Below, piece by piece: positions 1 through 64,000 of a DNA stretch of 64,000 nucleotides. Origin of the DNA: Escherichia phage EI-SP-GF; sequence record OR992645.1; one strand, written 5' to 3'. The translations under genes were made by a program, and so were the position numbers. The notes beneath the pieces were generated by a model. That model worked only from the letters and a program-made list of their open reading frames with translations. It was not told the origin of the DNA and searched no databases. Numbering within the stretch: position 1 is the first letter of the stretch; each line of letters starts with the position of its first letter.

Positions 1-92
1 GACATGCAGCTGCCTGAAAATGGCGGGGCAAGACTAGCGACCTTGCCCGAACATGAACGACACAATTCGAATGGGAGCAGATAGACTATCTG

Positions 93-1181
93 ATGTCTCG
101 TCTGCGATCTCAGTCAAAGTATCCATCAAGAATGGTTATCAGCTGTAACCCCGATTCAGAACACATGCTTGCCAAACTGGTTAGATGGTGGTTGGACGAT
201 GAAGGGTATCCAGATCCGGAGAAATGCGGTAAGAAAAGATATTTTATCCGACGCGACGGTGAATTTATCTGGGGAGACTCTAAAGAAGAGTTGATAGAGA
301 AATACACCACGGTTAACGGACTTGGCGTAGAGATCAAGCCAAGACCGTTGTCATTCTCGTTCATAGGCGCAACAATATTCGATAATCCTGTCTGTTTGAG
401 AGACAACCCAGAATACCTTGCTTTCCTCGAAGGTCTACCAGAGCTGGAAAAAGCTCAGCTTCTCCATGGTAACTGGTTTGCAAAGCCTGAGGGTGCAAAC
501 TATTTTCAAAGATCTTTCCTTCGTGATGCCGATAGAGTACCTCTTGGGTCAGTATCTTGCAGGGCATGGGATAAGGCAGGAACCGAGAGAACTTCCGGTA
601 ATAAATTTCCTGACTTTACTGCCAGTATTAAGGTAAGTAAAGATAGCGACGGCTTTTATTACCTGTCCGGTGATTATTGTCCTGAGAACGTGGATGACGG
701 GAGGTATTCCACAGGTCTGGAAGGCAAGTTCTGTAAAAAGGCTGGTGAACGAGATGTGATCATCAGGAAACAGGCGCAGTTCGATGGTGATGATTGCATA
801 ATCGTCTTCTCTGTGGACCCAGGGCAGGCAGGTAAGAGTGAGTTCTTAACCTCCTCCAGATCCTTGCTTGCCGAAGGGTTCAGGGTTGAAGAAGACCCAA
901 TGCCTTCCAACAAGTCTAAACTGACAAGGTTCTCACCTTTTGCCAATCTTGCCCAACAAGGAATGGTGAGGATTGTAAAATCCAGTTTCCATCCTGATAC
1001 TCTGGAAGCATTTCTGACTGAACTTGAAAAATTCAACGGGGAAAGATCAACATTTAACAGAAAAGACGACTGGGCCGACTGTGTAGCTTCTGCGATTAAT
1101 TTCCTAGAGAAAGAGGAGGTAGCACTTCCTTGTGTGATTCCATCAATCTCATCACCTTCTATGTTCAAGCGTTTTATCTAA
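93..1181 (+). CDS. terminase large subunit, C-terminal (nuclease-domain) portion; ATPase N-terminus not contained in this ORF
   Basis: 362-aa ORF directly upstream of the portal gene; product has no Walker A motif; a frame-1 ORF entering from the window start stops at 82-84 while this frame opens at 57, so the gene looks split or frameshifted. Confidence 0.5.
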   Translation: MSRLRSQSKYPSRMVISCNPDSEHMLAKLVRWWLDDEGYPDPEKCGKKRYFIRRDGEFIWGDSKEELIEKYTTVNGLGVEIKPRPLSFSFIGATIFDNPVCLRDNPEYLAFLEGLPELEKAQLLHGNWFAKPEGANYFQRSFLRDADRVPLGSVSCRAWDKAGTERTSGNKFPDFTASIKVSKDSDGFYYLSGDYCPENVDDGRYSTGLEGKFCKKAGERDVIIRKQAQFDGDDCIIVFSVDPGQAGKSEFLTSSRSLLAEGFRVEEDPMPSNKSKLTRFSPFANLAQQGMVRIVKSSFHPDTLEAFLTELEKFNGERSTFNRKDDWADCVASAINFLEKEEVALPCVIPSISSPSMFKRFI

Positions 1182-1184
1182 GTG

Positions 1185-1213
1185 TTGCCAATCTTAATTA
1201 GATGTGGTACAAT
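1185..1213 (+). promoter_or_regulatory. sigma70-like promoter (TTGCCA-N17-TACAAT, TGn extended -10) upstream of portal gene
   Basis: -35 ttgcca 1185-1190, 17-nt spacer ending tgg, -10 tacaat 1208-1213; member of a motif repeated 7 times in the structural block. Confidence 0.4.
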
Positions 1214-1231
1214 AAAGTAATTGGAGATACT

Positions 1232-1257
1232 AGCCCTCTGACGAGGGCTATTTTGTT
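1232..1257 (+). terminator. hairpin plus T-tract after terminase gene (lies in portal 5' leader)
   Basis: agccctc-tgac-gagggct stem-loop followed by attttgtt. Confidence 0.45.
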
Positions 1258-1281
1258 ATACTGTTTTGAGGGGTAAAGCTT

Positions 1282-2838
1282 GTGTCCAAAAAGAACCGCA
1301 GGAAACACAACGCCACAGCCAAAACTGTGAATAAATCTGGGAACGCAGGCGCACCAACTCATAATGTTCGTATGAGTGAGATCGGTTCTGGCGCACTTTC
1401 CCAAATTATGGCAGAATCGCAATCTATGATGGTTGAGGAATTGCGTTGGCCTCAGCTGATTGCCACAGTGGAGACTATGAAATGTGATTCCACAGTTGCT
1501 ACTGCCTTAGATACAAAATATGTTTTCATCACGAAAGCATTCAATGATTTTAAGATCCTTTATAATGTTAAAAGTGAAGACTCTAAGAAAGCTGCCGAGC
1601 TTATAGAGTATTCTTTGCGTAATTTGGCAAACCAACAAACTCTTCGAGATATTGCAAGAAGCGCAGCTACCTTTAACGAGTATGGTTTTTCACTGTTTGA
1701 GAAAGTATACCGCAGAGAGAAAGAAGGTAAATATGCCGGGATGCTTCTTATCGATAAAATTGCATTCCGACCTCAGGCCAGCCTGTCCAGATCAGAGCCG
1801 TTTGTTTTTGATAAGAATAGCAGAACACTGACAGGTATTTATCAGTCACCTAATGCATTTCTAAACACTCAGAATGCACGCTGGGCTGGACCTCTTGCTG
1901 CAATGCCTTCAAAAGGCTTTAATGAGCCTGAAATTTTCATCCCTGCTAAAAAGCTTATGCTCATGACCCTGTCAGGAACAGAATCTAACCCTGCAGGTGT
2001 GTCACCTATGATAGGTTGCTACAGATCTTTCCGTGAGAAAGTTCTGATTGAAAACCTTGAGGTTGTTGGCTGTTCCAAAGACCTTGGTGGTGTGCTTGAG
2101 CTGAAAATTCCTTCCAATATTTTGAACAAGGCCAGCATTGACCCGAATTCAATGGAAGGGAGAATGGTTGCAGACCTTATGCTTGACGCAGCAAACGCCC
2201 ATAGTGGTGAGCAAAGTTTCTTTATACTTCCGTCTGATAGAGATAAGTCTGGTAAAGAGCTTTACTCCATGACCCTGAAGGGGGTTGACGGTATGGGTAA
2301 GCAGTATTCCACTAAAGATTTGATTGATGCCCGTAAAAAGGCGATTCTTGACCGTTTCGGTGCTGGCTTTATTAACCTAGGTAACGATAACGTTGGATCC
2401 TTCTCTCTGTCTGAGTCAAAACAGTCTATCCATGGTCATTTTGTTCAGCGTGATATAGATATTATCACTGAGGCCTTCAATAAGGATCTTATTCCACAGC
2501 TTCTGGCATTGAATGGTATCATCCTTGAAGATGATGATATGCCTAAACTGAAACCTGGTCTGATTGAAGAAGTGGATATGGAGAGCTTCTCCAAGTTTGT
2601 CCAGAGGATCGGTGCTGTAGGTTACTTGCCAAAAACTCCTGCAGTAATTAATAAGATTCTTGAAGTAGGCGGGTTTGATGAAAGATTTGACGAGGACATG
2701 GATCAGGAAGAGCTGATGAAGCTCTTGGGCCAGGACATCAGTAGAGCTGGTGATGGAATGGCTGCAGGATCCACTGGCAACGGTACTTCTAAGATATCAT
2801 CAACCAGAGATAATTCCATATCCAACATGGAAAATTAA
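1282..2838 (+). CDS. portal protein
   Basis: 518-aa ORF, GTG start with gagggg RBS; size and position between terminase and scaffold/capsid genes. Confidence 0.6.
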   Translation: MSKKNRRKHNATAKTVNKSGNAGAPTHNVRMSEIGSGALSQIMAESQSMMVEELRWPQLIATVETMKCDSTVATALDTKYVFITKAFNDFKILYNVKSEDSKKAAELIEYSLRNLANQQTLRDIARSAATFNEYGFSLFEKVYRREKEGKYAGMLLIDKIAFRPQASLSRSEPFVFDKNSRTLTGIYQSPNAFLNTQNARWAGPLAAMPSKGFNEPEIFIPAKKLMLMTLSGTESNPAGVSPMIGCYRSFREKVLIENLEVVGCSKDLGGVLELKIPSNILNKASIDPNSMEGRMVADLMLDAANAHSGEQSFFILPSDRDKSGKELYSMTLKGVDGMGKQYSTKDLIDARKKAILDRFGAGFINLGNDNVGSFSLSESKQSIHGHFVQRDIDIITEAFNKDLIPQLLALNGIILEDDDMPKLKPGLIEEVDMESFSKFVQRIGAVGYLPKTPAVINKILEVGGFDERFDEDMDQEELMKLLGQDISRAGDGMAAGSTGNGTSKISSTRDNSISNMEN

Positions 2839-2905
2839 AAATTATCAACACAGGGGGTTGCAAAACCTCCTTTGGCGTGATAAAATAATCCACATGGGGA
2901 ATAAG

Positions 2906-3325
2906 ATGCCACAGGAAGAAATGATTTCCTACGAAATCATCTACGAGCCTGACACTAAAGATGCTCACGGTGAGTGGATGAGTAAAGACACCATCAAAAA
3001 GGCTAAAGATAACTGGGACGCAGCATACGCTGCAGGCCTAGTTTCTGAAAACCTTTTCCACTTGACCTCTACAGATGCTTTCACTATTGAAAAGACGTGG
3101 ATTCAAGAAGAGTTTGATGTTGTAGTAATTGGCACTGAGCAGGTCATCAAGGCTGGCTCTTGGGTTGCTAAAGTTAAATACAATAATCCTGAATTATGGG
3201 AAGCTAAGAAGGCTGGCATTGTTGGTGGCCTAAGCATTCAGGCAACAGGTAATGTTGATGAAGAAACTGGTGAAATTACCAACGTAAACTTCGGGATCAG
3301 TGTTGTAGAAGAGGGCAATGAATAA
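2906..3325 (+). CDS. head morphogenesis protein (possible prohead protease or scaffold-associated, XkdF-like guess)
   Basis: ORF in track begins 2750 but overlaps portal; in-frame ATG at 2906 (or 2894) after portal stop with GGGGA RBS; function inferred from position only. Confidence 0.35.
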   Translation: MPQEEMISYEIIYEPDTKDAHGEWMSKDTIKKAKDNWDAAYAAGLVSENLFHLTSTDAFTIEKTWIQEEFDVVVIGTEQVIKAGSWVAKVKYNNPELWEAKKAGIVGGLSIQATGNVDEETGEITNVNFGISVVEEGNE

Positions 3326-4302
3326 TGTCTGAAAAAACGATTACTATTAAAGAGAAGGGGATTGCCCTGTGCCATAAGGCGCAAGGCTATAGCGCTAACA
3401 ACAGACCTGTATCTCTTTTGATGAAGAGTGATCTTAAGCCTGAGCAGTTAACAGACGATATTGTTAAGGCACTTCGCCAAGTTACTGTGGAGCTTAGTTT
3501 TGAAGAATACCTGCGTCGTTTCTTCGATATGTGGTATGATGATGCTAAAGCACTTGCACACATGCTTGGTTTTGAGATTGAAGAGGAGGCTTGGGCTAAA
3601 GAGCATCCCGATTGGGAATGGGCGCAAGCTGACGCAGAGTCTTGTATTGCATGGCTGGAAGAGCGTTGTGATAACGTGACCATTCATAAGGCTGCAAAAG
3701 AAGGCAAGCAGCTTAGTGTGGTAGATCAGTACAGCCTGTTAAAAACACAACAGATTTTTGAACAAGTAACCGCTGATCTCTTCGATAAAGAAGGGAACCT
3801 GATCAAGGCGGTACAGGAACCTACTGAGGTAGATAAAACTACCGAGGTGGATGATGTTGCAAAATCCGCAAATACCGAGGAGAATCCGGTGGACGTAACC
3901 AAAACTAAAGAGTATCTGGATCTGCTGAAGCAAGTAGAAGAGCTGAAAGCAACCCAGAGTAAAGCTGAAGAGATCATCAAGGCCCAGGTTGAAGTTGAAA
4001 AAGCTAAAATGCTGACTAAGGCTCAAGCTTTAAGCTTTGTTGGTGAAGAAGATCACGCAACCCTGGTTGACTTCATGCTGGAAAAAGCTAACGAACCTAT
4101 CGTAGCTATGCTGGAGAAAGCTCAAGCAAAAATTGAAGAGCTGGAAGCAGAGGTGCATAAAACTAAAGAAGAGTTTGCCACCACTGAACATGGTAATGAT
4201 GGCGAACCTGTTGTGGATGATATTGCAAAATCCGCAGAAGAAATTCTTGCTGAAAACGTTGCAAAAGCACTTGCTCGTGCACGTGCAGAATCTAACAAAT
4301 AA
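3325..4302 (+). CDS. scaffolding protein
   Basis: 325 aa, very acidic and coiled-coil rich (EELKATQSKAEEIIKAQVEVEKAK...), located immediately upstream of capsid genes, start overlaps previous stop (TAATG). Confidence 0.55.
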   Translation: MSEKTITIKEKGIALCHKAQGYSANNRPVSLLMKSDLKPEQLTDDIVKALRQVTVELSFEEYLRRFFDMWYDDAKALAHMLGFEIEEEAWAKEHPDWEWAQADAESCIAWLEERCDNVTIHKAAKEGKQLSVVDQYSLLKTQQIFEQVTADLFDKEGNLIKAVQEPTEVDKTTEVDDVAKSANTEENPVDVTKTKEYLDLLKQVEELKATQSKAEEIIKAQVEVEKAKMLTKAQALSFVGEEDHATLVDFMLEKANEPIVAMLEKAQAKIEELEAEVHKTKEEFATTEHGNDGEPVVDDIAKSAEEILAENVAKALARARAESNK

Positions 4303-4322
4303 GACATTAACGGGGGAAATAA

Positions 4323-4712
4323 ATGATTACCGCTCAATATTCTGATATCGTGCTCGGCAAAGTTGATTCTAGCGATGCTGGCTACAATTTTAAAGAGATG
4401 GAAATTACACTGACAGAGCACCATCATGCTGGTACTGTTGTAACAAAAACTGGCACTATCGCTAACGATGATGGCTCAGATGTTTATGGTGTTCTTGTAG
4501 ACCGAGCTCTGGTAAAAGATGCAGGAAAAGTTCATCTTGCTGAGCCTCTGCAAACAGGTCAGAAATATAAACTGGTTGTTGCAGTTCACGGTGTTACCTT
4601 TGCAAAAGATAAGCTGCTGGGGTCTAACGGTGAAGCAGCTAAGCAGGCTGTCCTTGAAAAGCTGGAAGCTCTGGGTAACAAAGTCCACGTCCAGACTCTT
4701 GGTGAAGAGTAA
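4323..4712 (+). CDS. small capsid accessory protein (possible decoration protein)
   Basis: 129-aa ORF with GGGGGA RBS between scaffold and major capsid genes; assignment positional. Confidence 0.3.
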   Translation: MITAQYSDIVLGKVDSSDAGYNFKEMEITLTEHHHAGTVVTKTGTIANDDGSDVYGVLVDRALVKDAGKVHLAEPLQTGQKYKLVVAVHGVTFAKDKLLGSNGEAAKQAVLEKLEALGNKVHVQTLGEE

Positions 4713-4759
4713 GCCCTAAATTGTTCGGGAAATATTTAAGTTTTACTTTGGAGAAATAA

Positions 4760-5767
4760 ATGATTACTCGTAAAGATGAATTTGGCATTGTTGATTTAGG
4801 TGCTACTCTGGAACTTGTTCCGCGCCAATTCCGACTGATTACTGGTATGGATCTGTTCGAAACCCGTCTCGGCACCTCAACGATTGCTCAGATCGAGCGT
4901 GTTGATGAAGTTGTAACCGACATTCCGGCACGCCGTCGTGGTGGTGAGCGTAACTACGTTGGTAGTGAACGTGCCCAGGTTAAAAACCTGAACATCCCGT
5001 TCTTCCCTCTGGACAAAGGCATCACTGCCGCAGATGTTCAGAACTTCCGTCGTTACTTCACCCCTGATGCTCCGAAAACTGTTCAGGACGTAGTAACCCG
5101 CGTTGTTCGCCGTATCCGTGTTTCTCATGAAGCACTGCGTGAGAAAGCACTGTTCCAGGCTATTCTGGGTAAATCCTATGCACCTGGTGACACCACCTGT
5201 CAGTATGACTACTACACTCTGTGGGGTGTGTCTCAGAAGTCTGTTGAGATCGACCCTGCAAAAGCAGATCAGGATCCTATGGAGGTTCTGGAAGAAGCTC
5301 GTCTGCACATCGCACTGCAAGCTGGTGATAACGCAGCTGGCTATCGTATTGTAGCTCTGTGCTCACCAGAGTTCTTCAGTGCTATTACCCATCACCCGCT
5401 GGTAGAACTGGCATACACCTATTACGGCTCTGCTCAGGAACCTCTGCGTCGCCGTCTGGGTGCTGGCGGTCAAGACAGCGTATACCGTGTGTTTGAACAT
5501 AAAGGTATCACCTTTATCGAAGATATTTCTGGCAATATTCCTAAGAAAGAGGCTCGCATCCTGCCGATGGGTATTGATCAGATGTTCCAGCTGCACTTTG
5601 CTCCGGCAGACGATGTTAACGAAGCAAACACTCCAGCACAGGAACTGTACATGTGGTACAAACACTCTGCATACCTGCGTGAAGAGAAGATTGAATCTGA
5701 AACTTCCATGCTGGCAGTTAACACCCGTCCAGAGCTGGTTGTTAAAGCAACTCTGAAAGGTGAATAA
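4760..5767 (+). CDS. major capsid protein
   Basis: 335-aa ORF after scaffold, strong RBS, strongly biased codon usage (CGT/CTG/GGT/AAA rich) typical of highly expressed genes, followed by strong terminator. Confidence 0.65.
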   Translation: MITRKDEFGIVDLGATLELVPRQFRLITGMDLFETRLGTSTIAQIERVDEVVTDIPARRRGGERNYVGSERAQVKNLNIPFFPLDKGITAADVQNFRRYFTPDAPKTVQDVVTRVVRRIRVSHEALREKALFQAILGKSYAPGDTTCQYDYYTLWGVSQKSVEIDPAKADQDPMEVLEEARLHIALQAGDNAAGYRIVALCSPEFFSAITHHPLVELAYTYYGSAQEPLRRRLGAGGQDSVYRVFEHKGITFIEDISGNIPKKEARILPMGIDQMFQLHFAPADDVNEANTPAQELYMWYKHSAYLREEKIESETSMLAVNTRPELVVKATLKGE

Positions 5768-5791
5768 TCACTAAGGTGATTCATCCCATAT

Positions 5792-5824
5792 GGGGAGGGG
5801 GTTCTCCCCCTCCCCTTTTTATTT
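5792..5824 (+). terminator. rho-independent terminator after major capsid gene
   Basis: ggggaggggg-ttct-ccccctcccc perfect 10-bp stem followed by tttttattt. Confidence 0.75.
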
Positions 5825-5848
5825 ATTAGGGTTTAACAGGAGTGTCCC

Positions 5849-6676
5849 GTGAATAGAGCCGTGTATCCAGTCGAGTATGATCCTCTATTAAGAGTTTTCA
5901 ACAATCAGTTAAGTTTTTATCAATTTTTAGCACAATACAATCCAGAAATCAATGTTGGTTTATCAGCCCTACTGCCACCAACAGAATTCGTTATTGGCAG
6001 TGTCCACTATCCGTGCAGAACGATTGTAGACTTCTTCGAGAAGATTGCAAAACACACAGGCCTGCCAATTGATACTGGTATTTCAACTATCCGTATGGGT
6101 GTTATTCTTCTGTTCTTCACAGAGAACCTTGATGAAAGCACTTTAACACTGCAAAGCGGTGATGTCAATATCACACTCACCCCGTCAGTGTTTAAAGAGG
6201 TAGATGCGGCTTTCCAAGTTTCCGTGGCAGAGGGCCATCTATGGGACCCTGTAGGGATGCCTAAAAAAGTGACCATAAACGATGAGCAATGCAACATTGT
6301 TTATGAAGAAGATACCCAAACTTTCACCATTGAGTGGCCTAAGAAACGTTCTCAGGTTGTAAATCTTGGACTGGTGTCTACGATAGCTCCACCGCCTGAA
6401 CCAGAGCCGGAGCCGCCTGTAGGTCCTACTGAACCTGGTGGTGACGGTGAAGTTACTGTAGCAGATCCGCAAGATGTGACTGTATCCTCTTCCTCATTTG
6501 TAGCCGTTGAGAATAAGGATGAAATCCTTAAACAGGCCGCAGCTCTTAACAACGAAGATGACAAAAGTGGTTCAAAAGATGCACTCCAAACCTTCGCTAA
6601 AGAGTACGGTGTTACCTTAAGTAAGGCAAAAACTTTCCAAAATATGATGAAAGATTTTGAGGCTGCACTGGCATAA
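5849..6676 (+). CDS. hypothetical virion protein with Pro/Glu-rich linker
   Basis: 275-aa ORF, GTG start with AGGAG RBS; contains PPPEPEPEPPVGPTEPGGDGE linker. Confidence 0.5.
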   Translation: MNRAVYPVEYDPLLRVFNNQLSFYQFLAQYNPEINVGLSALLPPTEFVIGSVHYPCRTIVDFFEKIAKHTGLPIDTGISTIRMGVILLFFTENLDESTLTLQSGDVNITLTPSVFKEVDAAFQVSVAEGHLWDPVGMPKKVTINDEQCNIVYEEDTQTFTIEWPKKRSQVVNLGLVSTIAPPPEPEPEPPVGPTEPGGDGEVTVADPQDVTVSSSSFVAVENKDEILKQAAALNNEDDKSGSKDALQTFAKEYGVTLSKAKTFQNMMKDFEAALA

Positions 6677-6685
6677 TTTTGTTAA

Positions 6686-6720
6686 GGCCCCTTCCAAATC
6701 AGGAATGGGGCTTTATTTTT
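6686..6720 (+). terminator. weak hairpin plus T-tract
   Basis: ccccttcc-aaatca-ggaatgggg followed by ctttattttt. Confidence 0.35.
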
Positions 6721-6735
6721 ACGAGGTATTTTCAA

Positions 6736-7356
6736 ATGGCATGGTATGAAGATGAAGAGATTATCCCGTCACCGCCTAACCATGATGGTGTAGTCGATAC
6801 CCCAGAAGAACCACCAAAAGAAGATCCTGTGCCTCCGGAACCTGATCCAGACCAACCTCTTATTGATATTATGAGGTTATTGCTTGGCAATGTTGATGAG
6901 GAAACTCTCCCTGATGAGGTAATTAAAACATTCCTTGACATGGAGAAGTTGAAACTAAATTATCCGGCAGATCCTGATAAGCTACCTCTGCTTAAGTACA
7001 ATGTGCTTGTGCAACTTGTGCGGTGGCTGATGATGCAGGAAGTGTCCAGTGGTAATGCAAGTATAACTTCCCGTCTGGAAAAAATAGGTGATGAGACCAT
7101 AGAGATTCGTGGTGGATCTTCCTACGCCCAATGGAAGGATTTTCTTGATTGGCTGCTGGCACACCCAGACTATGTAGATTCTGAGTTAGATGCTTACAGC
7201 AGAATGATTATCATTGGTGGTGTTCGTGTAGACGAAGGAATTCGGGTTAAATTTAATGAAAACAGCAACGGACCGTTCGATGTCCAGGGGATTACACCTA
7301 TTAGTGGTCTAAATAATCAACCTCCTCGCCACCCAAGACGCAAACGCAGTTTTTAA
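6736..7356 (+). CDS. hypothetical structural protein (head-tail region)
   Basis: ORF frame opens 6679 but first 57 nt contain the terminator hairpin; in-frame ATG at 6736 (MAWYEDEE...) chosen. Confidence 0.45.
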   Translation: MAWYEDEEIIPSPPNHDGVVDTPEEPPKEDPVPPEPDPDQPLIDIMRLLLGNVDEETLPDEVIKTFLDMEKLKLNYPADPDKLPLLKYNVLVQLVRWLMMQEVSSGNASITSRLEKIGDETIEIRGGSSYAQWKDFLDWLLAHPDYVDSELDAYSRMIIIGGVRVDEGIRVKFNENSNGPFDVQGITPISGLNNQPPRHPRRKRSF

Positions 7357-7362
7357 AAATTG

Positions 7363-7391
7363 TTGCTTTTGATGTATCTTTGTGGTAAAAT
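7363..7391 (+). promoter_or_regulatory. sigma70-like promoter TTGCTT-N17-TAAAAT with TGn extended -10
   Basis: ttgctt 7363-7368, 17-nt spacer ending tgg, taaaat 7386-7391; RBS gaggaa and ATG 7410 follow. Confidence 0.45.
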
Positions 7392-7409
7392 ACATTAGTG
7401 AGGAATATA

Positions 7410-7868
7410 ATGCTAAAGGTTAAATGTCAAACAAGGTTCAACCTAAAGCGTTTAGATCGCTTTTATAAAGACCTTGTGAAACTTGAAAGCAAAACAATAA
7501 CCTACGGCTTTTATGATGAACCTCACCCGTCAGGCTTAAATATGGCAACATTGGCAGCTATTCACAACTTCGGTTGGAACGGGCTGCCTGTTCGCAATTT
7601 CATGGAGACGGCCTTTGCATTTCACAGCACGCAACTACAGACCTTGACAGAAAAATTGTTGAGAGCTATGGCTAGAGGATCAAGTGCAGAGGCTGTTCTT
7701 AGACAGATGGGGGACACAGGGGCCAAAGCTATCCAGTTTGTTATTGAGGCTGGTCAGTTTAGTAACCCTACTGTTAGTGAGCAGTGGGCACAAGAGAAGG
7801 GCTTCAACGAGGCTATGCGGCATTACGATGTGCTGCTTGAATCTGCAACCTTTAAAATTGGACAGTAA
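7410..7868 (+). CDS. head-tail joining / neck protein (hypothetical)
   Basis: ORF in track starts GTG 7398; ATG 7410 has better RBS spacing; position between head and tail genes. Confidence 0.45.
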   Translation: MLKVKCQTRFNLKRLDRFYKDLVKLESKTITYGFYDEPHPSGLNMATLAAIHNFGWNGLPVRNFMETAFAFHSTQLQTLTEKLLRAMARGSSAEAVLRQMGDTGAKAIQFVIEAGQFSNPTVSEQWAQEKGFNEAMRHYDVLLESATFKIGQ

Positions 7869-7882
7869 AATAAGGGGGTTGA

Positions 7883-8308
7883 GTGGCAGCAGGTTATAAG
7901 CTGATAGGAAAGAACAGGCTAATACCTCGTAAAACATTCAAAGGTCGCCACAGAGTGTATAACAAAACAGTTGGTGGTCCTTTTGCTAACGAGGGGTTAG
8001 AACTTGAGTATGAAGAGTTTGATGTCTTAGAGTGTGTTGTGCAGCCGTTGACAGGAAGGGCAGCTAAAGATTACTCCTCTCAAATAAATCCTGAGGGTGA
8101 CAGACAGTACGAGGCTTTTACAGTTTACTCCTCAACCAAGTTGTATAGTCCAGACGAAGGAACATATGCAATGGCTGATCAAATTCAACTGCCTGACATC
8201 CGTGGTGACCTGAAGTGGTTTACCGTTTTAAAATGTGATGCTTATGTCACGTCTGGTGGTGGAAGATATAGATTTTTTGTGGTAGAAGAGCCTGAAGGAG
8301 AAAACTGA
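7883..8308 (+). CDS. head-tail joining protein (hypothetical)
   Basis: 141-aa ORF, GTG start with AAGGGGG RBS. Confidence 0.45.
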   Translation: MAAGYKLIGKNRLIPRKTFKGRHRVYNKTVGGPFANEGLELEYEEFDVLECVVQPLTGRAAKDYSSQINPEGDRQYEAFTVYSSTKLYSPDEGTYAMADQIQLPDIRGDLKWFTVLKCDAYVTSGGGRYRFFVVEEPEGEN

Positions 8309-8859
8309 TGGAAGCTTTCGAAAAAGTTTTTTCTGATCTTGAAACAACCATCGCTAAGCTTGTCAAGGTTGCCACAGGAAGAACTGTAGTTCTGGCAGAA
8401 AGCTCTACCATACCGAAGCCGGAAGGTGAGTTTGTACTTTTGCAAACCCTGGCGATCAATCCCACCACTTGGGAAGATAATGAGTTTCAAGATGCGGAGG
8501 GTAATGCTTACGTCACCCACAGTTATACTGTTACTTATCTGTTAACAGCTTATCGCGGCAGGGCATATGCTGCACTTAGCAGAGTATTGCAAGCAATAAA
8601 CCTTCCAATGTTTTATGACAAGTATTTCCCTCTGGGATCGTGCTTTGCCTACTCTAACAATTCAACAATTTCACCTCAAAGGGTGCCGTTGAATAAGCAG
8701 ACGTATGAAAATAGAGCCACCGTAATGCTGACATTTAACGTAAGGTTTGTTGAGACAGACATTGGGGCTTTTGAGGATCTTCAGGGAATTAAGGCTGAAA
8801 TAACCACACACTTCCCTTCACCCAATTCTGGTAAAGCGGTTACAGACAGTGGTCAGTAA
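8308..8859 (+). CDS. tail completion / neck protein (hypothetical)
   Basis: 183-aa ORF, start overlaps previous stop (TGATGG), immediately upstream of sheath-like gene. Confidence 0.45.
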   Translation: MEAFEKVFSDLETTIAKLVKVATGRTVVLAESSTIPKPEGEFVLLQTLAINPTTWEDNEFQDAEGNAYVTHSYTVTYLLTAYRGRAYAALSRVLQAINLPMFYDKYFPLGSCFAYSNNSTISPQRVPLNKQTYENRATVMLTFNVRFVETDIGAFEDLQGIKAEITTHFPSPNSGKAVTDSGQ

Positions 8860-8874
8860 TCGTTATAATTGTGT

Positions 8875-8891
8875 AGTGTAATGATTACACT
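8875..8891 (+). promoter_or_regulatory. perfect 8-bp inverted repeat AGTGTAAT-g-ATTACACT downstream of a TATAAT box (8864-8869)
   Basis: palindrome read directly in the intergenic region before the sheath-like gene; candidate operator or RNA hairpin. Confidence 0.3.
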
Positions 8892-8931
8892 GCGTGTTTG
8901 ATATCCGTGCACAGATATTAAGAGGAAACAA

Positions 8932-10308
8932 ATGCCATATTTAGATAAAGTGGTAGATGTTACAGTTAACCTCGGAACCCAACCTATTGACACTGTAGGT
9001 TTCGAAACTCCCCTGTTCATCGCTATCCACAACAACTTTACTGAGCGAGCTCGCGTATATGCGGAGCTGGATCAGATGGTGGAAGATGGTTTCGCACAAG
9101 GCTCTGCAGCGTATGAGTTTGCAGCAAAAGCTTTTGGTGGTGTATTCCCTCCACAATATGTTATGATCGGCAGACAGGCCAAAGAAAAAACCACTGTAGA
9201 TTTTAAAGGTATTGCTGCCGCAGCTGATACTGATGTCGTAATGACTATTGCAAAAGGTGGCTACAATACCTCTCTGATAGTGCCTATCTCTGGTGGAACA
9301 GGTGCAACTCAGATTGCAGAGTCAATGAAGACTAAAATCGAAGCAGATGATAATTTGGACGGTATCACTGTAGAGGCTGAAGAAGGTGTTATCACCATCA
9401 CTGGTGACTGCACTGTTGGTTATCATACTGGTAACTATACAATCAAAAATATCGCCAATTCTGAAAAACCTTCTACAATAGTTGATAAGATCAATGCTGA
9501 GCGGGACAATTGGTACTTCCTGTGCCATGAAGACCACACCGACATTGAAGCATGTGCTAAGTGGGCTCAGGCCAACTACAAGCTGCACGTCTACTCTACT
9601 GCAGAAGATGTGACTGGCAAAGACAGTAACATCGCTACCAAACTGAAAGCTGCACAATATGACAGTGTTGGCATGTACGATCCTCGTGCAGATAAGGACT
9701 TCCCGGAGGGTGGTATCATAGGTGCTATGGCATCCAACGATCCGTCCTACGGTGACAGCTTGCACTTAAAACAGATGCCAGGTGTGATTGCACCATCTCT
9801 GACTTTAACTCAGCGTATGGCGATTTGGGAAAACCACGTTAACTTCTACAGAATGATTAACGGTGTTGGCGCTTTCTGGGAAGGTAAGTGTGCTTCAGGT
9901 CAGTATGCAGACGCTATTCGTTTTGCACACTGGATCAAGTTCAGATCTGAAGAATCCATGTTTGGGTACATGCATCGCCGCTCCAACATGGGTTTAAGCA
10001 TGAAGATGTCTGATGATGATCTTCCGGTTATCAAGTCTGTTCTGATGAACAACCCGATCAATACTGGCATTAAGAATGGCGCGATCCTGACAGGTTTTGA
10101 CGAAGACAACAATGTGTTCTACGACCCGATCATCACAGTTCCTAAACGTGCAGAGATCCCAACCAATCAGTTGGCTGCTCGTGTTCTGGAAGGTGTGAAA
10201 GTAGAACTGGTGTATAACAACGCCCTGCACTTCGTTCGTATCCGGATCAACGTCCTTCTGGACAAGGTTGGTTCTAAATCCACCAATGCTGTTGCAATGA
10301 CTGAATAA
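8932..10308 (+). CDS. tail sheath-like major tail protein
   Basis: 458-aa ORF followed by a 157-aa tube-sized protein, chaperones and tape measure; baseplate spike/wedge genes downstream support a contractile tail. Confidence 0.5.
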   Translation: MPYLDKVVDVTVNLGTQPIDTVGFETPLFIAIHNNFTERARVYAELDQMVEDGFAQGSAAYEFAAKAFGGVFPPQYVMIGRQAKEKTTVDFKGIAAAADTDVVMTIAKGGYNTSLIVPISGGTGATQIAESMKTKIEADDNLDGITVEAEEGVITITGDCTVGYHTGNYTIKNIANSEKPSTIVDKINAERDNWYFLCHEDHTDIEACAKWAQANYKLHVYSTAEDVTGKDSNIATKLKAAQYDSVGMYDPRADKDFPEGGIIGAMASNDPSYGDSLHLKQMPGVIAPSLTLTQRMAIWENHVNFYRMINGVGAFWEGKCASGQYADAIRFAHWIKFRSEESMFGYMHRRSNMGLSMKMSDDDLPVIKSVLMNNPINTGIKNGAILTGFDEDNNVFYDPIITVPKRAEIPTNQLAARVLEGVKVELVYNNALHFVRIRINVLLDKVGSKSTNAVAMTE

Positions 10309-10318
10309 GGAAGACTAG

Positions 10319-10792
10319 ATGGAAACTCAAATTTTAACTCCTTATGCTTATGACCCTAAAAAGGTCAAACTGTATCTGATGCAGCAGCGTGTCACTGGCT
10401 TCGCTGCTGACACCAAGATCGTTGTTTCAAGAAATGAAGACAACATCTACCCTCACGTTGGTGTGGATGGCGAAATGTCTGCGGCTCTGTCTCGTAACCA
10501 ATCTGGTGTTATGACTGTATCTTTGCAGAACACTTCTGTATGGAACGCCTACCTTTCCGACTGGCAGAAACAGGCATCAATTACTGGTCTGGTATTCTTC
10601 CCTGTTCTGCTGGAAGGTAGCCAGGGCCCTGGTATTGCCACAATCGGTTGGATCCAGAAACAGCCTGACCTGACTTATGGAACCGAAGTAGGTCAGCTGG
10701 ATTGGGATATCGGTATCCTGGATGCATGGCTCAACCGTGACAACATCACTGGTGCTCTCACTGGCCTCGCAGGTCTTGCAGGTATTATCTAA
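10319..10792 (+). CDS. tail tube protein
   Basis: 157-aa ORF between sheath-like gene and tail assembly chaperones, AAGGA RBS. Confidence 0.55.
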   Translation: METQILTPYAYDPKKVKLYLMQQRVTGFAADTKIVVSRNEDNIYPHVGVDGEMSAALSRNQSGVMTVSLQNTSVWNAYLSDWQKQASITGLVFFPVLLEGSQGPGIATIGWIQKQPDLTYGTEVGQLDWDIGILDAWLNRDNITGALTGLAGLAGII

Positions 10793-10810
10793 GAGCACAC
10801 TTCAGCATAA

Positions 10811-10841
10811 GCCTCACCTTCTGGTGGGGCTTTTTGCTTTT
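10811..10841 (+). terminator. rho-independent terminator after tube gene
   Basis: gcctcacc-ttct-ggtggggc stem-loop followed by tttttgctttt. Confidence 0.65.
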
Positions 10842-10882
10842 ATGGTTCTGACACACGTTCTTGAATTGCTTGAAAGGTTAAA

Positions 10883-10911
10883 TTGACAATGCACCATAAT
10901 CATGGTAAAAT
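10883..10911 (+). promoter_or_regulatory. sigma70-like promoter TTGACA-N17-TAAAAT with TGn
   Basis: ttgaca 10883-10888, spacer 17 nt ending tgg, taaaat 10906-10911. Confidence 0.5.
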
Positions 10912-10954
10912 ACACAAATATGGTGCACAACATGACTAATAAGGATGCTATAAA

Positions 10955-11428
10955 ATGGCTATAAACTTTAGACCTACAACAGAGATTGACTTAGCAGGGC
11001 ACAACTTCGTGATCACCCACTGGGGGCCGATGAAGGCAATGAAAAATATGCCTAAGATTGGCAAGATTGTGGCTGTCCCGTTAGGTGCTATCGGTGGATC
11101 TATTATCTCAGGTGGTCAGAATATGGCTGAGGTTCTTCCTACTGCTCTGGCCTACCTGTTCCAGGAGCTTGATGACAACTCTATTGAAGAGTTGTTTAAA
11201 ATCTTGTTCGAAGATATTACTGTAGACGGTGTGGATAGGCTTAATCCAGATGTTGTGTTTGCAGGGCATCTGCTGGAGATGATTAAACTGGCAGGTAAGG
11301 TTCTGGAGGTTAACTACGGCTGTTTTTTCACACAAGACGGTTTAGGAAGCCTTCTGGAGATGTTACAGCAGATGGGTATGATTCAGCAGGTGAACAATCT
11401 GGATCAGACTCCGGAAGAGCAGGAATAA
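10955..11428 (+). CDS. tail assembly chaperone (short form)
   Basis: 157-aa acidic ORF between tube and tape measure genes. Confidence 0.6.
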   Translation: MAINFRPTTEIDLAGHNFVITHWGPMKAMKNMPKIGKIVAVPLGAIGGSIISGGQNMAEVLPTALAYLFQELDDNSIEELFKILFEDITVDGVDRLNPDVVFAGHLLEMIKLAGKVLEVNYGCFFTQDGLGSLLEMLQQMGMIQQVNNLDQTPEEQE

Positions 11429-11688
11429 GCAAAGTTGTTGTGAGAGCCAGTGAGTGGGCAGCTAAGAACAGCTCACTTAACTGGTTCGACTTTCTTTGGT
11501 GTAGGGTGCTCAAGAACTTTAAAGGGGAAAATTTTGAATCGCTTAATCTTGCAGATATGGCGTATTTCCTCAAGCTGTGTGAGTATCTTGATATCGAAGA
11601 ATTCCTAGATACCGTCCAAAACAGGGAAATGGAGCGGGAGCAGAAGGCTGCCGCAGCTGCTGCGAAAGCTAAGCGCAGGAGAGGATAA
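10955..11688 (+). CDS. tail assembly chaperone, predicted -1 frameshift fusion product
   Basis: overlapping -1 frame ORF (track ORF 11440-11688 extends upstream to 11287) ends with a Lys/Arg/Ala-rich tail; classic G/GT-like arrangement upstream of tape measure. Confidence 0.4.
11323..11329 (+). other. candidate -1 programmed ribosomal frameshift slippery heptamer T_TTT_TTC
   Basis: 0-frame codons tgT TTT TTC in the chaperone ORF; the -1 frame is open from 11287 to 11688. Confidence 0.45.
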
Positions 11689-11693
11689 TCTAA

Positions 11694-11730
11694 GGGCCGG
11701 ATTCCTTTTCTGGGATCTGGCCCTTTTTAT
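11694..11730 (+). terminator. imperfect hairpin plus T-tract
   Basis: gggccggattcc ... gggatctggccc followed by tttttatt. Confidence 0.4.
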
Positions 11731-11742
11731 TATGAGGAAAAC

Positions 11743-14082
11743 ATGGCTACAAATAAGATAGTTGCCACAACAGTCAACAAGATTGGCTTTGAGATAGAGA
11801 ACTCCTCCTACAAAAAAGCTGTAGAGAAAATTCGCAGTATCGGGAAGGAGTTCAGGAAACTGGGCGAGGATTTTAACTCAGCCAACCCTATGAGCAGATG
11901 GCAGGCAGTGGCTGTTAAAACTCAGCAGACAATGCAACGTGTTGCCAGACAGCAATCCCAAGCAAATGCTAAACTGCACAGGGAGAGCGTTGCTCAGGCC
12001 AAGAAAGAGGCTGCAGTAAAGGCTGCAATAGAGCGCAGGGAGAATGCAAGACGTAAGCAAGCTGTAGGCAATATTACCGCCAAAAACCCAGAGATGGCTA
12101 GGATGCGTAAGTTCTACCAGCAGCAAGCTAAAGAGGCCAAAAAAGCTGCCAAATCTGCACCAGTATCCTATGGTGGTTATAAGGCACCTAAGGCAAGAGT
12201 TCTTGCTAACGCCAAGTCTTTCAGATATATCCCAGGCAACCCTAACATGGGTGGGGTGGCTTCAGATCCTAATCTTGTGAAAGCCCAGACTGCTGCCATG
12301 AACCGTTATCACAGACAGTTAAGAAGGGACAGCAAAGCTGGGATGGATAATAGGCTTATGGCAGATCGTGAGGCAAGGAGAACCCACCTCTACAACTCTG
12401 CGATAAGACTTTCTGCCAAATATGGTGCCGGATTCCGTGGTAGTCTGTCTGGATATTCGGAGTTGGAGTCCAGATTTGCTCGCGGGGAAATGAGTAAGTC
12501 AACCTTTAACGCCCACCTGTCTGCGTTGCAGTCTGGGTTTAAAAGTGCCACCAGCCAAACTCTGACCCTCGGTGATGCTATGAGGGATTTGCGTAGATCT
12601 GTAATCAACGCTACAGCTGCGTATACCGCTTTTTCTGGATTTGCTGCAGTTAACAGATCCGGTCATATGATGGAGGGGGCAAGTGCTGCTCTTACTGCTG
12701 TTACTGGAGATCCAAACAAAGCCAACAGTGAAGTTGCGTTTGTCCAGCAGGAGGCTATGCGTCTTGGTTTTGACCTCAAGTCTGGTCTTCAGGGTTATTC
12801 TCAGATGGCGGTGAACGCCAAAAATCAGATGACAAACCAAGAGGTGCATGAGCTATTCTCTGCATACTCGCAGTATGCTGCTGCTTACGGTGCCGATGAG
12901 GTAAAATACCAGCGCGGTATTATGGCAATCCAGCAAATGCTCGGTAAAGGGCAAGTAATGTCCGAAGAACTGAAGCAACAACTTGCTGAAGCATTACCTG
13001 GTGCATACGAACCTTTTATCAAAGCTACCCAAGAGGCTTTTGGTCTTGCTGAGCTCTCCATGGATCAGTTCATGGATATGATGAAAAAAGGTGAAGTTAA
13101 AACAGCCAAGATCATGAAGTATGTGGCTAAGTACATGAATGAGGCATCTGCAGCTGGTTATGAAAGAATGCAGAAGTCTAACGTACTGGCAGAAAACAGA
13201 CTGAAAACCTTTATTGAACTGTCCCGTCAGAAACTGTTCACACGTTGGGCAGATGAGCTGACAGAGTTCTACTACACCTTAATCCGCACAGGTGAGACCC
13301 TGCAATTTGTGTGGGATGCCGCTGGTGATTTTGTTAGCGGGTTTGTGAGAGGTTTGAACTGGGTTGTTGGTGAACTAAACAACACTATAGTTAAGATCCG
13401 TTTGTTTTTCCTTGAATGGGGAATTAAATGGGGTATCATAACTGCTAAGACGAAGGAATATTCCGAAGAGATACATGACACCTTTAGCATGGCTAAATGG
13501 GCAGGGTATGCTGCTGCAATCATGCTGGTAGTGAACGCCCTTACCAAAGGGTTTGTTATGGCATCCATGCTTGTAAAAACATTTAAGTTCCTCAGCAACC
13601 TGAGAGGTGCAGCTGGAGCTGCAGGTGCTGGTGCAGTAACCGCAGACGGCTCTGGAGGAGGAGCAGCCGGAAAAGGTGGTGGAGGCATTAAGACGCCTGG
13701 CGGTAAAGTTGGCATTCTTGGCAAACTAGGTATCATTGGCACAATACTGAGTGCCGGAGAACTATTTAATGACCGTTTCAACCCGCTGAGTGAAAGAAAT
13801 CAACAGCTGGATACCATCAGCGATATGATTCGTAAAGACATCATATCTGGAGGTAACGGGTTTGTTGATCCTCTAAGCACCTTGCCGGGAGGTACTCTTC
13901 CGTTACCAGGTGGTCCTGGTTTTGCTTCTCAATTAAGAACCATGGAAATGCTACCTTTAGAGATCAGTGATGGTAAAATCACGATTTCAATAGATGAGGG
14001 TGAGTTTAGCAAAATATTTGATGCAAAACTTGAGTGGGAGAACAGTAAAGATATCAACTTTATGTCCACAGACCTTTGGTAA
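11743..14082 (+). CDS. tail tape measure protein
   Basis: 779 aa, long alpha-helical N-terminal half, Gly-rich segment GAAGAAGAGAVTADGSGGGAAGKGGGG, position after chaperone pair. Confidence 0.8.
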   Translation: MATNKIVATTVNKIGFEIENSSYKKAVEKIRSIGKEFRKLGEDFNSANPMSRWQAVAVKTQQTMQRVARQQSQANAKLHRESVAQAKKEAAVKAAIERRENARRKQAVGNITAKNPEMARMRKFYQQQAKEAKKAAKSAPVSYGGYKAPKARVLANAKSFRYIPGNPNMGGVASDPNLVKAQTAAMNRYHRQLRRDSKAGMDNRLMADREARRTHLYNSAIRLSAKYGAGFRGSLSGYSELESRFARGEMSKSTFNAHLSALQSGFKSATSQTLTLGDAMRDLRRSVINATAAYTAFSGFAAVNRSGHMMEGASAALTAVTGDPNKANSEVAFVQQEAMRLGFDLKSGLQGYSQMAVNAKNQMTNQEVHELFSAYSQYAAAYGADEVKYQRGIMAIQQMLGKGQVMSEELKQQLAEALPGAYEPFIKATQEAFGLAELSMDQFMDMMKKGEVKTAKIMKYVAKYMNEASAAGYERMQKSNVLAENRLKTFIELSRQKLFTRWADELTEFYYTLIRTGETLQFVWDAAGDFVSGFVRGLNWVVGELNNTIVKIRLFFLEWGIKWGIITAKTKEYSEEIHDTFSMAKWAGYAAAIMLVVNALTKGFVMASMLVKTFKFLSNLRGAAGAAGAGAVTADGSGGGAAGKGGGGIKTPGGKVGILGKLGIIGTILSAGELFNDRFNPLSERNQQLDTISDMIRKDIISGGNGFVDPLSTLPGGTLPLPGGPGFASQLRTMEMLPLEISDGKITISIDEGEFSKIFDAKLEWENSKDINFMSTDLW

Positions 14083-14091
14083 TTAAACTAT

Positions 14092-14120
14092 GTGGGGGCT
14101 TCTGGCCCCCTTTATTTTAT
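14092..14120 (+). terminator. rho-independent terminator after tape measure gene
   Basis: gggggc-ttctg-gccccc followed by tttatttta. Confidence 0.65.
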
Positions 14121-14125
14121 CAGTG

Positions 14126-14154
14126 TTGTAAAAACGGCTATTTTATGATACAAT
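14126..14154 (+). promoter_or_regulatory. sigma70-like promoter TTGTAA-N17-TACAAT with TGn
   Basis: ttgtaa 14126-14131, 17-nt spacer ending tga, tacaat 14149-14154. Confidence 0.4.
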
Positions 14155-14187
14155 ATCTAAATGGTATCGGAGTGTCCTGGAGAGGTT

Positions 14188-15072
14188 ATGCCAAGTAATA
14201 TAGTTGATGAAAAAGACCTGTACAAGCCTCAAGAGGTTAAATCTCCAAAGGCTGAAAAGGCAGAGCAGCAAACTGAAAGTGATGTAAAGTATACTATGTT
14301 TGTCAGCGGTCTTAACTACGGCGGTCGCAATATAGAGATGAAGGGTAAAAACTTCACTAACGACCTTGCCATTATCTTCGATCAGGTTGAGAATTATTCT
14401 TTTAAACAAACGGTCGATAAGTCAGATTTTGCAGTAGAAGATAAGTCTACCCTGTCAGACCATGCGGTGGTTAAGGATGGGGTATTTTCTTTCACTGGTC
14501 GGGTAAATACATCTCCTCATATAATTTATGAGCAAAACTACATTGATAGAAATACTGACTCCAAAAACCCTGCAGCGTCTATGCGACCTGGTGCGGCATT
14601 AGAAGCTTTGACAGAGATCATTAATAAGCGACAGTTGGTTTCTTTAGTTACCGAGGAGAGACTCCTTGAAAACTACATTATAACCAGTCTTTCTGCCAAC
14701 AAGTCTGTTGGTGAAGGTGCTGCAATGGTGTTTGATGTGGAACTTACAGAATTCCGCACATTCTACTTGAACAAGGTTGTTAATGCAACTGTATACAGCA
14801 ATCCTAAGAAGGTCGGTAAGACTCAACAAAAAGGTGCTGTCAACGATTGCAAGAATGGTAGTAACGTAGGTAACAAGAGAGACACAGGGGCATTTGCAGA
14901 CACCGCGTCCACAAATGCTGCAGAAGAGTGGCAGCCATACAAATCCATGATGTGGACAGATGAAAACGGTGTTACCCAATCAGCTGCAGATTGGTACTAT
15001 CAGGAATATGGAAGACCTTCCACCATAGTCCCATCTGAGCAGGGGAACTACAACAAAGTTAACGGAAAATAA
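14188..15072 (+). CDS. tail/baseplate assembly protein (post-tape-measure), function unknown
   Basis: ORF frame opens at 14161 but promoter -10 sits 6 nt upstream of that ATG; ATG 14188 has GGAG RBS. Confidence 0.45.
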   Translation: MPSNIVDEKDLYKPQEVKSPKAEKAEQQTESDVKYTMFVSGLNYGGRNIEMKGKNFTNDLAIIFDQVENYSFKQTVDKSDFAVEDKSTLSDHAVVKDGVFSFTGRVNTSPHIIYEQNYIDRNTDSKNPAASMRPGAALEALTEIINKRQLVSLVTEERLLENYIITSLSANKSVGEGAAMVFDVELTEFRTFYLNKVVNATVYSNPKKVGKTQQKGAVNDCKNGSNVGNKRDTGAFADTASTNAAEEWQPYKSMMWTDENGVTQSAADWYYQEYGRPSTIVPSEQGNYNKVNGK

Positions 15073-15084
15073 GGGGAGCGTGTA

Positions 15085-15465
15085 ATGGAGCTTAAAGATT
15101 GGTGCATAATCACCTTTGTGTGGGACATTGACGGCTTTCCTGATCAGACCATGCGTGTGGTTTTAGATAATGAAACCTATGAAATGCGTATGCAATGGAA
15201 CGAGAGGGATGAGTCCTGGTGGTTATCTCTTGGTCCAGTAGGCGACAGTCCTTTAGTAACCAGAAAAGTAACAGCTTGTCAAGACATTTTAGACGGACTG
15301 CATTACAGAGACGATTTACCGAAGGGTAGGCTGATGGCCCTGTCGTTTAAAGACGATCAATATTGGGGCAGGGTTGGAAGATACAACCTTGGGGCCAGAT
15401 CTGAGCTACAACTTGTATACGGCACCCCAGTTGATCTTTACAAGGAACAGCAAGGGTTAGCATAA
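15085..15465 (+). CDS. small tail/baseplate protein
   Basis: 126-aa ORF with RBS, in baseplate gene run. Confidence 0.45.
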   Translation: MELKDWCIITFVWDIDGFPDQTMRVVLDNETYEMRMQWNERDESWWLSLGPVGDSPLVTRKVTACQDILDGLHYRDDLPKGRLMALSFKDDQYWGRVGRYNLGARSELQLVYGTPVDLYKEQQGLA

Positions 15466-16469
15466 TGGCAGAGTATAGACGTAGAACATGGCGATTATTG
15501 TTTGGTCGCCCTGTAGAACATGGCGGAAAATCAAAAACCAATATCCCAAAATCTGTTGAAAAGAAAGGAGAAAGTGATTCTGGCGTTTATGAGATTAGCT
15601 CAGACACAGGTGCTGCCAATATAGAGTTCGACATACAAAAGGATAACACCAAAGAGCCAAACAAAGGCTATGTGATAGTTTACAACCTGTCTGACGATAC
15701 GGTTAACTATCTGGACATGCACCAGGCTGATGCTCTTGCGGTGATGTTTGAGGCTGGCTATGATAATGAGAACCAGTTGATATTCTCCGGAACTGTAGAG
15801 TTTGTTGAAGACAGGTGGGAAGGTCCGACTAGGAAAACTAAGTTCATCTTTGGAGATGGCACTGAGAACATCATTAAGTGCCAAAGCACCAGATCTTATC
15901 AGAAAGGTACACCTCTGGACTCTGTGCTTAATGACCTCCTGAAGGATATGAACTTACCAAAAGGTAGGGTTGTTGGTTTTGGAAACCAAACTTTGCAATA
16001 CTCCATGGCTTTCTCGGGGAATACTGCAGAGAACCTCCGCAGATTTGCAAGACTGACCAACTCAACATTTAGCGTTCAGGATGGGGCTTTATATTGGACC
16101 AAGGTTGGAAAAAGGTTCAAGGACTCTGTGTTTGAAATTAGTGCAGAGTCTGGGATGCACGGATCGCCCACCCCTAAAAACCCAGAGCCTGCGAGAAAAC
16201 GGAAAGCTAAAGCTGCTGCAAAAGGCGGTTCAACATCTAAAAAGAAAAAGAAAAACCCGAAAGAGGACGTTGGTCTTACCGTGACCACATGCCTTAACGG
16301 GGCTATCCTCCCAGAGTCAACCATCTATCTTAAGAGCAGACAATATACAGGCTTCTACAAGGTGATCACAGTGCACCACAAAGGCACCATCGAAGGAGGT
16401 GATTACATTACAGAGCTTGGACTTGGGGAAGCTGTTGGTGGGATTGTTGACAAAACTGAGGAGGTATAA
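15465..16469 (+). CDS. baseplate hub-like protein (P2 gpD / XkdQ-like, tentative)
   Basis: 334 aa, start overlaps upstream stop, immediately upstream of gpV-like spike; internal Lys-rich segment. Confidence 0.4.
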   Translation: MAEYRRRTWRLLFGRPVEHGGKSKTNIPKSVEKKGESDSGVYEISSDTGAANIEFDIQKDNTKEPNKGYVIVYNLSDDTVNYLDMHQADALAVMFEAGYDNENQLIFSGTVEFVEDRWEGPTRKTKFIFGDGTENIIKCQSTRSYQKGTPLDSVLNDLLKDMNLPKGRVVGFGNQTLQYSMAFSGNTAENLRRFARLTNSTFSVQDGALYWTKVGKRFKDSVFEISAESGMHGSPTPKNPEPARKRKAKAAAKGGSTSKKKKKNPKEDVGLTVTTCLNGAILPESTIYLKSRQYTGFYKVITVHHKGTIEGGDYITELGLGEAVGGIVDKTEEV

Positions 16470-17146
16470 TGGCAATAAACAGGAAAGATGCTGCTGTAAG
16501 ATCCTTTATAGAAAAAATAATGAGGGACTACCACACCAGTATTAGAGCCAGAGTTGTCAGTGTAGATTACAGTATCCCCTCTGCAGCCGTGCAGCCAATA
16601 GCCGAAACCATGTTTGACGATGGGGATGTAGAAAGGTACCCTCTTATCTATGATGTTCCAATCCAGGTGATGTCTGCAAACGGTGGGAAGGCAAGGTTAA
16701 CGCTTCCTATTAAAGCTGGTGATGTTGTAGGGCTGCAATTTTCAGAGAGAAATGAAAACAATAACGATGACCAGCAAACCCACGGCCTGTTTCCAGGATG
16801 GGCTATCACCTCTGTTCATTCAGACTCGAATGCTTTGCAGATCGATCCTGATAATGTAGAGTTATGGAATGATAGGGTTTATTTTAAGCTAACACCTTCT
16901 GGTGATTTTGAGCTTCAAACACCTGGTGGGACATTACGGTGCGACAGTAGCGGGGAGTTTTCTTTCACCAACGGGGCTGCCAATTTACGAGCTGCTGTGG
17001 ATGGAAATATCAGAATGAATGGTGCCACAATAGACCCATCAGGTAGAATTATAACGGCTGCTGGTGTGGATTTGGACTCATTCTATGCAGAATATAAAGG
17101 TCATACCCACTCTTGCCCTGATGGCGAGACAAGTGGACCGCACTAA
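16469..17146 (+). CDS. baseplate central spike protein (P2 gpV-like)
   Basis: 225 aa ending ...YKGHTHSCPDGETSGPH, resembling the His-containing apex motif (HTH..PGD.GGTTG.P) of gpV-type spikes. Confidence 0.65.
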   Translation: MAINRKDAAVRSFIEKIMRDYHTSIRARVVSVDYSIPSAAVQPIAETMFDDGDVERYPLIYDVPIQVMSANGGKARLTLPIKAGDVVGLQFSERNENNNDDQQTHGLFPGWAITSVHSDSNALQIDPDNVELWNDRVYFKLTPSGDFELQTPGGTLRCDSSGEFSFTNGAANLRAAVDGNIRMNGATIDPSGRIITAAGVDLDSFYAEYKGHTHSCPDGETSGPH

Positions 17147-17158
17147 TAGAGGGCTTGA

Positions 17159-17875
17159 ATGGCTACGCTTTATAGTGATATATTGATGGACCCACAGACA
17201 GGTGATTTGGCGATAGACAAAGGTCTTGAGTTGATAGATTCAAACCAAGTAAGTCTGCGCCAGCGCCTGTGGATGAGGTTTAATACATGGAAGGGGAGCT
17301 GGTACTTTGATGAGTTGTTTGGCTTCCCTTATATGGACTTTCTCAGTAAGAAGGTCATGAAGACTGTTCTTGATAACAAGATTATGGAAGTGGCAAGACA
17401 AGAGCCAGATGTGCTAAACATCATAAACTTCCAGTCTACTATGGATCGAAGATCGAGAACATACCAAGCGTTCTTTGAGGTTGTTACCAAGGAGAACGAG
17501 ATTGTAAGGCTGGCTTTCGTAGGTCTTGATCAGTTTACCTACCCACAGCCTGATGACGGGGCAACCTCTCTTTGTGATGATGAAGGTTGGATTAAGTGGG
17601 CTAATAAACTGTACTACCTGATCAACTTCAGATTGCCTAGAACTGGAGATGCTACGTGGTGGAACCAGTATGCTGGTCCTGAGATGGAAAACCCGATTCC
17701 TGTAGGTTCTCTGTTGACTCAGAATAAAGATCTGTTGATGACTGATGCAGAACAAACCATTAACCGCAATACCTGGACGCTTGCTCCAGATGAGCGCGAA
17801 TATTCTGGTGTTATTGCTACCTCTAATGATGAGGCTATTGCCAACCAGTCTGGTCGTGCTATCGATGTTAACTAA
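17159..17875 (+). CDS. baseplate wedge protein (gpW/gp25-like N-terminal domain)
   Basis: N-terminal region GDLAIDKGLELIDSNQVSLRQRLWMRFNTWKGSWYFDELFGFPY...EPDVLNI fits gpW/gp25 pattern. Confidence 0.5.
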   Translation: MATLYSDILMDPQTGDLAIDKGLELIDSNQVSLRQRLWMRFNTWKGSWYFDELFGFPYMDFLSKKVMKTVLDNKIMEVARQEPDVLNIINFQSTMDRRSRTYQAFFEVVTKENEIVRLAFVGLDQFTYPQPDDGATSLCDDEGWIKWANKLYYLINFRLPRTGDATWWNQYAGPEMENPIPVGSLLTQNKDLLMTDAEQTINRNTWTLAPDEREYSGVIATSNDEAIANQSGRAIDVN

Positions 17876-17884
17876 GGAGAAATC

Positions 17885-18553
17885 ATGGCTGTAGCTTATC
17901 CTACAATACCAATCCCAGATCTTGAAGATGCAGAAACAGTCTTGAGTGATGACTTCTTGGTTGTCAACCAGACTGACGGGACAAGAAAGGCTAAGATTGA
18001 TGATGTTGTCAATGATCTTAGCATTACTAAAATAGTTTATTTCACAGAGGGCGGTTATCTTAAGAGCAAGAAGGATTTTGCTTATGATCCGGAAACTAAG
18101 CGCTACTACACATGGAATGGAGATTATCCTAAAATAATCCTCCCAGATTCTACTGTAGAGGGTGCCGGAGGTGTGTCTGCAAAAGCATGGTCTGTTTTTG
18201 GAGAGCTTGCTGCAACTTCTTCAGGTAGGATAGTTGATTACGGCTCTATTGGTGGTCAACTTGACATGGATCTTGACGTTGCAGACACGTTTAAAGTTCG
18301 GCTCACTTCAAACACTACAATCTCTTTTGAAAATCAAACAGAAGGGCTCGACGGAGTGGCAAGAACTATAACTGTATGCATAACGCAGACCTCGGGTGGT
18401 AACAAAGTTTATTGGCCTGACAATGTTAAATGGGCCTACGGGAGAGATCCTATCCTAACATTTACAGCTGGTGCAACAGACATTTTCAAGTTGGAAACAT
18501 ATGATAATGGACTAACTTGGTACGGGGCACTGATCATCGCAGGAGCTATCTAA
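17885..18553 (+). CDS. tail fibre/tailspike N-terminal anchor-domain protein
   Basis: 222 aa; N-terminus (DDFLVVNQTDGTRKAKIDDVV...FTEGGYL...DFAYDPE) is paralogous to the N-terminus of the 1268-aa fibre at 21188. Confidence 0.55.
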   Translation: MAVAYPTIPIPDLEDAETVLSDDFLVVNQTDGTRKAKIDDVVNDLSITKIVYFTEGGYLKSKKDFAYDPETKRYYTWNGDYPKIILPDSTVEGAGGVSAKAWSVFGELAATSSGRIVDYGSIGGQLDMDLDVADTFKVRLTSNTTISFENQTEGLDGVARTITVCITQTSGGNKVYWPDNVKWAYGRDPILTFTAGATDIFKLETYDNGLTWYGALIIAGAI

Positions 18554-18554
18554 G

Positions 18555-21152
18555 ATGCGTATTCAACACAACATTGATAACGTATTTCAGATGATCGAGG
18601 GGCACAGGAAGTGCCTCGATAACAACACAGGTATTACCAATCTCCCTACACAGAACAAACTGGTAAACCAGGATGGACTTATAGCGTCAGGTTGGTCAGG
18701 AAGTAAGATAAATAATGATTGGGCAATGCATGAGTCCCAAGCCGTGTTGATTCTGGGATACATTGAGGCATACAGGGCATCAAAAAGCGATTTTTATCTA
18801 GACAGGGCCAAAGAGGCTTGGGAAGCCTACAACAGTCATCTTCTGGGAGTATATGCAGTAGAAAGTAAAATGCAAAGATTGTCCCACTACCCGTTATCCA
18901 CAGATGGAGTTCCATCACATGGTGGGTTTAAAGATGTGGTTGTGTCTTTTAACAAAGGTAGAGGAAAAATCCCAGCAGGATCCCCGACATGGGGAGAATA
19001 CTTGGACAAGGCTTTTCAGGCGTATAACGGTGTTTTAGGAAGAAACACTGTAGACTCTGATGTTTACGGCGGCACAGATGCTAATCCTAATTGGACAACT
19101 TCCGGATTAAGTTGGTGGGTTGAGTGGTATATAGCATGGGATGGTAACCGCTATTGGGCCAACGGTAGCATAGCCGACAGTGGTCATACGTCTGCAGAGT
19201 TCGGCACAATCCAACTGCAAGATAAGGGTGTTACAGGCAACCACAAGGTTACCTATTGTGTGAGATTGCCTAAAGAGCAGGGAGGATCGGTGATACCTGC
19301 TGGATCCCCTGTAATTGTAAATCCTATAAACGTGGTTGCAGACAATCAAGCCCCAGAGTTAGACGGGGAAGAGATGTGGTGTGACGCTTGTTATCAACTC
19401 TACACCTTGACAGGTGAGGAAAAGTATTACACCGCGTTTAAGCAGTCTTACAATAAGTTGCTTAATTTTAGTGATATAAATGCCTACGACAAGCTGTTCA
19501 GAAAGACCACGTTGATTAAGGCCCCGTTCACAGATGGCACTTGTCTAGTTGCAGGAACAGTACCTGTCATGAGTAGGGATAGTGACGGATATATCAATTT
19601 TAGAATGAACGCACGCCAGCCTTGCGAAATAATCCAAAAAGGGACTACATACAAAATAGGCAGAGATGCTGAAATTGTTATGAATTTCGGAGGAGAAGGG
19701 GTTCTGTTCCAGCCACATTTCATCCTTAATGATGGCAACAATAACAAAAAACAGTACAGAATAGGTGTACCTTTTGGAGGGGCAGAGGTAACAGAAACAG
19801 TTGCCAAGGTTACTGATTTTGTAGAGGTGGTTGGTAAAGACGGTAACCCGTATCTCTTGCCAAAAGAGGAAAACATTGCCGTAAGCGGTGGCGCTAGTGT
19901 TAGTATGCAGTATGATACCGACATTTACAACCACTCTGACAACTTCACCCGTTGCAACATAGTAAGAGGCAAGGTAACTTTCAATTTTGGAAGAGAGATT
20001 TCTTTAAACTCAGTGACTTATCGGTCAGATGATGAGATGGTAAGGGTCAAATTTCTTGACAAAGACCGTTGGTTATGGTATGCTGATCTATATGCTACTA
20101 ACGGGCAATGGATAACAGAAACTCTTACCCTGGGCGATTTTAAACTAGACCCAACACAACCTCATCACACAGAAGATGAGATTAAACCTTTCTTTGCTAA
20201 CCCTAAAGGAATTACCTCTGTAGATTTCAGTCTGAGCGACAGGCAGATAGGCAATGGCTTGTTCGATCTGTATTGCGTCAACACGCTGCCGCAATTTTAT
20301 GTTGCAGATAGGGATGCTTATCTGATCTGGTTTAGTGTATGGATGGCAAGCAAGACAGAATCAACCGCCAAGGTTGGTGATTGCTATGTCAGAAACTACA
20401 AGCAAGGAGCATACAGACACACTCCTGGTGTGTTCCCTGCTGGGAAGGTGATAGATAAGGAAAACTATCTCTTAGAGGAAAAGCCAAATTGGCCCTATCC
20501 TGGCATGCAATACCCAGCAGTCTACTGCATGGGTGCAGAAAACATAGATCGCCATAGATTGTCAAATACAATAGGCTTTCTGTACGACTCTCAAGTCTGG
20601 TATAATAATACATTTAAGACAGAGGGTCCAGTTGCCTCACGTTATGTATGGCAAAGAGGTAATGAAGGGTTGACTGGTTGGTGGGAGATGGTAGATAACT
20701 CTAAGCTCCAGTCAAGATCTTTTGTTGCTGCGTGCCGCACAATATATGAGCTCAAGAAACATAAAGAACCTGTTGATGAAAGACTGTTCCTGTTCTGCCA
20801 GAAATGGGCATGGTTCCTCAACAGATTCCAGTCATCTCATTCAGGAAATCTACCTACAGACTTTAACACCTCTGGAGGATACTCTTATCAGGACAGAGGA
20901 GACAGGATGTGGGTGGTAGGTGAATGGCTTGCAGGTTGCTGCTGGCTAGGTCTTTGCGGGTATTCAGAGACAATACCTCAAATAGATATTGTTGTAGAGG
21001 CCTGTATGAAGTTACTGCAAAAGCACCACTTCATTAACGGGGATAATGTTTTAAACGGCTGCTGGGCAGTTTCTGATCCGGTAGGCTATCACTCTGGCGA
21101 AATCCTTCGCGGTCTGGGACTTTATGCTCAATACCGTGGATTGTACCTTTAA
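18555..21152 (+). CDS. large tail-associated protein, putative carbohydrate-active enzyme (depolymerase candidate)
   Basis: 865-aa ORF starting 1 nt after the anchor-protein stop with AGGAGC RBS; Trp/Tyr-rich, no fibre repeats; enzymatic role is inference. Confidence 0.4.
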   Translation: MRIQHNIDNVFQMIEGHRKCLDNNTGITNLPTQNKLVNQDGLIASGWSGSKINNDWAMHESQAVLILGYIEAYRASKSDFYLDRAKEAWEAYNSHLLGVYAVESKMQRLSHYPLSTDGVPSHGGFKDVVVSFNKGRGKIPAGSPTWGEYLDKAFQAYNGVLGRNTVDSDVYGGTDANPNWTTSGLSWWVEWYIAWDGNRYWANGSIADSGHTSAEFGTIQLQDKGVTGNHKVTYCVRLPKEQGGSVIPAGSPVIVNPINVVADNQAPELDGEEMWCDACYQLYTLTGEEKYYTAFKQSYNKLLNFSDINAYDKLFRKTTLIKAPFTDGTCLVAGTVPVMSRDSDGYINFRMNARQPCEIIQKGTTYKIGRDAEIVMNFGGEGVLFQPHFILNDGNNNKKQYRIGVPFGGAEVTETVAKVTDFVEVVGKDGNPYLLPKEENIAVSGGASVSMQYDTDIYNHSDNFTRCNIVRGKVTFNFGREISLNSVTYRSDDEMVRVKFLDKDRWLWYADLYATNGQWITETLTLGDFKLDPTQPHHTEDEIKPFFANPKGITSVDFSLSDRQIGNGLFDLYCVNTLPQFYVADRDAYLIWFSVWMASKTESTAKVGDCYVRNYKQGAYRHTPGVFPAGKVIDKENYLLEEKPNWPYPGMQYPAVYCMGAENIDRHRLSNTIGFLYDSQVWYNNTFKTEGPVASRYVWQRGNEGLTGWWEMVDNSKLQSRSFVAACRTIYELKKHKEPVDERLFLFCQKWAWFLNRFQSSHSGNLPTDFNTSGGYSYQDRGDRMWVVGEWLAGCCWLGLCGYSETIPQIDIVVEACMKLLQKHHFINGDNVLNGCWAVSDPVGYHSGEILRGLGLYAQYRGLYL

Positions 21153-21187
21153 CATAGGGGGCTGTTTGCCCCCTTTCAGGAGAAAGA

Positions 21188-24100
21188 ATGGCTGATATTA
21201 AAGTTGTCAGAATTGAATCTCTTCCTGCCACTACCGCAGTGACAGAGGATGATTACCTGGTTGTTCAACAACCAGACCTGACCCGTCGTGTAAAAATTGG
21301 CGATGTTGTCCATGTGGATGGGACTGTTTCTCATGTAATCTCCTTTAAGGAAGGTGGTAAGTTAAACGGCCCAATGGATTTTGCCTACTTCGAAGAGGAA
21401 GATCTATACCTGCGTTGGAAAGGCGAATTTCCACACACTGTCCCTGCACTGTCTTCACCATATTCTGACGGTGGTATTACTGACGCTGCGTGGATGGTAT
21501 ATACAGATCCGTCCTTAAGGGAGGAGCTGGAGTCTACCATTGGCGCATCTATGATCATGACAGCCGAAGGGCAGTCTGTCCAAGATGTAATGGATGTTAC
21601 TGTTCAGACAGCCAACGATGCTAAAGCACTTGCACAGCGGGTAGATTTTGGCACAGTGCATACTGTAGGCGATGTTATTCACCTTGTCAACTTTGTTGGT
21701 CCTGCAGTTATTGAAGAGGGAAGAACTACTAACTACCCTTCTGAAGCGGCGGGTGAAAAATTTCTGAACGGTGTGGTATCTCGTCGTGATACTACAACTG
21801 TTGATGGCATTTTCCGTGGCGCTACCTCCGGAGCCATGTATACCATTGCAGTAACCAACGGTGTAGCAACAACAAAAAGAATAGCACTTCGTGACGAATT
21901 TAAACGCCTGGAGGCAAACAACCCAACAAGAACAGTTATCCGTGCCGGAGATGATTTAAACACAGCAGGGTACTTGCAGCTTGATGCAACAGGCCGTTGG
22001 GGTATGTGGAACCAACAAACAGCTTCGTGGCAACCTCTTGCTATAGAGCAAGGCGGCACAGGGGCCAGAGATGCCGCAGGTGCACGCATTAATTTAGGGG
22101 CTTTCTATAAGCAACGTGCAGCCCTTGAGTCAAATTTTAATATCAATAACTTGACTGGTAATCAGGATGGTATATACTACCAGCCGATGACTGCTTATGC
22201 AACTGAGGCAAATGGTTACCCTGCAGGTTCTGGTGCTGGTCACTTGATTGTCTGGCAGAACAATGCTAACGGCGGTACAGGTTGTCGTCAGGAATACTAT
22301 CCATTCTCTAACGTAGATGTTTGGTATTTGAGAACCTATCAGGCCAACACAAATCAGTGGACTGCATGGCAGCCAATGGTCAGACCCCGTAACGATGAGA
22401 CCTTTAGATCGCACATCGGTCTTGGGTCTAGGAATTCTCCTACCTTCGGGCACCTTTACCTGTCTCAAAGCTCGGCTGATGTTAAGTCGGCATCAGGTAT
22501 TGTTAACGGGGACAAATACAGCGCTGACGGTGTCCTTGAGCATGGGTATAGGATCTACTCTGAGGTAAGAAACGACAATAAGGCTTGGTTGACAATCCAC
22601 CTGCACAAAGGCGCAAAAGGATCTGAAACTCATAGATATTTAGGCTTCCGCGAGGATGGGGTCTTAGATTGTCCTAAATATATGCAGGTTGGTGATCTGA
22701 ACGGTCAGCTGGCAAACTGGGGACTTGGAGAATGGATCCGCAGTTCAGGAGCAGAAAGAGGTTTCTGGGGATCTAAGAAAGCCGCCAAGATGGTTATCTG
22801 GGATGGCGGTATGGACGAGCAAGGTGAAGGAACGCTTGAGTGGGGTGTTTATAACAACCGGAAAGCCAAATGGGAACCACTACCGATAGCTTGTGGTGGT
22901 ACCAGTGCCAGGACTGTAGGGGATGCTCAAGCACAATTCAGAATCCCTCTGGCATCAGGCGCTAGACCATATGTAAACCTGCCTAGAACTGCAGCTATGC
23001 AGGACGGTAAGTATTATCCTATTATCGTCAGAACTGACCCCAACTTTGCAGCAACTATCGGGACAGATTTAACCATTGTCACCAGATCTTCTTCTGGCGG
23101 CGACCCAATGAACTGTGCTACACTACAGTGTCACTACAGAACTGGTGGCTGGACAGACAGAGGTGATTCTTTCCAAGGGGTTATTAATTTCTACCAAAAC
23201 GAGAGAGCAATCCTCGGATGTGTATCTCCAACCAGAGGTAAGCAGGAGTATGTTGCATTCTATGTAGAGGCACGTGCATTCCCTGTTACAGTATATGCTG
23301 GCGCTACTGTAATAGAAGTGTCAACCAGGGAGGCTGATTGGCAAGTAGGCAACGTGACAGGTAACCAAGATGGTGTCAAGTTCTGTGCTCCTCTGGAATC
23401 TGCAGATTTGAGTCTTGCAATCAAAGGTGATGATGTAACAAACACCAGACCTCTGGTTGAGTTCAAAGGAACATCAGGTTTCTACACTGGTGGTGGAACT
23501 ATGTGGCACTACCTGGGGACTCCTGAACGCTATGCAGTGATGAGCAAAACGAACATGCCTAAAGTCGAGCTGTGGGCAGACGGTCTTGACTATTTGTGCT
23601 ACGGCGGTCCTAGAAAGGCATTATTCTCTAACGCGGGATTCCAGTGTGCATCTGACGGAACAGAGGATCTAACTAACGGCACGTTTACCTCTAAATGTGG
23701 TAATGGTGCTGGCCTTAAAGGCCAAGCAGAGTTCAGGTCTACTCCAGAAGCTGGTCAAGTTATTGTTCGAGATGTTGTGGGAACAGCTCATAGATTCTAC
23801 AACTTCAACAAAGATGGTACTTTCTCAGCCCCAGGTGGTTTTGTATGTCATACTGGTGGAGACTGGAACAACCAGTTCGGGCCTAATAACCCGTCAAAAA
23901 TAATGGCTGGCAACGTCAACGGACCAGAAGGTTCGATGGTTGTTGGTGGGTTGTCTGTGGCGTTTTCTGGAAACTATGCCTTCCAAATGGCTGGTCGCCT
24001 TGATCAGTTATACACCAGATCTATTGAGGGTGGTAACCACAGGGCGTGGAACAAAGTTATTCAGCACCGTGGTCAAGGTCTGGGGACAGAAGACCTTAAT

Positions 24101-24994
24101 GCCTACGATGGTAGCCGTGAAGGTTTCTATCACCAAGGTTCAAACGCTGACGCACTTGTAATAGATCGCCACTACCCTGCTCCGTACGCTGGTACACTGC
24201 TTGTTTACAAAAACACAGCTAACAGACCTCAAGGTTGTGTGCAGGAATATATCACCTATTTTGGTGACAGATATACTCGTGCTGGTAACTACGTTGGCGA
24301 TGTCTTTACTTGGGAAGAATGGAGACACGATGCTGGTAAAGGCATTCAGTTAAGACCTAATTACACTTTTGGTGAAACCAGTAATCAACTGGAAATTCAT
24401 GTCGGTGCTAATAGTCTTTCTAGCAACGCCGATAACTTACCTACCAATACAGGTAGAATGTTCTATTGGGGTAACGCAGACAGGAAGAACGTGCTTGAGT
24501 TTCAGGTAAACGACAACGCTGCATCTGCTAGCTGGGTATTCCACTGTGGCACTAGGTCAGACGAGGCTAAGTCAAGATATTTTGCTGTCAACGGTGTAGT
24601 AGAGTGCACCACTGTGAGCCAGAGCTCTGATAGAGACCTGAAGGACAATATAGAGGTTATTCCTAACGCGCTGGAAGCTATCCGTAAGATGAAGGGCTAT
24701 ACCTACACTTTAAAAGAGAATGGTATGCCTCACGCGGGGGTAATTGCTCAAGAGGTCATGGAAGCATTGCCAGAGGCAGTAGGGTCTTTCGTGAAAAGGA
24801 AGGAAATCCCAAACCCTGATCAAGATGGAACTCCTTTGATAACAGAAGAAAGGTTCTATAACGTTGACTACGCAGCTGTAACAGGCTTGCTTGTCCAGGT
24901 TTGCAGGGAACAGGACGATAAAATAACCGCCCTTGAGGAGCAGGTTAAAAAATTGACAGAGGTTGTTACTGGGTTGCAAGAGAAACTGAAGTAA
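21188..24994 (+). CDS. tail fibre/tailspike with C-terminal intramolecular chaperone (peptidase S74-like)
   Basis: 1268 aa; N-terminal anchor domain; GGTGARDAAGARINLG and GGTSARTVGD fibre motifs; C-terminus SDRDLKDNIEVIPNALEAIRKMKGYTYTL...GVIAQEVMEALPEAV matches S74 autoproteolytic chaperone signature. Confidence 0.75.
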   Translation: MADIKVVRIESLPATTAVTEDDYLVVQQPDLTRRVKIGDVVHVDGTVSHVISFKEGGKLNGPMDFAYFEEEDLYLRWKGEFPHTVPALSSPYSDGGITDAAWMVYTDPSLREELESTIGASMIMTAEGQSVQDVMDVTVQTANDAKALAQRVDFGTVHTVGDVIHLVNFVGPAVIEEGRTTNYPSEAAGEKFLNGVVSRRDTTTVDGIFRGATSGAMYTIAVTNGVATTKRIALRDEFKRLEANNPTRTVIRAGDDLNTAGYLQLDATGRWGMWNQQTASWQPLAIEQGGTGARDAAGARINLGAFYKQRAALESNFNINNLTGNQDGIYYQPMTAYATEANGYPAGSGAGHLIVWQNNANGGTGCRQEYYPFSNVDVWYLRTYQANTNQWTAWQPMVRPRNDETFRSHIGLGSRNSPTFGHLYLSQSSADVKSASGIVNGDKYSADGVLEHGYRIYSEVRNDNKAWLTIHLHKGAKGSETHRYLGFREDGVLDCPKYMQVGDLNGQLANWGLGEWIRSSGAERGFWGSKKAAKMVIWDGGMDEQGEGTLEWGVYNNRKAKWEPLPIACGGTSARTVGDAQAQFRIPLASGARPYVNLPRTAAMQDGKYYPIIVRTDPNFAATIGTDLTIVTRSSSGGDPMNCATLQCHYRTGGWTDRGDSFQGVINFYQNERAILGCVSPTRGKQEYVAFYVEARAFPVTVYAGATVIEVSTREADWQVGNVTGNQDGVKFCAPLESADLSLAIKGDDVTNTRPLVEFKGTSGFYTGGGTMWHYLGTPERYAVMSKTNMPKVELWADGLDYLCYGGPRKALFSNAGFQCASDGTEDLTNGTFTSKCGNGAGLKGQAEFRSTPEAGQVIVRDVVGTAHRFYNFNKDGTFSAPGGFVCHTGGDWNNQFGPNNPSKIMAGNVNGPEGSMVVGGLSVAFSGNYAFQMAGRLDQLYTRSIEGGNHRAWNKVIQHRGQGLGTEDLNAYDGSREGFYHQGSNADALVIDRHYPAPYAGTLLVYKNTANRPQGCVQEYITYFGDRYTRAGNYVGDVFTWEEWRHDAGKGIQLRPNYTFGETSNQLEIHVGANSLSSNADNLPTNTGRMFYWGNADRKNVLEFQVNDNAASASWVFHCGTRSDEAKSRYFAVNGVVECTTVSQSSDRDLKDNIEVIPNALEAIRKMKGYTYTLKENGMPHAGVIAQEVMEALPEAVGSFVKRKEIPNPDQDGTPLITEERFYNVDYAAVTGLLVQVCREQDDKITALEEQVKKLTEVVTGLQEKLK

Positions 24995-25001
24995 CTGTTT
25001 T

Positions 25002-25030
25002 GCCCTCGCTTCGGCGGGGGCTTTTTGTTT
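25002..25030 (+). terminator. rho-independent terminator (UUCG-loop hairpin)
   Basis: gccctcgc-ttcg-gcgggggc followed by tttttgttt. Confidence 0.7.
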
Positions 25031-25033
25031 GTA

Positions 25034-25062
25034 TTGCGTATTAACTCAAAATCTGGTAAAAT
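25034..25062 (+). promoter_or_regulatory. sigma70-like promoter TTGCGT-N17-TAAAAT with TGn
   Basis: ttgcgt 25034-25039, 17-nt spacer ending tgg, taaaat 25057-25062. Confidence 0.45.
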
Positions 25063-25093
25063 AACTATCATGATTGTTTAACCTGGAGGCACA

Positions 25094-25684
25094 ATGTTTT
25101 TATGGGAAAGGCCTAGATACCTTCCAGATATTAGATTGGAGCTGCTGGCAGATATTGTTACGTTTAAAAGTCCGTTTACAGGTAAAACGCAAAAAGTGAC
25201 CTATGCCACACCTAACTGGAAAGGCACTTTGACGGTTTCCAATATCAGCGAGTCACAGTTGCTAGAGCTTAAGAGCTTTGTTGATCAGGTGTATAAAGAC
25301 GGGAACATTTTTCTTATTAAAACGTACGGTCACTCAGTAACAGCTAATGAGCCAATCGCCCTTGGGCCTACCGGTAACGACGATTTTTTGAAGACGGTCG
25401 GATGGGAGCCAAACAGAGACATAGCCAGAGCTGGGGATAAAATATCTGTTAACGATGAATTGAAAGTGGTAACAGCTCCAGTGCGCAGCGATGGTGTTGG
25501 GTCTGCTGTTATAAGCATATCTCCAAGACTTAGAAAACCTATTGCCGCAGGGGACACTATGAAGATAATAACTCAATCCCCAAAGGGTAGGTTTCATATC
25601 AGAGATATTTATAAAATTAAGCAAAAAGTCGATGCTATGCAAAAAGGTGATAATATAGTTATCAACTTCTTTGAGGATTTCTAA
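25094..25684 (+). CDS. tail tip assembly protein (lambda gpM / GTA g12 position, tentative)
   Basis: 196-aa ORF with GGAGG RBS, first gene of a four-gene run ending in the lambda J-like protein. Confidence 0.4.
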   Translation: MFLWERPRYLPDIRLELLADIVTFKSPFTGKTQKVTYATPNWKGTLTVSNISESQLLELKSFVDQVYKDGNIFLIKTYGHSVTANEPIALGPTGNDDFLKTVGWEPNRDIARAGDKISVNDELKVVTAPVRSDGVGSAVISISPRLRKPIAAGDTMKIITQSPKGRFHIRDIYKIKQKVDAMQKGDNIVINFFEDF

Positions 25685-25685
25685 G

Positions 25686-26237
25686 ATGATTAGAGCGCCA
25701 TTAGATAATTTATTTCTTGAAAAGCTGGAGCTTGATAGTGTTGAGATCTTAATTGCTGCAAAGCTAGAGCTACCAACAGGGACTGTCAGGGTGTGCTCAG
25801 GAACTGGTGTTGTGGTGATTGAGGGGCAACATTTTATAGGGATAGGTGGATCAGCAACATTGACTGCTGTGTCTGAGAAAGATGCTACCAACTTCGGATC
25901 TGTGGTAGCAACATTGAACGGATTTGATCCCAAGTATGTAGGTGATCTGCTGAAGACAGAGTATTCGGGTTGTCGTGCCACGTTGTATATCACAGCTATG
26001 GAGAATGGTTTACCTGTTACAACCAATGGCTTGTTTGACGGCCTTATAACAGACATGGCTATTCAGACAGGGGAGAATAGTGCTTTGTCCATATCCATAT
26101 CTTCCATCTTCAACAGCTGGTTAAGAGGTTTTCCTTATCGATACACAGAGGAGAGCCATAGCTCAAGAAACGATAATGACAGATTTTTTAAATATGTGGA
26201 TCAGGTGGCAAGCCGCCCGATCATTTGGGAGGTTTAA
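25686..26237 (+). CDS. tail tip protein (lambda gpL / GTA g13 position, tentative)
   Basis: ORF frame opens 25671; ATG 25686 follows upstream stop; position-based call. Confidence 0.4.
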   Translation: MIRAPLDNLFLEKLELDSVEILIAAKLELPTGTVRVCSGTGVVVIEGQHFIGIGGSATLTAVSEKDATNFGSVVATLNGFDPKYVGDLLKTEYSGCRATLYITAMENGLPVTTNGLFDGLITDMAIQTGENSALSISISSIFNSWLRGFPYRYTEESHSSRNDNDRFFKYVDQVASRPIIWEV

Positions 26238-26662
26238 TGAGCACACACCCTCGTTTAGTAGACTGGCAAGAAAGATTGTGGAAAGTGTTTGACGAAGAAG
26301 CTACCGTCCAGTTTGAATGGGGATTCCACGATTGTTGCACTTTTGCGGCTAAATGTGTTGATGCCCAATATGGAACAGATTTTCTTTCTAACTTTGAAGG
26401 AACGTATAAAACAGAGTTGGAAAGCAAGAGATGGTGCATGCTCCGTTTCAAAACCACCCACCTGCCTACTATTTTTGATCTCTTTTTGACTCGACTGGAT
26501 ACTCCTAAACAGGTTCAGCGTGGCGATATTGTTATTTTCGAAGGTCTGAACGGGCTCACCGCTGGTGTGTTCTGGAACAACCAGATTTGGGCGAAAGGTG
26601 ATAAGGGGATCTTTATGTTCGACATGAAAGATTCTATCGTTGTTGATGTCTGGAGGTATTAA
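26237..26662 (+). CDS. NlpC/P60-like tail tip protein (lambda gpK C-domain / GTA g14-like)
   Basis: EWGFHDCCTFAAKCV (Cys-containing motif) and RGDIVIFEG; catalytic His not evident; located directly upstream of J-like gene. Confidence 0.4.
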   Translation: MSTHPRLVDWQERLWKVFDEEATVQFEWGFHDCCTFAAKCVDAQYGTDFLSNFEGTYKTELESKRWCMLRFKTTHLPTIFDLFLTRLDTPKQVQRGDIVIFEGLNGLTAGVFWNNQIWAKGDKGIFMFDMKDSIVVDVWRY

Positions 26663-29600
26663 TGCCAATTGCAATGATTGATAACATCGTTGCTTCTGCA
26701 AGATCTTCGAGCTATGACTGGAACGCATCCAAGGCAGCTCTGGCTGACAGCCTGAACACTGTTACCACCAGAACCCTGGATAAGATTTTCGAAGGTAACA
26801 AATCTTACAGAAGTCAGCAAGATAGACAAAAGCTTCTCAGATCTTCTGCTGCACCTTGCTCTGTAGTGTATGGGAAGACACGCACATCTGGATTGCTTGC
26901 GTTTTTGGAGCAGGACAGGGACAGAACCCTTCATTGTGCTATTGTTCTTGCCAATCATCCCTTGGAAGGTATAGAAGATATACTTATCGACGGTAATCCT
27001 ATTTCCTCGTATGGGGATTTGGTATCGTGGGAGTTACATAACGACAGGAAAACCTCTGATCCTTTCATGGGTACACACTGCCCTTCGTGGTCACCAGACA
27101 TGATAGGTAGAGGGATCAGTTGGCTACGTGCCAGCTTTAAGTTTGACCCTAACAAGTTTCCTTTTGGGTTGCCAAACGTTACACTCGTCAAGGTTGGTAA
27201 AAAATGTTATGATCCTCGTATCAGTAAAGAGGTGTATACCAATAACGCTGCCTTGGTGATTCTGGACTACCTAAGAACGTACCTTAAATGTCCTGACGAA
27301 ACCATCAACTGGGAGTCCTTCAAGGAAGCTGCCAACATATGCGATGAGGCTGTAAAAAACGCGGACGGAACCAGTGAGCGCCGTTACACCATTAATGGCG
27401 AGTTCGACATGGATGAAGCACCAGCAAGCATTATGGCAGAGATGCTGAAAGCTTGTGGTGCAGACCTTAGCTATGTAGCTGGCAAATATGGTCTGCTGGT
27501 AGGTGCATACTATGGCCCGGCAACAATGACACTTAGCGAGAACTGTGTTTGCGGTGAGGTTAAGATCTATCCTGAAGCCTCCTTCGACAAAAGATCCAAC
27601 ACAATAACTGGCAGATTCACTAGTCCGGCCAAAGGGTATTCTGAAACAGATTTTCCATCAGTGTTTGTCCCAGAGTGGGTAGAGAAGGATGGAGAAAGAA
27701 AGATAATCGATATAGATTATCGCTTTGTTACCAGTCCTTATCAAGCTCAGCGTGTTTCTGCAATCTTCTTAAGACGTGCCAGAGCTGGTAGGATTATTGA
27801 AGTAACCTGCAATATGCGGGGTTTTAAATTTAAGCCTGGGCGTTACGTTACGATGGACCTCCCAAGTATTGGTATAGTGGGCCAAGAAATGAGGGTTCTT
27901 GAATGGGAGTTCACCAAAAAGGGCGGTGTCAAGGTAAAACTCCGTCAAGATGCTAAAGAGTGGAATGATGCCACAGGGCAACTTCCGGATTCTGGAGATG
28001 TGGATATTCCGATATCCCCGTCCGGCGTAGCTCAACCGCAAAACTTCAGATACTCTGTTCTTCAAGCTGGGGAAGTAACTCATGGTGTTTTGGCTTGGGA
28101 CAACGTTGGAACTTATGCTCAAAATATTGTGCAGGTAAGAAAGAACGGAGAGATTATTTGGACAGCACAGACAGTTGAGCAGTTTGTCCGCGTAGAAGGA
28201 TTGACCAAAGGGTCATACACAGCAACCGTGGTTGCAACATCTTATAAAGGTGGTGTATCTCCAGAAGCTTACTGCGAGTTTAACATTCAAGCACCTGAAG
28301 CTCCTGTTTCTGTAGAAGTTAAGCAGGGATACTTTGCTATCACCTTGATTCCGCACAGCAGGGACTTAGCAAGTGTAAGCACCCAGTATGATTTTTGGAC
28401 ATCTGGTATGACAAGGTTGCCGGACACAAGTGATGCAACCGTTACTTCAAAAGCCACCCGTATGGGTGTTGGTTCAACTTGGACATCTGAAGGTCTGCAG
28501 AACGATAAGATTTATTATTGGTATATTCGAACCACAAACGCTTTTGGTAGTTCTCAGTTTGTAGAATGCGCTGCACGCTGCTACACCTCTATTGAAGATT
28601 TGATGCCTCAGATAGATGCTGAATTTAAAAAGACAGAAACTTATAAAGAGTTGATGAGCACTTTAGATTCCTCTATCGAGGAGGTTGAAAATCGTGTCAC
28701 AGAGCTTAACAAGTACATGGACGGAAGGGTAGATGAGGCATTCCAACAACTTGGAGATAGGATAGGTGCGGTAGTTGCAGAGACAACTCAGAAGTTTGAG
28801 GATGTCAATGGTAATATCACAGCTCTGGATAGGAAACTTGTTGCTGCACAGAACAAGTTCACCAACGATCTGAACACTGAAAGTGGAAGACTGGCATCCC
28901 TGATCGAGACAACCAATAAAGCAACCACTGATCTTCTGAACAAAAAGACAGAGGCTTTAGACGAGAAATTGGTTGCAGCCAAAGGGGAGTTGGTAGAACA
29001 AATAAGTGGTGTGGAGAGCGGATACCTTGCCGGAGATAAAACTCTAGATGGCAAGATCAATACCCAGAGAACGGAACTTGATGCAAGCATCTTAAGCACC
29101 AACCAGGCGACAGTGGATCTTCTCAACAGGACATCTGAAACTTTGGATCAAAAGATCAGTCAGACAAACGCGACGGTATCTAAGAACTATACCACCCTTG
29201 ATGGTAAGATAACTACCGCAAAAACTGATCTCAATACCTTGATTGCCAATACCAACAAGGCCACCACAGATTTGTTGAATCAGAAAACCTCTGCACTGTC
29301 GGAGCAGATAACTTCTGCACGTGGAGAAATTTCTACCAACAAACAGGCGATTAAGGATTTGGATGGTAAGCTGACCTCCACAAAAACAGCACTGGACGCT
29401 ACAATCTCCGATACCAACAAAGCAACCGTGGATCTTATTAACGGCACAGCGTCAGCTATTCGTCAAGAACTTGCTGTTGCTAAGCAGGAGATCATTGATG
29501 ATGTCGGTGATGTGTCAGAGCTTAGAGCTGCAGTAGCTACAACATCTAAGGCTGTGACAGACTTAGAGGGCAAAGTAACTGCTCAATGGGGCACAAAAAT

Positions 29601-30501
29601 ACAGGTAGACTCCGCAGGGAATAAGTATGTGGCAGGTATCCAATTGGGCATGGAAGGCTCTGGAGGCCAAGTTCAATCATACTTCATGGTTAGTGCAAAC
29701 AACTTTGCGGTATACAACCCCGGAAATGGAACAGCAACCCTTGCTTTCGCAATCAAGAACAACCAAGCATTCTTGAAAGATGCTTTTATAGAGAACGGGA
29801 CGATCTCTTCTGCCAAGATTGCACAAGAAATTTCGTCTAACAACTACGATGGCAACGGGTACCATAAATACGGTTGGTATATTAACAAGAACGGACACGC
29901 CCAGTTTATGGATGTGTGGGTGAAAGGTAACATCAACGCTAGTGCAGGTAACTTCACAGGGGCAGTTAACGCTACCAGTGGCACTTTCCGTGGGGATGTT
30001 TATGCCAATAATGGTAGCTTTAGAGGCACCATAGATGCAACAGGAGGTACATTCCGTGGACGTGTAGAAGCTTCCGTTATCCGTGCTAACCAGTTCGAAG
30101 GTGCAATCGTTGCACATAGGACCTATGGTGACTGTCCTCCGGTATATAACTCGCAGCAGAGGGTTTGCCGTTGGAGGTGGAGATATGTGGACAACGTTTC
30201 AGGGCAAGGTAAGAACGTAACATTCTTCTTTAAACTAAACGGAACCTTGTCTGGCTCCCAGCTCAACGTTTGGATAGCCGGACATCAAATCCTTGCAGGT
30301 AAGAAGTACGGAAACGACAACAACGGCATGTGTGCGGTAGGGATAACTGGTCTCGGTGAACAAACCATAGACATTATCGTCGAGATATACACACCATGGT
30401 CAACGTCAAGCGTGACAGGAGTTACAATATCTTGTCCAACCGTAATAGTTAGTCGTTCAAACTCTAGCTTCCAGGGACCTTGGAACGAGTCTCATGACTA
30501 A
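26662..30501 (+). CDS. lambda gpJ-like host specificity / central tail fibre protein
   Basis: 1279 aa; FN3-region motifs PEAPVSVEVKQGYFAITLIPH...FW...YYWYIRTTNAFGSSQFVE and VQSYFMVSANNFAVYNPGNG...NNQAFLKDAFI closely parallel lambda J ([21 protein letters not shown]...YYFYIRSVNTVGKSAFVE; LSQFLVAANRIAFIDPANG). Confidence 0.8.
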   Translation: MPIAMIDNIVASARSSSYDWNASKAALADSLNTVTTRTLDKIFEGNKSYRSQQDRQKLLRSSAAPCSVVYGKTRTSGLLAFLEQDRDRTLHCAIVLANHPLEGIEDILIDGNPISSYGDLVSWELHNDRKTSDPFMGTHCPSWSPDMIGRGISWLRASFKFDPNKFPFGLPNVTLVKVGKKCYDPRISKEVYTNNAALVILDYLRTYLKCPDETINWESFKEAANICDEAVKNADGTSERRYTINGEFDMDEAPASIMAEMLKACGADLSYVAGKYGLLVGAYYGPATMTLSENCVCGEVKIYPEASFDKRSNTITGRFTSPAKGYSETDFPSVFVPEWVEKDGERKIIDIDYRFVTSPYQAQRVSAIFLRRARAGRIIEVTCNMRGFKFKPGRYVTMDLPSIGIVGQEMRVLEWEFTKKGGVKVKLRQDAKEWNDATGQLPDSGDVDIPISPSGVAQPQNFRYSVLQAGEVTHGVLAWDNVGTYAQNIVQVRKNGEIIWTAQTVEQFVRVEGLTKGSYTATVVATSYKGGVSPEAYCEFNIQAPEAPVSVEVKQGYFAITLIPHSRDLASVSTQYDFWTSGMTRLPDTSDATVTSKATRMGVGSTWTSEGLQNDKIYYWYIRTTNAFGSSQFVECAARCYTSIEDLMPQIDAEFKKTETYKELMSTLDSSIEEVENRVTELNKYMDGRVDEAFQQLGDRIGAVVAETTQKFEDVNGNITALDRKLVAAQNKFTNDLNTESGRLASLIETTNKATTDLLNKKTEALDEKLVAAKGELVEQISGVESGYLAGDKTLDGKINTQRTELDASILSTNQATVDLLNRTSETLDQKISQTNATVSKNYTTLDGKITTAKTDLNTLIANTNKATTDLLNQKTSALSEQITSARGEISTNKQAIKDLDGKLTSTKTALDATISDTNKATVDLINGTASAIRQELAVAKQEIIDDVGDVSELRAAVATTSKAVTDLEGKVTAQWGTKIQVDSAGNKYVAGIQLGMEGSGGQVQSYFMVSANNFAVYNPGNGTATLAFAIKNNQAFLKDAFIENGTISSAKIAQEISSNNYDGNGYHKYGWYINKNGHAQFMDVWVKGNINASAGNFTGAVNATSGTFRGDVYANNGSFRGTIDATGGTFRGRVEASVIRANQFEGAIVAHRTYGDCPPVYNSQQRVCRWRWRYVDNVSGQGKNVTFFFKLNGTLSGSQLNVWIAGHQILAGKKYGNDNNGMCAVGITGLGEQTIDIIVEIYTPWSTSSVTGVTISCPTVIVSRSNSSFQGPWNESHD
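28860..29480 (+). repeat. in-frame tandem repeat region encoding repeated T-x-NKATTDLLN-x-KT/ TLDGKI coiled-coil units inside the J-like gene
   Basis: protein segments TNKATTDLLNKKTEALDEK / TNQATVDLLNRTSETLDQK / TNKATTDLLNQKTSALSEQ / TNKATVDLINGTASAIRQE recur about every 40 aa. Confidence 0.5.
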
Positions 30502-30507
30502 CAGTAA

Positions 30508-30536
30508 AGCCCCGCTTCGGCGGGGTTTATTTTTAT
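30508..30536 (+). terminator. rho-independent terminator (UUCG-loop hairpin)
   Basis: gccccgc-ttcg-gcggggt followed by ttatttttat. Confidence 0.7.
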
Positions 30537-30543
30537 GCTCAGA

Positions 30544-30572
30544 TTGACTATTGTTACAAAATTTGGTAAAAT
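30544..30572 (+). promoter_or_regulatory. sigma70-like promoter TTGACT-N17-TAAAAT with TGn
   Basis: ttgact 30544-30549, spacer 17 nt ending tgg, taaaat 30567-30572. Confidence 0.5.
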
Positions 30573-30605
30573 ACCTTGTAGAGATTTTCATACCGGAGGA
30601 GTGAC

Positions 30606-32096
30606 GTGGCTAAGTATGGATTGACAGAGGCTGGTTTCGTTATACCAACCCTAAATGACCTAATCGTTGAAACTAAGCAAAGCCTGATCCGTGCTTTTGG
30701 CGAAAACTTCAACGTACAGAGTAACTCCGTTGCAGATAAGCTGACCACTATCTTCAACGAGCGAGAGTATCAACTTATTCTTATGGCAGCATCTGTATAC
30801 GCATCGCAGACGCTGTATGGGGCAGAAGGTATTTACCTGGATGAGCTTCTTGGAAGACAGGGTATTTACCGAAGAGGCCGTTCTAAATCATCAGGTACCT
30901 GCCAGTTGACAATCAACACAACTGTGCCGTACAATATGATTTATGATTCCAAAACTTATACGCTGGACAGTGGCAACTTTGTTCTTAGCAACGATGTGCA
31001 GGTGGCGGGAAATCTTATTGCTCACAGAATAAACGCTCCAGACCTAAGAATTGGGAAATACAACTTTCAAATTACCAACCAGACAGACGGAAGTATCAAA
31101 ACAAAAAGTCTGGTTTTAACAGATAAGGCTCTGGACTCTTCTGATTTGCCAAGCTTTTACGGCGAGATTAAGCAATTCATTGTCGATAATACAACCCTGC
31201 TGAATGATGATTTAATTCAGATAGATATGTTGACAGGGACGTTGTGGATAGGGTACAATTCGAATCTTGATCAAGTTGGACTTAATAGCAGGGTAGATTT
31301 CAGAGTATCCCCGATTGTAGGGGAAAGAACTATCACCCTAGATGTTATCGCTAACGAGGCTGGTGAGCTGTCAAGAGAGGCAGAAACCGTGACAACAATG
31401 TCACCTACTCCCAGTGGATTTATCAAGCTTACCAACCGAGAAAGATTCAATGAGGGTAGGGATGTTGAGAAAGACTCTGAGTATCGCTTAAGAGCTTCCA
31501 GCACTAAACAGCTGACATCTAAAGCTACCCGTCCTGCAATCCTTAGCGCTGTAAGCGAGGTGAAAGGTGTTGAGAAAGTAAGAGTGTTCTCCAACAACAC
31601 CGATAAAACGGATGCGAAAGGTATACCACCTTATAAGTTTCAAGTGGTGGTGTTTGGTGGTGCAACAGAGGATATCTGTCAGGCGCTGTATCAAACCATA
31701 GCTTGCACAAACAGAACTTATGGGAATATCTTCTACGATATTACCACATCAGACGGTCAGACTGAAAGGATTTATTACTCCAAGGCAAATACCTACCGCC
31801 TAGATGTAAGAATTACCTACTCAGGTGCTGCGCTTTCCACAACCGAAAAAGATGCCATTGTAGAGGCTCTTTTACAGGTTGTTAACGGACTGGATGTTGC
31901 AGATACGTTGTACAATATCCAATTGGTTGGTGCTGCATCAGCTGCTGTGTCAATAGGCAGATTTAACAGACTTGTGATTCAAGTAAAACCTGTGGGAGCC
32001 TCTGATGAAGCTTACACTACAAACGATATTGTTGCAAACATGACTGAGGTGTTTGACCTAGACGAAAGTAATATAACTTTCCAACAAACTATTTAA
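30606..32096 (+). CDS. baseplate J-like wedge protein (P2 gpJ / T4 gp6 family, tentative)
   Basis: 496 aa, GTG start with GGAGG RBS; C-terminal half shows the same pattern as P2 gpJ (alternating hydrophobic strands, ...YNIQLVGAA...); followed by gpI-like gene. Confidence 0.45.
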   Translation: MAKYGLTEAGFVIPTLNDLIVETKQSLIRAFGENFNVQSNSVADKLTTIFNEREYQLILMAASVYASQTLYGAEGIYLDELLGRQGIYRRGRSKSSGTCQLTINTTVPYNMIYDSKTYTLDSGNFVLSNDVQVAGNLIAHRINAPDLRIGKYNFQITNQTDGSIKTKSLVLTDKALDSSDLPSFYGEIKQFIVDNTTLLNDDLIQIDMLTGTLWIGYNSNLDQVGLNSRVDFRVSPIVGERTITLDVIANEAGELSREAETVTTMSPTPSGFIKLTNRERFNEGRDVEKDSEYRLRASSTKQLTSKATRPAILSAVSEVKGVEKVRVFSNNTDKTDAKGIPPYKFQVVVFGGATEDICQALYQTIACTNRTYGNIFYDITTSDGQTERIYYSKANTYRLDVRITYSGAALSTTEKDAIVEALLQVVNGLDVADTLYNIQLVGAASAAVSIGRFNRLVIQVKPVGASDEAYTTNDIVANMTEVFDLDESNITFQQTI

Positions 32097-32107
32097 GGCG
32101 GTGAGAT

Positions 32108-32794
32108 ATGGCAGAGATTAAGTCGGATGTCAACCACATCCACACTCTGCCAGATTTTGTTCAGGGAGGTCTTGATTACCTGCCTGGAGATTTTCTGGCT
32201 GAGAAGGTTAATTTAGTCACATTCTTAACCGTGTACCTTAAAAGGTTGGAGGATGTTGATAAAATGCTGGTAGGCTTGGCTGAAGGAAGATTGCTTAACA
32301 ATGCCAGCGGGAGATACCTTGACGAAGTTGGTAATCAACTCGGTATTCTTCGGAATGGGCTTTCAGATGCGGATTTTCGTGCTACCCTGGTTATTCAGCA
32401 AGCAGCAGCATCAAGGGGTGGGACTCGCGAAGATGTCATCTCCACCTTGCGACAATTGTTCGGAAGAGACAATTTCGATACGTGGAAAGGTGACAATTTC
32501 AGGTTTGACATAAACATTAGAAAAACTTGCTTTGACATATTGCAGTCTATCGACCAGATCTTAGATATGCTGCCATTGCCTTGTCATTTGCGTCTTACGG
32601 AGTCGCAAGGGCAAGCTTTTGGTTTTGAAGGGGACTCTACAGCTCTCGGCTTCGGATCAGTGTGGGAAGAAAACCAGTTCGGGGTTGGTGGGCTGGCTAC
32701 TTTGTTATATGTTCCTGACGTAAGACCTGATTGGGATACCACAACTATTTATTGTGAAAGTATTACAGTAAACGCAACTAGACAGGAGGGTTAA
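32108..32794 (+). CDS. baseplate wedge protein (P2 gpI-like, tentative)
   Basis: 228-aa ORF immediately after baseplate J-like gene. Confidence 0.4.
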   Translation: MAEIKSDVNHIHTLPDFVQGGLDYLPGDFLAEKVNLVTFLTVYLKRLEDVDKMLVGLAEGRLLNNASGRYLDEVGNQLGILRNGLSDADFRATLVIQQAAASRGGTREDVISTLRQLFGRDNFDTWKGDNFRFDINIRKTCFDILQSIDQILDMLPLPCHLRLTESQGQAFGFEGDSTALGFGSVWEENQFGVGGLATLLYVPDVRPDWDTTTIYCESITVNATRQEG

Positions 32795-34866
32795 TGGCAA
32801 CAGCTGTTTTTAAACCTTACCGTGATTACTCTACAATGGCTGCACGGTTTCATTACCGCACAGTTCAGGATACTGCAGTTCCGGGTAGGGATTATGATCA
32901 TGTTGAGGGCGATGTAACTATCCCGGTTGGGGCAACCAGTATTGAGATCCCTGTAGAAATTGTTGACAAATTGCCAAACAGGTTGCCAAGAAGCTTCTTT
33001 ATGGAGTTTTCATCAAACTCCCAAGGGGTTATGATTGGAACACAAAGAGCGAAATGTACAATAGTTTCAGATGAGAATCTTGACAGAATATCTTGGGATA
33101 CCGTTGAGGAGAGAATGTTTCACCCAAGATACTGGGTTACAACCACACAGCAGACTGAAAGCACCTGTATTGTTGCGGATAATAACTGCTGTATTAACCG
33201 TTTAGTGTCAAGAACATATGGGGGCATGGCTGGGTGCATTTGGGAAACAGTTGACAAGTATGACCATTTCGGCATTGGATTTGATGATCACTACGAGATG
33301 AGAAACACCAAGCTTTGGTTCAGAATGTCAATAACCAATGCCAGCAACTTCTCCACCCCTGAAAAGATGATTATGACTGTAGACCTTGTTGATGGTACAA
33401 TCATCTATGTTCCTTTAGCTCAATATGCTGTCAGCATCTCAGAGGATAAGAATGTTGCAGAAATTCATATTGATTTCGAGGACTGCGTCGGGATGGACCA
33501 GAACAACAACATGATGGGTGTTGATCCTCGGCAGGTGAGAAGGATTCTAATACCACTTATGCCTAAAGATTGGGTAGGTAATAGCACAGACCCGAGAACG
33601 GAAAATGTAGAGTGTGAGTTGCGTCTAGATCTTCTTCAGCCGGACACAGGCTGGAAAATGATGCAACTTAACAATATTCAGGTGAAAGAACACGATGTTG
33701 GGATCTGCACAGCATATGACGATATGTGGAACGTATCCCCTTTAAGGGTGTTGAGCAATATCAAGCGTCTGGGCTATACAGGAACCATAAACCATTATGT
33801 TGGTATGAGCCATTATTATGACTACACATGGTCAGGAACCCAATGGTCTATAAACAAAACAGGAGCTCTAAACGCTGCAGCTTATAAATGGCATGATGAT
33901 TTTATGTACAATGCCAAACGACATGACTTCGACGTTATGCAGTCTGTAAGCTTTGAGCTTTATAGCGATGCCTGTCCGTTGGAATGGACCCAGAGAGACT
34001 GGAACGATAACTATGCTAAAACAGGCTATACGCCTTGTAGTTACCTCCTGTCTCCAACCATTGAAGAGGGCATGAATTTCCTTACTGCAGTATTTAAGAA
34101 TTTTGCATCAGCCGCTATGAGAAACAACCTGCCAGTGATTATGCAGATTGGTGAACCGTGGTGGTGGTTCAATACCGATACTCGTAAGCCTTGTATTTAT
34201 GACTACCCTACAAAGCAGGCGTTTTATGATGAGACTGGTGAATATGCACTAGACATTGGGACTATTGACGATCCTAAAACTGGCGGTGTTTATGACAAGT
34301 ATGTAGCATTTTGTCGTGGTAAGCTTGGCGCTCGTATTGCAGCCATTTCAAAGGCAATAAAAGCACACGCTGCATCGGCTCAGATGACAGCTTTACTGTT
34401 TTTCCCCACTATTATGGAAACCGAGCTTACGCAAAAACTGAACCTTGCTGACCAATATAAAAAGGAAGCAGGTGCTCTTGATTTCTTCTGCACTGAGTGC
34501 TACGATTGGGTGATGCAGGGAGGTATTGAAAAGGCAAAAGAGTCTGTAAACATACCTATCGTTAAGTTAGGTTGGAAACCGTCTGAAATACAATACCTTG
34601 CAGGGTTCGTTCCTAGCAAAGAGCTTGCTCCGGTATATGGCTACGACCCAACCAGGAATTACCAAGAATTTTTATGGAGATGTATTTGCGGAAACATGGC
34701 AACCATAGAGTATAGATACCCTGAGGTAAAACAGTATGTGTGGGCATACCCGCAAGTAATGTCTGACAGCATCACTGTTACCGCCAGAGATTCTACTGTT
34801 CTGCATATGGGGCAGGTTGCTCTGAAAGGGTATGTAGAAGATGTTGTTCCGCCAGACTTCTCATAA
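32794..34866 (+). CDS. tail-associated protein with N-terminal Calx-beta-like domain and large C-terminal domain (possible glycoside hydrolase / TIM-barrel)
   Basis: N-terminus VPGRDYDHVEGDVTIPVGATSIEIPVEIVD resembles Calx-beta motif; C-terminal region Trp-rich (GEPWWWF); enzymatic role is inference. Confidence 0.45.
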   Translation: MATAVFKPYRDYSTMAARFHYRTVQDTAVPGRDYDHVEGDVTIPVGATSIEIPVEIVDKLPNRLPRSFFMEFSSNSQGVMIGTQRAKCTIVSDENLDRISWDTVEERMFHPRYWVTTTQQTESTCIVADNNCCINRLVSRTYGGMAGCIWETVDKYDHFGIGFDDHYEMRNTKLWFRMSITNASNFSTPEKMIMTVDLVDGTIIYVPLAQYAVSISEDKNVAEIHIDFEDCVGMDQNNNMMGVDPRQVRRILIPLMPKDWVGNSTDPRTENVECELRLDLLQPDTGWKMMQLNNIQVKEHDVGICTAYDDMWNVSPLRVLSNIKRLGYTGTINHYVGMSHYYDYTWSGTQWSINKTGALNAAAYKWHDDFMYNAKRHDFDVMQSVSFELYSDACPLEWTQRDWNDNYAKTGYTPCSYLLSPTIEEGMNFLTAVFKNFASAAMRNNLPVIMQIGEPWWWFNTDTRKPCIYDYPTKQAFYDETGEYALDIGTIDDPKTGGVYDKYVAFCRGKLGARIAAISKAIKAHAASAQMTALLFFPTIMETELTQKLNLADQYKKEAGALDFFCTECYDWVMQGGIEKAKESVNIPIVKLGWKPSEIQYLAGFVPSKELAPVYGYDPTRNYQEFLWRCICGNMATIEYRYPEVKQYVWAYPQVMSDSITVTARDSTVLHMGQVALKGYVEDVVPPDFS

Positions 34867-34878
34867 TCAGGAGATAAA

Positions 34879-35919
34879 ATGTCAAAACCTAGTTTTCCAT
34901 TAGAGATTTGGGCAGAGGAGGATCAGGTTCTGCCTAACACCCACAGACAGAACAGGCTACGCCCGATTGATGATTTGTGGAGAAAAGGTTGGGATCTTGG
35001 TCAAAAGCCGTCATGTGAAGAACTTAACTATATTTTCAATATGCTCGGGACTTGGGCAAAATATATTGCTGACGAGCAGATCCCCGCCCAAGAGGGCCGT
35101 TATCTGGTACGTGATAATAACCTGAGCGATCTTCTGAACATTCCTGTCGCCCGTAGAAACCTTGGGATTATTACTAAGGAAGAGGCAGACGCCAGGTATG
35201 TAAAAGTTACAGGAGATACAATGACAGGCCCCTTAGGTTTGCAGCGTATCAACTTTAAAGCTGCCGAGACAGATAAGGCTTGGATAGAGACAACTATTGG
35301 TCCAGATAAGACAACTCTCGACTTTGGGTTAAGTGATAACACTGGGGCGTTTGATGATGGTGGCACATCTACAGTAGATGCGTTTCGTTGGAGATTCCAG
35401 CCAACTCAGCCAGACATTAATCCAGAGTTCACTTTGATGTACCTGAACGCGATCACGGCTAACCGTGCGCTGTTGAAAGTGGTAGGTAATGTTGAAGTTG
35501 TCGATAACATGCGGTGTAACAACCTTACCATCAGCAGCACAGCAACATTCACCAACTGTAATGTGGCTAGTCAGTTGACAGCTGGGTCCGTATATGTTAA
35601 TGGCGGCGCAAGTTGTGACAGTATGGTTGTAAGAAGCCAGCATTGTGTTGTCGGTAACAGAAATGTGGTGCGCTCTGTGAATGGAGTGACGGCTAACGGT
35701 AACGGCGATGTAACGATCACCATCCCGCAGACAGGGGTACAGGATATCAGAATCGGTGCAAGACTTGTTGATGGTGTTTCTGAATCTCCAGTTCGCAACG
35801 GCTACGTTGTCACAGGTTGGCATTTTGGTGATAAAAAAGAGATGCGTGGTTCAACCTACTGGGCAGGACCTTTACAAAAACTTGTAAATGGTCAATGGAT
35901 CACTGTTAATTATGCGTAG
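34879..35919 (+). CDS. tail fibre protein (short fibre, copy 1)
   Basis: 346 aa; TGDTMTGPL fibre motif; paralogous to 36935-37978; followed by Tfa chaperone. Confidence 0.7.
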   Translation: MSKPSFPLEIWAEEDQVLPNTHRQNRLRPIDDLWRKGWDLGQKPSCEELNYIFNMLGTWAKYIADEQIPAQEGRYLVRDNNLSDLLNIPVARRNLGIITKEEADARYVKVTGDTMTGPLGLQRINFKAAETDKAWIETTIGPDKTTLDFGLSDNTGAFDDGGTSTVDAFRWRFQPTQPDINPEFTLMYLNAITANRALLKVVGNVEVVDNMRCNNLTISSTATFTNCNVASQLTAGSVYVNGGASCDSMVVRSQHCVVGNRNVVRSVNGVTANGNGDVTITIPQTGVQDIRIGARLVDGVSESPVRNGYVVTGWHFGDKKEMRGSTYWAGPLQKLVNGQWITVNYA

Positions 35920-35933
35920 ATCGGAGGACTAGC

Positions 35934-36518
35934 ATGAAAATACTTCAAGAGTTTAAACTTTACCAACCGGGATCTGGCGAATACTACACCAACAAGGAGA
36001 CCAAGGAGCTGACTCCTCAGGAGGTTGAGGATTACACAGCATACACTGGATATTTTTTACGTAATGATGATGGCGATTGGTATGTGCAATCACGAACACT
36101 GCGACAAGAAAATCCCGGCTGTATCTTCTTACTTGTTGACGAGAAGGGTATTCTTAAGACATCTACAGAAGAACCTGATGCCTTGTGGCCTGCTCCAGGT
36201 CTTCGTGTGGTTATCGCCAAAAAAGAAGAGGTACCAGAAAACATTATGCTCCACCACGACGCTTTGCGTTTAGTTGGTGATGAATTTGTCACAGACAATG
36301 AATTCTTTGTTCAACAGGCAGAGGGTGTCATAGAGACAGAACTTGCTTGGGCTACTGCTAGAATTGGTGCCTATCAAGACATGATTGACCTTGAATACGA
36401 TCTTACTGATGACCAAAAACGCAACATCAGAGATTTGAAAATGTACAGGGTAAAACTTCTTGAAATAGATACATCTAAAGCCCCTGACATTTTCTTCCCG
36501 GAACGACCTACCCTCTAA
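35934..36518 (+). CDS. tail fibre assembly protein (Tfa / P2 gpG-like chaperone)
   Basis: C-terminal motif QKRNIRDLKMYRVKLLEIDTSKAPDIFFPERP matches the conserved Tfa C-terminal signature (..YR..L..vDts.APdI.WP..P). Confidence 0.75.
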   Translation: MKILQEFKLYQPGSGEYYTNKETKELTPQEVEDYTAYTGYFLRNDDGDWYVQSRTLRQENPGCIFLLVDEKGILKTSTEEPDALWPAPGLRVVIAKKEEVPENIMLHHDALRLVGDEFVTDNEFFVQQAEGVIETELAWATARIGAYQDMIDLEYDLTDDQKRNIRDLKMYRVKLLEIDTSKAPDIFFPERPTL

Positions 36519-36529
36519 GAGGAGGTGTT

Positions 36530-36844
36530 GTGGAGTTGGATTTGGCGGCATTGTACGGTATCTGCATGGGTACCGTTGTCCCGATCTGTGTATGGGCTTT
36601 CAACCAGTGGCACACCAAATGGAAAGGTATTTCCAAGAGGTTGGATGAGCTGGAGAAAGACCTCATTTTAGTGAAAAATAGCATGGTTACAAAAGATAGA
36701 CTTGATTCCATTATCGAGACCCGGTTAAGTAAGCTAGAGGCCGATATTAACGACCTTAAGCAAGATGTCAGGACAGATGTCTCCGGTATCCGAGCTGATG
36801 TACAAAAGATTTTGCACATGCTTGTAGAGCATAGTAAAAGGTAA
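36530..36844 (+). CDS. small membrane protein with N-terminal TM helix and coiled coil (holin/spanin-like candidate)
   Basis: 104 aa, GTG start with AAGAGGAGG RBS; hydrophobic LAALYGICMGTVVPICVWAF then charged coiled-coil. Confidence 0.4.
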   Translation: MELDLAALYGICMGTVVPICVWAFNQWHTKWKGISKRLDELEKDLILVKNSMVTKDRLDSIIETRLSKLEADINDLKQDVRTDVSGIRADVQKILHMLVEHSKR

Positions 36845-36874
36845 ACAAAGGTAAGAACGGTAAGGATGCCGTTC

Positions 36875-36903
36875 TTGCATTTTGTTCTCTAAAGTGTTAA
36901 AAT
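36875..36903 (+). promoter_or_regulatory. sigma70-like promoter TTGCAT-N17-TAAAAT with TGn, overlapping a weak upstream hairpin (36855-36874)
   Basis: ttgcat 36875-36880, 17-nt spacer ending tgt, taaaat 36898-36903. Confidence 0.45.
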
Positions 36904-36934
36904 AGTCCTTAAGGAATTTTCTCAGGAGAATGTG

Positions 36935-37978
36935 ATGACTAAACCAGTTATCCCTCTCGATATTTGGGCCAATCAGGATGTTGTGCTTGAAAATACAGGA
37001 GAGTTGAACAAGTCTCAACCGAACAAAGAAGAGAGATTGAAAGGTTGGGATATGACACAAAGGATAGCATGTGAAGTTGTTAACTTTGAACTCCACATGC
37101 TCTCTGCGTGGCTAAAGCATTTAACAGAAGATGTTGTCCCTGGATGGGATAATAGATTCTTAAGGGTCACTAATAATCTGGCAGACGTTCCAGACAAAGC
37201 TGCTGCACGTAAAGTCCTCAATGTATACTCGCCTGAAGAAATGGATGACCTGTATGTTGACAAGACTGGGGACACAATGACCCAGACTCAAACTTTGGGT
37301 CTTCAAAGAATCGAGTTTGCATCCGCGTCAACAGACAATGCAGCGATATACACCACCATAACTCCAGACAAAACGATGATGGATTTCTGGATTATGGACA
37401 ACATCGGCGGCGCTGACGGCACAGACCTTGATGATCCTTCTCACCAAATAGACGGTTTCCGTTGGAGATTTCAACCTTCTGGTGGGCAGCCTGTGTTTTC
37501 GGCTATGAAGCTTAATGCTATAACTGCCAACCGTGCAAGACTGGCTATCCAAGGGAATCTTGAATGCAATGATGCAAAAAGCTCCTCTGCAAATGCTAAT
37601 GCGGTAACGATACCAAGAGCCACTGTTAATGGACAACAATCCTGCGGCAGCGCTCAAATAGGTGGAAGAGTGGATTGTAACGATAACACCGCCAGGGGTC
37701 AATATGCAACAGTTGGTGGGAGAAACGTGGTCCGCAGGGTAAATGGTAGTAGCGCAGATAGCAGTGGTAACCTTACTATTCCTATGCCTAGTAGGGGTGT
37801 TGAAGATGTAAGGATAGCAAACCGTTTCAGAACCACCTACAGAGAATCAAGAGTATACCCTGGGCATGTAATGTGCTCCGGCAATTACGCCTATAAACAC
37901 CCGTATCAAGGCGACTATTGGACTGGTGCCATTCAAAAATTTGTAAACGGTCAATGGATCACTATATCTTATGCTTAA
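36935..37978 (+). CDS. tail fibre protein (short fibre, copy 2, paralog of 34879-35919)
   Basis: N-terminus PLDIWANQDVVLEN / KTGDTMTQTQTLGLQRIEF and C-terminus ...FVNGQWITISYA align with copy 1 (...LVNGQWITVNYA); ATG 36935 preferred over GTG 36932. Confidence 0.7.
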   Translation: MTKPVIPLDIWANQDVVLENTGELNKSQPNKEERLKGWDMTQRIACEVVNFELHMLSAWLKHLTEDVVPGWDNRFLRVTNNLADVPDKAAARKVLNVYSPEEMDDLYVDKTGDTMTQTQTLGLQRIEFASASTDNAAIYTTITPDKTMMDFWIMDNIGGADGTDLDDPSHQIDGFRWRFQPSGGQPVFSAMKLNAITANRARLAIQGNLECNDAKSSSANANAVTIPRATVNGQQSCGSAQIGGRVDCNDNTARGQYATVGGRNVVRRVNGSSADSSGNLTIPMPSRGVEDVRIANRFRTTYRESRVYPGHVMCSGNYAYKHPYQGDYWTGAIQKFVNGQWITISYA

Positions 37979-37987
37979 AGAGGGTAA

Positions 37988-38254
37988 ATGAAATTAACTC
38001 AGTTTTTATGGGGGTTGGTTGCGGCATCGGATGACCCTACGAAAGTGTCCCAATCTAAGCTATGGTCAAACATAGGCATGGCAGTGATGACTGGGGTGTT
38101 TATTCATATGGGGTACAATGATACGCTTCCTGAATGGTATGCGTGGATATACGCACCTTCAGTAGCCTGCCCCCAGCTTATTAGCAAATTCATCTCGCTC
38201 CGGTGGGGTTGCCAGCACCCTGACCACGTTAAAAACGAAGAGCAAAAAGCTTAA
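37988..38254 (+). CDS. small hydrophobic membrane protein (possible holin-like)
   Basis: 88 aa with at least two hydrophobic segments (FLWGLVAAS; NIGMAVMTGVFIHMGY; WYAWIYAPSVA). Confidence 0.4.
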   Translation: MKLTQFLWGLVAASDDPTKVSQSKLWSNIGMAVMTGVFIHMGYNDTLPEWYAWIYAPSVACPQLISKFISLRWGCQHPDHVKNEEQKA

Positions 38255-38263
38255 GGAGAAATC

Positions 38264-40009
38264 ATGGCGCAAGACATGACAAGCTTCGAGCAGGCGGTAG
38301 ATCAAGTAATTGTTGATTCTGAACGTTTGCACTTGGTTGTCAACGGTAACGCTGTGGATGAAGTTGTCGTAGAGGATGGGACCACTATCCCTACGGTACG
38401 AAAAGCCATGCTTGACAACCTTTATTTTAAAACGCCACCGATCCCTTGGGCGTATGGTGCATCCACAACAGTTTTTAACCAGCTGTATGAGTTTAAAGGA
38501 GATACAGGCCCTCAGTGGTGGTACGCTCCAGCAGCGTCAAAATCTAACCCGGTTAGGATGCCAGCAGATCCTTCACAATCTCCGAACTGGAGATTATACA
38601 CCGACTCTGCAGTAATGGCAAAATACTACGCAAAACTTAACAGCCCAAGGTTCGAAGGTGACCCGAGAGTACCTACACCTCCAATGGATGATAAGTCCGA
38701 GTCTATAGCAAACACAGAGTTTGTTGTTGACTATGTGGATAGCATATTTAAAGCCATGGAGGGGATGAAAGTTACTGTAGGATCTTTGGTGGTAAAAGGT
38801 CTTACAGAACTTGCTAACACTATAGTTGGGGGTACCCTTACCTTACACGGACCTGTTAATGGAGCAGATTCTACTGCACGCTTCAGGAACCTAATCCTTA
38901 CGGCAAATACTTCTACACTGACTTTTGCGTGGAGCGATCCTAAGCATGCAGACTGGAGAAGCACAGAGCTGCAACCTCATGAAGTATCAACTCACAGAGT
39001 TATAGCTGACACTATAACTTCTGGGAAACCAGTGGCTAATAACAACGATGTGCATTTTGATGGTCTAGGTAATAACTTTTTTGACTACGTGTACATTCGC
39101 GGTAATGCCATGAAGGCAGCCACCGAACCGACATTGCAGGTTGATGGGACCACCAGGGTTAAGAACCTTGAGGTGACAGGCACCGTTACAGGGATAACCT
39201 ACTCTGTAGATGGCACCATGATCTACCCTAGCTATATTGAAAGCACGGGAGATGCACTGATCAATGGAGATTTAGAGGTTGGCGGATCTATAGTCATTCG
39301 TGGCACAGCATCTGTCCAGAACATATCTTTAAATACTCTGAGGGTGAATGAGCGTGCCACTTTTGAAGGAGAAGGGCTTACAGCCAACAAAGGTGTAATT
39401 ACCGAGCTGACAACCACCACTTTAACTGCAACAACTGCAAACTCTGAAAACTGCAACGTTACCAGAAACTTGCAGGTAAATGGAGATGTTAGTTTAAACG
39501 CAGCAGGGACTGGCACCACCTACCTTCACAACCTTGAAATATCAGGTACAGTGACTGGGTGGCTGCCAGACTTCTCTAATGTCAACTTTGTCTGTAATGG
39601 CATTAACTCCAGTGGCAAGATAACCACCTCTCAAGAAATTGAAGCTGGTAAAACTATTACTGCCCCTGCTTTCCATGCAGGGAAGGTGGAGTTTGACTTA
39701 GAGGAGGCTGACGCATCTAGTGGGACATGGACACCTAACGGGCAGGCCAATATGTATGTTGTCCACGCGAAAGGGGACTTTACAATAGGGCAATGGCCTG
39801 GAACATCGGCTGAAGATAAACCTTACCCGTTCACTGCAATCATCTATGTCATTCAGGATGCTGTAGGCCACAACGTGACTTTACACGATAAATATGCCAT
39901 ACTGTCGGCTACTCCTGTTATTAACAACAAAGCCAACAGTGTCACCTTGCTACAATTGACATATTGTGGTGTTGGTGATATTGTGGATGTGGTTATTGCA
40001 CAACGTTAA
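38264..40009 (+). CDS. tail fibre protein with beta-helix-like repeats
   Basis: 581 aa; N-terminus MAQDMTSFEQAVDQVIVDSERLHLVVNG typical of fibre N-termini; repetitive T/G/N-rich beta-strand segments. Confidence 0.6.
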   Translation: MAQDMTSFEQAVDQVIVDSERLHLVVNGNAVDEVVVEDGTTIPTVRKAMLDNLYFKTPPIPWAYGASTTVFNQLYEFKGDTGPQWWYAPAASKSNPVRMPADPSQSPNWRLYTDSAVMAKYYAKLNSPRFEGDPRVPTPPMDDKSESIANTEFVVDYVDSIFKAMEGMKVTVGSLVVKGLTELANTIVGGTLTLHGPVNGADSTARFRNLILTANTSTLTFAWSDPKHADWRSTELQPHEVSTHRVIADTITSGKPVANNNDVHFDGLGNNFFDYVYIRGNAMKAATEPTLQVDGTTRVKNLEVTGTVTGITYSVDGTMIYPSYIESTGDALINGDLEVGGSIVIRGTASVQNISLNTLRVNERATFEGEGLTANKGVITELTTTTLTATTANSENCNVTRNLQVNGDVSLNAAGTGTTYLHNLEISGTVTGWLPDFSNVNFVCNGINSSGKITTSQEIEAGKTITAPAFHAGKVEFDLEEADASSGTWTPNGQANMYVVHAKGDFTIGQWPGTSAEDKPYPFTAIIYVIQDAVGHNVTLHDKYAILSATPVINNKANSVTLLQLTYCGVGDIVDVVIAQR

Positions 40010-40018
40010 TATATCTGA

Positions 40019-40043
40019 CCGCTCCTGACGGGGCGGTTTTCTT
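40019..40043 (+). terminator. rho-independent terminator
   Basis: ccgctcc-tgac-ggggcgg followed by ttttctt. Confidence 0.65.
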
Positions 40044-40057
40044 ATCTGGAGAACACA

Positions 40058-40834
40058 ATGCTTCCAATCCCTTTGCTAAAACTTGGTCGTCATTTCCTCG
40101 ATAAGAGGGGTGGAGTTAAGGAACTTGCTGTTCTGTCATACCCAATAGACAACAGTGACGGTACAAGCACTACAGTAGCCTATGTAAATAGCTTAGCTAT
40201 ACTTTTTGACGATGGTCAGCTTAATATTACTGGCTATAACAAGTTCGGGGAGTGTCGCACTGGGGATCGTAACCCTATAAACTACCCGAGCGAGACGGCC
40301 TGGAATGTTGATCATGTGTGGAGAGCAGACCGTGCGTTTGTGATCCGGACTTTTGATAACCAGTTTTTCTACATCGGCTGCACTGCAGGTCTTATCGGAT
40401 CCACTGCGGCAGGTGGTAACGATGTTTGCGTAAACGAGTGGACACCTCTTCCGGAACAGATTGTTAAAGGATTGCACCTTGACACCCACCCAGAGCGCCT
40501 TATTGAGGTAATGGGAGGTATTAACAACACTGTCTGGGTTATTGCAGAGGCAGAAGGTACTGGCATACTGAACCTGTATGGGTCTGGTAACAACACCTAC
40601 GGATCTTTACATGTAGATAAAAACCAGCATGCAACTCCTGTAAAGATTGGTGAAACATCAGAAAATCCTGAAACAGGCCCTTGGAAAAACCCAAGTATCA
40701 ACTGCGAGGTGCATGACAACTCTGTTATTTTCGGTGGGCCTAGAGGTTTTTGGATTGCTGGATACGACTTTCTGAGAAACAACAGTAGAAACGACCTTGT
40801 TTGGCCCCTGCTCAGATTACTCGCAACGATTTGA
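40058..40834 (+). CDS. RCC1-like beta-propeller repeat protein (possible N-terminal part of the following giant protein)
   Basis: 258 aa with GxNxxGxLG-like repeats (YGSGNNTYGSLHVD); ORF ends inside the start region of the 1626-aa ORF in another frame. Confidence 0.5.
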   Translation: MLPIPLLKLGRHFLDKRGGVKELAVLSYPIDNSDGTSTTVAYVNSLAILFDDGQLNITGYNKFGECRTGDRNPINYPSETAWNVDHVWRADRAFVIRTFDNQFFYIGCTAGLIGSTAAGGNDVCVNEWTPLPEQIVKGLHLDTHPERLIEVMGGINNTVWVIAEAEGTGILNLYGSGNNTYGSLHVDKNQHATPVKIGETSENPETGPWKNPSINCEVHDNSVIFGGPRGFWIAGYDFLRNNSRNDLVWPLLRLLATI

Positions 40835-40869
40835 AAGGCATTCCTGCAGATGAGGAGTGGAAAGGATTC

Positions 40870-43800
40870 ATGTGTGGTCCGAACGGGGCGATAATTGCAA
40901 CGCAGAGGATGCACAAGCCTAATGATCAGCAACTTGTTAACGTATTCTACGGGCAAGATGTCTGGGGAGATGATACATGGCGTTCCTTAAATATTACCTA
41001 CACCCATGAAGTAATAATGGCTCGTGGGTACGGAACAAGTGGCATTTTCTTCAATAATGGTACTAAGCAGTATCGCGGATTCTCTCGCAACCTGTGCAAC
41101 GATATTGGAGCACAATCTGCAAACAATAATCCTCGCGCCAATTTTATCCATTATCAAGCTCTTGCTACAGCCAAGTATGTTGAGCAACGACTGCCAGTTA
41201 GCTGGACAGAGAGTGTTTACTTCCAGGGTATTCATAGAGAAGGTTTTTTAGGGACCTTTACCGTTGTTAATGGCAAACTTTGGTGGTCAGGCATCCCAAG
41301 GGGAAGTTTTGCAGGATCTAATAACCTGTTTGGCGGCAGACTTAACAGCCAGGGGTTCACAGAGGTTCCTGAGAATTGGTATAAAAATGTCCCAGTAGAT
41401 AGTTGGGATATTGATGATATTTTTGACGTTAACGGTGTTAGCAGTGTTAGCAATATTTACATCGGTGACACGGTCAAGATGAAATTGAAGCCTCAACCAG
41501 AGGGGGCCACGTTCATTATTGACAAGATTGAACTGGTAAATGCTGCAGGCACGGTTGTTACAGATGCAAATTACCAATTCTCCACCAACTGGAACCACGG
41601 CGGGGCCAACGAGGTTGTTGTTACTCAGTATAACAGAAATGTTAACAGACGCGGTCTGTACTCTGTAAAAATAACCTATCATGACAAGCATGGCACGGGC
41701 AGAACTCACACAACAAGGACTTTGAACTGGAACACTATAGTTCCTGCGTATCCGTCTGATGGTAAATGGCACACTGTAGGCAGAAACAAACAGTTCCATG
41801 TTAACGATACTGTGTACTTTGGGCTTAACGCTGCTCAGCCAGCTCCAGAAAGCGATACAGCGTATATGGTTCGGCTGCACAGGCAAGATGCTGGGTCTGT
41901 TACCTACGATGTGACCCAAGAGATCTACAATCAGAGACGCTCCACGTATGACAATATTGTGAAAACACAAGCCTTGTGGGAGTTCAACCCTAACGGCAAA
42001 GGTGGTAAAATGTTGCAGGTTAACGAGCAAAACGGAACATCGTTAACTGTCCACGAACACCCAGACCCTTGGCCTGACCCTGGTAAACCTAACTCAGGTG
42101 CTCGCACACTGCAAGTTGTCAGTCATGATGTAGGCTATTTTGGGATACGTTGGGAGGCCACAGTAAAATATGCCGATGGGACAACAAACAACATAGGGAT
42201 TACGCTTGGTGGCACTAGTGAGAGTAACTCGCTGAAAATTGCCTACACTCCTAGAGGTATCTCTATTGACAACATGGATATAGTCCGTAACGGTTACGGA
42301 GATGTAAACATCAAAGTTACTCTTGGTGAGCATCTTGGCGGAGAAAGGATCATTATGTATGCCTTTGATCATGACCCTCGAACCAACGGAACTTATGCAA
42401 ATCAGGCCTGGAGTTACCTGATAAGTGCACCTGAGCCGAATACTAAAGAATTCTACTACGGTATGAAGCGAGATGTGTGCAAGAAAACAGGAACACACGA
42501 CTGGATTGCTATCTGTGTTAAAGATGAGAGAACAGCTTGGGATGAGCCTGTTAACCGCTGGTTCATAGGTATTCCCACCAGAAGTGATAAATACGTTGAA
42601 GAATATATTGTATGTATGGGCGGCACCAACCTCAACATGTGTTGGAACGAGGACGCAAACAAATATTCTGATTATGACTATATGAGGGACTACTCTTGTA
42701 ATCAATGGTTCAACCAATCCGGGTATGCTAATAGACAGTCAAGGGTAAACCCTGCAATCTTCACAGATACGCAGGTTTTCTTGACAAAACAGGCCAACGA
42801 GGTTCAGACCTTCAAGAACAACTATGATCCTAACAAGTGGTTCTACAACTGTTCCGGAGCAATATTCTGGGGGCCTGGTGAACTGCCTGATAGTGGTTCT
42901 TGCTTCGAGGCTGCAACCTATGGCAGTGACTATATTATGGGGCAGGTCAAGAAGTACAAGATGATTCCAGGACCTGAAACTTTAGGTAATGCTGTTGACC
43001 CGTACATAAATTTCGCAGCTATACATGCTAATATGGATGGAGAGAGATATCCGTTTGTTGTTCCGTTAACTTGGGGGTACAAACGTGTCGTGATGATTAT
43101 TAAATGCGATCTGATCGGGAAGCAAGTTCTTGCAGAAAATGGAACATCCACACACCCTTTTGAAGTTGCTCTGCACTACCAGTTTGCAGACTCACCATAT
43201 GCAGGGGATAAAAGAATATCCGACACAGACTCTAAGCGCTGTAAGAAAGTTTTACTTGGAGCCGGGTGGTGGTGGTACGAGTTTGATTTGACAGATAAGT
43301 TCACAGATGATACCAAAACTCTCACAGGTATCCGTCTGGACCTTGGTGAGAACATGCATAAAAGTGTTTGTGATGGTACCTACGGTGACCCTACGGTATA
43401 TCTAAAGTATGTTTCTCTTGAGCATCGCGAAGAGGATGTTTACGGTCCAAAACTGAGATTGTTTGGCGCATGGATTGCCAAAGACAGAGTAGGTATGGGT
43501 AAGAAGGTGAGAGGCTTCTTGATAGATGTAGGGACAGAGGACATGCTGGTTAATGCAGTATGGCCTGAATTACCCGGAACTCAGTGGAACAACTCTGCCA
43601 AATCTATAAACTGGTACAATATTCACAGAGCTATGTGGACCACTAACTGCTACTTGTGGAGAGAGCTTAACGATCAGGCCTTTGGCTTTAGTAACGGCAG
43701 AAGGATGGCGATCATTTGCTGGACAACATTGCAAAGATGTTATGACCATGACTATGAGATTGGTGGTAGGGCATGGAAAGATATCAGGGACAGAGTTATA

Positions 43801-45681
43801 TACAATTTTGCAGACGATAATGGTGGCGGGGCATATAACTTTGGCACAAGCCGACTTATCCATTTGAACGGATCCTCAGCCTACAAGAAAGAGGGTTACT
43901 CTGGGTCTATGATTGAGTGGGGTCTGGTGAAAGATGCTCGCGTATTGATGGGTCAACAACTTGCTGCTGCAATAGGACCTAGCGCAGTGCAGTCGGTTAA
44001 ACCAGCGTGGTTCGATATCCCAATATGGTCATCTGGAACACCAGGAACTGCGGCAATTAACCCTACCACCGGAGATTTGGAAATCTCTTGGGAGGACTTA
44101 AAGCAGGTCGGTGGCTGGGATAAGACTGGGTACCAGGTGCAATGGTGGAGATCTGACGGATCGTTAGCGGCTGATGAGTTTGTTAAGGACAATTTCTACA
44201 CCATGTCCTCTGCAAAAGCACAACAATTGTTTGGTCAGGCCACCCCGTCAACGATCACTATGTCCATGTGCTGTAAAGACAACAGGACGGGAGCTCTGGG
44301 ACCAAGGGTTGCTAAAGTTTTCTCAGGTATTAAATGGAATCTCCCTGTTCAAAGTGTTTCATGGAAGCAAATAGGTGATAACAAGCTGCTGGTTACTCCT
44401 GCCTGTCAGTTCAACGCAACTCTTAACGTTGATCCTGCTGTTGCGGCAAACTCAGCTAAAGCTTCTGACTTCTCTGTGTCTAACACTGCTATGGCAGATG
44501 TGAGGAAGATTGACACACTGAACGCCAGAATTACCTGTAAAAACACTTATGGCACATTCCAGATCATCAACAACTTCACAGATGCTGATTCTAAGGTAGT
44601 AAGGACAGCAAGCCAGACTATGCAGTTGGGCACTCTGGCATACTCTGCCCTGATCACTGAACAATCTCCTACTCTTCAGGGTGGGGGTGTTGGTAAGTTG
44701 ATCACAACACCTGTGTGGAAGCCAAATGAGTGGGTTGTGTTTGATTTGACTGTAGACTTCTCCAGTGACAATAACTGGACATGGGTAAGGAATTGCTTGC
44801 CACAGTTGATGGGCGGTCCAAATTCCGTTAGTGATAGCCACGACTCTACCGATCCGAGCGTGTTCCAGGTGGGGAAAACTCACCCAGAGACTGGGGAAAC
44901 GTTGCCTGACAGGAAGTATGCTTTAGTTTGCATCTCCAACGGCAAGGCAGATATAACCTTCTCGGGGATACACTCGTATAACGGCACTTACAACTTCTCT
45001 AAAAAGTACAGCCTCAAGGCAGGTAACATTATAGACGAAGTTGGTCCGTTATATAACCCAGGTAACGGTATTGGGATTGTAACTGGTATTCTTCCTATGC
45101 AGGAGCCTTCTATAACCCCAGCCAACGTGCCTGGTATCAGAAAAACTTGGGAAAGTAGCAATACCAATATTGCAACAGTGGATGCTACCACAGGACTGGT
45201 AACATTTAAGGCTACCGGGAATGTCACCATAAGGTTTGTAGTTACAGATGATGCAGGCCGCAAAACGTCTTCAACATCGTTTACTGTCAAACAGATGGCA
45301 CCTCAGTGGTTTATTTGGGAAGGAAATCCTCTTGACGGGGCTTACCCTAGACCTGCAGGAACGTCTAATATGAGGGTCTTTACCGGTCCAGTCATGGACA
45401 ATCCAACCACAACCACCAACCCTGCATTTTTTGGTGCTTACATACCTGAAATTATTGGCCTACCAAGGAACCAAATACAATTGCTTTTCGGGGCAGGCGT
45501 TGATGGTCTAGCCACTTTCGGGTACAGTGACAACATTGATGCAGCCAGAAGCTCGGGTTGGATTGGATTTAAGTTCCAGTGGAACCCTGGTGGTAGAACA
45601 TTAGGTCTTGCAAGTGTAGGTGTTATGCTGCCTGGCAACCAGCAATACCATCTCGAAGCTTATACAAACTTCCCTAGTTAA
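40870..45681 (+). CDS. giant virion-associated protein with propeller-like repeats and C-terminal Ig-like (BIG2-like) domain
   Basis: frame open from 40789; track start is TTG 40801 without RBS, first ATG 40870; BIG2-like segment NVPGIRKTWESSNTNIATVDATTGLVTFKATGNVTIRFVVTDDAGRKT near C-terminus. Confidence 0.6.
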   Translation: MCGPNGAIIATQRMHKPNDQQLVNVFYGQDVWGDDTWRSLNITYTHEVIMARGYGTSGIFFNNGTKQYRGFSRNLCNDIGAQSANNNPRANFIHYQALATAKYVEQRLPVSWTESVYFQGIHREGFLGTFTVVNGKLWWSGIPRGSFAGSNNLFGGRLNSQGFTEVPENWYKNVPVDSWDIDDIFDVNGVSSVSNIYIGDTVKMKLKPQPEGATFIIDKIELVNAAGTVVTDANYQFSTNWNHGGANEVVVTQYNRNVNRRGLYSVKITYHDKHGTGRTHTTRTLNWNTIVPAYPSDGKWHTVGRNKQFHVNDTVYFGLNAAQPAPESDTAYMVRLHRQDAGSVTYDVTQEIYNQRRSTYDNIVKTQALWEFNPNGKGGKMLQVNEQNGTSLTVHEHPDPWPDPGKPNSGARTLQVVSHDVGYFGIRWEATVKYADGTTNNIGITLGGTSESNSLKIAYTPRGISIDNMDIVRNGYGDVNIKVTLGEHLGGERIIMYAFDHDPRTNGTYANQAWSYLISAPEPNTKEFYYGMKRDVCKKTGTHDWIAICVKDERTAWDEPVNRWFIGIPTRSDKYVEEYIVCMGGTNLNMCWNEDANKYSDYDYMRDYSCNQWFNQSGYANRQSRVNPAIFTDTQVFLTKQANEVQTFKNNYDPNKWFYNCSGAIFWGPGELPDSGSCFEAATYGSDYIMGQVKKYKMIPGPETLGNAVDPYINFAAIHANMDGERYPFVVPLTWGYKRVVMIIKCDLIGKQVLAENGTSTHPFEVALHYQFADSPYAGDKRISDTDSKRCKKVLLGAGWWWYEFDLTDKFTDDTKTLTGIRLDLGENMHKSVCDGTYGDPTVYLKYVSLEHREEDVYGPKLRLFGAWIAKDRVGMGKKVRGFLIDVGTEDMLVNAVWPELPGTQWNNSAKSINWYNIHRAMWTTNCYLWRELNDQAFGFSNGRRMAIICWTTLQRCYDHDYEIGGRAWKDIRDRVIYNFADDNGGGAYNFGTSRLIHLNGSSAYKKEGYSGSMIEWGLVKDARVLMGQQLAAAIGPSAVQSVKPAWFDIPIWSSGTPGTAAINPTTGDLEISWEDLKQVGGWDKTGYQVQWWRSDGSLAADEFVKDNFYTMSSAKAQQLFGQATPSTITMSMCCKDNRTGALGPRVAKVFSGIKWNLPVQSVSWKQIGDNKLLVTPACQFNATLNVDPAVAANSAKASDFSVSNTAMADVRKIDTLNARITCKNTYGTFQIINNFTDADSKVVRTASQTMQLGTLAYSALITEQSPTLQGGGVGKLITTPVWKPNEWVVFDLTVDFSSDNNWTWVRNCLPQLMGGPNSVSDSHDSTDPSVFQVGKTHPETGETLPDRKYALVCISNGKADITFSGIHSYNGTYNFSKKYSLKAGNIIDEVGPLYNPGNGIGIVTGILPMQEPSITPANVPGIRKTWESSNTNIATVDATTGLVTFKATGNVTIRFVVTDDAGRKTSSTSFTVKQMAPQWFIWEGNPLDGAYPRPAGTSNMRVFTGPVMDNPTTTTNPAFFGAYIPEIIGLPRNQIQLLFGAGVDGLATFGYSDNIDAARSSGWIGFKFQWNPGGRTLGLASVGVMLPGNQQYHLEAYTNFPS

Positions 45682-45690
45682 CAGGAGACA

Positions 45691-45724
45691 AATAAAAAGG
45701 GGCCAAACGGCCCCTTTCTTTTTA
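45691..45724. terminator. bidirectional rho-independent terminator between convergent blocks
   Basis: A-tract aataaaaa, ggggcc-aaac-ggcccc hairpin, T-tract tttcttttta. Confidence 0.75.
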
Positions 45725-45727
45725 TAG

Positions 45728-45928
45728 TTAGTAATACTCCCAACATGCCCCATCTTCAGACGGCTTGACTCGCTTACCCTTGTGGTCCACATAAGTGTAA
45801 CCGCAACCTTCGCAGATAACAGGTGCCGCATAACCTTCCTTCCACTGATCTTCTGTGATCAGTCCTTCCAGATCTCTGCAGTCAAAACCAAACAACTCTT
45901 CAGAACAATTTTTGCAAAAATCAGCCAT
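45728..45928 (-). CDS. small zinc-ribbon protein
   Basis: 66 aa with CKNC ... CEGC pairs. Confidence 0.5.
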   Translation of the reverse strand: MADFCKNCSEELFGFDCRDLEGLITEDQWKEGYAAPVICEGCGYTYVDHKGKRVKPSEDGACWEYY

Positions 45929-45931
45929 TTC

Positions 45932-46339
45932 TCAGTCCTCGCATTTAACAAATTTTTCTACAGATCCACCAAGCACAGCTTGTTGTTTGATGGCACTTTC
46001 TTCATCATAGTGGATAGACTTATGTTCCGTACCTCCGAACTTACCTGTGTGGAAGGTGTGCACCCAAATCTCTTTGGGAAGGGATTTATTCTCTTCTTCC
46101 ACCAATTCCCACATACCCCACAAGTGATCTGTGATATCTTTGATGAAATATCCCTCGCCGAGGTTTGTATTCACACTATAGGCCGATTCGTGATCTCCGT
46201 GAATATAACGGAAGGCAGTATACTCTTTCCCTGGCGTGAAGTGGGTATCCATCAGTATAGCTGTTAGAGAATTAGGGTCTCGAAAGCCCAAGAACTTTAG
46301 TTTAACAATTTCGACGTTCACACTTGCAAGATTATCCAT
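45932..46339 (-). CDS. hypothetical His-rich protein
   Basis: ORF in track begins at TTG 46414; ATG 46339 (MDNLASV...) has GAGGAG RBS; contains HGDHE and HTFHTGKFGGTEH. Confidence 0.45.
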   Translation of the reverse strand: MDNLASVNVEIVKLKFLGFRDPNSLTAILMDTHFTPGKEYTAFRYIHGDHESAYSVNTNLGEGYFIKDITDHLWGMWELVEEENKSLPKEIWVHTFHTGKFGGTEHKSIHYDEESAIKQQAVLGGSVEKFVKCED

Positions 46340-46502
46340 GACAATCTCCTCTGCTTGGTTGATGAGATAATCATATATAAATCTGGTGTTGATGTCAAGC
46401 TTAATTTTAAGCAATTTGAGAGGGTATTTTATTTAGAGAGGTAATCACACAGAGGTAGGCAGTTTATGAAGGCACAGGCCTCGTTTGAGGCCTTAAAACA
46501 GA

Positions 46503-46883
46503 TTATGACGATTTGACGTAGCGCTCTGACAAAGCTGGGAAGCCAAAAGCAGCACCTACACTACCGTACGCTATCCACCATTGAAGTTCATCGTGACACC
46601 ATTTTCCGATCAGAAAGGTGCTGGGGTAGCGAGTCAGTATTTTGGCATAAGCTTTAGGGTCTGCATCCTCTGGGATAATGATGCTTGGAACATCTTTGTT
46701 ATGACCACAGCAGCAGTTTAGAGTTTTCAATCCTGCCGCCCATAGACTCATGATAGGTTTAGCCATGCACTTATCAAGGCACACACGTTTTTTGCCGTCA
46801 CGGAGCTTTTTAGGCACATCAACGATAACATTTGGATGCTTGGCACCTTTCACTTTCCAATTATAAGATTTACACTTGCACAT
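46503..46883 (-). CDS. Cys-rich putative zinc-binding protein
   Basis: 126 aa with CKCK, CLDKC and CCCGH clusters; GGAGA RBS. Confidence 0.5.
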   Translation of the reverse strand: MCKCKSYNWKVKGAKHPNVIVDVPKKLRDGKKRVCLDKCMAKPIMSLWAAGLKTLNCCCGHNKDVPSIIIPEDADPKAYAKILTRYPSTFLIGKWCHDELQWWIAYGSVGAAFGFPALSERYVKSS

Positions 46884-46913
46884 TTAGTCAGTCTCCATCT
46901 AGAAAGCCATACT

Positions 46914-47084
46914 TTACTTAAAGTCTTTGTCACCTATTACGATTGCACGAATCCACTCATTGTGATGCTCAATGGATGTAAGGTGTAACATAATGCAGTG
47001 ATTGTCATTACCGAACACGGCTCGATAAGCCTTAGCAGCACCATGATATAACTTCCACATCACGTAATGGTATCTTCGTTTCAT
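46914..47084 (-). CDS. small hypothetical protein (56 aa, below ORF-track cutoff)
   Basis: ATG at 47084 overlaps the TGA stop of the HAD gene (ATGA coupling); translated by hand. Confidence 0.3.
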   Translation of the reverse strand: MKRRYHYVMWKLYHGAAKAYRAVFGNDNHCIMLHLTSIEHHNEWIRAIVIGDKDFK

Positions 47085-47554
47085 GGTTCTTTCTCCGGTT
47101 CAGGATCTGGGTAATCTTCAATAATAAAGGGCCATCCGTTACGCTTAGCGTCAGACTTATACTCAATCTCCTTCATTGCAAACTCTAACTGATTCTTAGC
47201 CGGAATGCAAGCTGGAGAGTCATCAACCCAGATGTCTGGGTAGATATCAAACTGCGCCAGATAAGCGGCCTTCTGAACGCCTCCAGTATAAAACACTCCA
47301 ACATCGAGCTCCTTGCGCCAGTATTCGATGTCCACGTTGTCTTGAGTGATGAATCGGGAAGTCACAAGATAGACTGTCCACCCTTCCTTCTTCAGGTCCT
47401 TAATAAGGCGGGAGAAGATGAAAGGGCTCGCATTAAACGTTCCATCAAAGTCAATAGCAATGATGTGTGTGCCGTGACGAGTCTCATATGGATTACTCGT
47501 GGTGAGATTGCTGTAGTTAAAAGGTACTTCTTCTCCGCAGTAGCTGTAGTCCAT
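47081..47554 (-). CDS. HAD-superfamily phosphatase (nucleotidase-like)
   Basis: motif I IIAIDFDGTF (DxDGT), motif II VYLVTSR, motif IV DIWVDDSP; ATG 47554 preferred over GTG 47560. Confidence 0.65.
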   Translation of the reverse strand: MDYSYCGEEVPFNYSNLTTSNPYETRHGTHIIAIDFDGTFNASPFIFSRLIKDLKKEGWTVYLVTSRFITQDNVDIEYWRKELDVGVFYTGGVQKAAYLAQFDIYPDIWVDDSPACIPAKNQLEFAMKEIEYKSDAKRNGWPFIIEDYPDPEPEKEP

Positions 47555-47556
47555 AT

Positions 47557-47832
47557 TCACACCTTCTCGTTGATAAATTTACGGGCGGTTTGGTGAGTTG
47601 TTTCTGCTGTCTTCAGAATGATATTAATTTTATTGTCAAGATCATTCATCTCAGCAGTTAATTCAGGAATCTCTCCAGCATGCATGGTGAAATCATACAT
47701 AGACATACCCAGGATCTCATTGATGCGGCGGTTGCATTCTGCAGCACGCTGGTTCATTTTCCAAGCTAACACCAAAGCCTCCTGCGTAGCCTCCAGTGCA
47801 AAGTCTAATACGTCAGCTTCTTCTTTCGTCAT
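47557..47832 (-). CDS. hypothetical protein
   Basis: 91-aa ORF, tightly packed in leftward block. Confidence 0.45.
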   Translation of the reverse strand: MTKEEADVLDFALEATQEALVLAWKMNQRAAECNRRINEILGMSMYDFTMHAGEIPELTAEMNDLDNKINIILKTAETTHQTARKFINEKV

Positions 47833-47888
47833 CTCAGTCTCTCTTGTTGTATTGTTGATAGGTGTATGAATGCTTTATAACTCACCTT

Positions 47889-48455
47889 TTATTCAAACTG
47901 CAATAGCAAATCCACTACCGCGCTAGGTCTGTCAACAAATTCCCCAGGCCCACATGCCCACAGAGGGTATCCGTCTACATACCGCCAAATCCAACCTGCA
48001 GTGTGGAGTTCTAGCAGGGCAGTACCGTCTTTACTGTCAACCACTCTTTCCCACAGTGTTGGGCAGCGAAGCTTGAGGATCGGATCCCCTCCCTTATACC
48101 CATCCATGTAGATACCCATCGCAAAGTTTAACATCATCTTTTTGTGCACTGACCTCTTACTGAGGGTGCTCATCACTTCCTCTTTGTGAATGTTTGTAAG
48201 CTTCTCCTTGGCTACCCGCAGATCGTTGCAGCCATTGTTCAGAAGATCTTCCAGACACTTGATCCGAAGGTCGTGAATATCTTTGTCGTGCACCGTTGGT
48301 ACAGGGTCGTAGCGATAGAGCACCGTTGATACAAGGTTGCTCGGGTGTGGGTCTGACAGCAACCCATAACCCCAATACTCCTCTGTATCTGAAAGGACAA
48401 GACACCCAATGTCTCTGTCAAGCTTTCCTGTGTTGTAAGCCACATTGACCGCCAT
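47889..48455 (-). CDS. hypothetical protein
   Basis: 188-aa ORF with GGAG RBS. Confidence 0.5.
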   Translation of the reverse strand: MAVNVAYNTGKLDRDIGCLVLSDTEEYWGYGLLSDPHPSNLVSTVLYRYDPVPTVHDKDIHDLRIKCLEDLLNNGCNDLRVAKEKLTNIHKEEVMSTLSKRSVHKKMMLNFAMGIYMDGYKGGDPILKLRCPTLWERVVDSKDGTALLELHTAGWIWRYVDGYPLWACGPGEFVDRPSAVVDLLLQFE

Positions 48456-48457
48456 GA

Positions 48458-48703
48458 TTATAGCTCCACTAGCAAAGTGCTCTCAAAATGCCTCTCATGC
48501 AGACCGTTATAAGGAACCACTTCCACAACACCGTCGCGGATGTATGGAGCCATCATGGTGACATAATCACCGAACGGGTTGACATTATCACTAACCACGA
48601 CCACATGCTGGCCCTCCTTGGCAGAGTGCCAGATAGATCTGCACTTCATCATGTGTTCGAGAGCGCCAGGTAAAATCTTGTTACGTTCTTTACGGGTCTT
48701 CAT
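48458..48703 (-). CDS. hypothetical protein
   Basis: 81-aa ORF; start overlaps upstream stop (ATGA). Confidence 0.45.
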   Translation of the reverse strand: MKTRKERNKILPGALEHMMKCRSIWHSAKEGQHVVVVSDNVNPFGDYVTMMAPYIRDGVVEVVPYNGLHERHFESTLLVEL

Positions 48704-49149
48704 AACAGATATAGCTCCTTATGAAAGTGGGCTTTCAATTTCTCACCGAGAAACTTCTTGATACCTTCCTCTAAAGTGTTTTCGATGTAGTCCAACTTAA
48801 CTGCTTCGATGGACATATCATAGATCGCCAGCTCTAAGCTGTCAAGTCCCATCATAGCATGAACCATAAGATTTTCATCTTCAGATACATTCAGGGGACT
48901 TCCTATAACATCTGGAGGTAGAATAGTTTCCCAATTATTCTGGGCGGTAGATCTCCCGCCATCCACCTTACGTCTCAGCTCGAATGTATTCTTAGTGTAG
49001 AACACTTCATAAGAAACGATACGACTGTCACTCTCATAATGGACGAAGTTCAAGTAGGAGCCCAGCCGTAGTCGGCAAACTTCTACCCCAAACCATTGTT
49101 TCTTATAAGAATTCAGGCTAATGCTGTCGCATTCACGTTTGCTCAACAC
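48700..49149 (-). CDS. hypothetical protein
   Basis: 149-aa ORF, GTG start with AAGGAGAG RBS. Confidence 0.5.
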   Translation of the reverse strand: MLSKRECDSISLNSYKKQWFGVEVCRLRLGSYLNFVHYESDSRIVSYEVFYTKNTFELRRKVDGGRSTAQNNWETILPPDVIGSPLNVSEDENLMVHAMMGLDSLELAIYDMSIEAVKLDYIENTLEEGIKKFLGEKLKAHFHKELYLL

Positions 49150-49165
49150 GGCTCTCTCCTTCTTG

Positions 49166-49399
49166 TTAATCTTCGTAAATAATGATTTCTGCTTTAGGTT
49201 TTCGTGCTTTCAGGTCCAGCTCTATCCAGTGCACCATCGCTGTTTCAAGAAAAACAGCCTGGATGCATCCGTCTTCAGCGTGCCCTACCAGCATAACAAG
49301 ATCTTCACATTCATCATCTGCATCACGGACATACAAGATCTCTCCAGATTCAAAGTCTTTCACAACCTGATTGCTGGATAATTTACGAATTTTTGCCAT
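49166..49399 (-). CDS. hypothetical acidic protein
   Basis: 77-aa ORF with RBS. Confidence 0.45.
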   Translation of the reverse strand: MAKIRKLSSNQVVKDFESGEILYVRDADDECEDLVMLVGHAEDGCIQAVFLETAMVHWIELDLKARKPKAEIIIYED

Positions 49400-49400
49400 A

Positions 49401-49664
49401 TCAGAAACCCTCTAAAAAGCTCTTGTAGAAAATAATCTCAGTATCCACACCAGTCACGATCTTGTCGTTCCTGATTTCATCTGTAAGATAGGTGTCAAAA
49501 CGCAGCACCTGTGTGGTATTGTCACACATCCACTCGGCTGTGACCATGGCAAAAATCTTGGCATCTTCATTATCTGGTGTGAATGTTACCACCTCACCGC
49601 ATTTAAACTTTTCGATAGGTTGCGTGTTAGCTTTTGGTTCTGCAATGGTGATTTTTGTAGTCAT
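49401..49664 (-). CDS. hypothetical protein
   Basis: 87-aa ORF with GGAGGA RBS; start overlaps upstream stop. Confidence 0.45.
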   Translation of the reverse strand: MTTKITIAEPKANTQPIEKFKCGEVVTFTPDNEDAKIFAMVTAEWMCDNTTQVLRFDTYLTDEIRNDKIVTGVDTEIIFYKSFLEGF

Positions 49665-49930
49665 TACTCTTCCTCCATAGTTTCACCAAATACTTCGATA
49701 CGAGCGTCAAGCTCTGTTGCTTTCAGCTCCCCGACAAAATCTTTCAGTTCTTTCTCGTCAAGATCGTATGCCCACACACAAGATGAGCATGCAGATTTCA
49801 CGATTAGCAGTGTAGATACACGGCCTGACTCTGTAATCATGCTCACAATGGTTCCTACAGGGAACGTGTTGATAGCTTTTTTAACTGGGCGTTCAGCTTT
49901 AATTACTACCTCTGTTGCCATAAATACCAT
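49664..49930 (-). CDS. hypothetical protein
   Basis: 88-aa ORF. Confidence 0.45.
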   Translation of the reverse strand: MVFMATEVVIKAERPVKKAINTFPVGTIVSMITESGRVSTLLIVKSACSSCVWAYDLDEKELKDFVGELKATELDARIEVFGETMEEE

Positions 49931-49936
49931 CCTCTC

Positions 49937-51397
49937 TTACTTAGCATACTCGATTAATTCCACAGTTTTCCCAAAGCTCGGGATATAATTTTTATTATAC
50001 CCTTCAGTGAGAACCCATAAAGTATCGTACTTTTTCCACTTGTTGTCAACAGCCTTTTGTTCAAAGTTATGCTCAAAGTAGAGGTCGGTAAGGACGATGA
50101 CATCTTTTGCATTCGGTATGTTAGCATCCAGATACTCGAACACGCAGGCGGCTGTTGTGCCCCATGTTGAGTGGACCTCATAGTTGATCATCTCATCGAT
50201 GTTACCGCGAGTGTATACTTTAACCTCTCCAACCTCGGTTGACCAACAGAACATCGTAACCTTAAACTCTTTATACAAATTGCACAACCCGGTGATCTCA
50301 TTGAACATTTTCTTTAAAGTTCTTTGCGAGATCGATCCAGAAACGTCCAAAGCCACTACAATATCTATGGTGTTTTCCGGATTACGACCAGGAACAATAA
50401 TGTGTTGATTCTTGTTTATAGCTCTAACTTTTCGCATTGTGGTGGTCAAAGACCCAGATCGGCGACCAGGTTTTCTGTAGGTTAGCTCGGCCTTTCGTTT
50501 AGACAACATACGTTGCTTAATAATATCTATATAGTTGATTACAGGCTTGCCTCTGTTTTTGACAAACTCGCGCACCGCCTCAGGGCAACGACCTCCTGAA
50601 GCTTGCATTGCTGCTTCCAACATGTCACCAGAGTCCTGCATGGCCTGATCTTTATCAGATTGACTGATTACTGGTTGCGGCTGATCATACCCCATAGCCT
50701 TTCCAAGATCATCACTAGTGCCACCGTTCCCGCTCATGTGATCATCGGTTTGTCGTTTATCTCCTTGGGAGTTCTCGCCTTTACCATTCTTACTTTTACC
50801 GCTATTCTGATCTCTTTGTTTATCAAGAACTGCATAGACGTTCTCAGCAATCCATCCATGAAACTTCATGTCGCAGTAGCAATTAGCTAAGAAGCCAAAA
50901 GGCTTACCTTTTACGAACTCAGTGCTTTTCCCCTTCGGGAAGAAAACACAAGGAGGCTTGCTAAAGTCAACCACAAGACCTGTGTTGATAACGTGATCAC
51001 AAGCAATATTGAACAGTTCCGGCTCAAAGCTTTTACCACGGACCAGATGATCACAGATAATATGCCCCACCTCATGTGACAGAAGGAAGGCCACCTCTTT
51101 CACAGATTTTGGGGAATAGAAAACCTCAGCCATCTCAAACTGCTTGTCAGTCAGAGATGCTTTAAGAATGGTTTTACGCTCATCTGCCAACCCCATAATG
51201 AACTCAGGGCTGTAGTAGATGCGTTTATGGTCTGTTGCCATAGTGGAGCACCATGTGTGGTTTTCTACGAACTGCAACCCTGACAACAGTGTGCCATAAA
51301 ACGGCAGCTTTTCAAGAAGGTACATGCGAGCGGCCTGCAGCATTCGCAAGGCATCATCTTTTTGTGCGGTAATGATTTCTGAACTTCTGCTATCCAT
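49937..51397 (-). CDS. VWA-domain protein with N-terminal HExxH metallopeptidase-like domain (DUF2201-type)
   Basis: HExxH motif in LLSHEVGHIICDH; MIDAS motif DxSxS in VVALDVSGSIS; ATG 51397 with GGAG RBS preferred over 51418. Confidence 0.7.
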   Translation of the reverse strand: MDSRSSEIITAQKDDALRMLQAARMYLLEKLPFYGTLLSGLQFVENHTWCSTMATDHKRIYYSPEFIMGLADERKTILKASLTDKQFEMAEVFYSPKSVKEVAFLLSHEVGHIICDHLVRGKSFEPELFNIACDHVINTGLVVDFSKPPCVFFPKGKSTEFVKGKPFGFLANCYCDMKFHGWIAENVYAVLDKQRDQNSGKSKNGKGENSQGDKRQTDDHMSGNGGTSDDLGKAMGYDQPQPVISQSDKDQAMQDSGDMLEAAMQASGGRCPEAVREFVKNRGKPVINYIDIIKQRMLSKRKAELTYRKPGRRSGSLTTTMRKVRAINKNQHIIVPGRNPENTIDIVVALDVSGSISQRTLKKMFNEITGLCNLYKEFKVTMFCWSTEVGEVKVYTRGNIDEMINYEVHSTWGTTAACVFEYLDANIPNAKDVIVLTDLYFEHNFEQKAVDNKWKKYDTLWVLTEGYNKNYIPSFGKTVELIEYAK

Positions 51398-51430
51398 TAA
51401 AACTCCAGAAGGGGCCATTGGCCCCTGTCA

Positions 51431-52420
51431 TTATTTAACGTGCTTGAAAATACCAGCCAACTCGGTCATTGTCATGCGAGTGGTCTTCATAAGGTCTGTC
51501 ATAGCCTTCTCCATGATTGGAGATACTACCATGAAGTTACCTTTGGTGAAACCTTTGTTCCAGTCGGTAACTAATAGGGGTTTAAGTCCGGCACCGAGAC
51601 GTTCACCAGTTAAAGCACAACATTTTCGAATGTATGTGCTCTTAAACTGGCTGAATGACAGATCAACTTTCATACCTGCATCGTAGAACGTCTGGCAATA
51701 GAAAGTGTAAGCTTTGGCAATCTCAACATCGTCAGGCAGTGCAGGAACCTCTTCTGTAAGCTCTTCTTCGACCCCTTGAGGCTCTTTTTCCTCTTCGTAA
51801 GCCTGTTGCGTCATCTCTTCAATCTCCTCTACTACAGGCTCGTTTACAATGTCAGAAATGTGCTTGTTGGCTCCACGATTAGCCATGAAGTTTTTAAAAT
51901 CCTGCATTGGTGACATATCTTCCTCCCATTCTTCGTCAAAGAGTGCTAGTTTATCCTCTTCCGTTCCATATTGCAAGATGAAATCTTCAAAAGTGTAATC
52001 ACCTTTCAATTTCTCCATACGCTCTTCGCTCAGGTGGAGCATCATCTGCTGGACAATTTTTCGATCAGTTTTATCTTTAATCAGGACTGCGGTCTTTTTA
52101 TCTACCAGACAATCCTTTAGAGAGTTGCATCTCAATCCCACCACACAACAGTTATCAACCGCATAAGGACCTTCATCATCTATCCGCTCTAGAGATGGGT
52201 AGAAAGGATTTCCCAGTCCGTTTTCATCTGTGTGCATGTCGAAAGGTATAAGGGTATAGTCGCATACCCCCTCTCCTAAAAGTTTTTTACCAAATAGGAG
52301 ATATTCTTCCCATGACAGGTTGAACTCTATATCTCGTTTCCGTGCATTATTCTGTTTGCGTCTGTATTTTTTGAGCAAGCGCTCTAACTCTTCTGGTGTA
52401 TAATATTTTTCAAGATTCAT
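51431..52420 (-). CDS. HNH_3-like domain protein (degenerate HNH/AP2-type, two related modules)
   Basis: SLERIDDEGPYAVDNCCVVGLRCNSLKD and LVTDWNKGFTKGNFMVVSPIMEKAM both fit the ..ID..G.Y...N..VV.....N..K pattern; ATG 52420 with AAGAGA RBS preferred over TTG 52486; central acidic linker. Confidence 0.4.
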   Translation of the reverse strand: MNLEKYYTPEELERLLKKYRRKQNNARKRDIEFNLSWEEYLLFGKKLLGEGVCDYTLIPFDMHTDENGLGNPFYPSLERIDDEGPYAVDNCCVVGLRCNSLKDCLVDKKTAVLIKDKTDRKIVQQMMLHLSEERMEKLKGDYTFEDFILQYGTEEDKLALFDEEWEEDMSPMQDFKNFMANRGANKHISDIVNEPVVEEIEEMTQQAYEEEKEPQGVEEELTEEVPALPDDVEIAKAYTFYCQTFYDAGMKVDLSFSQFKSTYIRKCCALTGERLGAGLKPLLVTDWNKGFTKGNFMVVSPIMEKAMTDLMKTTRMTMTELAGIFKHVK

Positions 52421-52451
52421 GAGTTGTCTCTTGTTCTCTGTGGGTGGAGAA

Positions 52452-52480
52452 ATCTTACCAAGCGCCTGGGGAGATGTCAA
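52452..52480 (-). promoter_or_regulatory. leftward early promoter TTGACA-N17-TAAGAT
   Basis: on minus strand: -35 ttgaca (52480-52475), 17-nt spacer, -10 taagat (52457-52452). Confidence 0.5.
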
Positions 52481-52493
52481 CCTCAAAAACGTG

Positions 52494-52522
52494 TTGACTT
52501 TACTCTAAATCTCCGATATAGT
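52494..52522 (+). promoter_or_regulatory. rightward early promoter TTGACT-N17-TATAGT
   Basis: ttgact 52494-52499, 17-nt spacer, tatagt 52517-52522; AGGAG RBS and ATG 52563 downstream. Confidence 0.5.
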
Positions 52523-52562
52523 GCACCCATTCGAAAGAAAACTAACATAGGAGCACTTATTC

Positions 52563-53462
52563 ATGGCAAATCTTAACAGTTTTAGCACCAGGTGGCAACA
52601 GGATATAACAACCAATCTTTCAGCTGGAGATATCCTTTCTGCAATTTACGAGGCTTTGGATGATAAAGCTACTTCAAGATCGGTTTGTACTAATCCGCTA
52701 ATTCCTATGGTGATGAAGGTAATTGAGCGGAGGTTGGTATCTGGGTCCGATAAGTGGACATACCTTGATAATGGAGGGCATACTTACTCCAACGGATATG
52801 TTGATATAAAAGTGGAATACGCAGTATCATACCGCCGGAGCGGTTCTGTAACTTTCAACTTCTCTGGAGGTTTCCGATCTCTGGCAACTTCACCTTTTGT
52901 TTCCTCAGAGGAGAAGTATGAGCTGCCATTTCTTTGGATGATGGCTAACGCGACAGGAAAAACCCCCGTTAGCATCCGAGTAAAATACAACTACAACGGA
53001 TCTAGTAAGATCTATGCCGAGAGTGTCTCAGCAAGTTTTTATTTTGTGATGGGGGATGGAATCCTCAAACATATAAAGATGTGCGATATGCATGATGTTA
53101 TAAATGAAGTGACTGATAAGAATGTCCTAGTGAAAGACCTCAATAATTTTTATACACCTGGAGACTATTACGTCAACCGCCCACTGTGCATCTTTAATGC
53201 CGCACACCCTTTAGGTGAGTATTTGATCGCCAATAGCGATATTGCCAATAATCGCTTCGAGGTAGCAAGAGTACAGAATGAGGTGTTGACATCTTGCAAG
53301 AGCGGTGATAAGTTTACCGAAGAAGAGATGGGTGTTTTAGAGATGATGGGATATAAGTGTAGCCTTTGGGTAGATGAGGTGTTTAATGACGGCATCTATG
53401 GACAGGATATTTACCCACTAAAGAAGTATACTGATTCCAGTTTAATTTACGCGGAGATTTGA
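52563..53462 (+). CDS. hypothetical protein (first gene of rightward block)
   Basis: 299-aa ORF with AGGAG RBS. Confidence 0.5.
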   Translation: MANLNSFSTRWQQDITTNLSAGDILSAIYEALDDKATSRSVCTNPLIPMVMKVIERRLVSGSDKWTYLDNGGHTYSNGYVDIKVEYAVSYRRSGSVTFNFSGGFRSLATSPFVSSEEKYELPFLWMMANATGKTPVSIRVKYNYNGSSKIYAESVSASFYFVMGDGILKHIKMCDMHDVINEVTDKNVLVKDLNNFYTPGDYYVNRPLCIFNAAHPLGEYLIANSDIANNRFEVARVQNEVLTSCKSGDKFTEEEMGVLEMMGYKCSLWVDEVFNDGIYGQDIYPLKKYTDSSLIYAEI

Positions 53463-53464
53463 CT

Positions 53465-53737
53465 ATGATGAAGTCATGTGGTAGTGTATATTATGTTGGT
53501 GAGAATGTTCAGGCAGATAGTGTGTGGAAATCCATTAAGTCCACCACCGATGATGCCTTCTTGAGCGGGTTATGTTTCCCCAATCCTGGGGACATTCTCC
53601 CTCACCCTGGGGATTTTGTTGTCAACAAGACAGACGGTTATACCGTGTGCCTGATGGTTGAAAAAATCTTTTTAGACACTAGACACAATCACCGTCTTGT
53701 GCTAAAATTTCAAGAATGTAAAATGACAGTTGCCTAA
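53465..53737 (+). CDS. hypothetical protein
   Basis: ORF in track starts TTG 53459; ATG 53465 with GGAG RBS. Confidence 0.45.
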   Translation: MMKSCGSVYYVGENVQADSVWKSIKSTTDDAFLSGLCFPNPGDILPHPGDFVVNKTDGYTVCLMVEKIFLDTRHNHRLVLKFQECKMTVA

Positions 53738-53749
53738 GGAGGCCTATCA

Positions 53750-54106
53750 ATGTCTAAAGTTACTTATCGTGCAGCTATTTACTGCAATGAGCAACCAATC
53801 AATAGTGATGGTCACTGCTTTTTTAAAGAAAATCAGTTGGGCTGTATTGCCCTCCCTGATGAAGGGGAAGGTTATATGATTGCATTGACAGGGTTTGAGC
53901 CTGAAGCCTTGGAAGCCAATCTGGACTACCTAGTAGAGAAGGGTGCTGCAGACTTGGTTGCCAATGGCCTCTCCATAAGCCTTGAAGAAGTGGAGCGCTT
54001 CATGGGCAATTACCGTGTAGTGCGTGAGTTCACTATCGAGGTGGAAACTCCAGAGTGGGGTAGCACTGAAACTAATGCTGAAGAAAAAGAAGAGGGGGTA
54101 GAATAA
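53750..54106 (+). CDS. hypothetical acidic protein
   Basis: 118 aa, AGGAGG RBS. Confidence 0.5.
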   Translation: MSKVTYRAAIYCNEQPINSDGHCFFKENQLGCIALPDEGEGYMIALTGFEPEALEANLDYLVEKGAADLVANGLSISLEEVERFMGNYRVVREFTIEVETPEWGSTETNAEEKEEGVE

Positions 54107-54363
54107 TGAAAGTGCAGATCTTGACTAATGCCGAGAAGATGTTTATCGAAGATACGCCTTTTGAAACTGGTGAGCTACAGTTTGTATATTTTGTTGACTT
54201 AGATAAGGTTTTTCCTGCGCTGAATCTGGGTTTGGAGAAAGTACCTTATAAAACTCTATGCCAGGTTGTCCGTGCCTTAGCAGCAGATGGAGAGTTCCAC
54301 ACCCTTGAAGATATCCAGACCTATGGGTATCTTGAACTGCAACGAGAAGAAGAGGTAGACTGA
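54106..54363 (+). CDS. hypothetical acidic protein
   Basis: 85 aa, start overlaps previous stop. Confidence 0.45.
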   Translation: MKVQILTNAEKMFIEDTPFETGELQFVYFVDLDKVFPALNLGLEKVPYKTLCQVVRALAADGEFHTLEDIQTYGYLELQREEEVD

Positions 54364-54365
54364 TA

Positions 54366-54746
54366 ATGGCCCAGTGGAAGACAACAGTTGACCTTCATGA
54401 TCAGTGGTTAGGACGCATAACTGAAGACGGGAAACTGGTAGAGTGGGACAACAAGCATGTTAGCGAGTTGGCAAGTATTGTGGCTGGCAAGTTACGCTCC
54501 AAGTTCCCTGAACAACTGGATCCTGATAATTCAAAGTTCGATCCTGAGTTGGAGGATGTTGTATACTACTTCGATACCGTGGATGACTACGATGCGTGGC
54601 TTGCAGCACGGAATCTTTACCCGCAAGGCTCTGCTATGCGCCAGATGGAAGAAGATTATCCTCCGTGTGAGCAATTCAATAGCGCAATGACTTGCCTCTA
54701 TGATTGGGCAGATAAGAACCTTGTCTGGATTCGAACTGCATTCTAG
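54366..54746 (+). CDS. hypothetical protein
   Basis: 126 aa. Confidence 0.5.
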   Translation: MAQWKTTVDLHDQWLGRITEDGKLVEWDNKHVSELASIVAGKLRSKFPEQLDPDNSKFDPELEDVVYYFDTVDDYDAWLAARNLYPQGSAMRQMEEDYPPCEQFNSAMTCLYDWADKNLVWIRTAF

Positions 54747-54761
54747 TAGGTGGTGGCAGGG

Positions 54762-55055
54762 ATGCCGCTTAGAAGAGTAATAAACATGTTATACCAGAAA
54801 CACGAACTTTGTGCAGAAAAAGAGTTAAATTTTGACAAAGTTATCCACAGATATTGTTACGGGAAAACCGGAAGATACCTAAAAAGGTGGACTCCAGCAT
54901 TCTTTCACCCCAGCAGGAGACTAAGCCCTGAAGAAGCAACAGCAGAAAGGGTTGCATACAACTGGGAAGTTGTGTACGATATTGACAGATCCGATGTGAC
55001 ATCTGTTTTGGAAAACTTTGAAAACACTTACACACAAGTAGAGGACTTTTACTAA
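54762..55055 (+). CDS. hypothetical protein
   Basis: ORF in track starts GTG 54750; ATG 54762 with GGTGG RBS. Confidence 0.45.
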   Translation: MPLRRVINMLYQKHELCAEKELNFDKVIHRYCYGKTGRYLKRWTPAFFHPSRRLSPEEATAERVAYNWEVVYDIDRSDVTSVLENFENTYTQVEDFY

Positions 55056-56239
55056 TGTCAAGAAACGTATTTGAAAGTGGTCAAATCACTGTCCGTGAGT
55101 TGCCAGCTATTATTCAGTTTGCCCAGCGTCATAACCGATCTGTCCTGATTTTAGGACCAATGGGCGTGGGTAAGAGCCAGGTGATGAAGCAGATTGCCGA
55201 TAATATGTTCGGTGAGCGAGATGACAACCTGGTTGACGTGCGACTGTCAGATAAAGATCCTGCCGACTTATCTGGGCTACCTATCCCTGTAGAAGCGGAT
55301 GGAACTACACGTACAGTGTTTGCAATTCCAGAATTTTGGCCTTCGGATCCGGACTGGAGCGGAATTATCTTTCTGGATGAGCTTACTCATGCAGATAATT
55401 ACCTGCAAAAGGTTGCAATGCAGATTATGCTCGACCACAAGTGCGGCACCTATGCATTCCCTAAAGGCTCTGTTTTTGTGGCTGCGGGTAACCGTTCTAC
55501 AGATGGTGCGGTTCTTTCGGCGCTCGAAGCTCCTCTGGCTAACCGCTTTATCATTGTAGAGGTTACAAGCAATGCAGAGGTGTTTATTGAGGACTACGCA
55601 TTCCTTAATGGGGTGCATTCCTCTGTAATTGGATATCTGAAAAGAGTTCCATCAGCTATCGATAATTATGAGGCTATGGCTGAGATTAATTGTCCATCTT
55701 TTGCCACACCGCGATCTTGGGTTGCTGCATCTGATATCTTGCACGATTTTGACAGCGGTATTATTTCTGACGCTATGGCCCGTGTTCTTCTGCAAGGTGC
55801 TATTGGTCACACTGCAGCGGTAGAGATCTGGACCTACCACACCAAGAAACGCAACTTACCGGAAATCGGTCGGATTATGGCAGGTGGTTGCAAAGAATAC
55901 GTAGGTCCTAAGCAGCCAGACATCTTGTGGATTCTTGGATCTGAAGGTTGTATCGCTATTCGTAATATGATGGAAAATGCAAGTATCTCTGACGAAGATC
56001 TTGTCAGCTGCGTGGCAAACTTCCTCGATTTCCTTTGGGAAAACTTCAAGGACGAGAACCGAGATTTTGTATTCTCAGTCTTTATGGCGATGATGAAACC
56101 TAACGCCTTAGGAAATGCCTTGCTTATCGGTAAAGGGCGTGACAAGATCGTTGCTCAACTGATCAAAGCGTACCCAAACCTGATGAAGATTGTAAAAGAG
56201 TTTGGTGAAGAGTTTAGCGCCATTTTAGCTAAAGCTTGA
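55055..56239 (+). CDS. MoxR-type AAA+ ATPase
   Basis: Walker A GPMGVGKS, Walker B IIFLDEL, sensor-1 AAGN and Arg-finger-like ANRF. Confidence 0.75.
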   Translation: MSRNVFESGQITVRELPAIIQFAQRHNRSVLILGPMGVGKSQVMKQIADNMFGERDDNLVDVRLSDKDPADLSGLPIPVEADGTTRTVFAIPEFWPSDPDWSGIIFLDELTHADNYLQKVAMQIMLDHKCGTYAFPKGSVFVAAGNRSTDGAVLSALEAPLANRFIIVEVTSNAEVFIEDYAFLNGVHSSVIGYLKRVPSAIDNYEAMAEINCPSFATPRSWVAASDILHDFDSGIISDAMARVLLQGAIGHTAAVEIWTYHTKKRNLPEIGRIMAGGCKEYVGPKQPDILWILGSEGCIAIRNMMENASISDEDLVSCVANFLDFLWENFKDENRDFVFSVFMAMMKPNALGNALLIGKGRDKIVAQLIKAYPNLMKIVKEFGEEFSAILAKA

Positions 56240-56248
56240 GGAGGTTGT

Positions 56249-56629
56249 ATGGCTAAAGTAGGTAAGCGGGGAAACTACTTGGTGGTATTGACCGAGGAGC
56301 CGGAGAAGGAGTACGAATGCAGCTCCACTTGTGTGATCGATATCCGAGAAAAAGATGTGGATGAAATCTGGTTTAAAATACTGGACGCTTGCGACAGCAG
56401 TGACTATTTCTTCATCTATGTCAACGATAAAGCTGGGTTCTTCCATGACGATGGGGAATTACCGTATGAAATTTATGAACTTGTAGAGGCTTGCCATCGT
56501 GGAGATGCGGAGTTGTTTGGTCTACGGCTGAAAAGCGGTAAATTCTTCTATCAAGATGAATGCATGAATCTTCACAACTTCGTAGAGGGGACTTGCAACG
56601 ATGGAGAGATTTTGGCACACTACGATTAA
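56249..56629 (+). CDS. hypothetical protein
   Basis: 126 aa, GAGGAGG RBS. Confidence 0.5.
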   Translation: MAKVGKRGNYLVVLTEEPEKEYECSSTCVIDIREKDVDEIWFKILDACDSSDYFFIYVNDKAGFFHDDGELPYEIYELVEACHRGDAELFGLRLKSGKFFYQDECMNLHNFVEGTCNDGEILAHYD

Positions 56630-56643
56630 TTTCTAAGACACAC

Positions 56644-56671
56644 CCCCGCTTCGGCGGGGATTTTCTATTTG
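56644..56671 (+). terminator. rho-independent terminator (UUCG-loop hairpin)
   Basis: ccccgc-ttcg-gcgggg followed by attttctattt. Confidence 0.6.
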
Positions 56672-56679
56672 GAGCTATT

Positions 56680-57180
56680 GTGAAAATTAAAATCTTTGCT
56701 ATTATTTTGAGCGCATTTTTATCGCTGCCTGTTGTTGCAGCACCAAAACAAAAAGTATATCACACTTGCAAGCCGTCGGATACTAAGGAAAACATTCTAG
56801 CATGCAATATCTACAGGGAGGCTAGAGGGGATGGCACGATGGGTATGCTGGCATCCGGATTTGCCACACTAAACAGGAAATCCCACCCCAAATACCCAGA
56901 CACTATAAGAAAGATTGTCTACCAACCTAACCAGTTTTCGTGGACAAACCACGGCAAAACTTTTAAGGTGACAGAAAAAGATTCATGGGATCACGCTAAA
57001 AGTCTTGCAAAGATGCTTCTAAAGGTCTATAATAACAACCATGTTGCATACATGGCTATGGATATAACAGGTGGAGCAACACACTACCATACAACAAAAG
57101 TACGACCGAAATGGGCAAAAAAGATGCAGAGGACAGCTCAATTCGGGAGTCATATCTACTACAAGGAGCGCAATAAATGA
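56680..57180 (+). CDS. endolysin, SleB-like cell wall hydrolase (Hydrolase_2) with N-terminal signal peptide
   Basis: GTG 56680 with GGAG RBS (upstream part of track ORF contains terminator hairpin); signal-like MKIKIFAIILSAFLSLPVVAAP; CNIYREARGDG...NQFSW motifs of SleB-type hydrolases. Confidence 0.65.
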   Translation: MKIKIFAIILSAFLSLPVVAAPKQKVYHTCKPSDTKENILACNIYREARGDGTMGMLASGFATLNRKSHPKYPDTIRKIVYQPNQFSWTNHGKTFKVTEKDSWDHAKSLAKMLLKVYNNNHVAYMAMDITGGATHYHTTKVRPKWAKKMQRTAQFGSHIYYKERNK

Positions 57181-59159
57181 TTGTAAACAGCAATGAAACT
57201 AAAGCGGTGCTAACTGGGAATATGGAGGTAACCCGGGGATCAATTTCTCTGAACAAAGAGACTTTTGGGCTAATCATCAAAGGGATTTATGAAGATAAGG
57301 TACTGGCAAGCTGCCGTGAACCGATCTTCAATGCTGTGGACTCCCATGTTGAGTCTGGACGGGGTGATGTTCCGATCATCATTCACTCTCCTACAGACCT
57401 TGAACCATACTTCTTTGTGCAGGACGTTGGATTAGGCATGTCAGAAGAGATGGTCCGCAACACCTTCATGAACCTCGGAGAGTCAACCAAGCGCAACAGC
57501 AACGCTCTGGTAGGCAATAAAGGTGTTGGTTCAAAGGCCCCGTTCAGTATGGTGGACACTTTCGATGTAATCAGTGTGCACAACGGTGTGGAAAGCACAT
57601 ACCTATTGTTCTTAGACCAGGGTATCCCAAATGTCACCAAGATCCGTGAGCGGAAGACTGAAGAGCACAATGGGGTAAAAGTTCAGTTTCATGTTAAGAA
57701 AGAGCATGTTCTGAAATATCGTACCGCTATTGCATCATGCCTGCGCTATGCAAAATTTCCGTTCACTGTCACCGATCCGATGACGAGCAAGATGCTGGAG
57801 GGGGACAAAGTAGAGGCGCAGTATCGCTACGAGAAAGATGGTTGGAAAATGACTATCCTGAAAGGTTATACCAGCTCTGATGAGAGCCGTGTTGTGATGG
57901 GTCACCAACCTTACCGCTCTAAGTTCCTGGAGACATTGACCGATTACCCTGCAATCTGCGTGGAAATTCCTATTGGGGATTGCAATATTAACCCTGGGCG
58001 TGAATGGACCATAGAGGGCCATGACGACGGTGGATTCCAGGATCGCCTGGAGGCCTTTGTCAAAGAAGGTATACGTCTTCGCGGGGCAGAAGTTGTTGCA
58101 GAACTGGAGACGGCAAAAACCTCCGCAGAAGCACGTGAAATGATGAAGAATAGTGGGGTGTTCGGACACATCTTCGGTAAAAACTTTATGTGGAACCGTT
58201 GGGAAGAAACAGGACTTGGAGACTTAGGCGATTGTGAAATTTTCGCTGGCGGCTTAAATAAAGGCCGCATAGGCTATGCTCGTTATGGAAAGTCAGAGTT
58301 CTTACGGGGAGTCTATTTAGTATTTAACGACGGAGACGGCAAATATAACCGAAATAAGTGTAACTACTTAAGCGAGATCACCGGACGCAACGTTTTCTAT
58401 TGCCGTAACACGGATCTGGTGGAAGAGTTTAAAGAAGCGGCACACCACCCGTTCTTTGCAGATACGGTCAAATTGTTATCAGAGCTCCCTCGCCGACCTG
58501 TCAAGAAAGGTGAAACAAAAACTCGTTATGAGCCAGGCTATTGGGTTAAAAAACTTGAGAAGGATGGTTACTTCCGCCGTGAACGTATTACTAAGGCAGA
58601 GTTCCGGAAGATTAAACACTGCATCCCTTATGAGGGTGATATCCAACGTGGAAGTTGTTGGCTGGGGCAGATGAGTAACATCTACCAGCAAGATTATGAC
58701 CGTGTACGTGCGGCACTTCAGATTCCTGAAGGTGAAGATCTGTATCTGGTATCTGAATCTCGTCTGCTTTGGACTGATCCTGATTGCCAGTATGTTACAG
58801 AGAAGAATGTGGAGCACCTGTTGAAAGAGGATGCTTGGAAATTCTTACTGACCCGTGCAGCAAATGAGACTTCTTATGACAGCCTGTATAGACAATTAGG
58901 GAAAATTATTCCCATGCAAGATTTTGGAAATTATCGGCCACATTTCCACAAGTGGGAAGGTAACACCACGTGGAAGCACAGTGAGCTAAATCATCGTGCC
59001 AAAATCTTAATCGCCAACCGAGTTAAATGCGGGAAGGCCTATATTGCAAGATTGGAAAAGAAATACCCACTTTTGAAGCATGTAGGCTTGAAATATTGGG
59101 ACACCCCTGCTATGATTGAATACCGTGAGCTGATTGATACAAAGAATAACACCAAATAA
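57177..59159 (+). CDS. rIIA-like protein with N-terminal GHKL (histidine-kinase-like) ATPase fold
   Basis: N box EPIFNAVDS, G1 box VQDVGLGMS, G2 box GNKGVGSKAPF; 660 aa; ATGA overlap with endolysin stop. Confidence 0.5.
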   Translation: MIVNSNETKAVLTGNMEVTRGSISLNKETFGLIIKGIYEDKVLASCREPIFNAVDSHVESGRGDVPIIIHSPTDLEPYFFVQDVGLGMSEEMVRNTFMNLGESTKRNSNALVGNKGVGSKAPFSMVDTFDVISVHNGVESTYLLFLDQGIPNVTKIRERKTEEHNGVKVQFHVKKEHVLKYRTAIASCLRYAKFPFTVTDPMTSKMLEGDKVEAQYRYEKDGWKMTILKGYTSSDESRVVMGHQPYRSKFLETLTDYPAICVEIPIGDCNINPGREWTIEGHDDGGFQDRLEAFVKEGIRLRGAEVVAELETAKTSAEAREMMKNSGVFGHIFGKNFMWNRWEETGLGDLGDCEIFAGGLNKGRIGYARYGKSEFLRGVYLVFNDGDGKYNRNKCNYLSEITGRNVFYCRNTDLVEEFKEAAHHPFFADTVKLLSELPRRPVKKGETKTRYEPGYWVKKLEKDGYFRRERITKAEFRKIKHCIPYEGDIQRGSCWLGQMSNIYQQDYDRVRAALQIPEGEDLYLVSESRLLWTDPDCQYVTEKNVEHLLKEDAWKFLLTRAANETSYDSLYRQLGKIIPMQDFGNYRPHFHKWEGNTTWKHSELNHRAKILIANRVKCGKAYIARLEKKYPLLKHVGLKYWDTPAMIEYRELIDTKNNTK

Positions 59160-59169
59160 GGAGACAGTT

Positions 59170-60375
59170 ATGATTTTCATCTACGAACACTTCAAAACTC
59201 GTAAAGAAGCACGCGACCGCCGTGCAGAACTTGAGAAGAAGGGTTTCACATGTGCCATTGAGAAAGGTGACACAACCTGGACACTGGCAGTTGGTGCCCC
59301 AGAGTTGTTCGATCCTGACCGTGACAGCGTCTGCTACACCCGTGAGGATTTTGAAACCCGCGAAGAGGCCCGTTTATTTCGATACGGTCTGGAAGATAAC
59401 GGTAAGTACGCTATGATCTTAGATTTAGGCGAAGGTTCCGTTAAACGTTGGGGCGTGGTATACCCACTGTGTGTTGTTCACGGTGTGGGGTTCACTGGGG
59501 TAGCAATCAAGTCAGAAGAACCTTTAGTAGAAGTCAAAGATCCGGTGCTGGAGGTGGTGAGCAGTGTGTCTCAGCAACAGACTCGAAGCATCGAGCCTTT
59601 GGTGGTTATTTGCGGGGAACTCCTCCAGATCACCTGCAACGAAGGCATTTTTGAAATTCGCCGCAGTGAAAGTGAGGAAGTTTACCAGAAAGTCTTCGAC
59701 CATATCTCTGTTCAGGAATATGACGAGGCAATTGGTGAAATCCTTGTCTGGCTGGAACGCAAGAATGAGTTCACCACACTTGCAGACAACCTGATCATGA
59801 AAGATGGTAAGCTCTACTACTACGGTGTAGAGATGCGATCCACCATTGCAAAGAAAATTGAGAAAGATTATGCAGACGGAACACTGGATGACCGCTATGT
59901 GAAATTCCTCGTTCGCCTGCTACGCAATCCTTCTGCAAAATCTGTAAACATGCTCTACGATTTTATGCAGGCAAACGACATTCAGATTGCAGAAGATGGT
60001 CGAATCATTTGCTACAAAGGGGTTCAGTTTAACGGCGACAAGTGGGTGGATTGGCACAGTGGTAAAGTCCCACAATACCAGGGGGCTTTTGTATCCATGC
60101 CTCGTAACTTTGTAGAGGATGATCCGGAAGCTGCATGCTCTTATGGCCTGCACTGTGCCAGCAAAGAGTATGCAAAGAGCTACGGAACTGTGATGACGGT
60201 TATGGTTGACCCTGCCGATGTAGTTAGTGTACCTTACCAACACAACAGCGCCAAGTGTCGTGCATGCCGCTACGAAATCGTAGTAGCTCCAGAATCACGC
60301 AAAGATGGCGACCCAATTGAGTACGTGGTTGACCGCGACGGTAATACTATCGACATTATCTACGAGGAGGCGTAA
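59170..60375 (+). CDS. hypothetical protein (possible rIIB-like partner)
   Basis: ATG 59170 with TAAGGAGA RBS; adjacency to rIIA-like gene is the only basis for rIIB suggestion. Confidence 0.3.
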   Translation: MIFIYEHFKTRKEARDRRAELEKKGFTCAIEKGDTTWTLAVGAPELFDPDRDSVCYTREDFETREEARLFRYGLEDNGKYAMILDLGEGSVKRWGVVYPLCVVHGVGFTGVAIKSEEPLVEVKDPVLEVVSSVSQQQTRSIEPLVVICGELLQITCNEGIFEIRRSESEEVYQKVFDHISVQEYDEAIGEILVWLERKNEFTTLADNLIMKDGKLYYYGVEMRSTIAKKIEKDYADGTLDDRYVKFLVRLLRNPSAKSVNMLYDFMQANDIQIAEDGRIICYKGVQFNGDKWVDWHSGKVPQYQGAFVSMPRNFVEDDPEAACSYGLHCASKEYAKSYGTVMTVMVDPADVVSVPYQHNSAKCRACRYEIVVAPESRKDGDPIEYVVDRDGNTIDIIYEEA

Positions 60376-61745
60376 TGGAAAAAGGGCAGTACGATGTAGG
60401 CACAGATGCTGCCCTTGTTGCAATCATGAGTGGTGAGAATGTCTTCGTAAGTGGACCTGGTGGAACCGGGAAGACATATCTTATCAACATGATCCAGTCC
60501 ATGTATGGAGACTCTTGCATAACGGTTGCCCCGACAGGGGTAGCCGCTTTAAACGTTAATGGAGCAACAGCGCACCGAACTTTCGATCTTGCCGCAGGTG
60601 TGAGCATGGAGTCAGACTGGACAGCAATAAGGGCAAAAACAGCAAAGCCTCTGAAAAGCAAGGCATTTACCATCCTAATTATCGATGAAATTTCTATGAT
60701 CCGTGCTGACAAGTTCATAGAGATGGATAGAAAACTCCGCTTTCTTCGGAAAAATGACAAACCTTTCGGGGGCATTCAGGTGTTATTGTTTGGAGATTTC
60801 TACCAAGCACCTCCGGTTGTCTCTTCTATGGAGAAGGAAGCCTACTTCAACTTCTACCACACAGATCTGTGTTGCTATACAGAGTCTTGGGAGGATCTTA
60901 ATCTTCACAATATAGCTTTAGTAGACCAGTTCCGTCAGGAATCTGTTCGCTTCGCCACAATGTTGAACTGTGTTCGTGAAGGTCGTCGCATAAAAGAGGT
61001 TGTAGCAGAGCTTAACACTCGTTGCTATCATGGTGGTGTCCCAACCGATGCCTTGACCATCTGTGCCACCAATAAGCAAGCAGAAGAGGTGAACAGACGT
61101 TTCTATGATGCCATCAAGGCCCCAGAGAAGACCTACATTGGTAAAATGAAAGGTAAGTTCCCCTCCACACTACCTGTGGAGCAGGAAATGAGGCTGAAGA
61201 TAGGGATGAAGGTTATGATAACCTCAAACGATGTTGACCCGACACACAAAGTTCCGTACTATGTCAACGGGACACGCGCCACAGTGGTAAAATTCAAGAC
61301 CAAGTCTGTGGTGGTTGAGCTGGAAGACGGGACACAGGTTGAAATCGAGCCGAGATTGTGGGAGAATAACGAGTACAAACCTTCCCAGAGGTACAATATT
61401 GCCGAAAGGAAGATGGAGAAGTTCATAGAGAGGGTTGTGATCGGGTCTTATGAGCAACTTCCTTTGAAATCTGGGTACGCAGTAACATCGCATAAAAGTC
61501 AAGGACTTACGTTAGATTGTTACAACCTAGACCTCGGAAAGAACGGAGCTTTCTCTCCCGGAATGACGTATGTTGCCTTGAGTCGGGTTAAGACGATACA
61601 AGGAATAAACTTGTTGCGTCCATTAAGAGAGGTGGATATTATTGTTGACCCGAGAGTCGTAGAGTTTTATAATACAACTTTCCCTGGCTTAGACGAGAAA
61701 GTCAGGAAAGATTTTGAAACTAGAGCAGAAAAGGGGGACGTATGA
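60375..61745 (+). CDS. SF1B DNA helicase (Dda / PIF1 / RecD-like)
   Basis: Walker A VSGPGGTGKT, Walker B ILIIDEISM, C-terminal YAVTSHKSQGLTLD motif. Confidence 0.75.
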   Translation: MEKGQYDVGTDAALVAIMSGENVFVSGPGGTGKTYLINMIQSMYGDSCITVAPTGVAALNVNGATAHRTFDLAAGVSMESDWTAIRAKTAKPLKSKAFTILIIDEISMIRADKFIEMDRKLRFLRKNDKPFGGIQVLLFGDFYQAPPVVSSMEKEAYFNFYHTDLCCYTESWEDLNLHNIALVDQFRQESVRFATMLNCVREGRRIKEVVAELNTRCYHGGVPTDALTICATNKQAEEVNRRFYDAIKAPEKTYIGKMKGKFPSTLPVEQEMRLKIGMKVMITSNDVDPTHKVPYYVNGTRATVVKFKTKSVVVELEDGTQVEIEPRLWENNEYKPSQRYNIAERKMEKFIERVVIGSYEQLPLKSGYAVTSHKSQGLTLDCYNLDLGKNGAFSPGMTYVALSRVKTIQGINLLRPLREVDIIVDPRVVEFYNTTFPGLDEKVRKDFETRAEKGDV

Positions 61746-62083
61746 GTTTGTGGAGAAATATAGTTAACTACGTGTGCGGTAATCCAAATCCTGAAGAGAA
61801 GGATGTTGTGATTCACGATTTTACTAAAAGATCTCGTGAAAAAGACCTCCTGCTAACAAAGGTGATCGATAAAGACCCTGCAGTAGGAGATTGGGCAGGT
61901 TTTGCGTTTACATCTGACAAATACACCTTTAACAAAGGTGACTACCTTGTTGTGGATTTTAACGAAGACATCGAGGGTGCTGAACCTTACTATCAGACCC
62001 TTATCGTTGCAGAGTGTGTTGAGCTCTCTGCAAACATGCACAGTTTGATTCTTTTTGAGCTTGACTCTGAAGACCTTCAGTAG
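61742..62083 (+). CDS. hypothetical protein
   Basis: 113 aa, ATGA overlap with helicase gene. Confidence 0.5.
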   Translation: MSLWRNIVNYVCGNPNPEEKDVVIHDFTKRSREKDLLLTKVIDKDPAVGDWAGFAFTSDKYTFNKGDYLVVDFNEDIEGAEPYYQTLIVAECVELSANMHSLILFELDSEDLQ

Positions 62084-62143
62084 TAAGATGTGAGTCTAAA
62101 GGGGAGGCACTCCTCCCCACAAAAACTAAGGAAGCACTAAACG

Positions 62144-62446
62144 ATGAAACGTTATAAACCATACACTTTTGAAATCGATTTCGAACTTGACGATATGTTT
62201 ACTGTGGAAGCTCAGGCAGTTGTCCAGTTGCCAGACCCGGAGTGCCGTGATTCTGATGTTGACTATTACGGATTTAGACAAATTACCGATGTGCATGTTT
62301 ACCACAACGGTGAAGAGGTGAACTTCCACCAACTGCCAAACGATATGCGCCACTCAATTTACAAACGTGCAGCCCGTGAACTAGAGTCCTATCTGGATGC
62401 AGCGACGACAGCAGCTGCGTTTGCGGAAGAAGTAGGAGGTTTCTGA
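62144..62446 (+). CDS. hypothetical protein
   Basis: 100 aa, AAGGA RBS. Confidence 0.5.
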   Translation: MKRYKPYTFEIDFELDDMFTVEAQAVVQLPDPECRDSDVDYYGFRQITDVHVYHNGEEVNFHQLPNDMRHSIYKRAARELESYLDAATTAAAFAEEVGGF

Positions 62447-62841
62447 TGATTACAGGTGTGAAGATTATCCAATACCACTTAACCAAATTGGAGGATGCTG
62501 AAAAAGAGCTTGCAGAAGTTCTGAATAGTGGATATACTTTGCTATCATGCGCCTGCTCAGACACCTACGCTGTGTGGACACTTATCCGGAAGGAAGAGCC
62601 TGCGGGGATCTTGGTGCCAAACCCTAAGATCATTAGTGAGGTGGATGACTACGCTCAGGACGGCCTTCCAGAAGGCTGGGAAGTATGGGAAGGTGGTGAA
62701 AACCCTGCGCCAGGTAAGTGGGTAAAATACAAACTACGTAGCGGTGCACAGCACGCTGGATACTCTGATAACCTGGACTGGAGTCATTCTTCACCGGAAT
62801 CATTGGTAAGTGCATATGATATCATAGCTTTTAAGGAATAA
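62446..62841 (+). CDS. hypothetical protein
   Basis: 131 aa, start overlaps previous stop. Confidence 0.5.
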   Translation: MITGVKIIQYHLTKLEDAEKELAEVLNSGYTLLSCACSDTYAVWTLIRKEEPAGILVPNPKIISEVDDYAQDGLPEGWEVWEGGENPAPGKWVKYKLRSGAQHAGYSDNLDWSHSSPESLVSAYDIIAFKE

Positions 62842-62853
62842 GGAGAAGGCGGT

Positions 62854-63336
62854 ATGTCAGATTTTATGTGGAAAGTGGGTTATGCCTCTCCTGAAATGTG
62901 CGAGGCTTGCTTTGTAAAAATAGGCCGCGAGGATATTGACAAAGTAATCTTTAAGTTTCGTGATGTATCTGTGATCGGCAACCGAGTGCTTAAGCACTTA
63001 AAGAATCTGAAGCTCACCAAAAAGAAGTTCTTCGGACTTTTCGAAGAGAAAGTTGATGCTTGGACCCATTGCATTCAGGAAGCTAAATCTCACTACAGTG
63101 CTATCGTTACCCCAGAACGGGTAGCCAAGATGGAAGGATTCATCAACAGCACAGAGTTTGAGTGCCTAAAGGCTGCCCTTGATAGCTATCCAAAGTGCCT
63201 CAAACACCTTGACAAGTATGTAGAAAAGGATGGTGAAATGTATCTCACTCTGGACGCATACTATGAGATGCAAGAAATTTTAAATTTAGATTTGACATTG
63301 GTATCCACCGAGTATACAATAGGTATCCGGGTTTAA
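62854..63336 (+). CDS. hypothetical protein
   Basis: 160 aa, AAGGAGAAGG RBS. Confidence 0.5.
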   Translation: MSDFMWKVGYASPEMCEACFVKIGREDIDKVIFKFRDVSVIGNRVLKHLKNLKLTKKKFFGLFEEKVDAWTHCIQEAKSHYSAIVTPERVAKMEGFINSTEFECLKAALDSYPKCLKHLDKYVEKDGEMYLTLDAYYEMQEILNLDLTLVSTEYTIGIRV

Positions 63337-63342
63337 CACTAG

Positions 63343-63369
63343 GCCCTGCCCGAAAGGGTGGGGCTTTTT
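63343..63369 (+). terminator. hairpin with GNRA (GAAA) loop plus T-tract
   Basis: ccctgccc-gaaa-gggtgggg (with G-U pairs) followed by ctttttg. Confidence 0.45.
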
Positions 63370-63387
63370 GCATTAGGAGACAGCAAA

Positions 63388-64000
63388 TTGAAATTTATCT
63401 ACAAAGACCACTACCACAAAGGTGTTGTGTGGAGTCTATTTGACGGGTCTGGTGGTGCAGTTATTGACTGGGCAAAAGCTGGGTACCTGTGCCTGTGCTT
63501 TAATGCAGAAGGTGCTGACCACGGTAGTTATGCAGAGGTGATAACCGATCATCCCAATATTCACTATGTGGATTATTGGATTGACCCATGGTTCCCTCAG
63601 GAAACTTTTTGCATGTACCCAGCTCCAGACTTTATTCTTGCATTTCCTCCGTGCACGCATTTAGCGGTGTCGGGTGCTGCACATTTTAAGAAAAAGCTGG
63701 CTAAGGACCCCCTGATCCAAATTAATGCTGTAAAGGATGCTCGGGTTGCGGAAGAGCTGGGAGAGATTTACGATTGCCCGTGGCATGTAGAGAATCCTGT
63801 TGGTGTTATGTCCACACTGTGGCGCAAACCTGATTACCGTTTTCATCCTTCTGACTATGGCGGGTATTTACCGGAGGATGATGTAAACCCCTGGTTTCCT
63901 GAATTTATAGCTCCACGTGATGCCTATCCAAAAATAACTTGCGGCTGGATAGGTAATGGATTTATAATCCCGGCCACAAAACCTGTCCCGCAAATAGTTG
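63388..64000 (+). CDS. DNA cytosine-C5 methyltransferase-like protein (5' partial, continues past window end)
   Basis: hand-translated from TTG 63388 after AGGAGA RBS: motif I SLFDGSGGAV (FxGxGG), motif IV AFPPCTHLAVSGA (PC catalytic Cys), motif VI HVENPVGV (ENV); no stop before window end. Confidence 0.5.
   Translation, partial: MKFIYKDHYHKGVVWSLFDGSGGAVIDWAKAGYLCLCFNAEGADHGSYAEVITDHPNIHYVDYWIDPWFPQETFCMYPAPDFILAFPPCTHLAVSGAAHFKKKLAKDPLIQINAVKDARVAEELGEIYDCPWHVENPVGVMSTLWRKPDYRFHPSDYGGYLPEDDVNPWFPEFIAPRDAYPKITCGWIGNGFIIPATKPVPQIV

Follow-up and report, generated by a model that had tools for sequence, protein, structure and literature searches.

The tandem repeats in the lambda-J-like protein of Escherichia phage EI-SP-GF probably form the helical shaft of this fibre, most likely a trimeric coiled-coil spacer that sets its reach. 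This reading draws on the repeats, on their predicted helix with its single hydrophobic face, on the J homology of both flanks, and on an allele series with sharp cassette boundaries and purifying selection. Fibres that are modular and vary in length are nothing out of the ordinary, and this protein illustrates them clearly. The window, that is, the whole stretch analyzed, comprises 64,000 nucleotides of sequence record OR992645.1 and is rV5/FV3-like myovirus DNA (Vequintavirus). The coordinates of the features are shown in Table 1.

Table 1. Features of the J-like gene and its upstream module in the window.
Feature	Position	Strand	Residues	Remarks
Three genes upstream of the J gene	25094..26662	+		196 aa Dit-like, 188 aa and 145 aa DUF6950; with J, a siphovirus-type tail-tip module
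Lambda-J-like central-fibre protein gene	26662..30501	+	1-1279	1279 aa; orthologue of rV5 gp37
Two Ig/FN3-like domains	28138..28617	+	493-652	N-terminal boundary of shaft; Pfam PF24421 Ig_J 493-545, PF24489 Ig_J_second 547-652 (E=1.4e-30)
Whole predicted alpha-helical shaft	28552..29589	+	631-976	346 residues; ~52 nm if straight
R0	28780..28911	+	707-750	44 aa; TNKAT signature degenerated
R1	28912..29097	+	751-812	62 aa; includes 18-aa Gly-rich insert
Possible helix break/kink in R1	29017..29040	+	786-793	GYLAGDKT
R2	29098..29250	+	813-863	51 aa; motif and Smith-Waterman
R3	29251..29412	+	864-917	54 aa; motif and Smith-Waterman
R4	29413..29541	+	918-960	43 aa; motif and Smith-Waterman
Junction copy R5	29542..29586	+	961-975	TSKAVTDLEGKVTAQ; degenerate repeat
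Tail-tip fibre (beta-prism) domain	29530..29952	+	957-1097	Pfam PF09327, E=2.9e-38
C-terminal region, probable receptor-binding head	29953..30498	+	1098-1279	Position matches the lambda J receptor-binding domain

The open reading frame at 26662-30501 matched PHROG 31, "central tail fiber J" (E=9e-163, covering residues 143-1123), as well as lambda J chains in the PDB search (E=2e-27), and it is 96-97% identical in DNA to the FV3/S127 genes. In rV5 the orthologue gp37, also of 1279 aa, has been seen in virions by mass spectrometry, and thin fibres of 70 nm are mentioned for rV5 micrographs (PMC3606486). The N-terminal part is homologous to J-type hub proteins, with 54% identity to Seurat J over residues 48-758; no hub model was matched in the Pfam scan of this reading frame. 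Lambda J residues 666-808 align to the Ig/FN3-like domains. The proteins of 196, 188 and 145 aa encoded upstream share 32%, 40% and 44% identity with Seurat gp16, gp17 and gp18, respectively, in conserved order, the last of them matches PF22262 DUF6950 (E=3e-33), and the whole module is collinear with Seurat gp16-gp19. The gene order (distal tail, hub-2 and K-like proteins, then J) is that of a tail-tip module, and the protein has the J-like succession of two FNIII/Ig-like domains followed by a beta-prism, FNIII-2 and the prism being joined by a helical shaft. A J protein in the strict sense closes a non-contractile tail tip as a trimer and is encoded downstream of the tape measure gene of that tail, which does not apply here: the host is a Vequintavirus with a contractile tail, and its genome has genes for a sheath, a tube, a tape measure and a hub and spike of its own. 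The module is flanked by lateral-fibre and wedge genes, and many fibres are encoded at the locus. The cryo-EM baseplate model of phi92 contains no J-like protein, and cryo-EM of two Vequintavirinae phages is described as giving density for only 3 of 9 annotated fibres (PMC12143355). A tblastn search with the 188-aa module protein left the range from 60 to 95% identity empty; of its 264 matches, 40 were listed, and none of these outside Vequintavirus came from a phage larger than ~84 kb. We can only infer the place of the J-like fibre in the virion. With a hub and spike already present in the host myovirus, the meaning of "reach" is not clear-cut there, which speaks against the spacer reading.

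Five tandem units of 44, 62, 51, 54 and 43 aa occupy residues 707-960, and the canonical unit is 44 aa long; read from the sequence, each of these lengths is nearly an integer multiple of a 3.6-residue turn. The array extends over 28780-29541, and a degenerate sixth copy joins it to the tail-tip beta-prism domain. The motif T[NS][KQ]A[TV][TV]DL starts at residues 751, 813, 864, 918 and 961 (nucleotides 28912, 29098, 29251, 29413 and 29542), and the motif [TD]L[DE]GK lies at residues 794, 845, 899 and 967. Pairwise Smith-Waterman scores among R1-R4 were 7-20 SD above composition-preserving shuffles, none of 500 shuffles scoring as high (R1 vs R3: score 128, z=19.8). R0 is homologous despite its lost TNKAT signature (z=6.5 vs R1 and z=11.5 vs unit 2 of phage A140), while R4 shares 91% DNA identity with the orthologous last unit of A140. 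In a self dot-plot of the protein, the offsets of 51, 54, 62, 105, 113 and 167 aa each exceeded the best of 100 shuffles. The initial annotation had described five or more repeats, each about 40 aa long, between the FN3-like region and the C-terminal J-like domain. Both the number and the placement agree with our results, since five full units and the junction copy lie between the Ig_J/Ig_J_second pair and PF09327; the interval given, 28860-29480, falls within the array and misses both of its ends.

Periodicity was significant in the protein self dot-plot, while the DNA-level signal was weak. Tandem Repeats Finder (min_score 30) returned 0 rows over 27500-31000, so the repeat exists only at the protein level. 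The DNA repeats amount to a 30-nt seed family of 70-80% identity at spacings of 186, 153 and 162 nt, and the paralogous units share 43-65% DNA identity, compared with 36-67% protein identity over their first 33 aa. Such divergence in DNA is far too great for ongoing slippage-type variation. The first homologue search recovered only proteins that were 98-100% identical (119 with a length of 1279 aa, one with 1277 aa), in which copy-number variation was not visible; it came to light only through tblastn against phage genomes. Three Vequintavirus alleles of 3600, 3840 and 4146 nt were found, which encode 1199, 1279 and 1381 aa and contain 4, 5 and 7 units, respectively. They are carried by JLBYU08 and Murica, by EI-SP-GF and rV5, and by A140 and ECML-10. 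The siphoviral homologues in Seurat (1040 aa) and BRET (874 aa) contain no full unit, and a scan of IMG/VR yielded 3 loci only. That relatives differ in copy number would be expected of a hypermutable contingency repeat, in which DNA repeats of near identity would often gain or lose units through slippage or unequal crossing-over. This explanation is nevertheless extremely improbable, and the blank repeat search, the low identity of the units and the saturated synonymous divergence between alleles effectively refute it. In addition, of the 120 closest database proteins all but one are exactly 1279 aa long (the exception having 1277 aa), and the full-length matches listed from 116 phage records showed only three gene lengths, apart from a few records that were 1-11 nt off or incomplete.

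Between alleles, the flanks are 93-95% identical in DNA and the genes next to J 94-95% identical, whereas the shaft is 72-82% identical or unalignable. Between the window and A140, dS was 1.93 in the orthologous units vs 0.28 in the N-terminal part, with a dN/dS of 0.06; within the allele class of the window, dN/dS was 0.04. The shaft is a cassette with sharp boundaries and ancient divergence on which purifying selection acts, and its variation consists of old, discrete alleles swapped as a unit. The suggestion that repeat number varies by recombination was thus borne out by the 4, 5 and 7 units in related phages and by the shaft's own recombinational history, but not as ongoing slippage. Among close homologues, the C-terminal region had the largest share of variable columns (15%) and a high dS. 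For a merely passive spacer, purifying selection as strong as a dN/dS of 0.04-0.06 and a threonine content of 16% would seem excessive, which counts against the spacer reading.

The shaft is predicted to be helical. The single-sequence AF2 model contains helices at residues 631-657, 659-785, 794-949 and 951-976, and the model built with an MSA has a helix at 752-948 with pLDDT > 90; both are monomer models, and the MSA was shallow over the repeats. There is one proline in the 346 residues of the shaft and none in the repeats, and threonine makes up 13.6% of the shaft. Within half of the helical wheel fall 41 of the 48 ILMFV residues, forming one hydrophobic face. The hydrophobic signal has its maximum at a period of 3.60 residues (z=14.3) and is coherent over 210 residues; in the other alleles the maximum lies at 3.6-3.67 residues. 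The heptad periodicity that had been expected for the shaft was not seen, the canonical 3.5-residue signal being absent (power z=-1.0). Thus, the coiled coil of the initial annotation is retained as a predicted helix with one hydrophobic face, with a period of 3.6-3.67 rather than 3.5 residues. This period would fit a mixed heptad/hendecad, near-straight packing. Given the missing 3.5-residue signal and just two hydrophobic positions per 11 residues, the packing may be unusual. Matches to the Pfam families Apolipoprotein, SF-assemblin, Fib_alpha and DUF1664, to the P22 gp26 needle and to an old "Omp-alpha" annotation were below the cut-offs and reflect helical composition, not homology.

A possible break in the helix lies in R1, at GYLAGDKT, with glycines at 783, 787 and 791. 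It is non-helical in the single-sequence model and helical in the MSA model, and because the two disagree the kink is uncertain. In F-type pyocins, trimers of the side fibre PyoF13 dock at a glycine kink, G955, of the shaft (PMC13455828). By analogy, the shaft units could be attachment sites for other trimeric fibres of a multi-fibre Vequintavirus adsorption apparatus, which we regard as quite improbable. The pyocin precedent, the Gly-rich R1 insert GVESGYLAGDK with its non-helical state in one model, the many fibres encoded at the locus and the purifying selection on the shaft sequence are consistent with docking. Against it, the R1 insert is missing from the 4-unit allele and helical in the MSA-based model, and no candidate partner was identified. 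The units diverge so strongly from each other that they would not be equivalent docking sites, and the near-identity of the neighbouring genes across shaft alleles gives no sign of co-varying partners next to J.

Comparison with lambda supports the spacer reading and changes how the region should be described. Lambda gpJ had been said to lack a fibrous segment. It contains an alpha-helical shaft of 53 residues, 809-861, at the equivalent position, which forms a three-helix bundle (PDB 8IYK, 8XCI; PMC11101478). Since this shaft lies in the same place, the region is an expansion of an element already present in lambda J, not the novel insertion first supposed. As in lambda gpJ, the shaft follows FNIII-2 and precedes the beta-prism, homology extends over the flanks on either side, and the last 15-20 shaft residues align with lambda's helix-to-strand switching segment. 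Unlike lambda gpJ, the shaft is about 6.5 times longer (346 vs 53 residues; ~273 additional residues in the region that lambda J brackets by alignment on both sides), it contains five or six tandem units where lambda has none, and it belongs to a myovirus rather than a siphovirus. Seurat and BRET (Queuovirinae) provide the closest J proteins outside Vequintavirus, with 50-54% identity over hub, Ig and tip domains and the same four-gene module of Dit, 188-aa protein, DUF6950 and J; their shafts, of 113 and 78 residues, keep only the junction motif. Across 69 family representatives, between 46 and 2485 aa separate the last Ig domain from the tip domain. T1 gp33 (PDB 9L9P; PMC11945409) and E. coli prophage DUF1983 proteins are likewise J-like, with a long helical region upstream of the tip domain that also contains tandem repeats (ETEALSREIDQLKAQIGDDIQASLTDIRE in T1, ~33-aa units in P0270). 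In sequence, their repeat units bear no relation to the TNKATTDL unit, and a scan of 20 long-spacer representatives did not find that unit. J-like fibres with long coiled coils have already been published. RBPseg classes TC5 (and TC3/4/9), derived from AlphaFold-multimer models of BASEL phage fibres, are described as J-like fibres with coiled coils of varied length (PMC12143355). The same source lists a fibre from Vequintavirinae that combines a large coiled-coil domain with a central-fibre-like N-terminus and a C-terminus of beta-helical type (PMC12143355); it may be the same protein as gp37. The passages of the RBPseg account that deal with these fibres mention no 44-aa repeat, allele series or cassette-like divergence (PMC12143355).

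The long shaft of F-type pyocins is a solved three-stranded coiled coil (PMC13455828), and in their central fibres (F2 PyoF10, PDB 25vf; F7 CFP) a long helical shaft stands directly upstream of a PF09327-type prism, as it does here. Residues 872-1078 align weakly to F2 pyocin residues 986-1184. Unlike the pyocins, the EI-SP-GF shaft has another unit sequence, and its repeats show no clear F7 fold-switch motif. Side-fibre docking and fold switching are features of F-type pyocins and only candidate readings here. In the F7 central fibre, a trimeric coiled coil of 163 residues turns into a beta-prism on receptor contact, and a wider spread of this behaviour among siphophage fibres has been predicted (PMC12874032). 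A metastable shaft of this kind would be zipped by receptor contact from a 50-nm coiled coil into beta-prism layers and act as a retractable tether, shortening by tens of nanometres and drawing the particle to the cell, with unit number as its stroke; a copy of the junction motif, which seeds the prism, would stand at the start of each unit. This seems unlikely to us. Its arguments are the position of the shaft directly N-terminal to the PF09327 prism, as in the pyocins (PMC12874032), the weak alignment of residues 872-957 to the coiled-coil region of the F2 fibre, the Thr/Ala/Ser-rich shaft under strong purifying selection, and the canonical unit of 4 x 11 residues, given that F7 strands have an 11-residue motif.

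Further arguments concern the junction. Residues 958-974 align to lambda J 841-861, and the junction copy at 961-975 to lambda J 845-861, in a segment that goes from helix to strand upon LamB binding (PMC11101478). AF2 models residues 951-976 as a helix from the single sequence, at a pLDDT of only about 50, and 956-984 as strands with the MSA. The best Foldseek matches of the MSA model are the lambda central tail fibre in its open, post-binding state (8XCJ/8XCI, E=1e-8). The repeat N-termini (TNKATTDLLNKKT) are similar to the junction (TSKAVTDLEGKVT), R5 aligning with R1-R3 at z=3.5-4.3, and the R5 motif is kept family-wide, in Seurat, BRET and many representatives. On the other hand, only residues 951-984 switch state between the two AF2 runs, and the repeats remain helical (as monomer models with a shallow MSA over the repeats). 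The profile search for a deep alignment gave 35 mostly partial proteins, so a deep-vs-shallow AF2 comparison is weak over the repeats. Full matches to the published F7 motif SxSxxMxxLxS, of which each 11-residue strand carries one in the pyocin, concentrated at 763-783 and 921-974, were not enriched in the repeats (5 vs 3.6 +/- 1.8 in shuffles); matches at 4 or more of its 5 specified positions were mildly so (39 vs 29 +/- 4, p about 0.01), an excess that could come from helical periodicity by itself. A hydrophobic period of 2 residues was not seen, and a contractile-tailed phage would not need such an energy source. Still a little less likely is a modular fold-switch element on a fibre that serves a contractile-tailed phage as an accessory. 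Every ~44-residue unit would open with the helix-to-strand junction motif, and binding by the head would zip the 40-67 nm coiled coil unit by unit into prism, reeling the baseplate to the outer membrane. If so, the 4-, 5- and 7-unit cassettes would be alternative strokes for different surface-glycan thicknesses, and the pyocin fold-switch principle would extend from non-contractile tails to a myovirus.

We favour the length-setting coiled-coil spacer. A shaft of ~50 residues, as in lambda, or of 80-115, as in the closest siphoviral relatives, was lengthened about six-fold to ~346 residues by tandem duplication of a ~44-residue helical unit, itself derived from the segment that directly precedes the beta-prism. 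As judged from the homologous fibres of lambda (J), T1 (gp33) and the F-type pyocins, three chains would pack their single hydrophobic stripes into a nearly straight three-stranded coiled coil of ~50 nm, which would keep the distal beta-prism and C-terminal binding head apart from the N-terminal hub domains. Unit number may then set the reach, with 4, 5 and 7 units giving about 40, 52 and 67 nm. The Vequintavirus shafts are three discrete, old cassettes exchanged by recombination.

The shaft finding has also brought into view a complete siphovirus-type tail-tip module within a myovirus. No dimension of the J-like family varies more than shaft length, which spans 46 to about 2,500 residues, and here its variation can be read as whole units (4, 5 or 7) among otherwise near-identical phages with flanks of 93-95% identity. 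These phages therefore form a natural isogenic series for relating fibre reach to adsorption through O-antigen and capsule layers, and the ~44-residue unit is a defined module for fibre-length engineering. In Vequintavirus, the variation lies in the shaft and not in the binding head, the opposite of the usual pattern of host-range proteins.

The ORF at 26662-30501 (+), 3.8 kb in length, shares 93-97% DNA identity with a gene in 116 records of rV5/FV3-like phages. These phages are Vequintavirus, myoviruses of about 136 kb. The 1279-aa product is the counterpart of rV5 gp37, which is among the largest proteins of that virus and was found in virions by mass spectrometry (PMC3606486). Depositors have named the gene tail fiber protein, central tail fiber J, tip attachment protein J, lateral tail fiber protein with fibronectin type III domain, and Omp-alpha precursor. 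Three antisense ORFs of 112-146 aa lie within it (28788-29126, 27769-28122 and 29677-30117, all on the minus strand), one of which overlaps repeat units R0-R2, and there is no sign that they are genes. Between Ig_J_second and PF09327 (see the table), solely sub-threshold Pfam matches to helical families were obtained. In a search of solved structures, lambda J matched two blocks (query 497-684 to J 666-850, and query 958-1115 to J 845-990), leaving about 273 residues of the protein with no lambda J counterpart. These residues are placed exactly at the position of the lambda alpha-helical shaft (AHS, residues 809-861), whose three bundled helices separate FNIII-2 from the beta-prism of the central straight fibre (PMC11101478). 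The initial annotation, which held that lambda J lacks such a segment, was incorrect on this point, since the AHS occupies the same place; thus, the repeat region is an expansion of a pre-existing element.

Features of the lambda-J-like gene, its neighbours and its allele series (nucleotide positions refer to the window)
Feature	Position	Strand	Length	Description
PHROG 31 'central tail fiber J'	residues 143-1123			
Ig_J	residues 493-545			Pfam
Ig_J_second	residues 547-652			Pfam
Phage_Tail_Tip PF09327	residues 957-1097			Pfam
Repeat array	28780-29541	+		R0 44 aa, R1 62, R2 51, R3 54, R4 43
Junction copy	residues 961-975			TSKAVTDLEGKVTAQ; short, degenerate; connects shaft to prism
Upstream fibre gene	21188-24994		1268 aa	Tail_spike_N and C-terminal Peptidase_S74 chaperone domain
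690-aa protein	32794-34866		690 aa	downstream of wedge genes
Siphovirus BRET			874 aa	junction motif alone, without full unit
Siphovirus Seurat			1040 aa	junction motif alone, without full unit
Vequintavirus JLBYU08/Murica type			1199 aa	3 TNKAT-type units and R0
Window/rV5 type			1279 aa	4 TNKAT-type units and R0
A140/ECML-10/NHEP1 type			1381 aa	6 TNKAT-type units and R0

The motif T[NS][KQ]A[TV][TV]DL starts at residues 751, 813, 864, 918 and 961, and [TD]L[DE]GK at residues 794, 845, 899 and 967. Pairwise local alignments of R1-R4 scored 7 to 20 standard deviations over shuffles. R0 (residues 707-750) no longer shows the TNKAT signature, yet it is similar to R1 (z=6.5) and, with z=11.5, to one of the 44-aa units in phage A140; therefore, the array consists of R0-R4, with the junction copy after it. 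These five units bear out the earlier count of at least five repeats of about 40 aa. The canonical unit is 44 aa, occurs unmodified in other alleles, and can be read as four 11-residue blocks. Periodicity was clear in the protein, where offsets of 51, 54, 62, 105, 113 and 167 aa in a windowed self dot-plot each exceeded the best of 100 shuffles, but faint in the DNA: TRF reported no tandem repeat in this region, a DNA repeat search gave just one 30-nt seed family (70-80% identity), and paralogous units share 43-65% DNA identity.

Proline occurs once among the 346 residues of the shaft (631-976), and Thr (13.6%), Ala and Leu are abundant. AlphaFold2 (AF2) without an alignment (residues 620-1100) predicted helix throughout 631-976 (pLDDT 60-75), with a single break at 786-793, within the Gly-rich stretch inserted in R1. 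When given a 35-sequence alignment, AF2 made residues 752-948 a single unbroken helix (pLDDT mostly above 90) and turned residues 956-984 into beta-strands attached to the tip domain; the closest folds were 8XCJ and 8XCI, the lambda central fibre in the open post-binding state. Hydrophobic periodicity over residues 751-960 peaked sharply at 3.60 residues (z=14.3), and at 3.6-3.67 residues in other alleles, with no signal at 3.5 residues. In a helical wheel, 41 of the 48 ILMFV residues fell in one half. All unit lengths (44, 62, 51, 54 and 43 aa) are near whole multiples of the 3.6-residue turn, so the hydrophobic stripe stays in phase from unit to unit. As modelled, the shaft helix is amphipathic, and its single hydrophobic face runs on without a gap. 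The proposed coiled coil is supported as to this face, but the canonical 3.5-residue period is absent, and a nearly straight mixed heptad/hendecad bundle suits the data better than a canonical left-handed coiled coil. By analogy with homologues, we infer that the shaft is a trimer. Its length would be about 52 nm (0.15 nm per residue).

The junction at residues 951-984 (window 29512-29613) was a low-confidence helix without an alignment and a beta-hairpin with one. It aligns with lambda J 845-861, a segment that goes from helix to strand upon receptor binding (PMC11101478). The most interesting rival explanation, which we consider unlikely, is that the whole coiled coil of the shaft switches to a beta-prism. 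The F7 pyocin has a 163-residue coiled coil at this position that becomes a beta-prism upon cell contact, and similar switches are predicted in many siphophage fibres (PMC12874032); lambda J residues 841-861 undergo the same switch on a small scale (PMC11101478). The N-termini of the repeats are similar to the junction, which differs in state between the two AF2 runs. However, nothing else in the modelled protein changes state between the runs, the repeats stay helical (confidently so with the alignment, which is shallow there, and in a monomer model), and the published strand motif is not clearly enriched in them.

The best-supported reading is that the shaft is a modular, probably trimeric helical spacer. 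The number of units would fix the distance from the hub and Ig domains to the distal prism and binding head, with predicted hub-to-prism distances of about 40, 52 and 67 nm for the three alleles. An exceptionally long AHS, forming a three-stranded coiled coil, is also known from the central fibre of F-type pyocin (PMC13455828), and the distal alpha/beta fibre of T1 gp33 is long as well (PMC11945409). The RBPseg atlas describes J-like fibres with coiled coils differing in length, and a Vequintavirinae fibre that combines a central-fibre-like N-terminus with a large coiled-coil domain (PMC12143355). Since long helical shafts have been published for J-like fibres, the spacer shaft is a known kind of element. 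By analogy with pyocin side fibres, the shaft could possibly be a docking platform for other fibres; this has little support, and the candidate kink is missing from one allele.

The allele series in the table was built from tblastn against phage genomes and direct alignment. Among the full-length matches listed from the 116 Vequintavirus records, gene lengths were 3600, 3840 and 4146 nt only, apart from a few records off by 1-11 nt or incomplete; identity bands, rather than a count, put these at roughly 43, 55 and 16 records. IMG/VR held two window-type loci and one long-type locus, and 119 of the closest 120 database proteins are exactly 1279 aa (the other, 1277 aa). As had been anticipated, unit number differs between related phages, namely among the three Vequintavirus alleles. 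Eighteen 'Campylobacter phage' records (MG0656xx, UNVERIFIED, host C. jejuni) carry the gene in versions 92-100% identical to genes of E. coli Vequintavirus, and one, A116, is a 59.5-kb record containing the neighbouring 188-aa gene at 99% identity; their labels or assemblies look unreliable. In the wider family, 69 representatives have both flanking domains, with spacers of 46-49 aa (lambda type), 77, 103, 135, 249, 329, 431 and up to 2485 aa. A scan of 20 long-spacer representatives for the TNKATTDL unit was negative. Tandem units of their own occupy the same place in T1 gp33 and E. coli prophage proteins, so repeat-built shafts seem to have had several independent origins in the J-like family. 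In P0270, P0272, P0209 and T1 gp33 (9L9P), these units are about 28-33 aa and form part of the helical region preceding PF09327.

A four-gene block (25094-30501) ends with the J-like gene, which comes after genes for proteins of 196 aa (Dit-like), 188 aa and 145 aa (with DUF6950). The block is collinear with Seurat gp16-gp19 (L004 6271-10970; 32-54% identity), ordered distal tail protein, tail protein, gp18 and J. The same Vequintavirus genome, that of a contractile-tailed phage, has a full myoviral set of sheath, tube, tape measure, hub, spike and wedge genes; the siphovirus-type tail-tip module, itself complete, lies between lateral-fibre and wedge genes. The 188-aa protein gave 117 tblastn matches of at least 95% identity and 147 below 60%. 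Among the 40 matches listed, those of high identity were all Vequintavirus and those of low identity all in 30-84 kb phages; carriers above about 84 kb were Vequintavirus only. No component matching the module was found in the phi92 baseplate structure, and in a cryo-EM study of two Vequintavirinae phages just three of nine annotated fibres were resolved (PMC12143355). The upstream fibre is about the size of rV5 gp41 (1272 aa). Its JLBYU08 counterpart, at 4440 nt, is longer and has an additional 110-aa ORF after it, so this neighbouring fibre has alleles too; JLBYU08 similarity to the window ends about 1.7 kb upstream of J. The 690-aa protein has Pfam matches to the N-terminal and TIM-barrel domains of 'Non-contractile tail sheath protein' and to Calx-beta; in AlexBoehm its annotation is that of a lateral tail fibre carrying glycosidase and deacetylase domains.

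Across the three alleles, DNA identity is 93-95% in the flanks (the first 1.9 kb of the gene, together with about 1.7-2.1 kb before it and 3 kb after it) and 89-93% in the C-terminal 0.9 kb, while the shaft (28552-29589) shares 72-82% or is unalignable with blastn. Between the window and A140, four orthologous units gave a saturated dS of 1.93 (dN/dS 0.06), against dS values of 0.28 for the first 630 codons and 0.60 for the C-terminal part; within the allele class of the window (versus AlexBoehm), the repeats gave dN/dS 0.04. Therefore, the shaft is a sharply delimited cassette, far older than its surroundings, swapped by recombination and under purifying selection. Variation by recombination, as suggested initially, is supported in the form of cassette exchange, but slippage between near-identical repeats is excluded by this type of divergence. 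Allelic divergence is centred on the shaft, not on the presumed receptor-binding C-terminus, which is the opposite of the usual pattern of host-range proteins. Taken together, the initial interpretation was mostly right, with novelty relative to lambda overstated: the feature is a lineage-specific, repeat-built form of the helical shaft already known in J-like fibres. A fold switch, if shown, would make this shaft considerably more interesting.

Follow-up and report, generated by a model that had tools for sequence, protein, structure and literature searches.

We find that the 690-aa tail protein gene of Escherichia phage EI-SP-GF probably encodes (we put the chance at roughly two in three) a receptor-binding protein situated at the baseplate periphery in a Vequintavirus (rV5-like) myophage; this protein would bind the "N4 glycan receptor" (NGR), and its barrel would probably cleave it. 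The gene is present as a complete ORF in the window, i.e., the whole 64,000-nt stretch of DNA analysed (OR992645.1), and the two strings on which the original prediction drew, GRDYDHVEGDVTIPVGATSIEIPVEIVD and GEPWWWF, are located at aa 31-58 and aa 453-459 of its product. The ORF is real and already known, being the previously described rV5 gp34/phi92 gp142 tail protein. Because these proteins have been proposed in print as NGR receptor-binding proteins, the earlier interpretation of the gene as a baseplate-attached carbohydrate-binding or carbohydrate-degrading module is supported, yet not novel.

Gene, neighbourhood and domain architecture

The Escherichia phage vB_EcoM-ECP26 encodes a protein 100% identical to the 690-aa product, and proteins with 95-100% identity occur in 116 phage records. 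According to the FV3 and phi92 annotation, the orthologs are rV5 gp34, FV3_00034, and phi92 gp142; identity to the phi92-like proteins is 41-43% across 99% of the length. An NCBIfam search with the protein returned no match. The ATG shares bases with the stop codon of the gpI-like gene (TAATG), an overlap that suggests translational coupling of the 690-aa gene to this baseplate gene.

As originally noted, the gene lies directly 3′ of the gpI-like gene; it is also directly 5′ of a short tail fibre gene (Table 1). The downstream genes were assigned through PHROG 4465, PHROG 136, Pfam Caudo_TAP, and the FV3 annotation, and rV5 gp33 and gp30 have been described as T4 gp12-like (PMC3606486). Upstream, the two wedge proteins have the phi92 orthologs gp145 and gp146, from which the wedge seen by cryo-EM is built (PMC13450770). 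The tail sheath, tube, and baseplate genes of EI-SP-GF are orthologous to their phi92 counterparts, and the phage is contractile-tailed. From gene position, we infer that the 690-aa protein is attached to the baseplate. The rV5 virion mass-spectrometry table contains no gp34 peptides, and with just 19 proteins it is too shallow for this to mean absence; in the phi92 cryo-EM paper of 2026, gp142 is nowhere mentioned.

The check proposed with the original prediction was to predict the structure and search for related folds. By this check, the chain comprises a Calx-beta sandwich, a second sandwich resembling carbohydrate-binding modules (CBM-like), and a TIM barrel like that of glycoside hydrolases. 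The three domains are confidently modelled (AlphaFold2 pLDDT 94), and a short C-terminal β-hairpin comes after the barrel. A purely structural β-sandwich without a pocket, named beforehand as the outcome that would speak against the proposal, was not observed in the fold prediction. Pfam TIM-barrel_NCTSP (PF23845) aligns aa 299-658 with model positions 2-346 of 348 (269.2 bits, E 6.7e-80), and NCTSP_N (PF23844) matches aa 108-284 (E 1e-12), reaching the gathering cut-off, which is 27 bits for both families and for Calx-beta (PF03160). The segment first described as one domain of roughly 550 aa is, by Pfam and the model, not a single unit but an NCTSP_N sandwich followed by a TIM barrel; its hydrolase-like character stands for the latter. 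The label "Trp-rich" survives in weaker form: Trp makes up 2.8% of the whole protein and 3.6% of the barrel, a modest enrichment over the 1.8% in the window's other long plus-strand ORFs.

The N-terminal segment was recognized correctly: domain 1 has the Calx-beta β-sandwich fold, though its PF03160 score of 25.6 bits is slightly under the cut-off; the phi92 ortholog scores 38.1 bits. In the alignment with CBD1 of the Na/Ca exchanger (NCX), the Ca-coordinating acidic cluster (DDD..EE) is not present, most of it having been replaced (IVDKLPNRLP versus IIDDDIFEED). In this respect, the phage domain resembles the Calx-beta domain of integrin β4, which is not known to bind Ca. It is likely a phage-specific attachment or spacer domain, and within the module family this anchor is confined to rV5- and phi92-like members, with phi92 gp142, rV5 gp34, and FV3_00034 all showing the identical architecture Calx-beta + NCTSP_N + TIM-barrel_NCTSP.

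Table 1. Positions in the window of the gene, its domains and conserved barrel motifs, and the adjoining genes (fractions are family representatives)
Feature	Position	Strand	Remarks
Baseplate wedge genes	30606..32794	+	J-like 30606-32096, gpI-like 32108-32794; Pfam Baseplate_J, PHROG 6, PHROG 4056
Ribosome-binding site AGGAGG	32784..32789	+	Read from sequence; 4 nt before ATG of 690-aa gene
690-aa tail protein gene, complete	32794..34866	+	ORF list and translation; ATG start
Domain 1, Calx-beta β-sandwich, aa 1-100	32794..33093	+	
Domain 2, CBM-like β-sandwich, aa ~101-298	33094..33687	+	Pfam NCTSP_N
Domain 3, glycoside-hydrolase-like (β/α)8 barrel, aa 299-660	33688..34773	+	Pfam TIM-barrel_NCTSP
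D309-D310, YDD motif, loop behind strand β1	33718..33723	+	D309 122/127, D310 115/127
GMSHY motif, aa 337-341, end of strand β2	33802..33816	+	G337 129/131, S339 129/135; M338, H340, Y341 variable
E388, end of strand β3	33955..33957	+	Candidate catalytic or ligand-binding carboxylate; 137/138; kept in N4 gp64 (SVAYE)
GEPWWW, aa 453-458, end of strand β4	34150..34167	+	E454 135/137, W458 134/137; identical in N4 gp64
E568-C-Y570-D571-W572, end of strand β6	34495..34509	+	E568 126/129, Y570 126/128; N4 gp64 has IEDYDW there
Short tail fibre, chaperone, paralogous fibre	34879..37978	+	Fibre 34879-35919, tail-fibre assembly chaperone 35934-36518, paralogous short fibre 36932-37978

Conserved residues of the barrel

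Conservation was counted over family representatives at 50% identity, with denominators that differ by residue. E388, E454, E568, D309, Y570, and W650 (the last in 121/124 representatives) all sit at the C-terminal strand ends of the barrel, where strand positions are DSSP assignments on the predicted model and the pocket geometry is read from secondary-structure positions only. The C-terminal strand ends are the usual active-site face of TIM barrels. On the model, this clustering of near-invariant carboxylates and aromatics supports the carbohydrate-binding or carbohydrate-degrading reading, and the presence of E388, E454, and E568 at strand ends in ~98% or more of representatives favours catalysis.

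E454 is a candidate general acid/base, located where most TIM-barrel glycosidases have theirs, and E568, beside a Tyr-Asp pair, is a candidate for the second catalytic carboxylate. By DSSP strand numbering, the acid/base site of clan GH-A on β4 corresponds to E454, the nucleophile site at the end of β7 to G604-F605, and an extra Glu, E568, is found on β6. Since the β7 site carries no carboxylate, the catalytic mechanism is not readable by analogy.

The 60 closest homologs gave the impression that GMSHY is invariant in the family, a view we rejected on a wider sample: the exact string occurs in 45/139 family representatives, and only G337 and S339 are near-invariant. The GMSHY k-mer is predictive of NGR use according to a 2026 preprint (bioRxiv 10.64898/2026.04.02.716166).

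Relation to the N4 sheath and to other tails

Homology to N4 Gp64 has been published (PMC8594841). In our comparisons, a phmmer search against the PDB matched Gp64 across aa 355-659 (E 1.4e-24), and BLASTP against gp65 aligned aa 302-359 with gp65 375-429 at 36% identity. Of the family profile, positions 279-575 match gp64 and positions 15-117 plus 202-266 match gp65; the Pfam barrel positions are likewise complementary in N4 (gp65 4-46, gp64 60-347), as are the Pfam coordinates in Delftia phage RG-2014. Judging from these alignments, one module appears to be split in N4-like phages, with gp65 carrying the sandwich and β1-α1-β2 (with GMSHY) and gp64 the remaining barrel. What N4 and rV5 have in common is homology over the whole sandwich and barrel, by descent or transfer, rather than convergence or a 59-76-aa convergent motif.

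The N4 non-contractile tail sheath, a heterodimer of gp65 (major) and gp64 (minor) (PDB: 9LC0, 9YF4, 9YF5), has the homologous CBM-like sandwich and TIM barrel and shares with the 690-aa protein the near-invariant DD, G-x-S, E388, GEPWWW, and E-x-YDW. By sequence and fold, the 690-aa protein is thus a homolog of the N4-type sheath. However, gp65 has ~970 extra residues, with domains up to D10 contacting the tail plug, and a Calx-beta domain is missing from the N4 sheath. Its proteins surround a podovirus tail tube, whereas EI-SP-GF has a contractile tail with a baseplate; a six-fold arrangement of two-chain heterodimers about a short non-contractile tube is not found here. Because the 690-aa protein is a single chain in a contractile-tail phage, the name "sheath" does not fit it.

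The same core, with nearly constant segment lengths, occurs in homologs from Sphingomonadales, an E. coli element, siphophage Halfdan (gp05), and Autographiviridae phage Alpheus (gp39), the last two being single-chain versions. In the Sphingomonadales fusions, NCTSP_N and the TIM barrel are joined to Dit/DUF2460, i.e., a distal tail protein matching RcGTA Dit (6TBA); in the E. coli element, the anchor is the adaptor DUF7941, common to the adjoining fibre genes. The core is also fused to CarboxypepD_reg, and the siphophage homolog takes the Tal position, behind Dit. Fusion to anchor domains that differ by tail type is modularity typical of receptor-binding cargo.

Proposed receptor recognition and possible catalysis

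The 690-aa protein is thought to recognise NGR on E. coli. phi92 gp142, named the NGR receptor-binding protein in the 2026 preprint, and rV5 gp34 have been assigned this role (PMC8594841, PMC8669472, bioRxiv 10.64898/2026.04.02.716166). Vequintavirus, phi92-like phages, and N4 all share a need for the host factors WecB, NfrB, and NfrA, i.e., for the NGR exopolysaccharide (PMC8669472), and by published comparisons the family is the sole tail component common to N4, Vequintavirus, and Justusliebigvirus (PMC8594841, PMC8669472, bioRxiv 10.64898/2026.04.02.716166). These comparisons speak against a module aimed at another polymer (ECA, PNAG, colanic acid, or LPS core) with the NGR need served by a different tail protein, and ECA has been excluded genetically, neither wecA nor the remainder of the wec operon being needed (PMC8669472). 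Nevertheless, the NGR assignment comes from comparative genomics, five or more other fibre or spike proteins are encoded in the tail-gene cluster, and the family also has members in phages whose hosts are not known to produce NGR; we regard a different target as improbable. A purely structural baseplate part, a relic enzyme fold that recognises nothing on the host, would suit a gene within the baseplate wedge operon that is very highly conserved inside the genus compared with the variable fibre genes. Yet Septuagintavirus W70, of a related genus with the same baseplate, lacks the gene at the corresponding position, in phi92 it has another location, flanked by gp141 and the endosialidase gp143, and the pocket residues are strongly constrained family-wide, which leaves a structural role only a very slim chance.

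In the fold search, the nearest structural neighbours apart from N4 Gp64 are all active glycosidases. The best enzyme match, PgaB, bears the name deacetylase, and a Phyre2-based deacetylase label was given in the BASEL paper (PMC8594841) and repeated later (PMC8669472, bioRxiv 10.64898/2026.04.02.716166). However, neither HMM nor fold comparison finds a CE4 or SGNH domain in the 690-aa protein. The part of PgaB/BpsB that resembles it is the C-terminal domain (GH153), at 7% identity; profile-profile comparison with E. coli PgaB detects no sequence relationship (hhalign probability 0.75%), and sequence, the basis on which CAZy families are defined, does not place the protein in GH153. PgaB, moreover, is a periplasmic bacterial enzyme rather than a virion protein, and has one catalytic Asp (D474) without a second carboxylate, whereas the phage family has three near-invariant Glu. 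The module resembles a glycoside hydrolase more than a deacetylase, the published label is probably a misnomer, and a tail fibre deacetylating a poly-GlcNAc-type glycan is highly improbable.

A lectin-like adhesin, whose barrel and sandwich would bind NGR or the NfrA exporter without catalysis, its acidic residues serving binding or folding, is a stronger competitor, which we nonetheless judge rather unlikely. Enzymatic activity has been reported for no family member, including phi92 gp142 and N4 gp64/gp65, the N4 homologs have been described as a structural sheath and a receptor-binding protein that binds NfrA, and the related PgaB domain serves partly as a polymer-binding groove; the non-carboxylate β7 site also suits this view. 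As gp65 is reported to bind the protein NfrA (PMC13434306), the ligand could be a protein and not a glycan. Against simple adhesion stand the glycosidase neighbours and the retention of the three Glu and the Asp-Asp pair, mostly at 96-99%, across phages of very different hosts, a setting in which one would expect contacts specific to a given ligand to differ.

Under the preferred reading of an NGR-binding and probably NGR-cleaving protein, the Calx-beta domain would anchor copies at the baseplate periphery, near the co-translated wedge proteins, while the sandwich and barrel would bind NGR chains sticking out through the O-antigen layer. The barrel pocket, with E388, E454, E568, D309/D310, and strand-end aromatics, would probably cleave the polymer and so let the virion move along the chain down to the outer membrane. 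There, Mu-S-like short fibres would bind the LPS core and contraction would be triggered.

Tentatively, the module may further constitute an uncharacterised glycoside-hydrolase family that depolymerises NGR, with the N4 "non-contractile sheath" being the same enzyme split over two polypeptides; we hold this to be possible, at less than even odds. If so, gp65 would supply β1-β2 with DD and G-x-S and gp64 β3-β8 with the three Glu, the barrel itself would form the gp64:gp65 interface, and phages of both the N4 and rV5 types would degrade the NGR chain down to the NfrA export pore. Phages that target NGR get past the O-antigen barrier, and their host ranges are unusually broad; the receptor-binding protein therefore matters for host-range prediction and phage engineering. 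The whole-module homology between N4 and rV5, the likeness to glycoside hydrolases, and E388/E454/E568 as mutagenesis targets could sharpen the published picture.

We note one discrepancy with the literature. The BASEL S5C legend, which places the fibre near alignment position 8,000, led to an 865-aa protein at 18555-21152 as the candidate for the published "deacetylase-domain fibre". We rejected it: comparison with the 690-aa protein revealed no similarity, and Pfam gave no match. The position in the legend therefore seems mistaken, and the gp64 homolog is the 690-aa ORF.

Gene neighbourhood and orthologs of the 690-aa protein

The original prediction of an ORF directly after the gpI-like gene is borne out: an ATG-initiated gene lies on the plus strand, its start overlapping the preceding gene's stop codon (TAATG), with a ribosome-binding site (AGGAGG) read from the sequence 4 nt 5' of the ATG. 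Both protein strings quoted in that prediction are located in the product, at aa 31-58 and aa 453-459. The proposed Calx-beta-like N-terminal segment is matched by the Pfam family, but with a score slightly below the cut-off, and most of the acidic residues that bind Ca in CBD1 are replaced in this domain. Likewise, the claimed richness in tryptophan is real but modest, with 2.8% in the whole protein and 3.6% in its C-terminal domain versus 1.8% in the window's other long ORFs.

Genes surrounding and domains within the 690-aa protein
Feature	Position	Strand	Remark
Baseplate_J-like wedge gene	30606-32096	+	upstream of the 690-aa protein gene
gpI-like baseplate gene	32108-32794	+	upstream of the 690-aa protein gene
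690-aa protein gene	32794-34866	+	ATG start; ORF list, translation
Calx-beta	aa 17-91		25.6 bits, cut-off 27 (Pfam)
NCTSP_N	aa 108-284		E 1e-12 (Pfam)
TIM-barrel_NCTSP	aa 299-658		E 6.7e-80 (Pfam)

On the 3' side follow a Mu-S/T4-gp12-like short fibre, a tail-fibre assembly chaperone and a paralogous short fibre. In phi92 the ortholog has another location, flanked by gp141 and the endosialidase gp143, and in Septuagintavirus W70 a fibre gene comes directly after the gpI-like gene. The 690-aa protein gene is therefore an accessory insertion and not a core baseplate gene.

Across the surrounding 8 kb, identity to Escherichia phage vB_EcoM-ECP26 is 98.5%, and more than 110 rV5-like (Vequintavirus) genomes reach at least 90%. 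The protein itself is 100% identical to the vB_EcoM-ECP26 product, 95-100% identical in 116 records (tblastn) and, over its full length, 41-43% identical in phi92-like and Phapecoctavirus phages. Orthologs include FV3_00034, rV5 gp034 and phi92 gp142, and relatives are variously annotated as "hypothetical protein", "CalX-like domain containing protein", "non-contractile tail sheath" or "potential tail fiber protein with glycosidase activity". We note that 21 tblastn matches are named "Campylobacter phage"; the unannotated records MG065635, MG065654, MG065658 and MG065647 (C12, C15, C7, D#) give Campylobacter or C. jejuni as host, yet throughout this region they match rV5-like phages of E. coli at 95-98% identity, and on these sequences the host label looks doubtful.

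Two further observations concern the neighbourhood. A siphophage-style tail-tip cassette lies within the myophage fibre cluster (25094-30501), comprising a Dit-like protein (PHROG 1302), a tail protein, DUF6950 and a 1,279-aa lambda-J-like protein with Ig_J and Phage_Tail_Tip domains. The giant Ig-like fibre gene, single in FV3 (FV3_00027, rV5 gp27; 5,634 nt, 1,878 aa), is represented in the window (40058-45681) by two ORFs, 40058-40834 and 40801-45681, owing to the loss of 1 nt from a C-run (GGCCCC versus GGCCCCC in FV3) at the junction near 40804-40808. Either a genuine frameshift or an error in sequencing the homopolymer could account for it.

One module and two chains in the N4 sheath

Cryo-EM of phage N4 reveals a sheath built of a gp64:gp65 heterodimer (PMC13434306). 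A 2026 preprint names phi92 gp142 a receptor-binding protein for NGR, the NfrA/NfrB/WecB-dependent N4 glycan receptor, from a 59-76-aa similarity to N4 gp65 that contains GMSHY and was read as convergent evolution (bioRxiv 10.64898/2026.04.02.716166). We find that the gp65 match takes in NCTSP_N but no more of the Pfam barrel model than positions 4-46 (aa 374-416, GMSHY included), and that gp64 matches barrel model positions 60-347. Residues 302-359 of the 690-aa protein align to gp65 375-429 (BLASTP) and residues 355-659 to gp64 109-407 (phmmer), so that both searches put the gp65/gp64 junction at one common point. Similarly, the family profile matches both chains in the PDB without overlap (gp65 at positions 15-117 and 202-266, gp64 at 279-575). 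Judged from these alignments, the complementary matches and the common junction make the relationship one of homology of a ~550-aa module, not convergence on a short motif, and the two published homologies, to gp64 and to gp65, are halves of this one module.

The distantly related Delftia phage RG-2014 splits the module in the same way. It is a single chain in siphophage Halfdan gp05, Autographiviridae Alpheus gp39 and 60/60 close homologs, with segment lengths nearly invariant across single-chain homologs. The split junction sits in the beta2-alpha2 loop, the internal loop with the greatest length variation, and in N4 the two chains of the heterodimer probably meet within the barrel itself.

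Some family representatives, such as proteins of 402 and 331 aa, match the barrel only from query position ~58-61, coinciding with the N4 gp64 boundary, and split forms may recur beyond the N4-like phages examined. Following its beta1-beta2 segment, gp65 continues for ~950 residues (aa ~430-1382) in which we find no Pfam match at E <= 0.01, although the cryo-EM paper describes 10 domains; by eye only, its IIWGQGDQDA stretch resembles an SGNH/SASA-type esterase motif.

Barrel conservation and the hydrolase reading

An exhaustive search for the barrel domain (E <= 0.001) yielded 326 representatives at 50% identity, carried by proteins of 155 to 2,953 aa, and conservation was counted among 139 of them. 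Twelve residues stand out: E388 (137/138), E454 (135/137), E568 (126/129), D309 (122/127), Y335 (127/130), G337 (129/131), S339 (129/135), Q451 (135/137), N550 (126/129), Y570 (126/128), W458 (134/137) and W650 (121/124). In the predicted model, all of them lie at or just past the C-terminal ends of barrel strands, the catalytic face in TIM-barrel enzymes. E454, within GEPWWW, occupies the beta4 position, that of the acid/base in most TIM-barrel glycosidases. With Gly-Phe at its beta7 position in the model, the family appears to depart from the clan GH-A scheme; the second carboxylate may come from E568 (beta6) or E388 (beta3). Only 45/139 representatives have GMSHY in its exact form, yet these include Sphingomonadales and Deinococcus homologs, a distribution that marks it as the signature of a module subfamily rather than as an established NGR contact.

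The shared region has been termed a poly-GlcNAc deacetylase domain on Phyre2 evidence (PMC8594841). Structural matches include GH29, Cwp19, GH14, GH164 and GH5 enzymes, and those to PgaB (6au1, 4p7o, 4p7q) fall in its C-terminal hydrolase domain. Because of this placement, and because the Pfam search gave no CE4 or SGNH signal in the 690-aa protein, "deacetylase" is probably a misnomer. Membership of GH153 was rejected, lacking sequence support in the profile-profile comparison with PgaB.

The BASEL S5C legend puts the "sugar deacetylase" fibre at the position of an 865-aa "tail protein" gene (18555-21152) (PMC8594841). That protein, the rV5 gp42/phi92 gp141 ortholog (PHROG 2871) with no Pfam domain found, was rejected as the candidate, being without similarity to the N4 gp64-like protein, whose gene lies ~13 kb beyond; the legend position appears wrong.

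Proposed receptor recognition and attachment

Sellner et al. found that Vequintavirinae, phi92-like phages and N4 need wecB and nfrB and dispense with the remaining ECA pathway, which indicates the NGR glycan (PMC8669472). The best-supported reading is a baseplate-peripheral, NGR-recognising and probably NGR-cleaving protein. Held at the baseplate periphery by its Calx-beta domain, it would recognise the NGR polysaccharide and probably cleave it; the virion would thereby pass the O-antigen layer and reach the outer membrane, and the short fibres would engage the LPS core there. Fold, homology, conservation and gene context come from the present analysis and lend support to the carbohydrate-binding or -degrading module originally proposed; the genus's NGR dependence and its comparative assignment to this protein come from the literature.

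The strongest competing reading is an adhesin that binds NGR or NfrA without catalysis, in which the conserved acidic residues would serve ligand binding or folding. A deacetylase, a ligand other than NGR and a purely structural role are each less likely. The 2026 phi92 cryo-EM paper makes no mention of gp142 and leaves fibre II without assignment (PMC13450770), and no ortholog peptides are found in the rV5 virion proteome, whose shallow list of 19 proteins is not evidence of absence. In substance the feature is already known from Pfam families, solved N4 homologs and the published receptor-binding assignment; what remains of value is the split-barrel link to N4 and the hydrolase-versus-deacetylase correction.

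The sandwich-plus-barrel core carries a different anchor per tail type: Calx-beta in the window phage and phi92-like phages, DUF7941 in an E. coli element whose neighbouring fibre genes have the same N-terminal adaptor, a distal tail protein (DUF2460, matching RcGTA Dit, PDB 6TBA) in Sphingomonadales, and a CarboxypepD_reg-like domain in Deinococcus; in Halfdan it occupies the Tal position after Dit. Receptor-binding or depolymerase cargo domains usually swap anchors in this way, and the differing anchors support reading Calx-beta as the putative phage-specific attachment piece. We note that the E. coli chromosomal element (GCA_025812035.1 contig, 1-10613) holds three neighbouring fibre-type genes sharing the DUF7941 N-terminal domain, one product (870 aa) with NCTSP_N and TIM-barrel cargo and another with DUF285, and a Phage_tail_fib gene with its chaperone between DUF7941 genes; the arrangement suggests a cassette of several receptor-binding proteins built on one shared adaptor.

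Follow-up and report, generated by a model that had tools for sequence, protein, structure and literature searches.

Short tail fibres in rV5 and related phages

The closest described counterpart of the locus studied here is that of phage rV5, in which gp30 and gp33 were reported to be paralogues with 42.3 % identity, each linked by HHpred to T4 gp12, and in which a promoter, P030, was predicted (Kropinski 2013, Table S4). The main text of that study states that rV5 virions contain gp30, gp32 and gp33, and two LPS chemotypes were proposed for gp30 and gp33. Two short-tail-fibre paralogues with one chaperone, kin to Mu S and U, were also described by Maffei 2021 (PMC8594841, Fig. S5C-D). The rV5-like phages are among the commonest broad-host-range E. 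coli phages isolated and serve in cocktails for biocontrol and therapy; relevant to host-range prediction and engineering are which fibre binds irreversibly and whether the second fibre widens the range of usable LPS core types.

Phage Mu carries a homologous tip domain, to which both fibres of our locus (hereafter fibA and fibB) align: residues 286-343 of fibA to residues 440-501 of Mu S (5yvq; BLASTP E 1e-6) and residues 286-347 of fibB to residues 438-504 (E 0.004). Mu likewise has a Caudo_TAP gene directly downstream of the fibre, and its chaperone stays in virions, as reported for gp32 in rV5. The two systems differ in deployment: G-segment inversion gives Mu one fibre type per particle (S/U or S'/U'), with a chaperone per tip, whereas our locus has both fibre genes complete on the same strand, one chaperone gene and no flanking inverted repeats.

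The phi92-like phages (fibre III, gp147), Seunavirus (PVP-SE1 group), Avunavirus, Mydovirus and phiTE (9cuy) share the same wedge-binding N-terminal domain and mostly the same tip. Residues 3-92 of the phiTE short tail fibre bind wedge protein 1 (PMC11972413), and the homologous fibre III of phi92 binds wedge protein gp145. Single-fibre phages have the same neighbours as our locus, with wedge genes upstream and Tfa then o104 downstream, but only one fibre gene, and they carry a gene for a 157-aa polytopic membrane protein (o157) where Vequintavirus has fibB. The role presumed to be shared with T4 gp12 is irreversible attachment, beneath the baseplate, to the LPS core. The chaperone of T4 gp12 is gp57A instead of a Caudo_TAP-family Tfa, and gp12 gave no match to the fibres in PDB sequence or fold searches.

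Organization of the locus

The window, the whole 64 000 nt stretch analysed here (Escherichia phage EI-SP-GF, OR992645.1), belongs to a Vequintavirus, i.e. an rV5-like myophage, and is 99.7 % identical to phage ECP26. Features of the locus and their rV5 counterparts are given in Table 1. Upstream of fibA lie genes for a Baseplate_J protein, a 228-aa baseplate protein and a 690-aa fibre; Tfa follows directly downstream, and fibB is found two genes beyond Tfa, in synteny with rV5 genes 30-34. The rV5 locus has an identical gene order, matching protein sizes (346, 194, 104 and 347 aa) and the predicted P030, and the locus is 95-99.7 % identical in DNA to that of more than 110 sequenced phages. 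The arrangement of two fibres and one chaperone is thus already published for the rV5 group, of which the window is one more member. Absent from the literature on this locus are the replacement of o157, the remodelling of the fibB anchor and a sister clade with homogenised tips; new here are the orthology of fibA to the single fibre of relatives, the position of fibB in the lost o157 slot, the finding that fibA is the nearest relative of the fibB tip, and conversion in the sister clade.

Table 1. Features of the short-tail-fibre locus, with positions in the window
Feature	Description	Position	Strand	Support
fibA	short tail fibre, 346 aa (rV5 gp33)	34879..35919	+	ORF; phrog_4465 E 4.5e-171
3' tract of fibA	28/30 nt identical to the fibB tract	35875..35904	+	
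Tfa	tail fibre assembly chaperone, 194 aa (rV5 gp32)	35934..36518	+	Pfam PF02413
o104	104 aa, one N-terminal TM segment then coiled coil (rV5 gp31)	36530..36844	+	phrog_5345 E 1e-48
Stem-loop	between o104 and fibB, followed by U-rich stretch	36845..36885	+	-20.5 kcal/mol predicted; z -5.9 vs shuffles
Predicted fibB promoter	TTGCAT, 17 nt, TG-n-TAAAAT	36875..36904	+	equals P030 of rV5
fibB	second short tail fibre, 347 aa (rV5 gp30)	36935..37978	+	phrog_4465 E 1.8e-163
3' tract of fibB	encodes QKFVNGQWIT, last tip beta-strands	37934..37963	+	
o88	small protein annotated as membrane protein (rV5 gp29)	37988..38254	+	phrog_1322 E 2.7e-32

An earlier note on this DNA had read fibB as 348 aa, the length from a GTG at 36932. 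That frame is correct, but the ATG three nucleotides downstream is the better start, because it lies 6 nt after a Shine-Dalgarno sequence (AGGAG, 36924-36928) and yields the 347 aa of rV5 gp30.

The note had also placed a small membrane protein and a separate promoter ahead of fibB, and both are borne out. The o104 protein contains a single hydrophobic segment, situated at its N-terminus (Kyte-Doolittle maximum 1.91 at residues 5-23), rV5 gp31 is listed as 'membrane protein, 1 TMD' (Kropinski 2013, Table S3), and o104 follows Tfa in all Vequintavirinae examined, including Av-05, SalP219, GAP31, BIS47 and Csp-D17. The predicted promoter-like element (36875-36903) combines TTGCAT, a 17-nt spacer and TAAAAT with an upstream TG, and contains the rV5 late motif TGTTAAAATA at 36895-36904, a motif family over-represented in the window, with 21 matches where 5.9 were expected. 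The element was conserved in all two-fibre lineages compared, and the exact 17-nt spacing, though not the spacer sequence, is kept in Vequintavirus, the lineage L007 and the sister clade. The -35 element is overlapped by the stem-loop, which was also detected as a terminator-like site (36851-36878) and whose hairpin, with the loop motif AAGGA, is retained in diverged lineages; it is possibly a partial terminator.

Similarity of the two fibres is patchy

End-to-end protein alignment of fibA and fibB gave 43 % identity (E 8e-95), in agreement with their earlier description as paralogues, and both match the 342 positions of PHROG 4465 over their full length (residues 1-346 of fibA and 2-348 of fibB). 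The two had been portrayed as sharing both ends and differing in the middle. The quoted C-termini (...VNGQWITVNYA and ...VNGQWITISYA) are correct, and identity in 20-residue windows is indeed high at residues 1-20 (60 %) and 331-346 (69 %). As an overall description, however, shared ends and a divergent middle do not capture the profile, which falls to 25-35 % at residues 21-100, rises to 55-65 % at 101-158, drops to 20-25 % at 215-250, returns to 60 % at 251-270 and declines again to 25-40 % at 271-330; the whole N-terminal domain (residues 1-66) is 41 % identical, not above the gene average.

At the DNA level the genes are ~50 % identical overall. The near-identity of their 3' ends holds for a core of 28/30 nt but goes no further than those ~30 nt: the surrounding 63-nt tract is 76 % identical, and no exact match at this end exceeds 15 nt. 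At the 5' ends 36 of 60 nt agree, and the longest uninterrupted match is 12 nt. Pairwise alignment, which the note had recommended for delimiting conserved boundaries, yielded patchy, non-uniform similarity with one short 3' tract and no long conserved ends. The C-terminal motif P/A-[LIV]-Q-[KY]-x-[VI]-N-G-x-W is also common to Mu S, Mu S', the swi3 fibre and the phiTE short tail fibre.

A probable ancestral fibre, fibA, and its remodelled paralogue fibB

Sequence comparison identifies fibA as orthologous to the sole short tail fibre of sister genera. Its identity with the fibres of the single-fibre phages Av-05, SalP219 and GAP31 is 47-52 %, compared with 44 % to fibB, and in the tip segment (residues 293-326) it reaches 56-59 % with those of Av-05, SalP219 and a phi92-like phage. 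The first 108 residues align to the short tail fibre of phiTE (9cuy, E 1.5e-19), and 28 of the 29 family-conserved residues of the N-terminal anchor (RPIDDLW-KGWD-G-KP...NY motif) are kept, with 28-29 kept across three lineages.

The match of fibB to 9cuy is weaker in E-value and shorter (residues 2-83, E 2.4e-8), and only 16 of the 29 anchor residues are kept (16-18 across three fibB lineages). It is in this anchor that fibB departs most from the family; elsewhere, family residues are kept about equally in the two proteins. Within the tip, residues 293-326 are 24 % identical to fibA. An AlphaFold2 model of fibB placed tip strands at residues 291-301, 311-317, 327-337 and 340-343, so that the divergent segment falls between strands, and Foldseek returned the Mu fibre-chaperone complex (5yvq_A, E about 3e-6) as its sole significant PDB match. 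The model is of low confidence (mean pLDDT 61, pTM 0.27) and represents a monomer of a trimeric protein, and was used for secondary structure and this one Foldseek match. A horizontal origin of the fibB tip was considered and rejected: in a search of 1.84 billion representative proteins its closest relative was fibA (47 % identity, E 1.6e-16), indicating that the tip diverged in place.

The gene order fibre, Tfa, o104, o157, o88, lateral fibre, found in Av-05, SalP219, GAP31, BIS47 and Csp-D17, appears ancestral. The o157 gene was found in 107 phage records, among which Vequintavirus is not represented, and on gene order fibB sits in its slot. In three lineages the fibB proteins have derived N-terminal motifs in common, and they group as a single clade whose sister is the fibA clade; this points to a single duplication. 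Proteins at least 93 % identical to fibB were confined to Vequintavirus.

Both fibres have also been kept, under purifying selection, in an uncultured sister clade, where the tips are 79-83 % identical and the bodies 45 %. Runs of fibB-type diagnostic sites occur in the fibA genes of two of its members, nine consecutive sites in L018 and seven in L017, and by these site patterns short-tract gene conversion between paralogue tips is ongoing in the clade. Recent conversion in L014 was examined and rejected, the synonymous sites of the tips being saturated (18/46 codons the same). Since this clade retains near-identical tips, receptor diversification is not a general reason for having two fibres, and the clade also speaks against dual specificity as what first drove the duplication.

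A single chaperone gene in the window

Tfa was identified by Caudo_TAP (PF02413; 45.5 bits against a cut-off of 22.1, residues 121-192 corresponding to profile positions 60-130) and by phrog_136 (E 1e-36). As the note had observed, it directly follows fibA only; the gene after fibB is the 88-aa o88, and Tfa is the only one of its kind found in the window. A profile HMM built from nine Tfa proteins found no second Tfa among the window ORFs (next best E 0.29); for the rest of the genome, judged through the rV5 gene table, there is one Caudo_TAP among the entries listed.

Tfa proteins bind the fibre tip through a variable N domain. It is plausible, by analogy with Mu, that one Tfa serves two tips of 43 % identity, because the N domains of Mu U and U' remain 72 % identical although the S and S' tips are only 36 % identical. 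Sharing is not guaranteed, since tips in Seunavirus that are about as diverged as those of fibA and fibB (~42 % identical) have Tfa partners that are unrelated to one another (22 % identical), and fibB might not need Tfa for folding. The Tfa N domain carries a 12-aa insertion relative to all single-fibre relatives.

Interpretation of the two-fibre locus

The explanation we favour, with a probability of roughly 0.6, is that the locus encodes two virion short fibres of the Mu S type and one Tfa, fibB being a duplicate with a remodelled anchor and tip loop. Homology, orthology, synteny, purifying selection and conserved promoter architecture form its basis, and presence in virions is taken from the literature. 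The two fibres would be co-expressed. As the ancestral fibre, fibA would have retained the canonical wedge-docking anchor seen in phiTE and the tip of its GlcI-using single-fibre relatives, while fibB would go back to one duplication, in the ancestor that Vequintavirus shares with the uncultured sister clade, and would have replaced o157 and brought its own predicted promoter. Remodelling of its anchor thereafter may have given fibB a different docking site or partner and so spared it competition for the fibA socket. In Vequintavirus, divergence also affected a surface loop of the fibB tip (about residues 312-326, CSGNYAYKHPYQG); this may have changed or widened binding and makes the loop an obvious target for swaps or mutagenesis. 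The extreme C-terminus forms the core beta-strands of a Mu-S-type tip and could be what lets one Tfa fold both fibres. For fibB, the docking site, the receptor and the dependence on Tfa are the parts of this account that we infer.

Both genes are, on sequence evidence, functional and under purifying selection, as indicated by dN/dS values of 0.015 (fibA) and 0.070 (fibB), intact frames in ~115 genomes and detection of both proteins in rV5 virions together with gp32; both copies are intact, where the note had named disabling mutations in one copy as grounds for doubt. That fibB is a duplicate in decay or without function, or else a protein outside the virion, for instance a decoy, might be suggested by its ~5-fold faster non-synonymous evolution (dN 0.021 against 0.004) and its missing family-conserved anchor residues, but this idea is effectively refuted by the low dN/dS, a frame intact in 116 records and two diverged lineages, a conserved predicted promoter of its own and the finding of rV5 gp30 in virions.

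The note had further proposed that the conserved ends permit cassette exchange, such that swaps between copies or between phages, bounded by the 5' and 3' ends, would shift host range. This did not hold up, and we regard it as improbable. The 63-nt tract with its 28/30-nt core counts in its favour, and the copies agree at 30/30 nt in WalterGehring and 29/30 nt in L007, these lineages differing from each other at three synonymous sites where both copies carry the variant of their own lineage; the conversion tracts of L017 and L018 and the modular exchange known in Seunavirus point the same way. Against this, the exact runs at either end are short and overall DNA identity is low, the terminal motifs are family-wide structural features (Mu S, swi3 and the phiTE fibre), and the unit exchanged in Seunavirus is the C-terminal third of the fibre plus Tfa, with its boundary inside the fibre gene. 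Across ~115 Vequintavirus records both genes were present, at least 95 % (fibA) and at least 93 % (fibB) identical, with no allele replacement, as also reported by Maffei 2021. A further record at 60-80 % identity to fibA was absent from the matches with E below 1e-100 and is probably a partial match. Conversion of the 3' end within Vequintavirus was rejected as well: the three co-varying variants are only nominally significant, and over the whole genes 'concerted' site patterns (12) were no commoner than 'cross' patterns (12), alongside 15 'orthologous' ones, the near-equal frequencies reflecting saturated synonymous sites. With respect to an invertible cassette of the Mu G or P1 C type, only chance-level short inverted repeats were found between 34500 and 38400, and both genes are complete on the + strand.

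Harder to set aside is an explanation by dosage or geometry, in which fibB adds a second ring with another anchor and shaft geometry that uses the receptor of fibA, tip differences being secondary. The sister clade, with its diverged bodies and its similar, selected and converted tips, fits this idea, as do the remodelling of the anchor in all three fibB lineages and the dependence of the tested Vequintavirus phages on one LPS core sugar. We nevertheless consider it rather unlikely: in Vequintavirus and in L007 the fibB tip loop has diverged strongly from fibA yet is highly conserved among orthologues, a combination that points to selection for a distinct function; the last 55 residues of fibB show only a handful of substitutions among orthologues that are 78 % identical overall.

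Dual receptor specificity, also put forward in the note and not a new idea, is a plausible component of the favoured two-fibre reading, as judged from the tip sequences: the fibB tip segment resembles fibA poorly, and the fibA tip resembles the single fibres of phages that use GlcI. This sugar, the LPS outer core's first glucose, serves as the terminal receptor of Vequintavirus (Maffei 2021, PMC8594841) and of phi92-like phages, and it is shared by Vequintavirus, Av-05, SalP219 and the phi92-like phage compared here. It is likely that fibA, not fibB, binds it. All tested Vequintavirus phages need this one sugar on K-12, where there is no sign of a second terminal receptor.

A broader possibility, which we hold only tentatively, is that the duplication, instead of arising to add a second receptor, supplied another set of short fibres that has a different anchor and relies on the same Tfa, that the two tips were held together by conversion and chaperone constraint, as in the sister clade, and that only the Vequintavirus fibB tip loop escaped to a new specificity. 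Were this so, the fibre family would provide a natural series from one to two terminal-receptor fibres, and the last strands would mark a chaperone-recognition element. The sizes of wedge proteins did not differ between two-fibre and single-fibre phages and gave no clue to an extra docking site.

Downstream of fibB, o88 is a conserved gene lying upstream of the one for the 581-aa lateral fibre, with orthologues in Av-05, SalP219, GAP31 and Csp-D17. Its product is weakly hydrophobic, with a scan maximum of 1.05.

Organization of the short-tail-fibre locus

Escherichia phage vB_EcoM-ECP26 matched the stretch 34500-38400 at 99.7% identity, and more than 110 other Vequintavirus (rV5-like) myophages did so at 95-98%. 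The rV5 counterparts of the genes studied here are genes 33 (346 aa; here fibA, the first short tail fibre), 32 (194 aa, Caudo_TAP; the chaperone Tfa), 31 (104 aa, a membrane protein with one TMD; here o104) and 30 (347 aa; here fibB, the second short tail fibre). Kropinski et al. 2013 (PMC3606486) reported gp30 and gp33 to be 42.3% identical and both short-tail-fibre-like, detected gp30, gp32 and gp33 among the virion proteins and listed P030 among the promoters. In WalterGehring (BASEL) the same stretch is annotated as short tail fiber, tail fiber chaperone, hypothetical, short tail fiber, hypothetical and lateral tail fiber. The locus is thus a known rV5-type short-tail-fibre pair with a single Tfa, and neither the pair nor its interpretation is new, because both are already in Kropinski et al. 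2013 and Maffei et al.; the dual receptor specificity proposed in the earlier note repeats a published hypothesis. Sixteen GenBank 'Campylobacter phage' records (MG065635, MG065662, MG065672 and others; stated host C. jejuni) were also ~95% identical to the locus, and are probably mislabelled or contaminant phages.

Features of the fibre locus and of comparison sequences
Feature	Sequence	Position	Strand	Remark
690-aa protein upstream of fibA	window	32794-34866		Pfam 'non-contractile tail sheath protein' TIM-barrel and N domains, E 7e-80
fibA	window	34879-35919	+	PHROG 4465 match over full length
Tfa gene	window	35934-36518		
Small-gene block	window	36530-36844 and 37988-38254		
Hairpin	window	36845-36885		
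fibB	window	ATG 36935	+	347 aa; PHROG 4465 match over full length
Large lateral tail-fibre gene	window	40058-45681		258 aa + 1626 aa
Small-gene block	L003	5638-6701		
Small-gene block	L004	5686-6755		
Small-gene block	L006	5650-6719		
Fibre (444 aa), then Tfa-like gene	swi3 (L011)	2352-4238		

The description of this locus in the earlier note was largely correct. The ORF positions agreed with ours, the tabulated ATG, with AGGAG 6 nt ahead, being the better start for fibB. The gene after fibA matched Pfam Caudo_TAP above the gathering threshold, and a search with a profile built on nine Tfa proteins found no second Tfa in the window, in keeping with the single chaperone described. The small membrane protein said to precede fibB was recovered as a 104-aa ORF with a single N-terminal hydrophobic segment.

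A promoter of its own had also been proposed for fibB, and the predicted element matches P030. The spacer ahead of fibB is 90 nt long and carries a hairpin followed on its 3' side by a promoter-like element (TTGCAT, 17 nt, TG-n-TAAAAT) that includes TGTTAAAATA, the putative late promoter P030 of Kropinski et al. Every two-fibre lineage that was retrieved had the element with its exact 17-nt spacing, the spacer sequence itself varying from one lineage to another. In the window, this promoter motif family was enriched, with 21 matches (19 on the + strand) where 5.9 were expected. At -20.5 kcal/mol (z -5.9) the hairpin is very stable; it overlaps the -35 of the fibB promoter, has a loop motif, AAGGA, that is conserved across diverged lineages, and does not figure among the published rV5 terminators. 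Transcription running on from fibA, Tfa and o104 may be attenuated by it.

Both fibre genes are, judged from their sequences, functional. Against WalterGehring, dN/dS was 0.015 for fibA and 0.070 for fibB; identity was at least 95% across 115 records for fibA and at least 93% across 116 for fibB. In the diverged Logan assemblies L007-L009 the architecture was unchanged, with fibB 78% and fibA 88% identical and the C-terminal end (tip) of fibB nearly unaltered.

Origin of the two fibres

Av-05 (Avunavirus), SalP219, GAP31 and Csp-D17 (Seunavirus), BIS47 (Mydovirus) and PaulScherrer (phi92-like) have one short fibre each, with Tfa as the next gene. The fibres of Av-05, SalP219 and GAP31 were 47-52% identical to fibA, which is only 44% identical to fibB, whilst fibB was 41-44% identical to all of these. 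Over tip segment 293-326, fibA shared 56-59% identity with the Av-05, SalP219 and phi92-like fibres but 24% with fibB. This higher identity, both overall and in the tip segment, identifies fibA as the orthologue of the single fibres. As phi92-like phages share GlcI, the LPS outer core's first glucose, as receptor, fibA is also the likely GlcI binder.

The gene order in the Vequintavirinae compared (Av-05, SalP219, GAP31, BIS47 and Csp-D17) was fibre, Tfa, o104, o157, o88 and a 581-aa fibre, where o157 (PHROG 7451) encodes a polytopic membrane protein of 157 aa and o88 is the gene that follows fibB in the window. In Vequintavirus, fibB and its promoter spacer occupy the exact o157 slot of those relatives; o157 occurred in 107 phage records, none of them Vequintavirus, and it is lost in that genus. 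In Avunavirus, Seunavirus and Mydovirus, Tfa and the 581-aa fibre are separated by three small genes (o104, o157 and o88) whose products are annotated or predicted membrane proteins. The o104 product has one TMD plus a coiled coil, its phi92-like counterpart weakly matches Rz-like spanin profiles (E 5e-4), and an o157 homologue is also present in phiTE-like phages.

An ENA contig (L014) was reached through a fibA-like protein of 74% identity, and an IMG/VR scan yielded four more contigs (L016-L019, 118-140 kb), together an uncultured sister clade. Its gene order was fibA (346 aa), Tfa (204-205 aa), o104, fibB (354-355 aa), the o88 homologue and the lateral fibre, and no GenBank phage record was at least 60% identical to its fibB. 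Sister-clade and window fibB have the derived N-terminal motifs QPxKE, SQRIA and NFELxM in common, and in a neighbour-joining tree all fibB proteins formed one clade, sister to the fibA clade. The common motifs and the single fibB clade therefore indicate one duplication before the split between Vequintavirus and the sister clade.

Exchange between the copies and origin of the fibB tip

The fibre proteins of the window aligned end to end (43% identity, E 8e-95), with DNA identity of ~50%. The 'conserved termini, variable middle' reported earlier was borne out only in part, identity being patchy: 60% over residues 1-20, 25-35% over 21-100, 55-65% over 101-158, 20-25% over 215-250, 60% over 251-270, 25-40% over 271-330 and 69% over 331-346. 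At the 3' ends, DNA similarity comprised a 63-nt tract (76% identity) with a 28/30 core of 30 nt, in which the longest exact match spanned 15 nt; the longest shared run at the 5' ends was 12 nt. At the C terminus, fibA and fibB have the conserved motif P/A-[LIV]-Q-[KY]-x-[VI]-N-G-x-W in common with Mu S and S', the swi3 fibre and the phiTE fibre, so the motif characterizes the fold and is no boundary peculiar to this pair.

Cassette exchange through conserved ends, as the earlier note envisaged, thus lacks support at the fibA/fibB locus, although tip conversion does happen in the sister clade. There, the bodies of fibA and fibB were 45% identical and the tips (last 66 aa) 79-83%. The sister-clade fibB tip has the fibA-lineage derived residues LIDG and VRxGYVM where window fibB has the ancestral YPGHVM, so it was overwritten by fibA in that clade. 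The last 174 nt contain 19 nucleotide sites that tell A from B; at these, fibA carried nine consecutive fibB-type sites in L018, seven in L017 and none in L014, L016 and L019; on these site patterns, tip conversion is ongoing in the sister clade. For Vequintavirus there is only a hint of conversion, limited to the 30-nt 3' tract: fibA and fibB are identical over it in WalterGehring and match at 29/30 in L007, and three synonymous differences between these two lineages are present in both copies. Whole-gene site patterns gave 12 'concerted' against 12 meaningless 'cross' patterns, and as the former are no commoner, the tract is only nominally significant.

The fibA and fibB tips both aligned to Mu S. 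A low-confidence predicted model of fibB (pLDDT 61) had strands at 291-301, 311-317, 327-337 and 340-343, with the fibB-specific segment CSGNYAYKHPYQG between strands, and its sole significant PDB match was the Mu fibre-chaperone complex 5yvq (E 3.2e-6). Import of the fibB tip from elsewhere was rejected: among 1.84 billion representative proteins its nearest relative outside its own cluster was fibA (47% identity, E 1.6e-16), which argues that the tip diverged in place. Separately, the fibre of swi3 (Rosemountvirus, a 52-kb myophage family) was 58.6% identical to the fibA tip over the last ~60 residues (tblastn) and 49% when the last ~75 aligned residues are counted, so unrelated phage families have the tip module in common.

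Anchoring, chaperone use and proposed assembly

Among 29 N-terminal columns (residues 1-66), each at least 90% conserved in 28 other family members, fibA kept 28-29 and fibB 16-18 in all three fibB lineages; outside this anchor, the two retained similar numbers of family-conserved residues. In the phiTE short tail fibre, the region homologous to this anchor is residues 3-92 (fibA E 1.5e-19, fibB E 2.4e-8), which bind wedge protein 1 (PMC11972413); fibre III of phi92, also homologous, is seated on wedge protein gp145. We infer that fibB may dock at a different site or partner.

Whether one Tfa could serve both fibres was weighed against known systems, in which a variable Tfa N domain binds the fibre tip and a conserved C domain trimerises. 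Mu favours sharing, since its U and U' N domains are 72% identical while the S and S' tips are only 36% identical. Seunavirus counts against it: tips ~42% identical are paired with Tfa proteins only 22% identical, with o104 alongside at 94-95%. In these phages (L004, L006, L013) the short fibre's C-terminal third has been swapped together with the entire Tfa as one module: fibre identity is 83-93% in the first ~120 residues and mostly 60-90% along the shaft, and drops to 13-46% in most of the C-terminal part. The Tfa of the window and of L007 has a ~12-aa insertion in its fibre-binding N domain (residues ~13-26); neither Mu U and U' nor the Tfa of any single-fibre relative examined has it, and sister-clade Tfa is longer still. 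Most likely, the two short fibres would be co-assembled, each with a different anchor and served by one common chaperone, with fibA binding the conserved LPS core glucose and fibB bearing a diverged tip loop.

In the literature, a tail-fibre protein of these phages with an N4 gp65-related deacetylase domain is linked to ECA or NGR surface glycan recognition. The large lateral tail-fibre gene is split in the window, around 40804, by a C-run that lacks one base relative to ECP26 (GGCCCC vs GGCCCCC), and is one 1875-aa CDS in WalterGehring; either a sequencing error or a frameshift at the homopolymer may account for the split. The ECP26 gene is likewise split, at another place.
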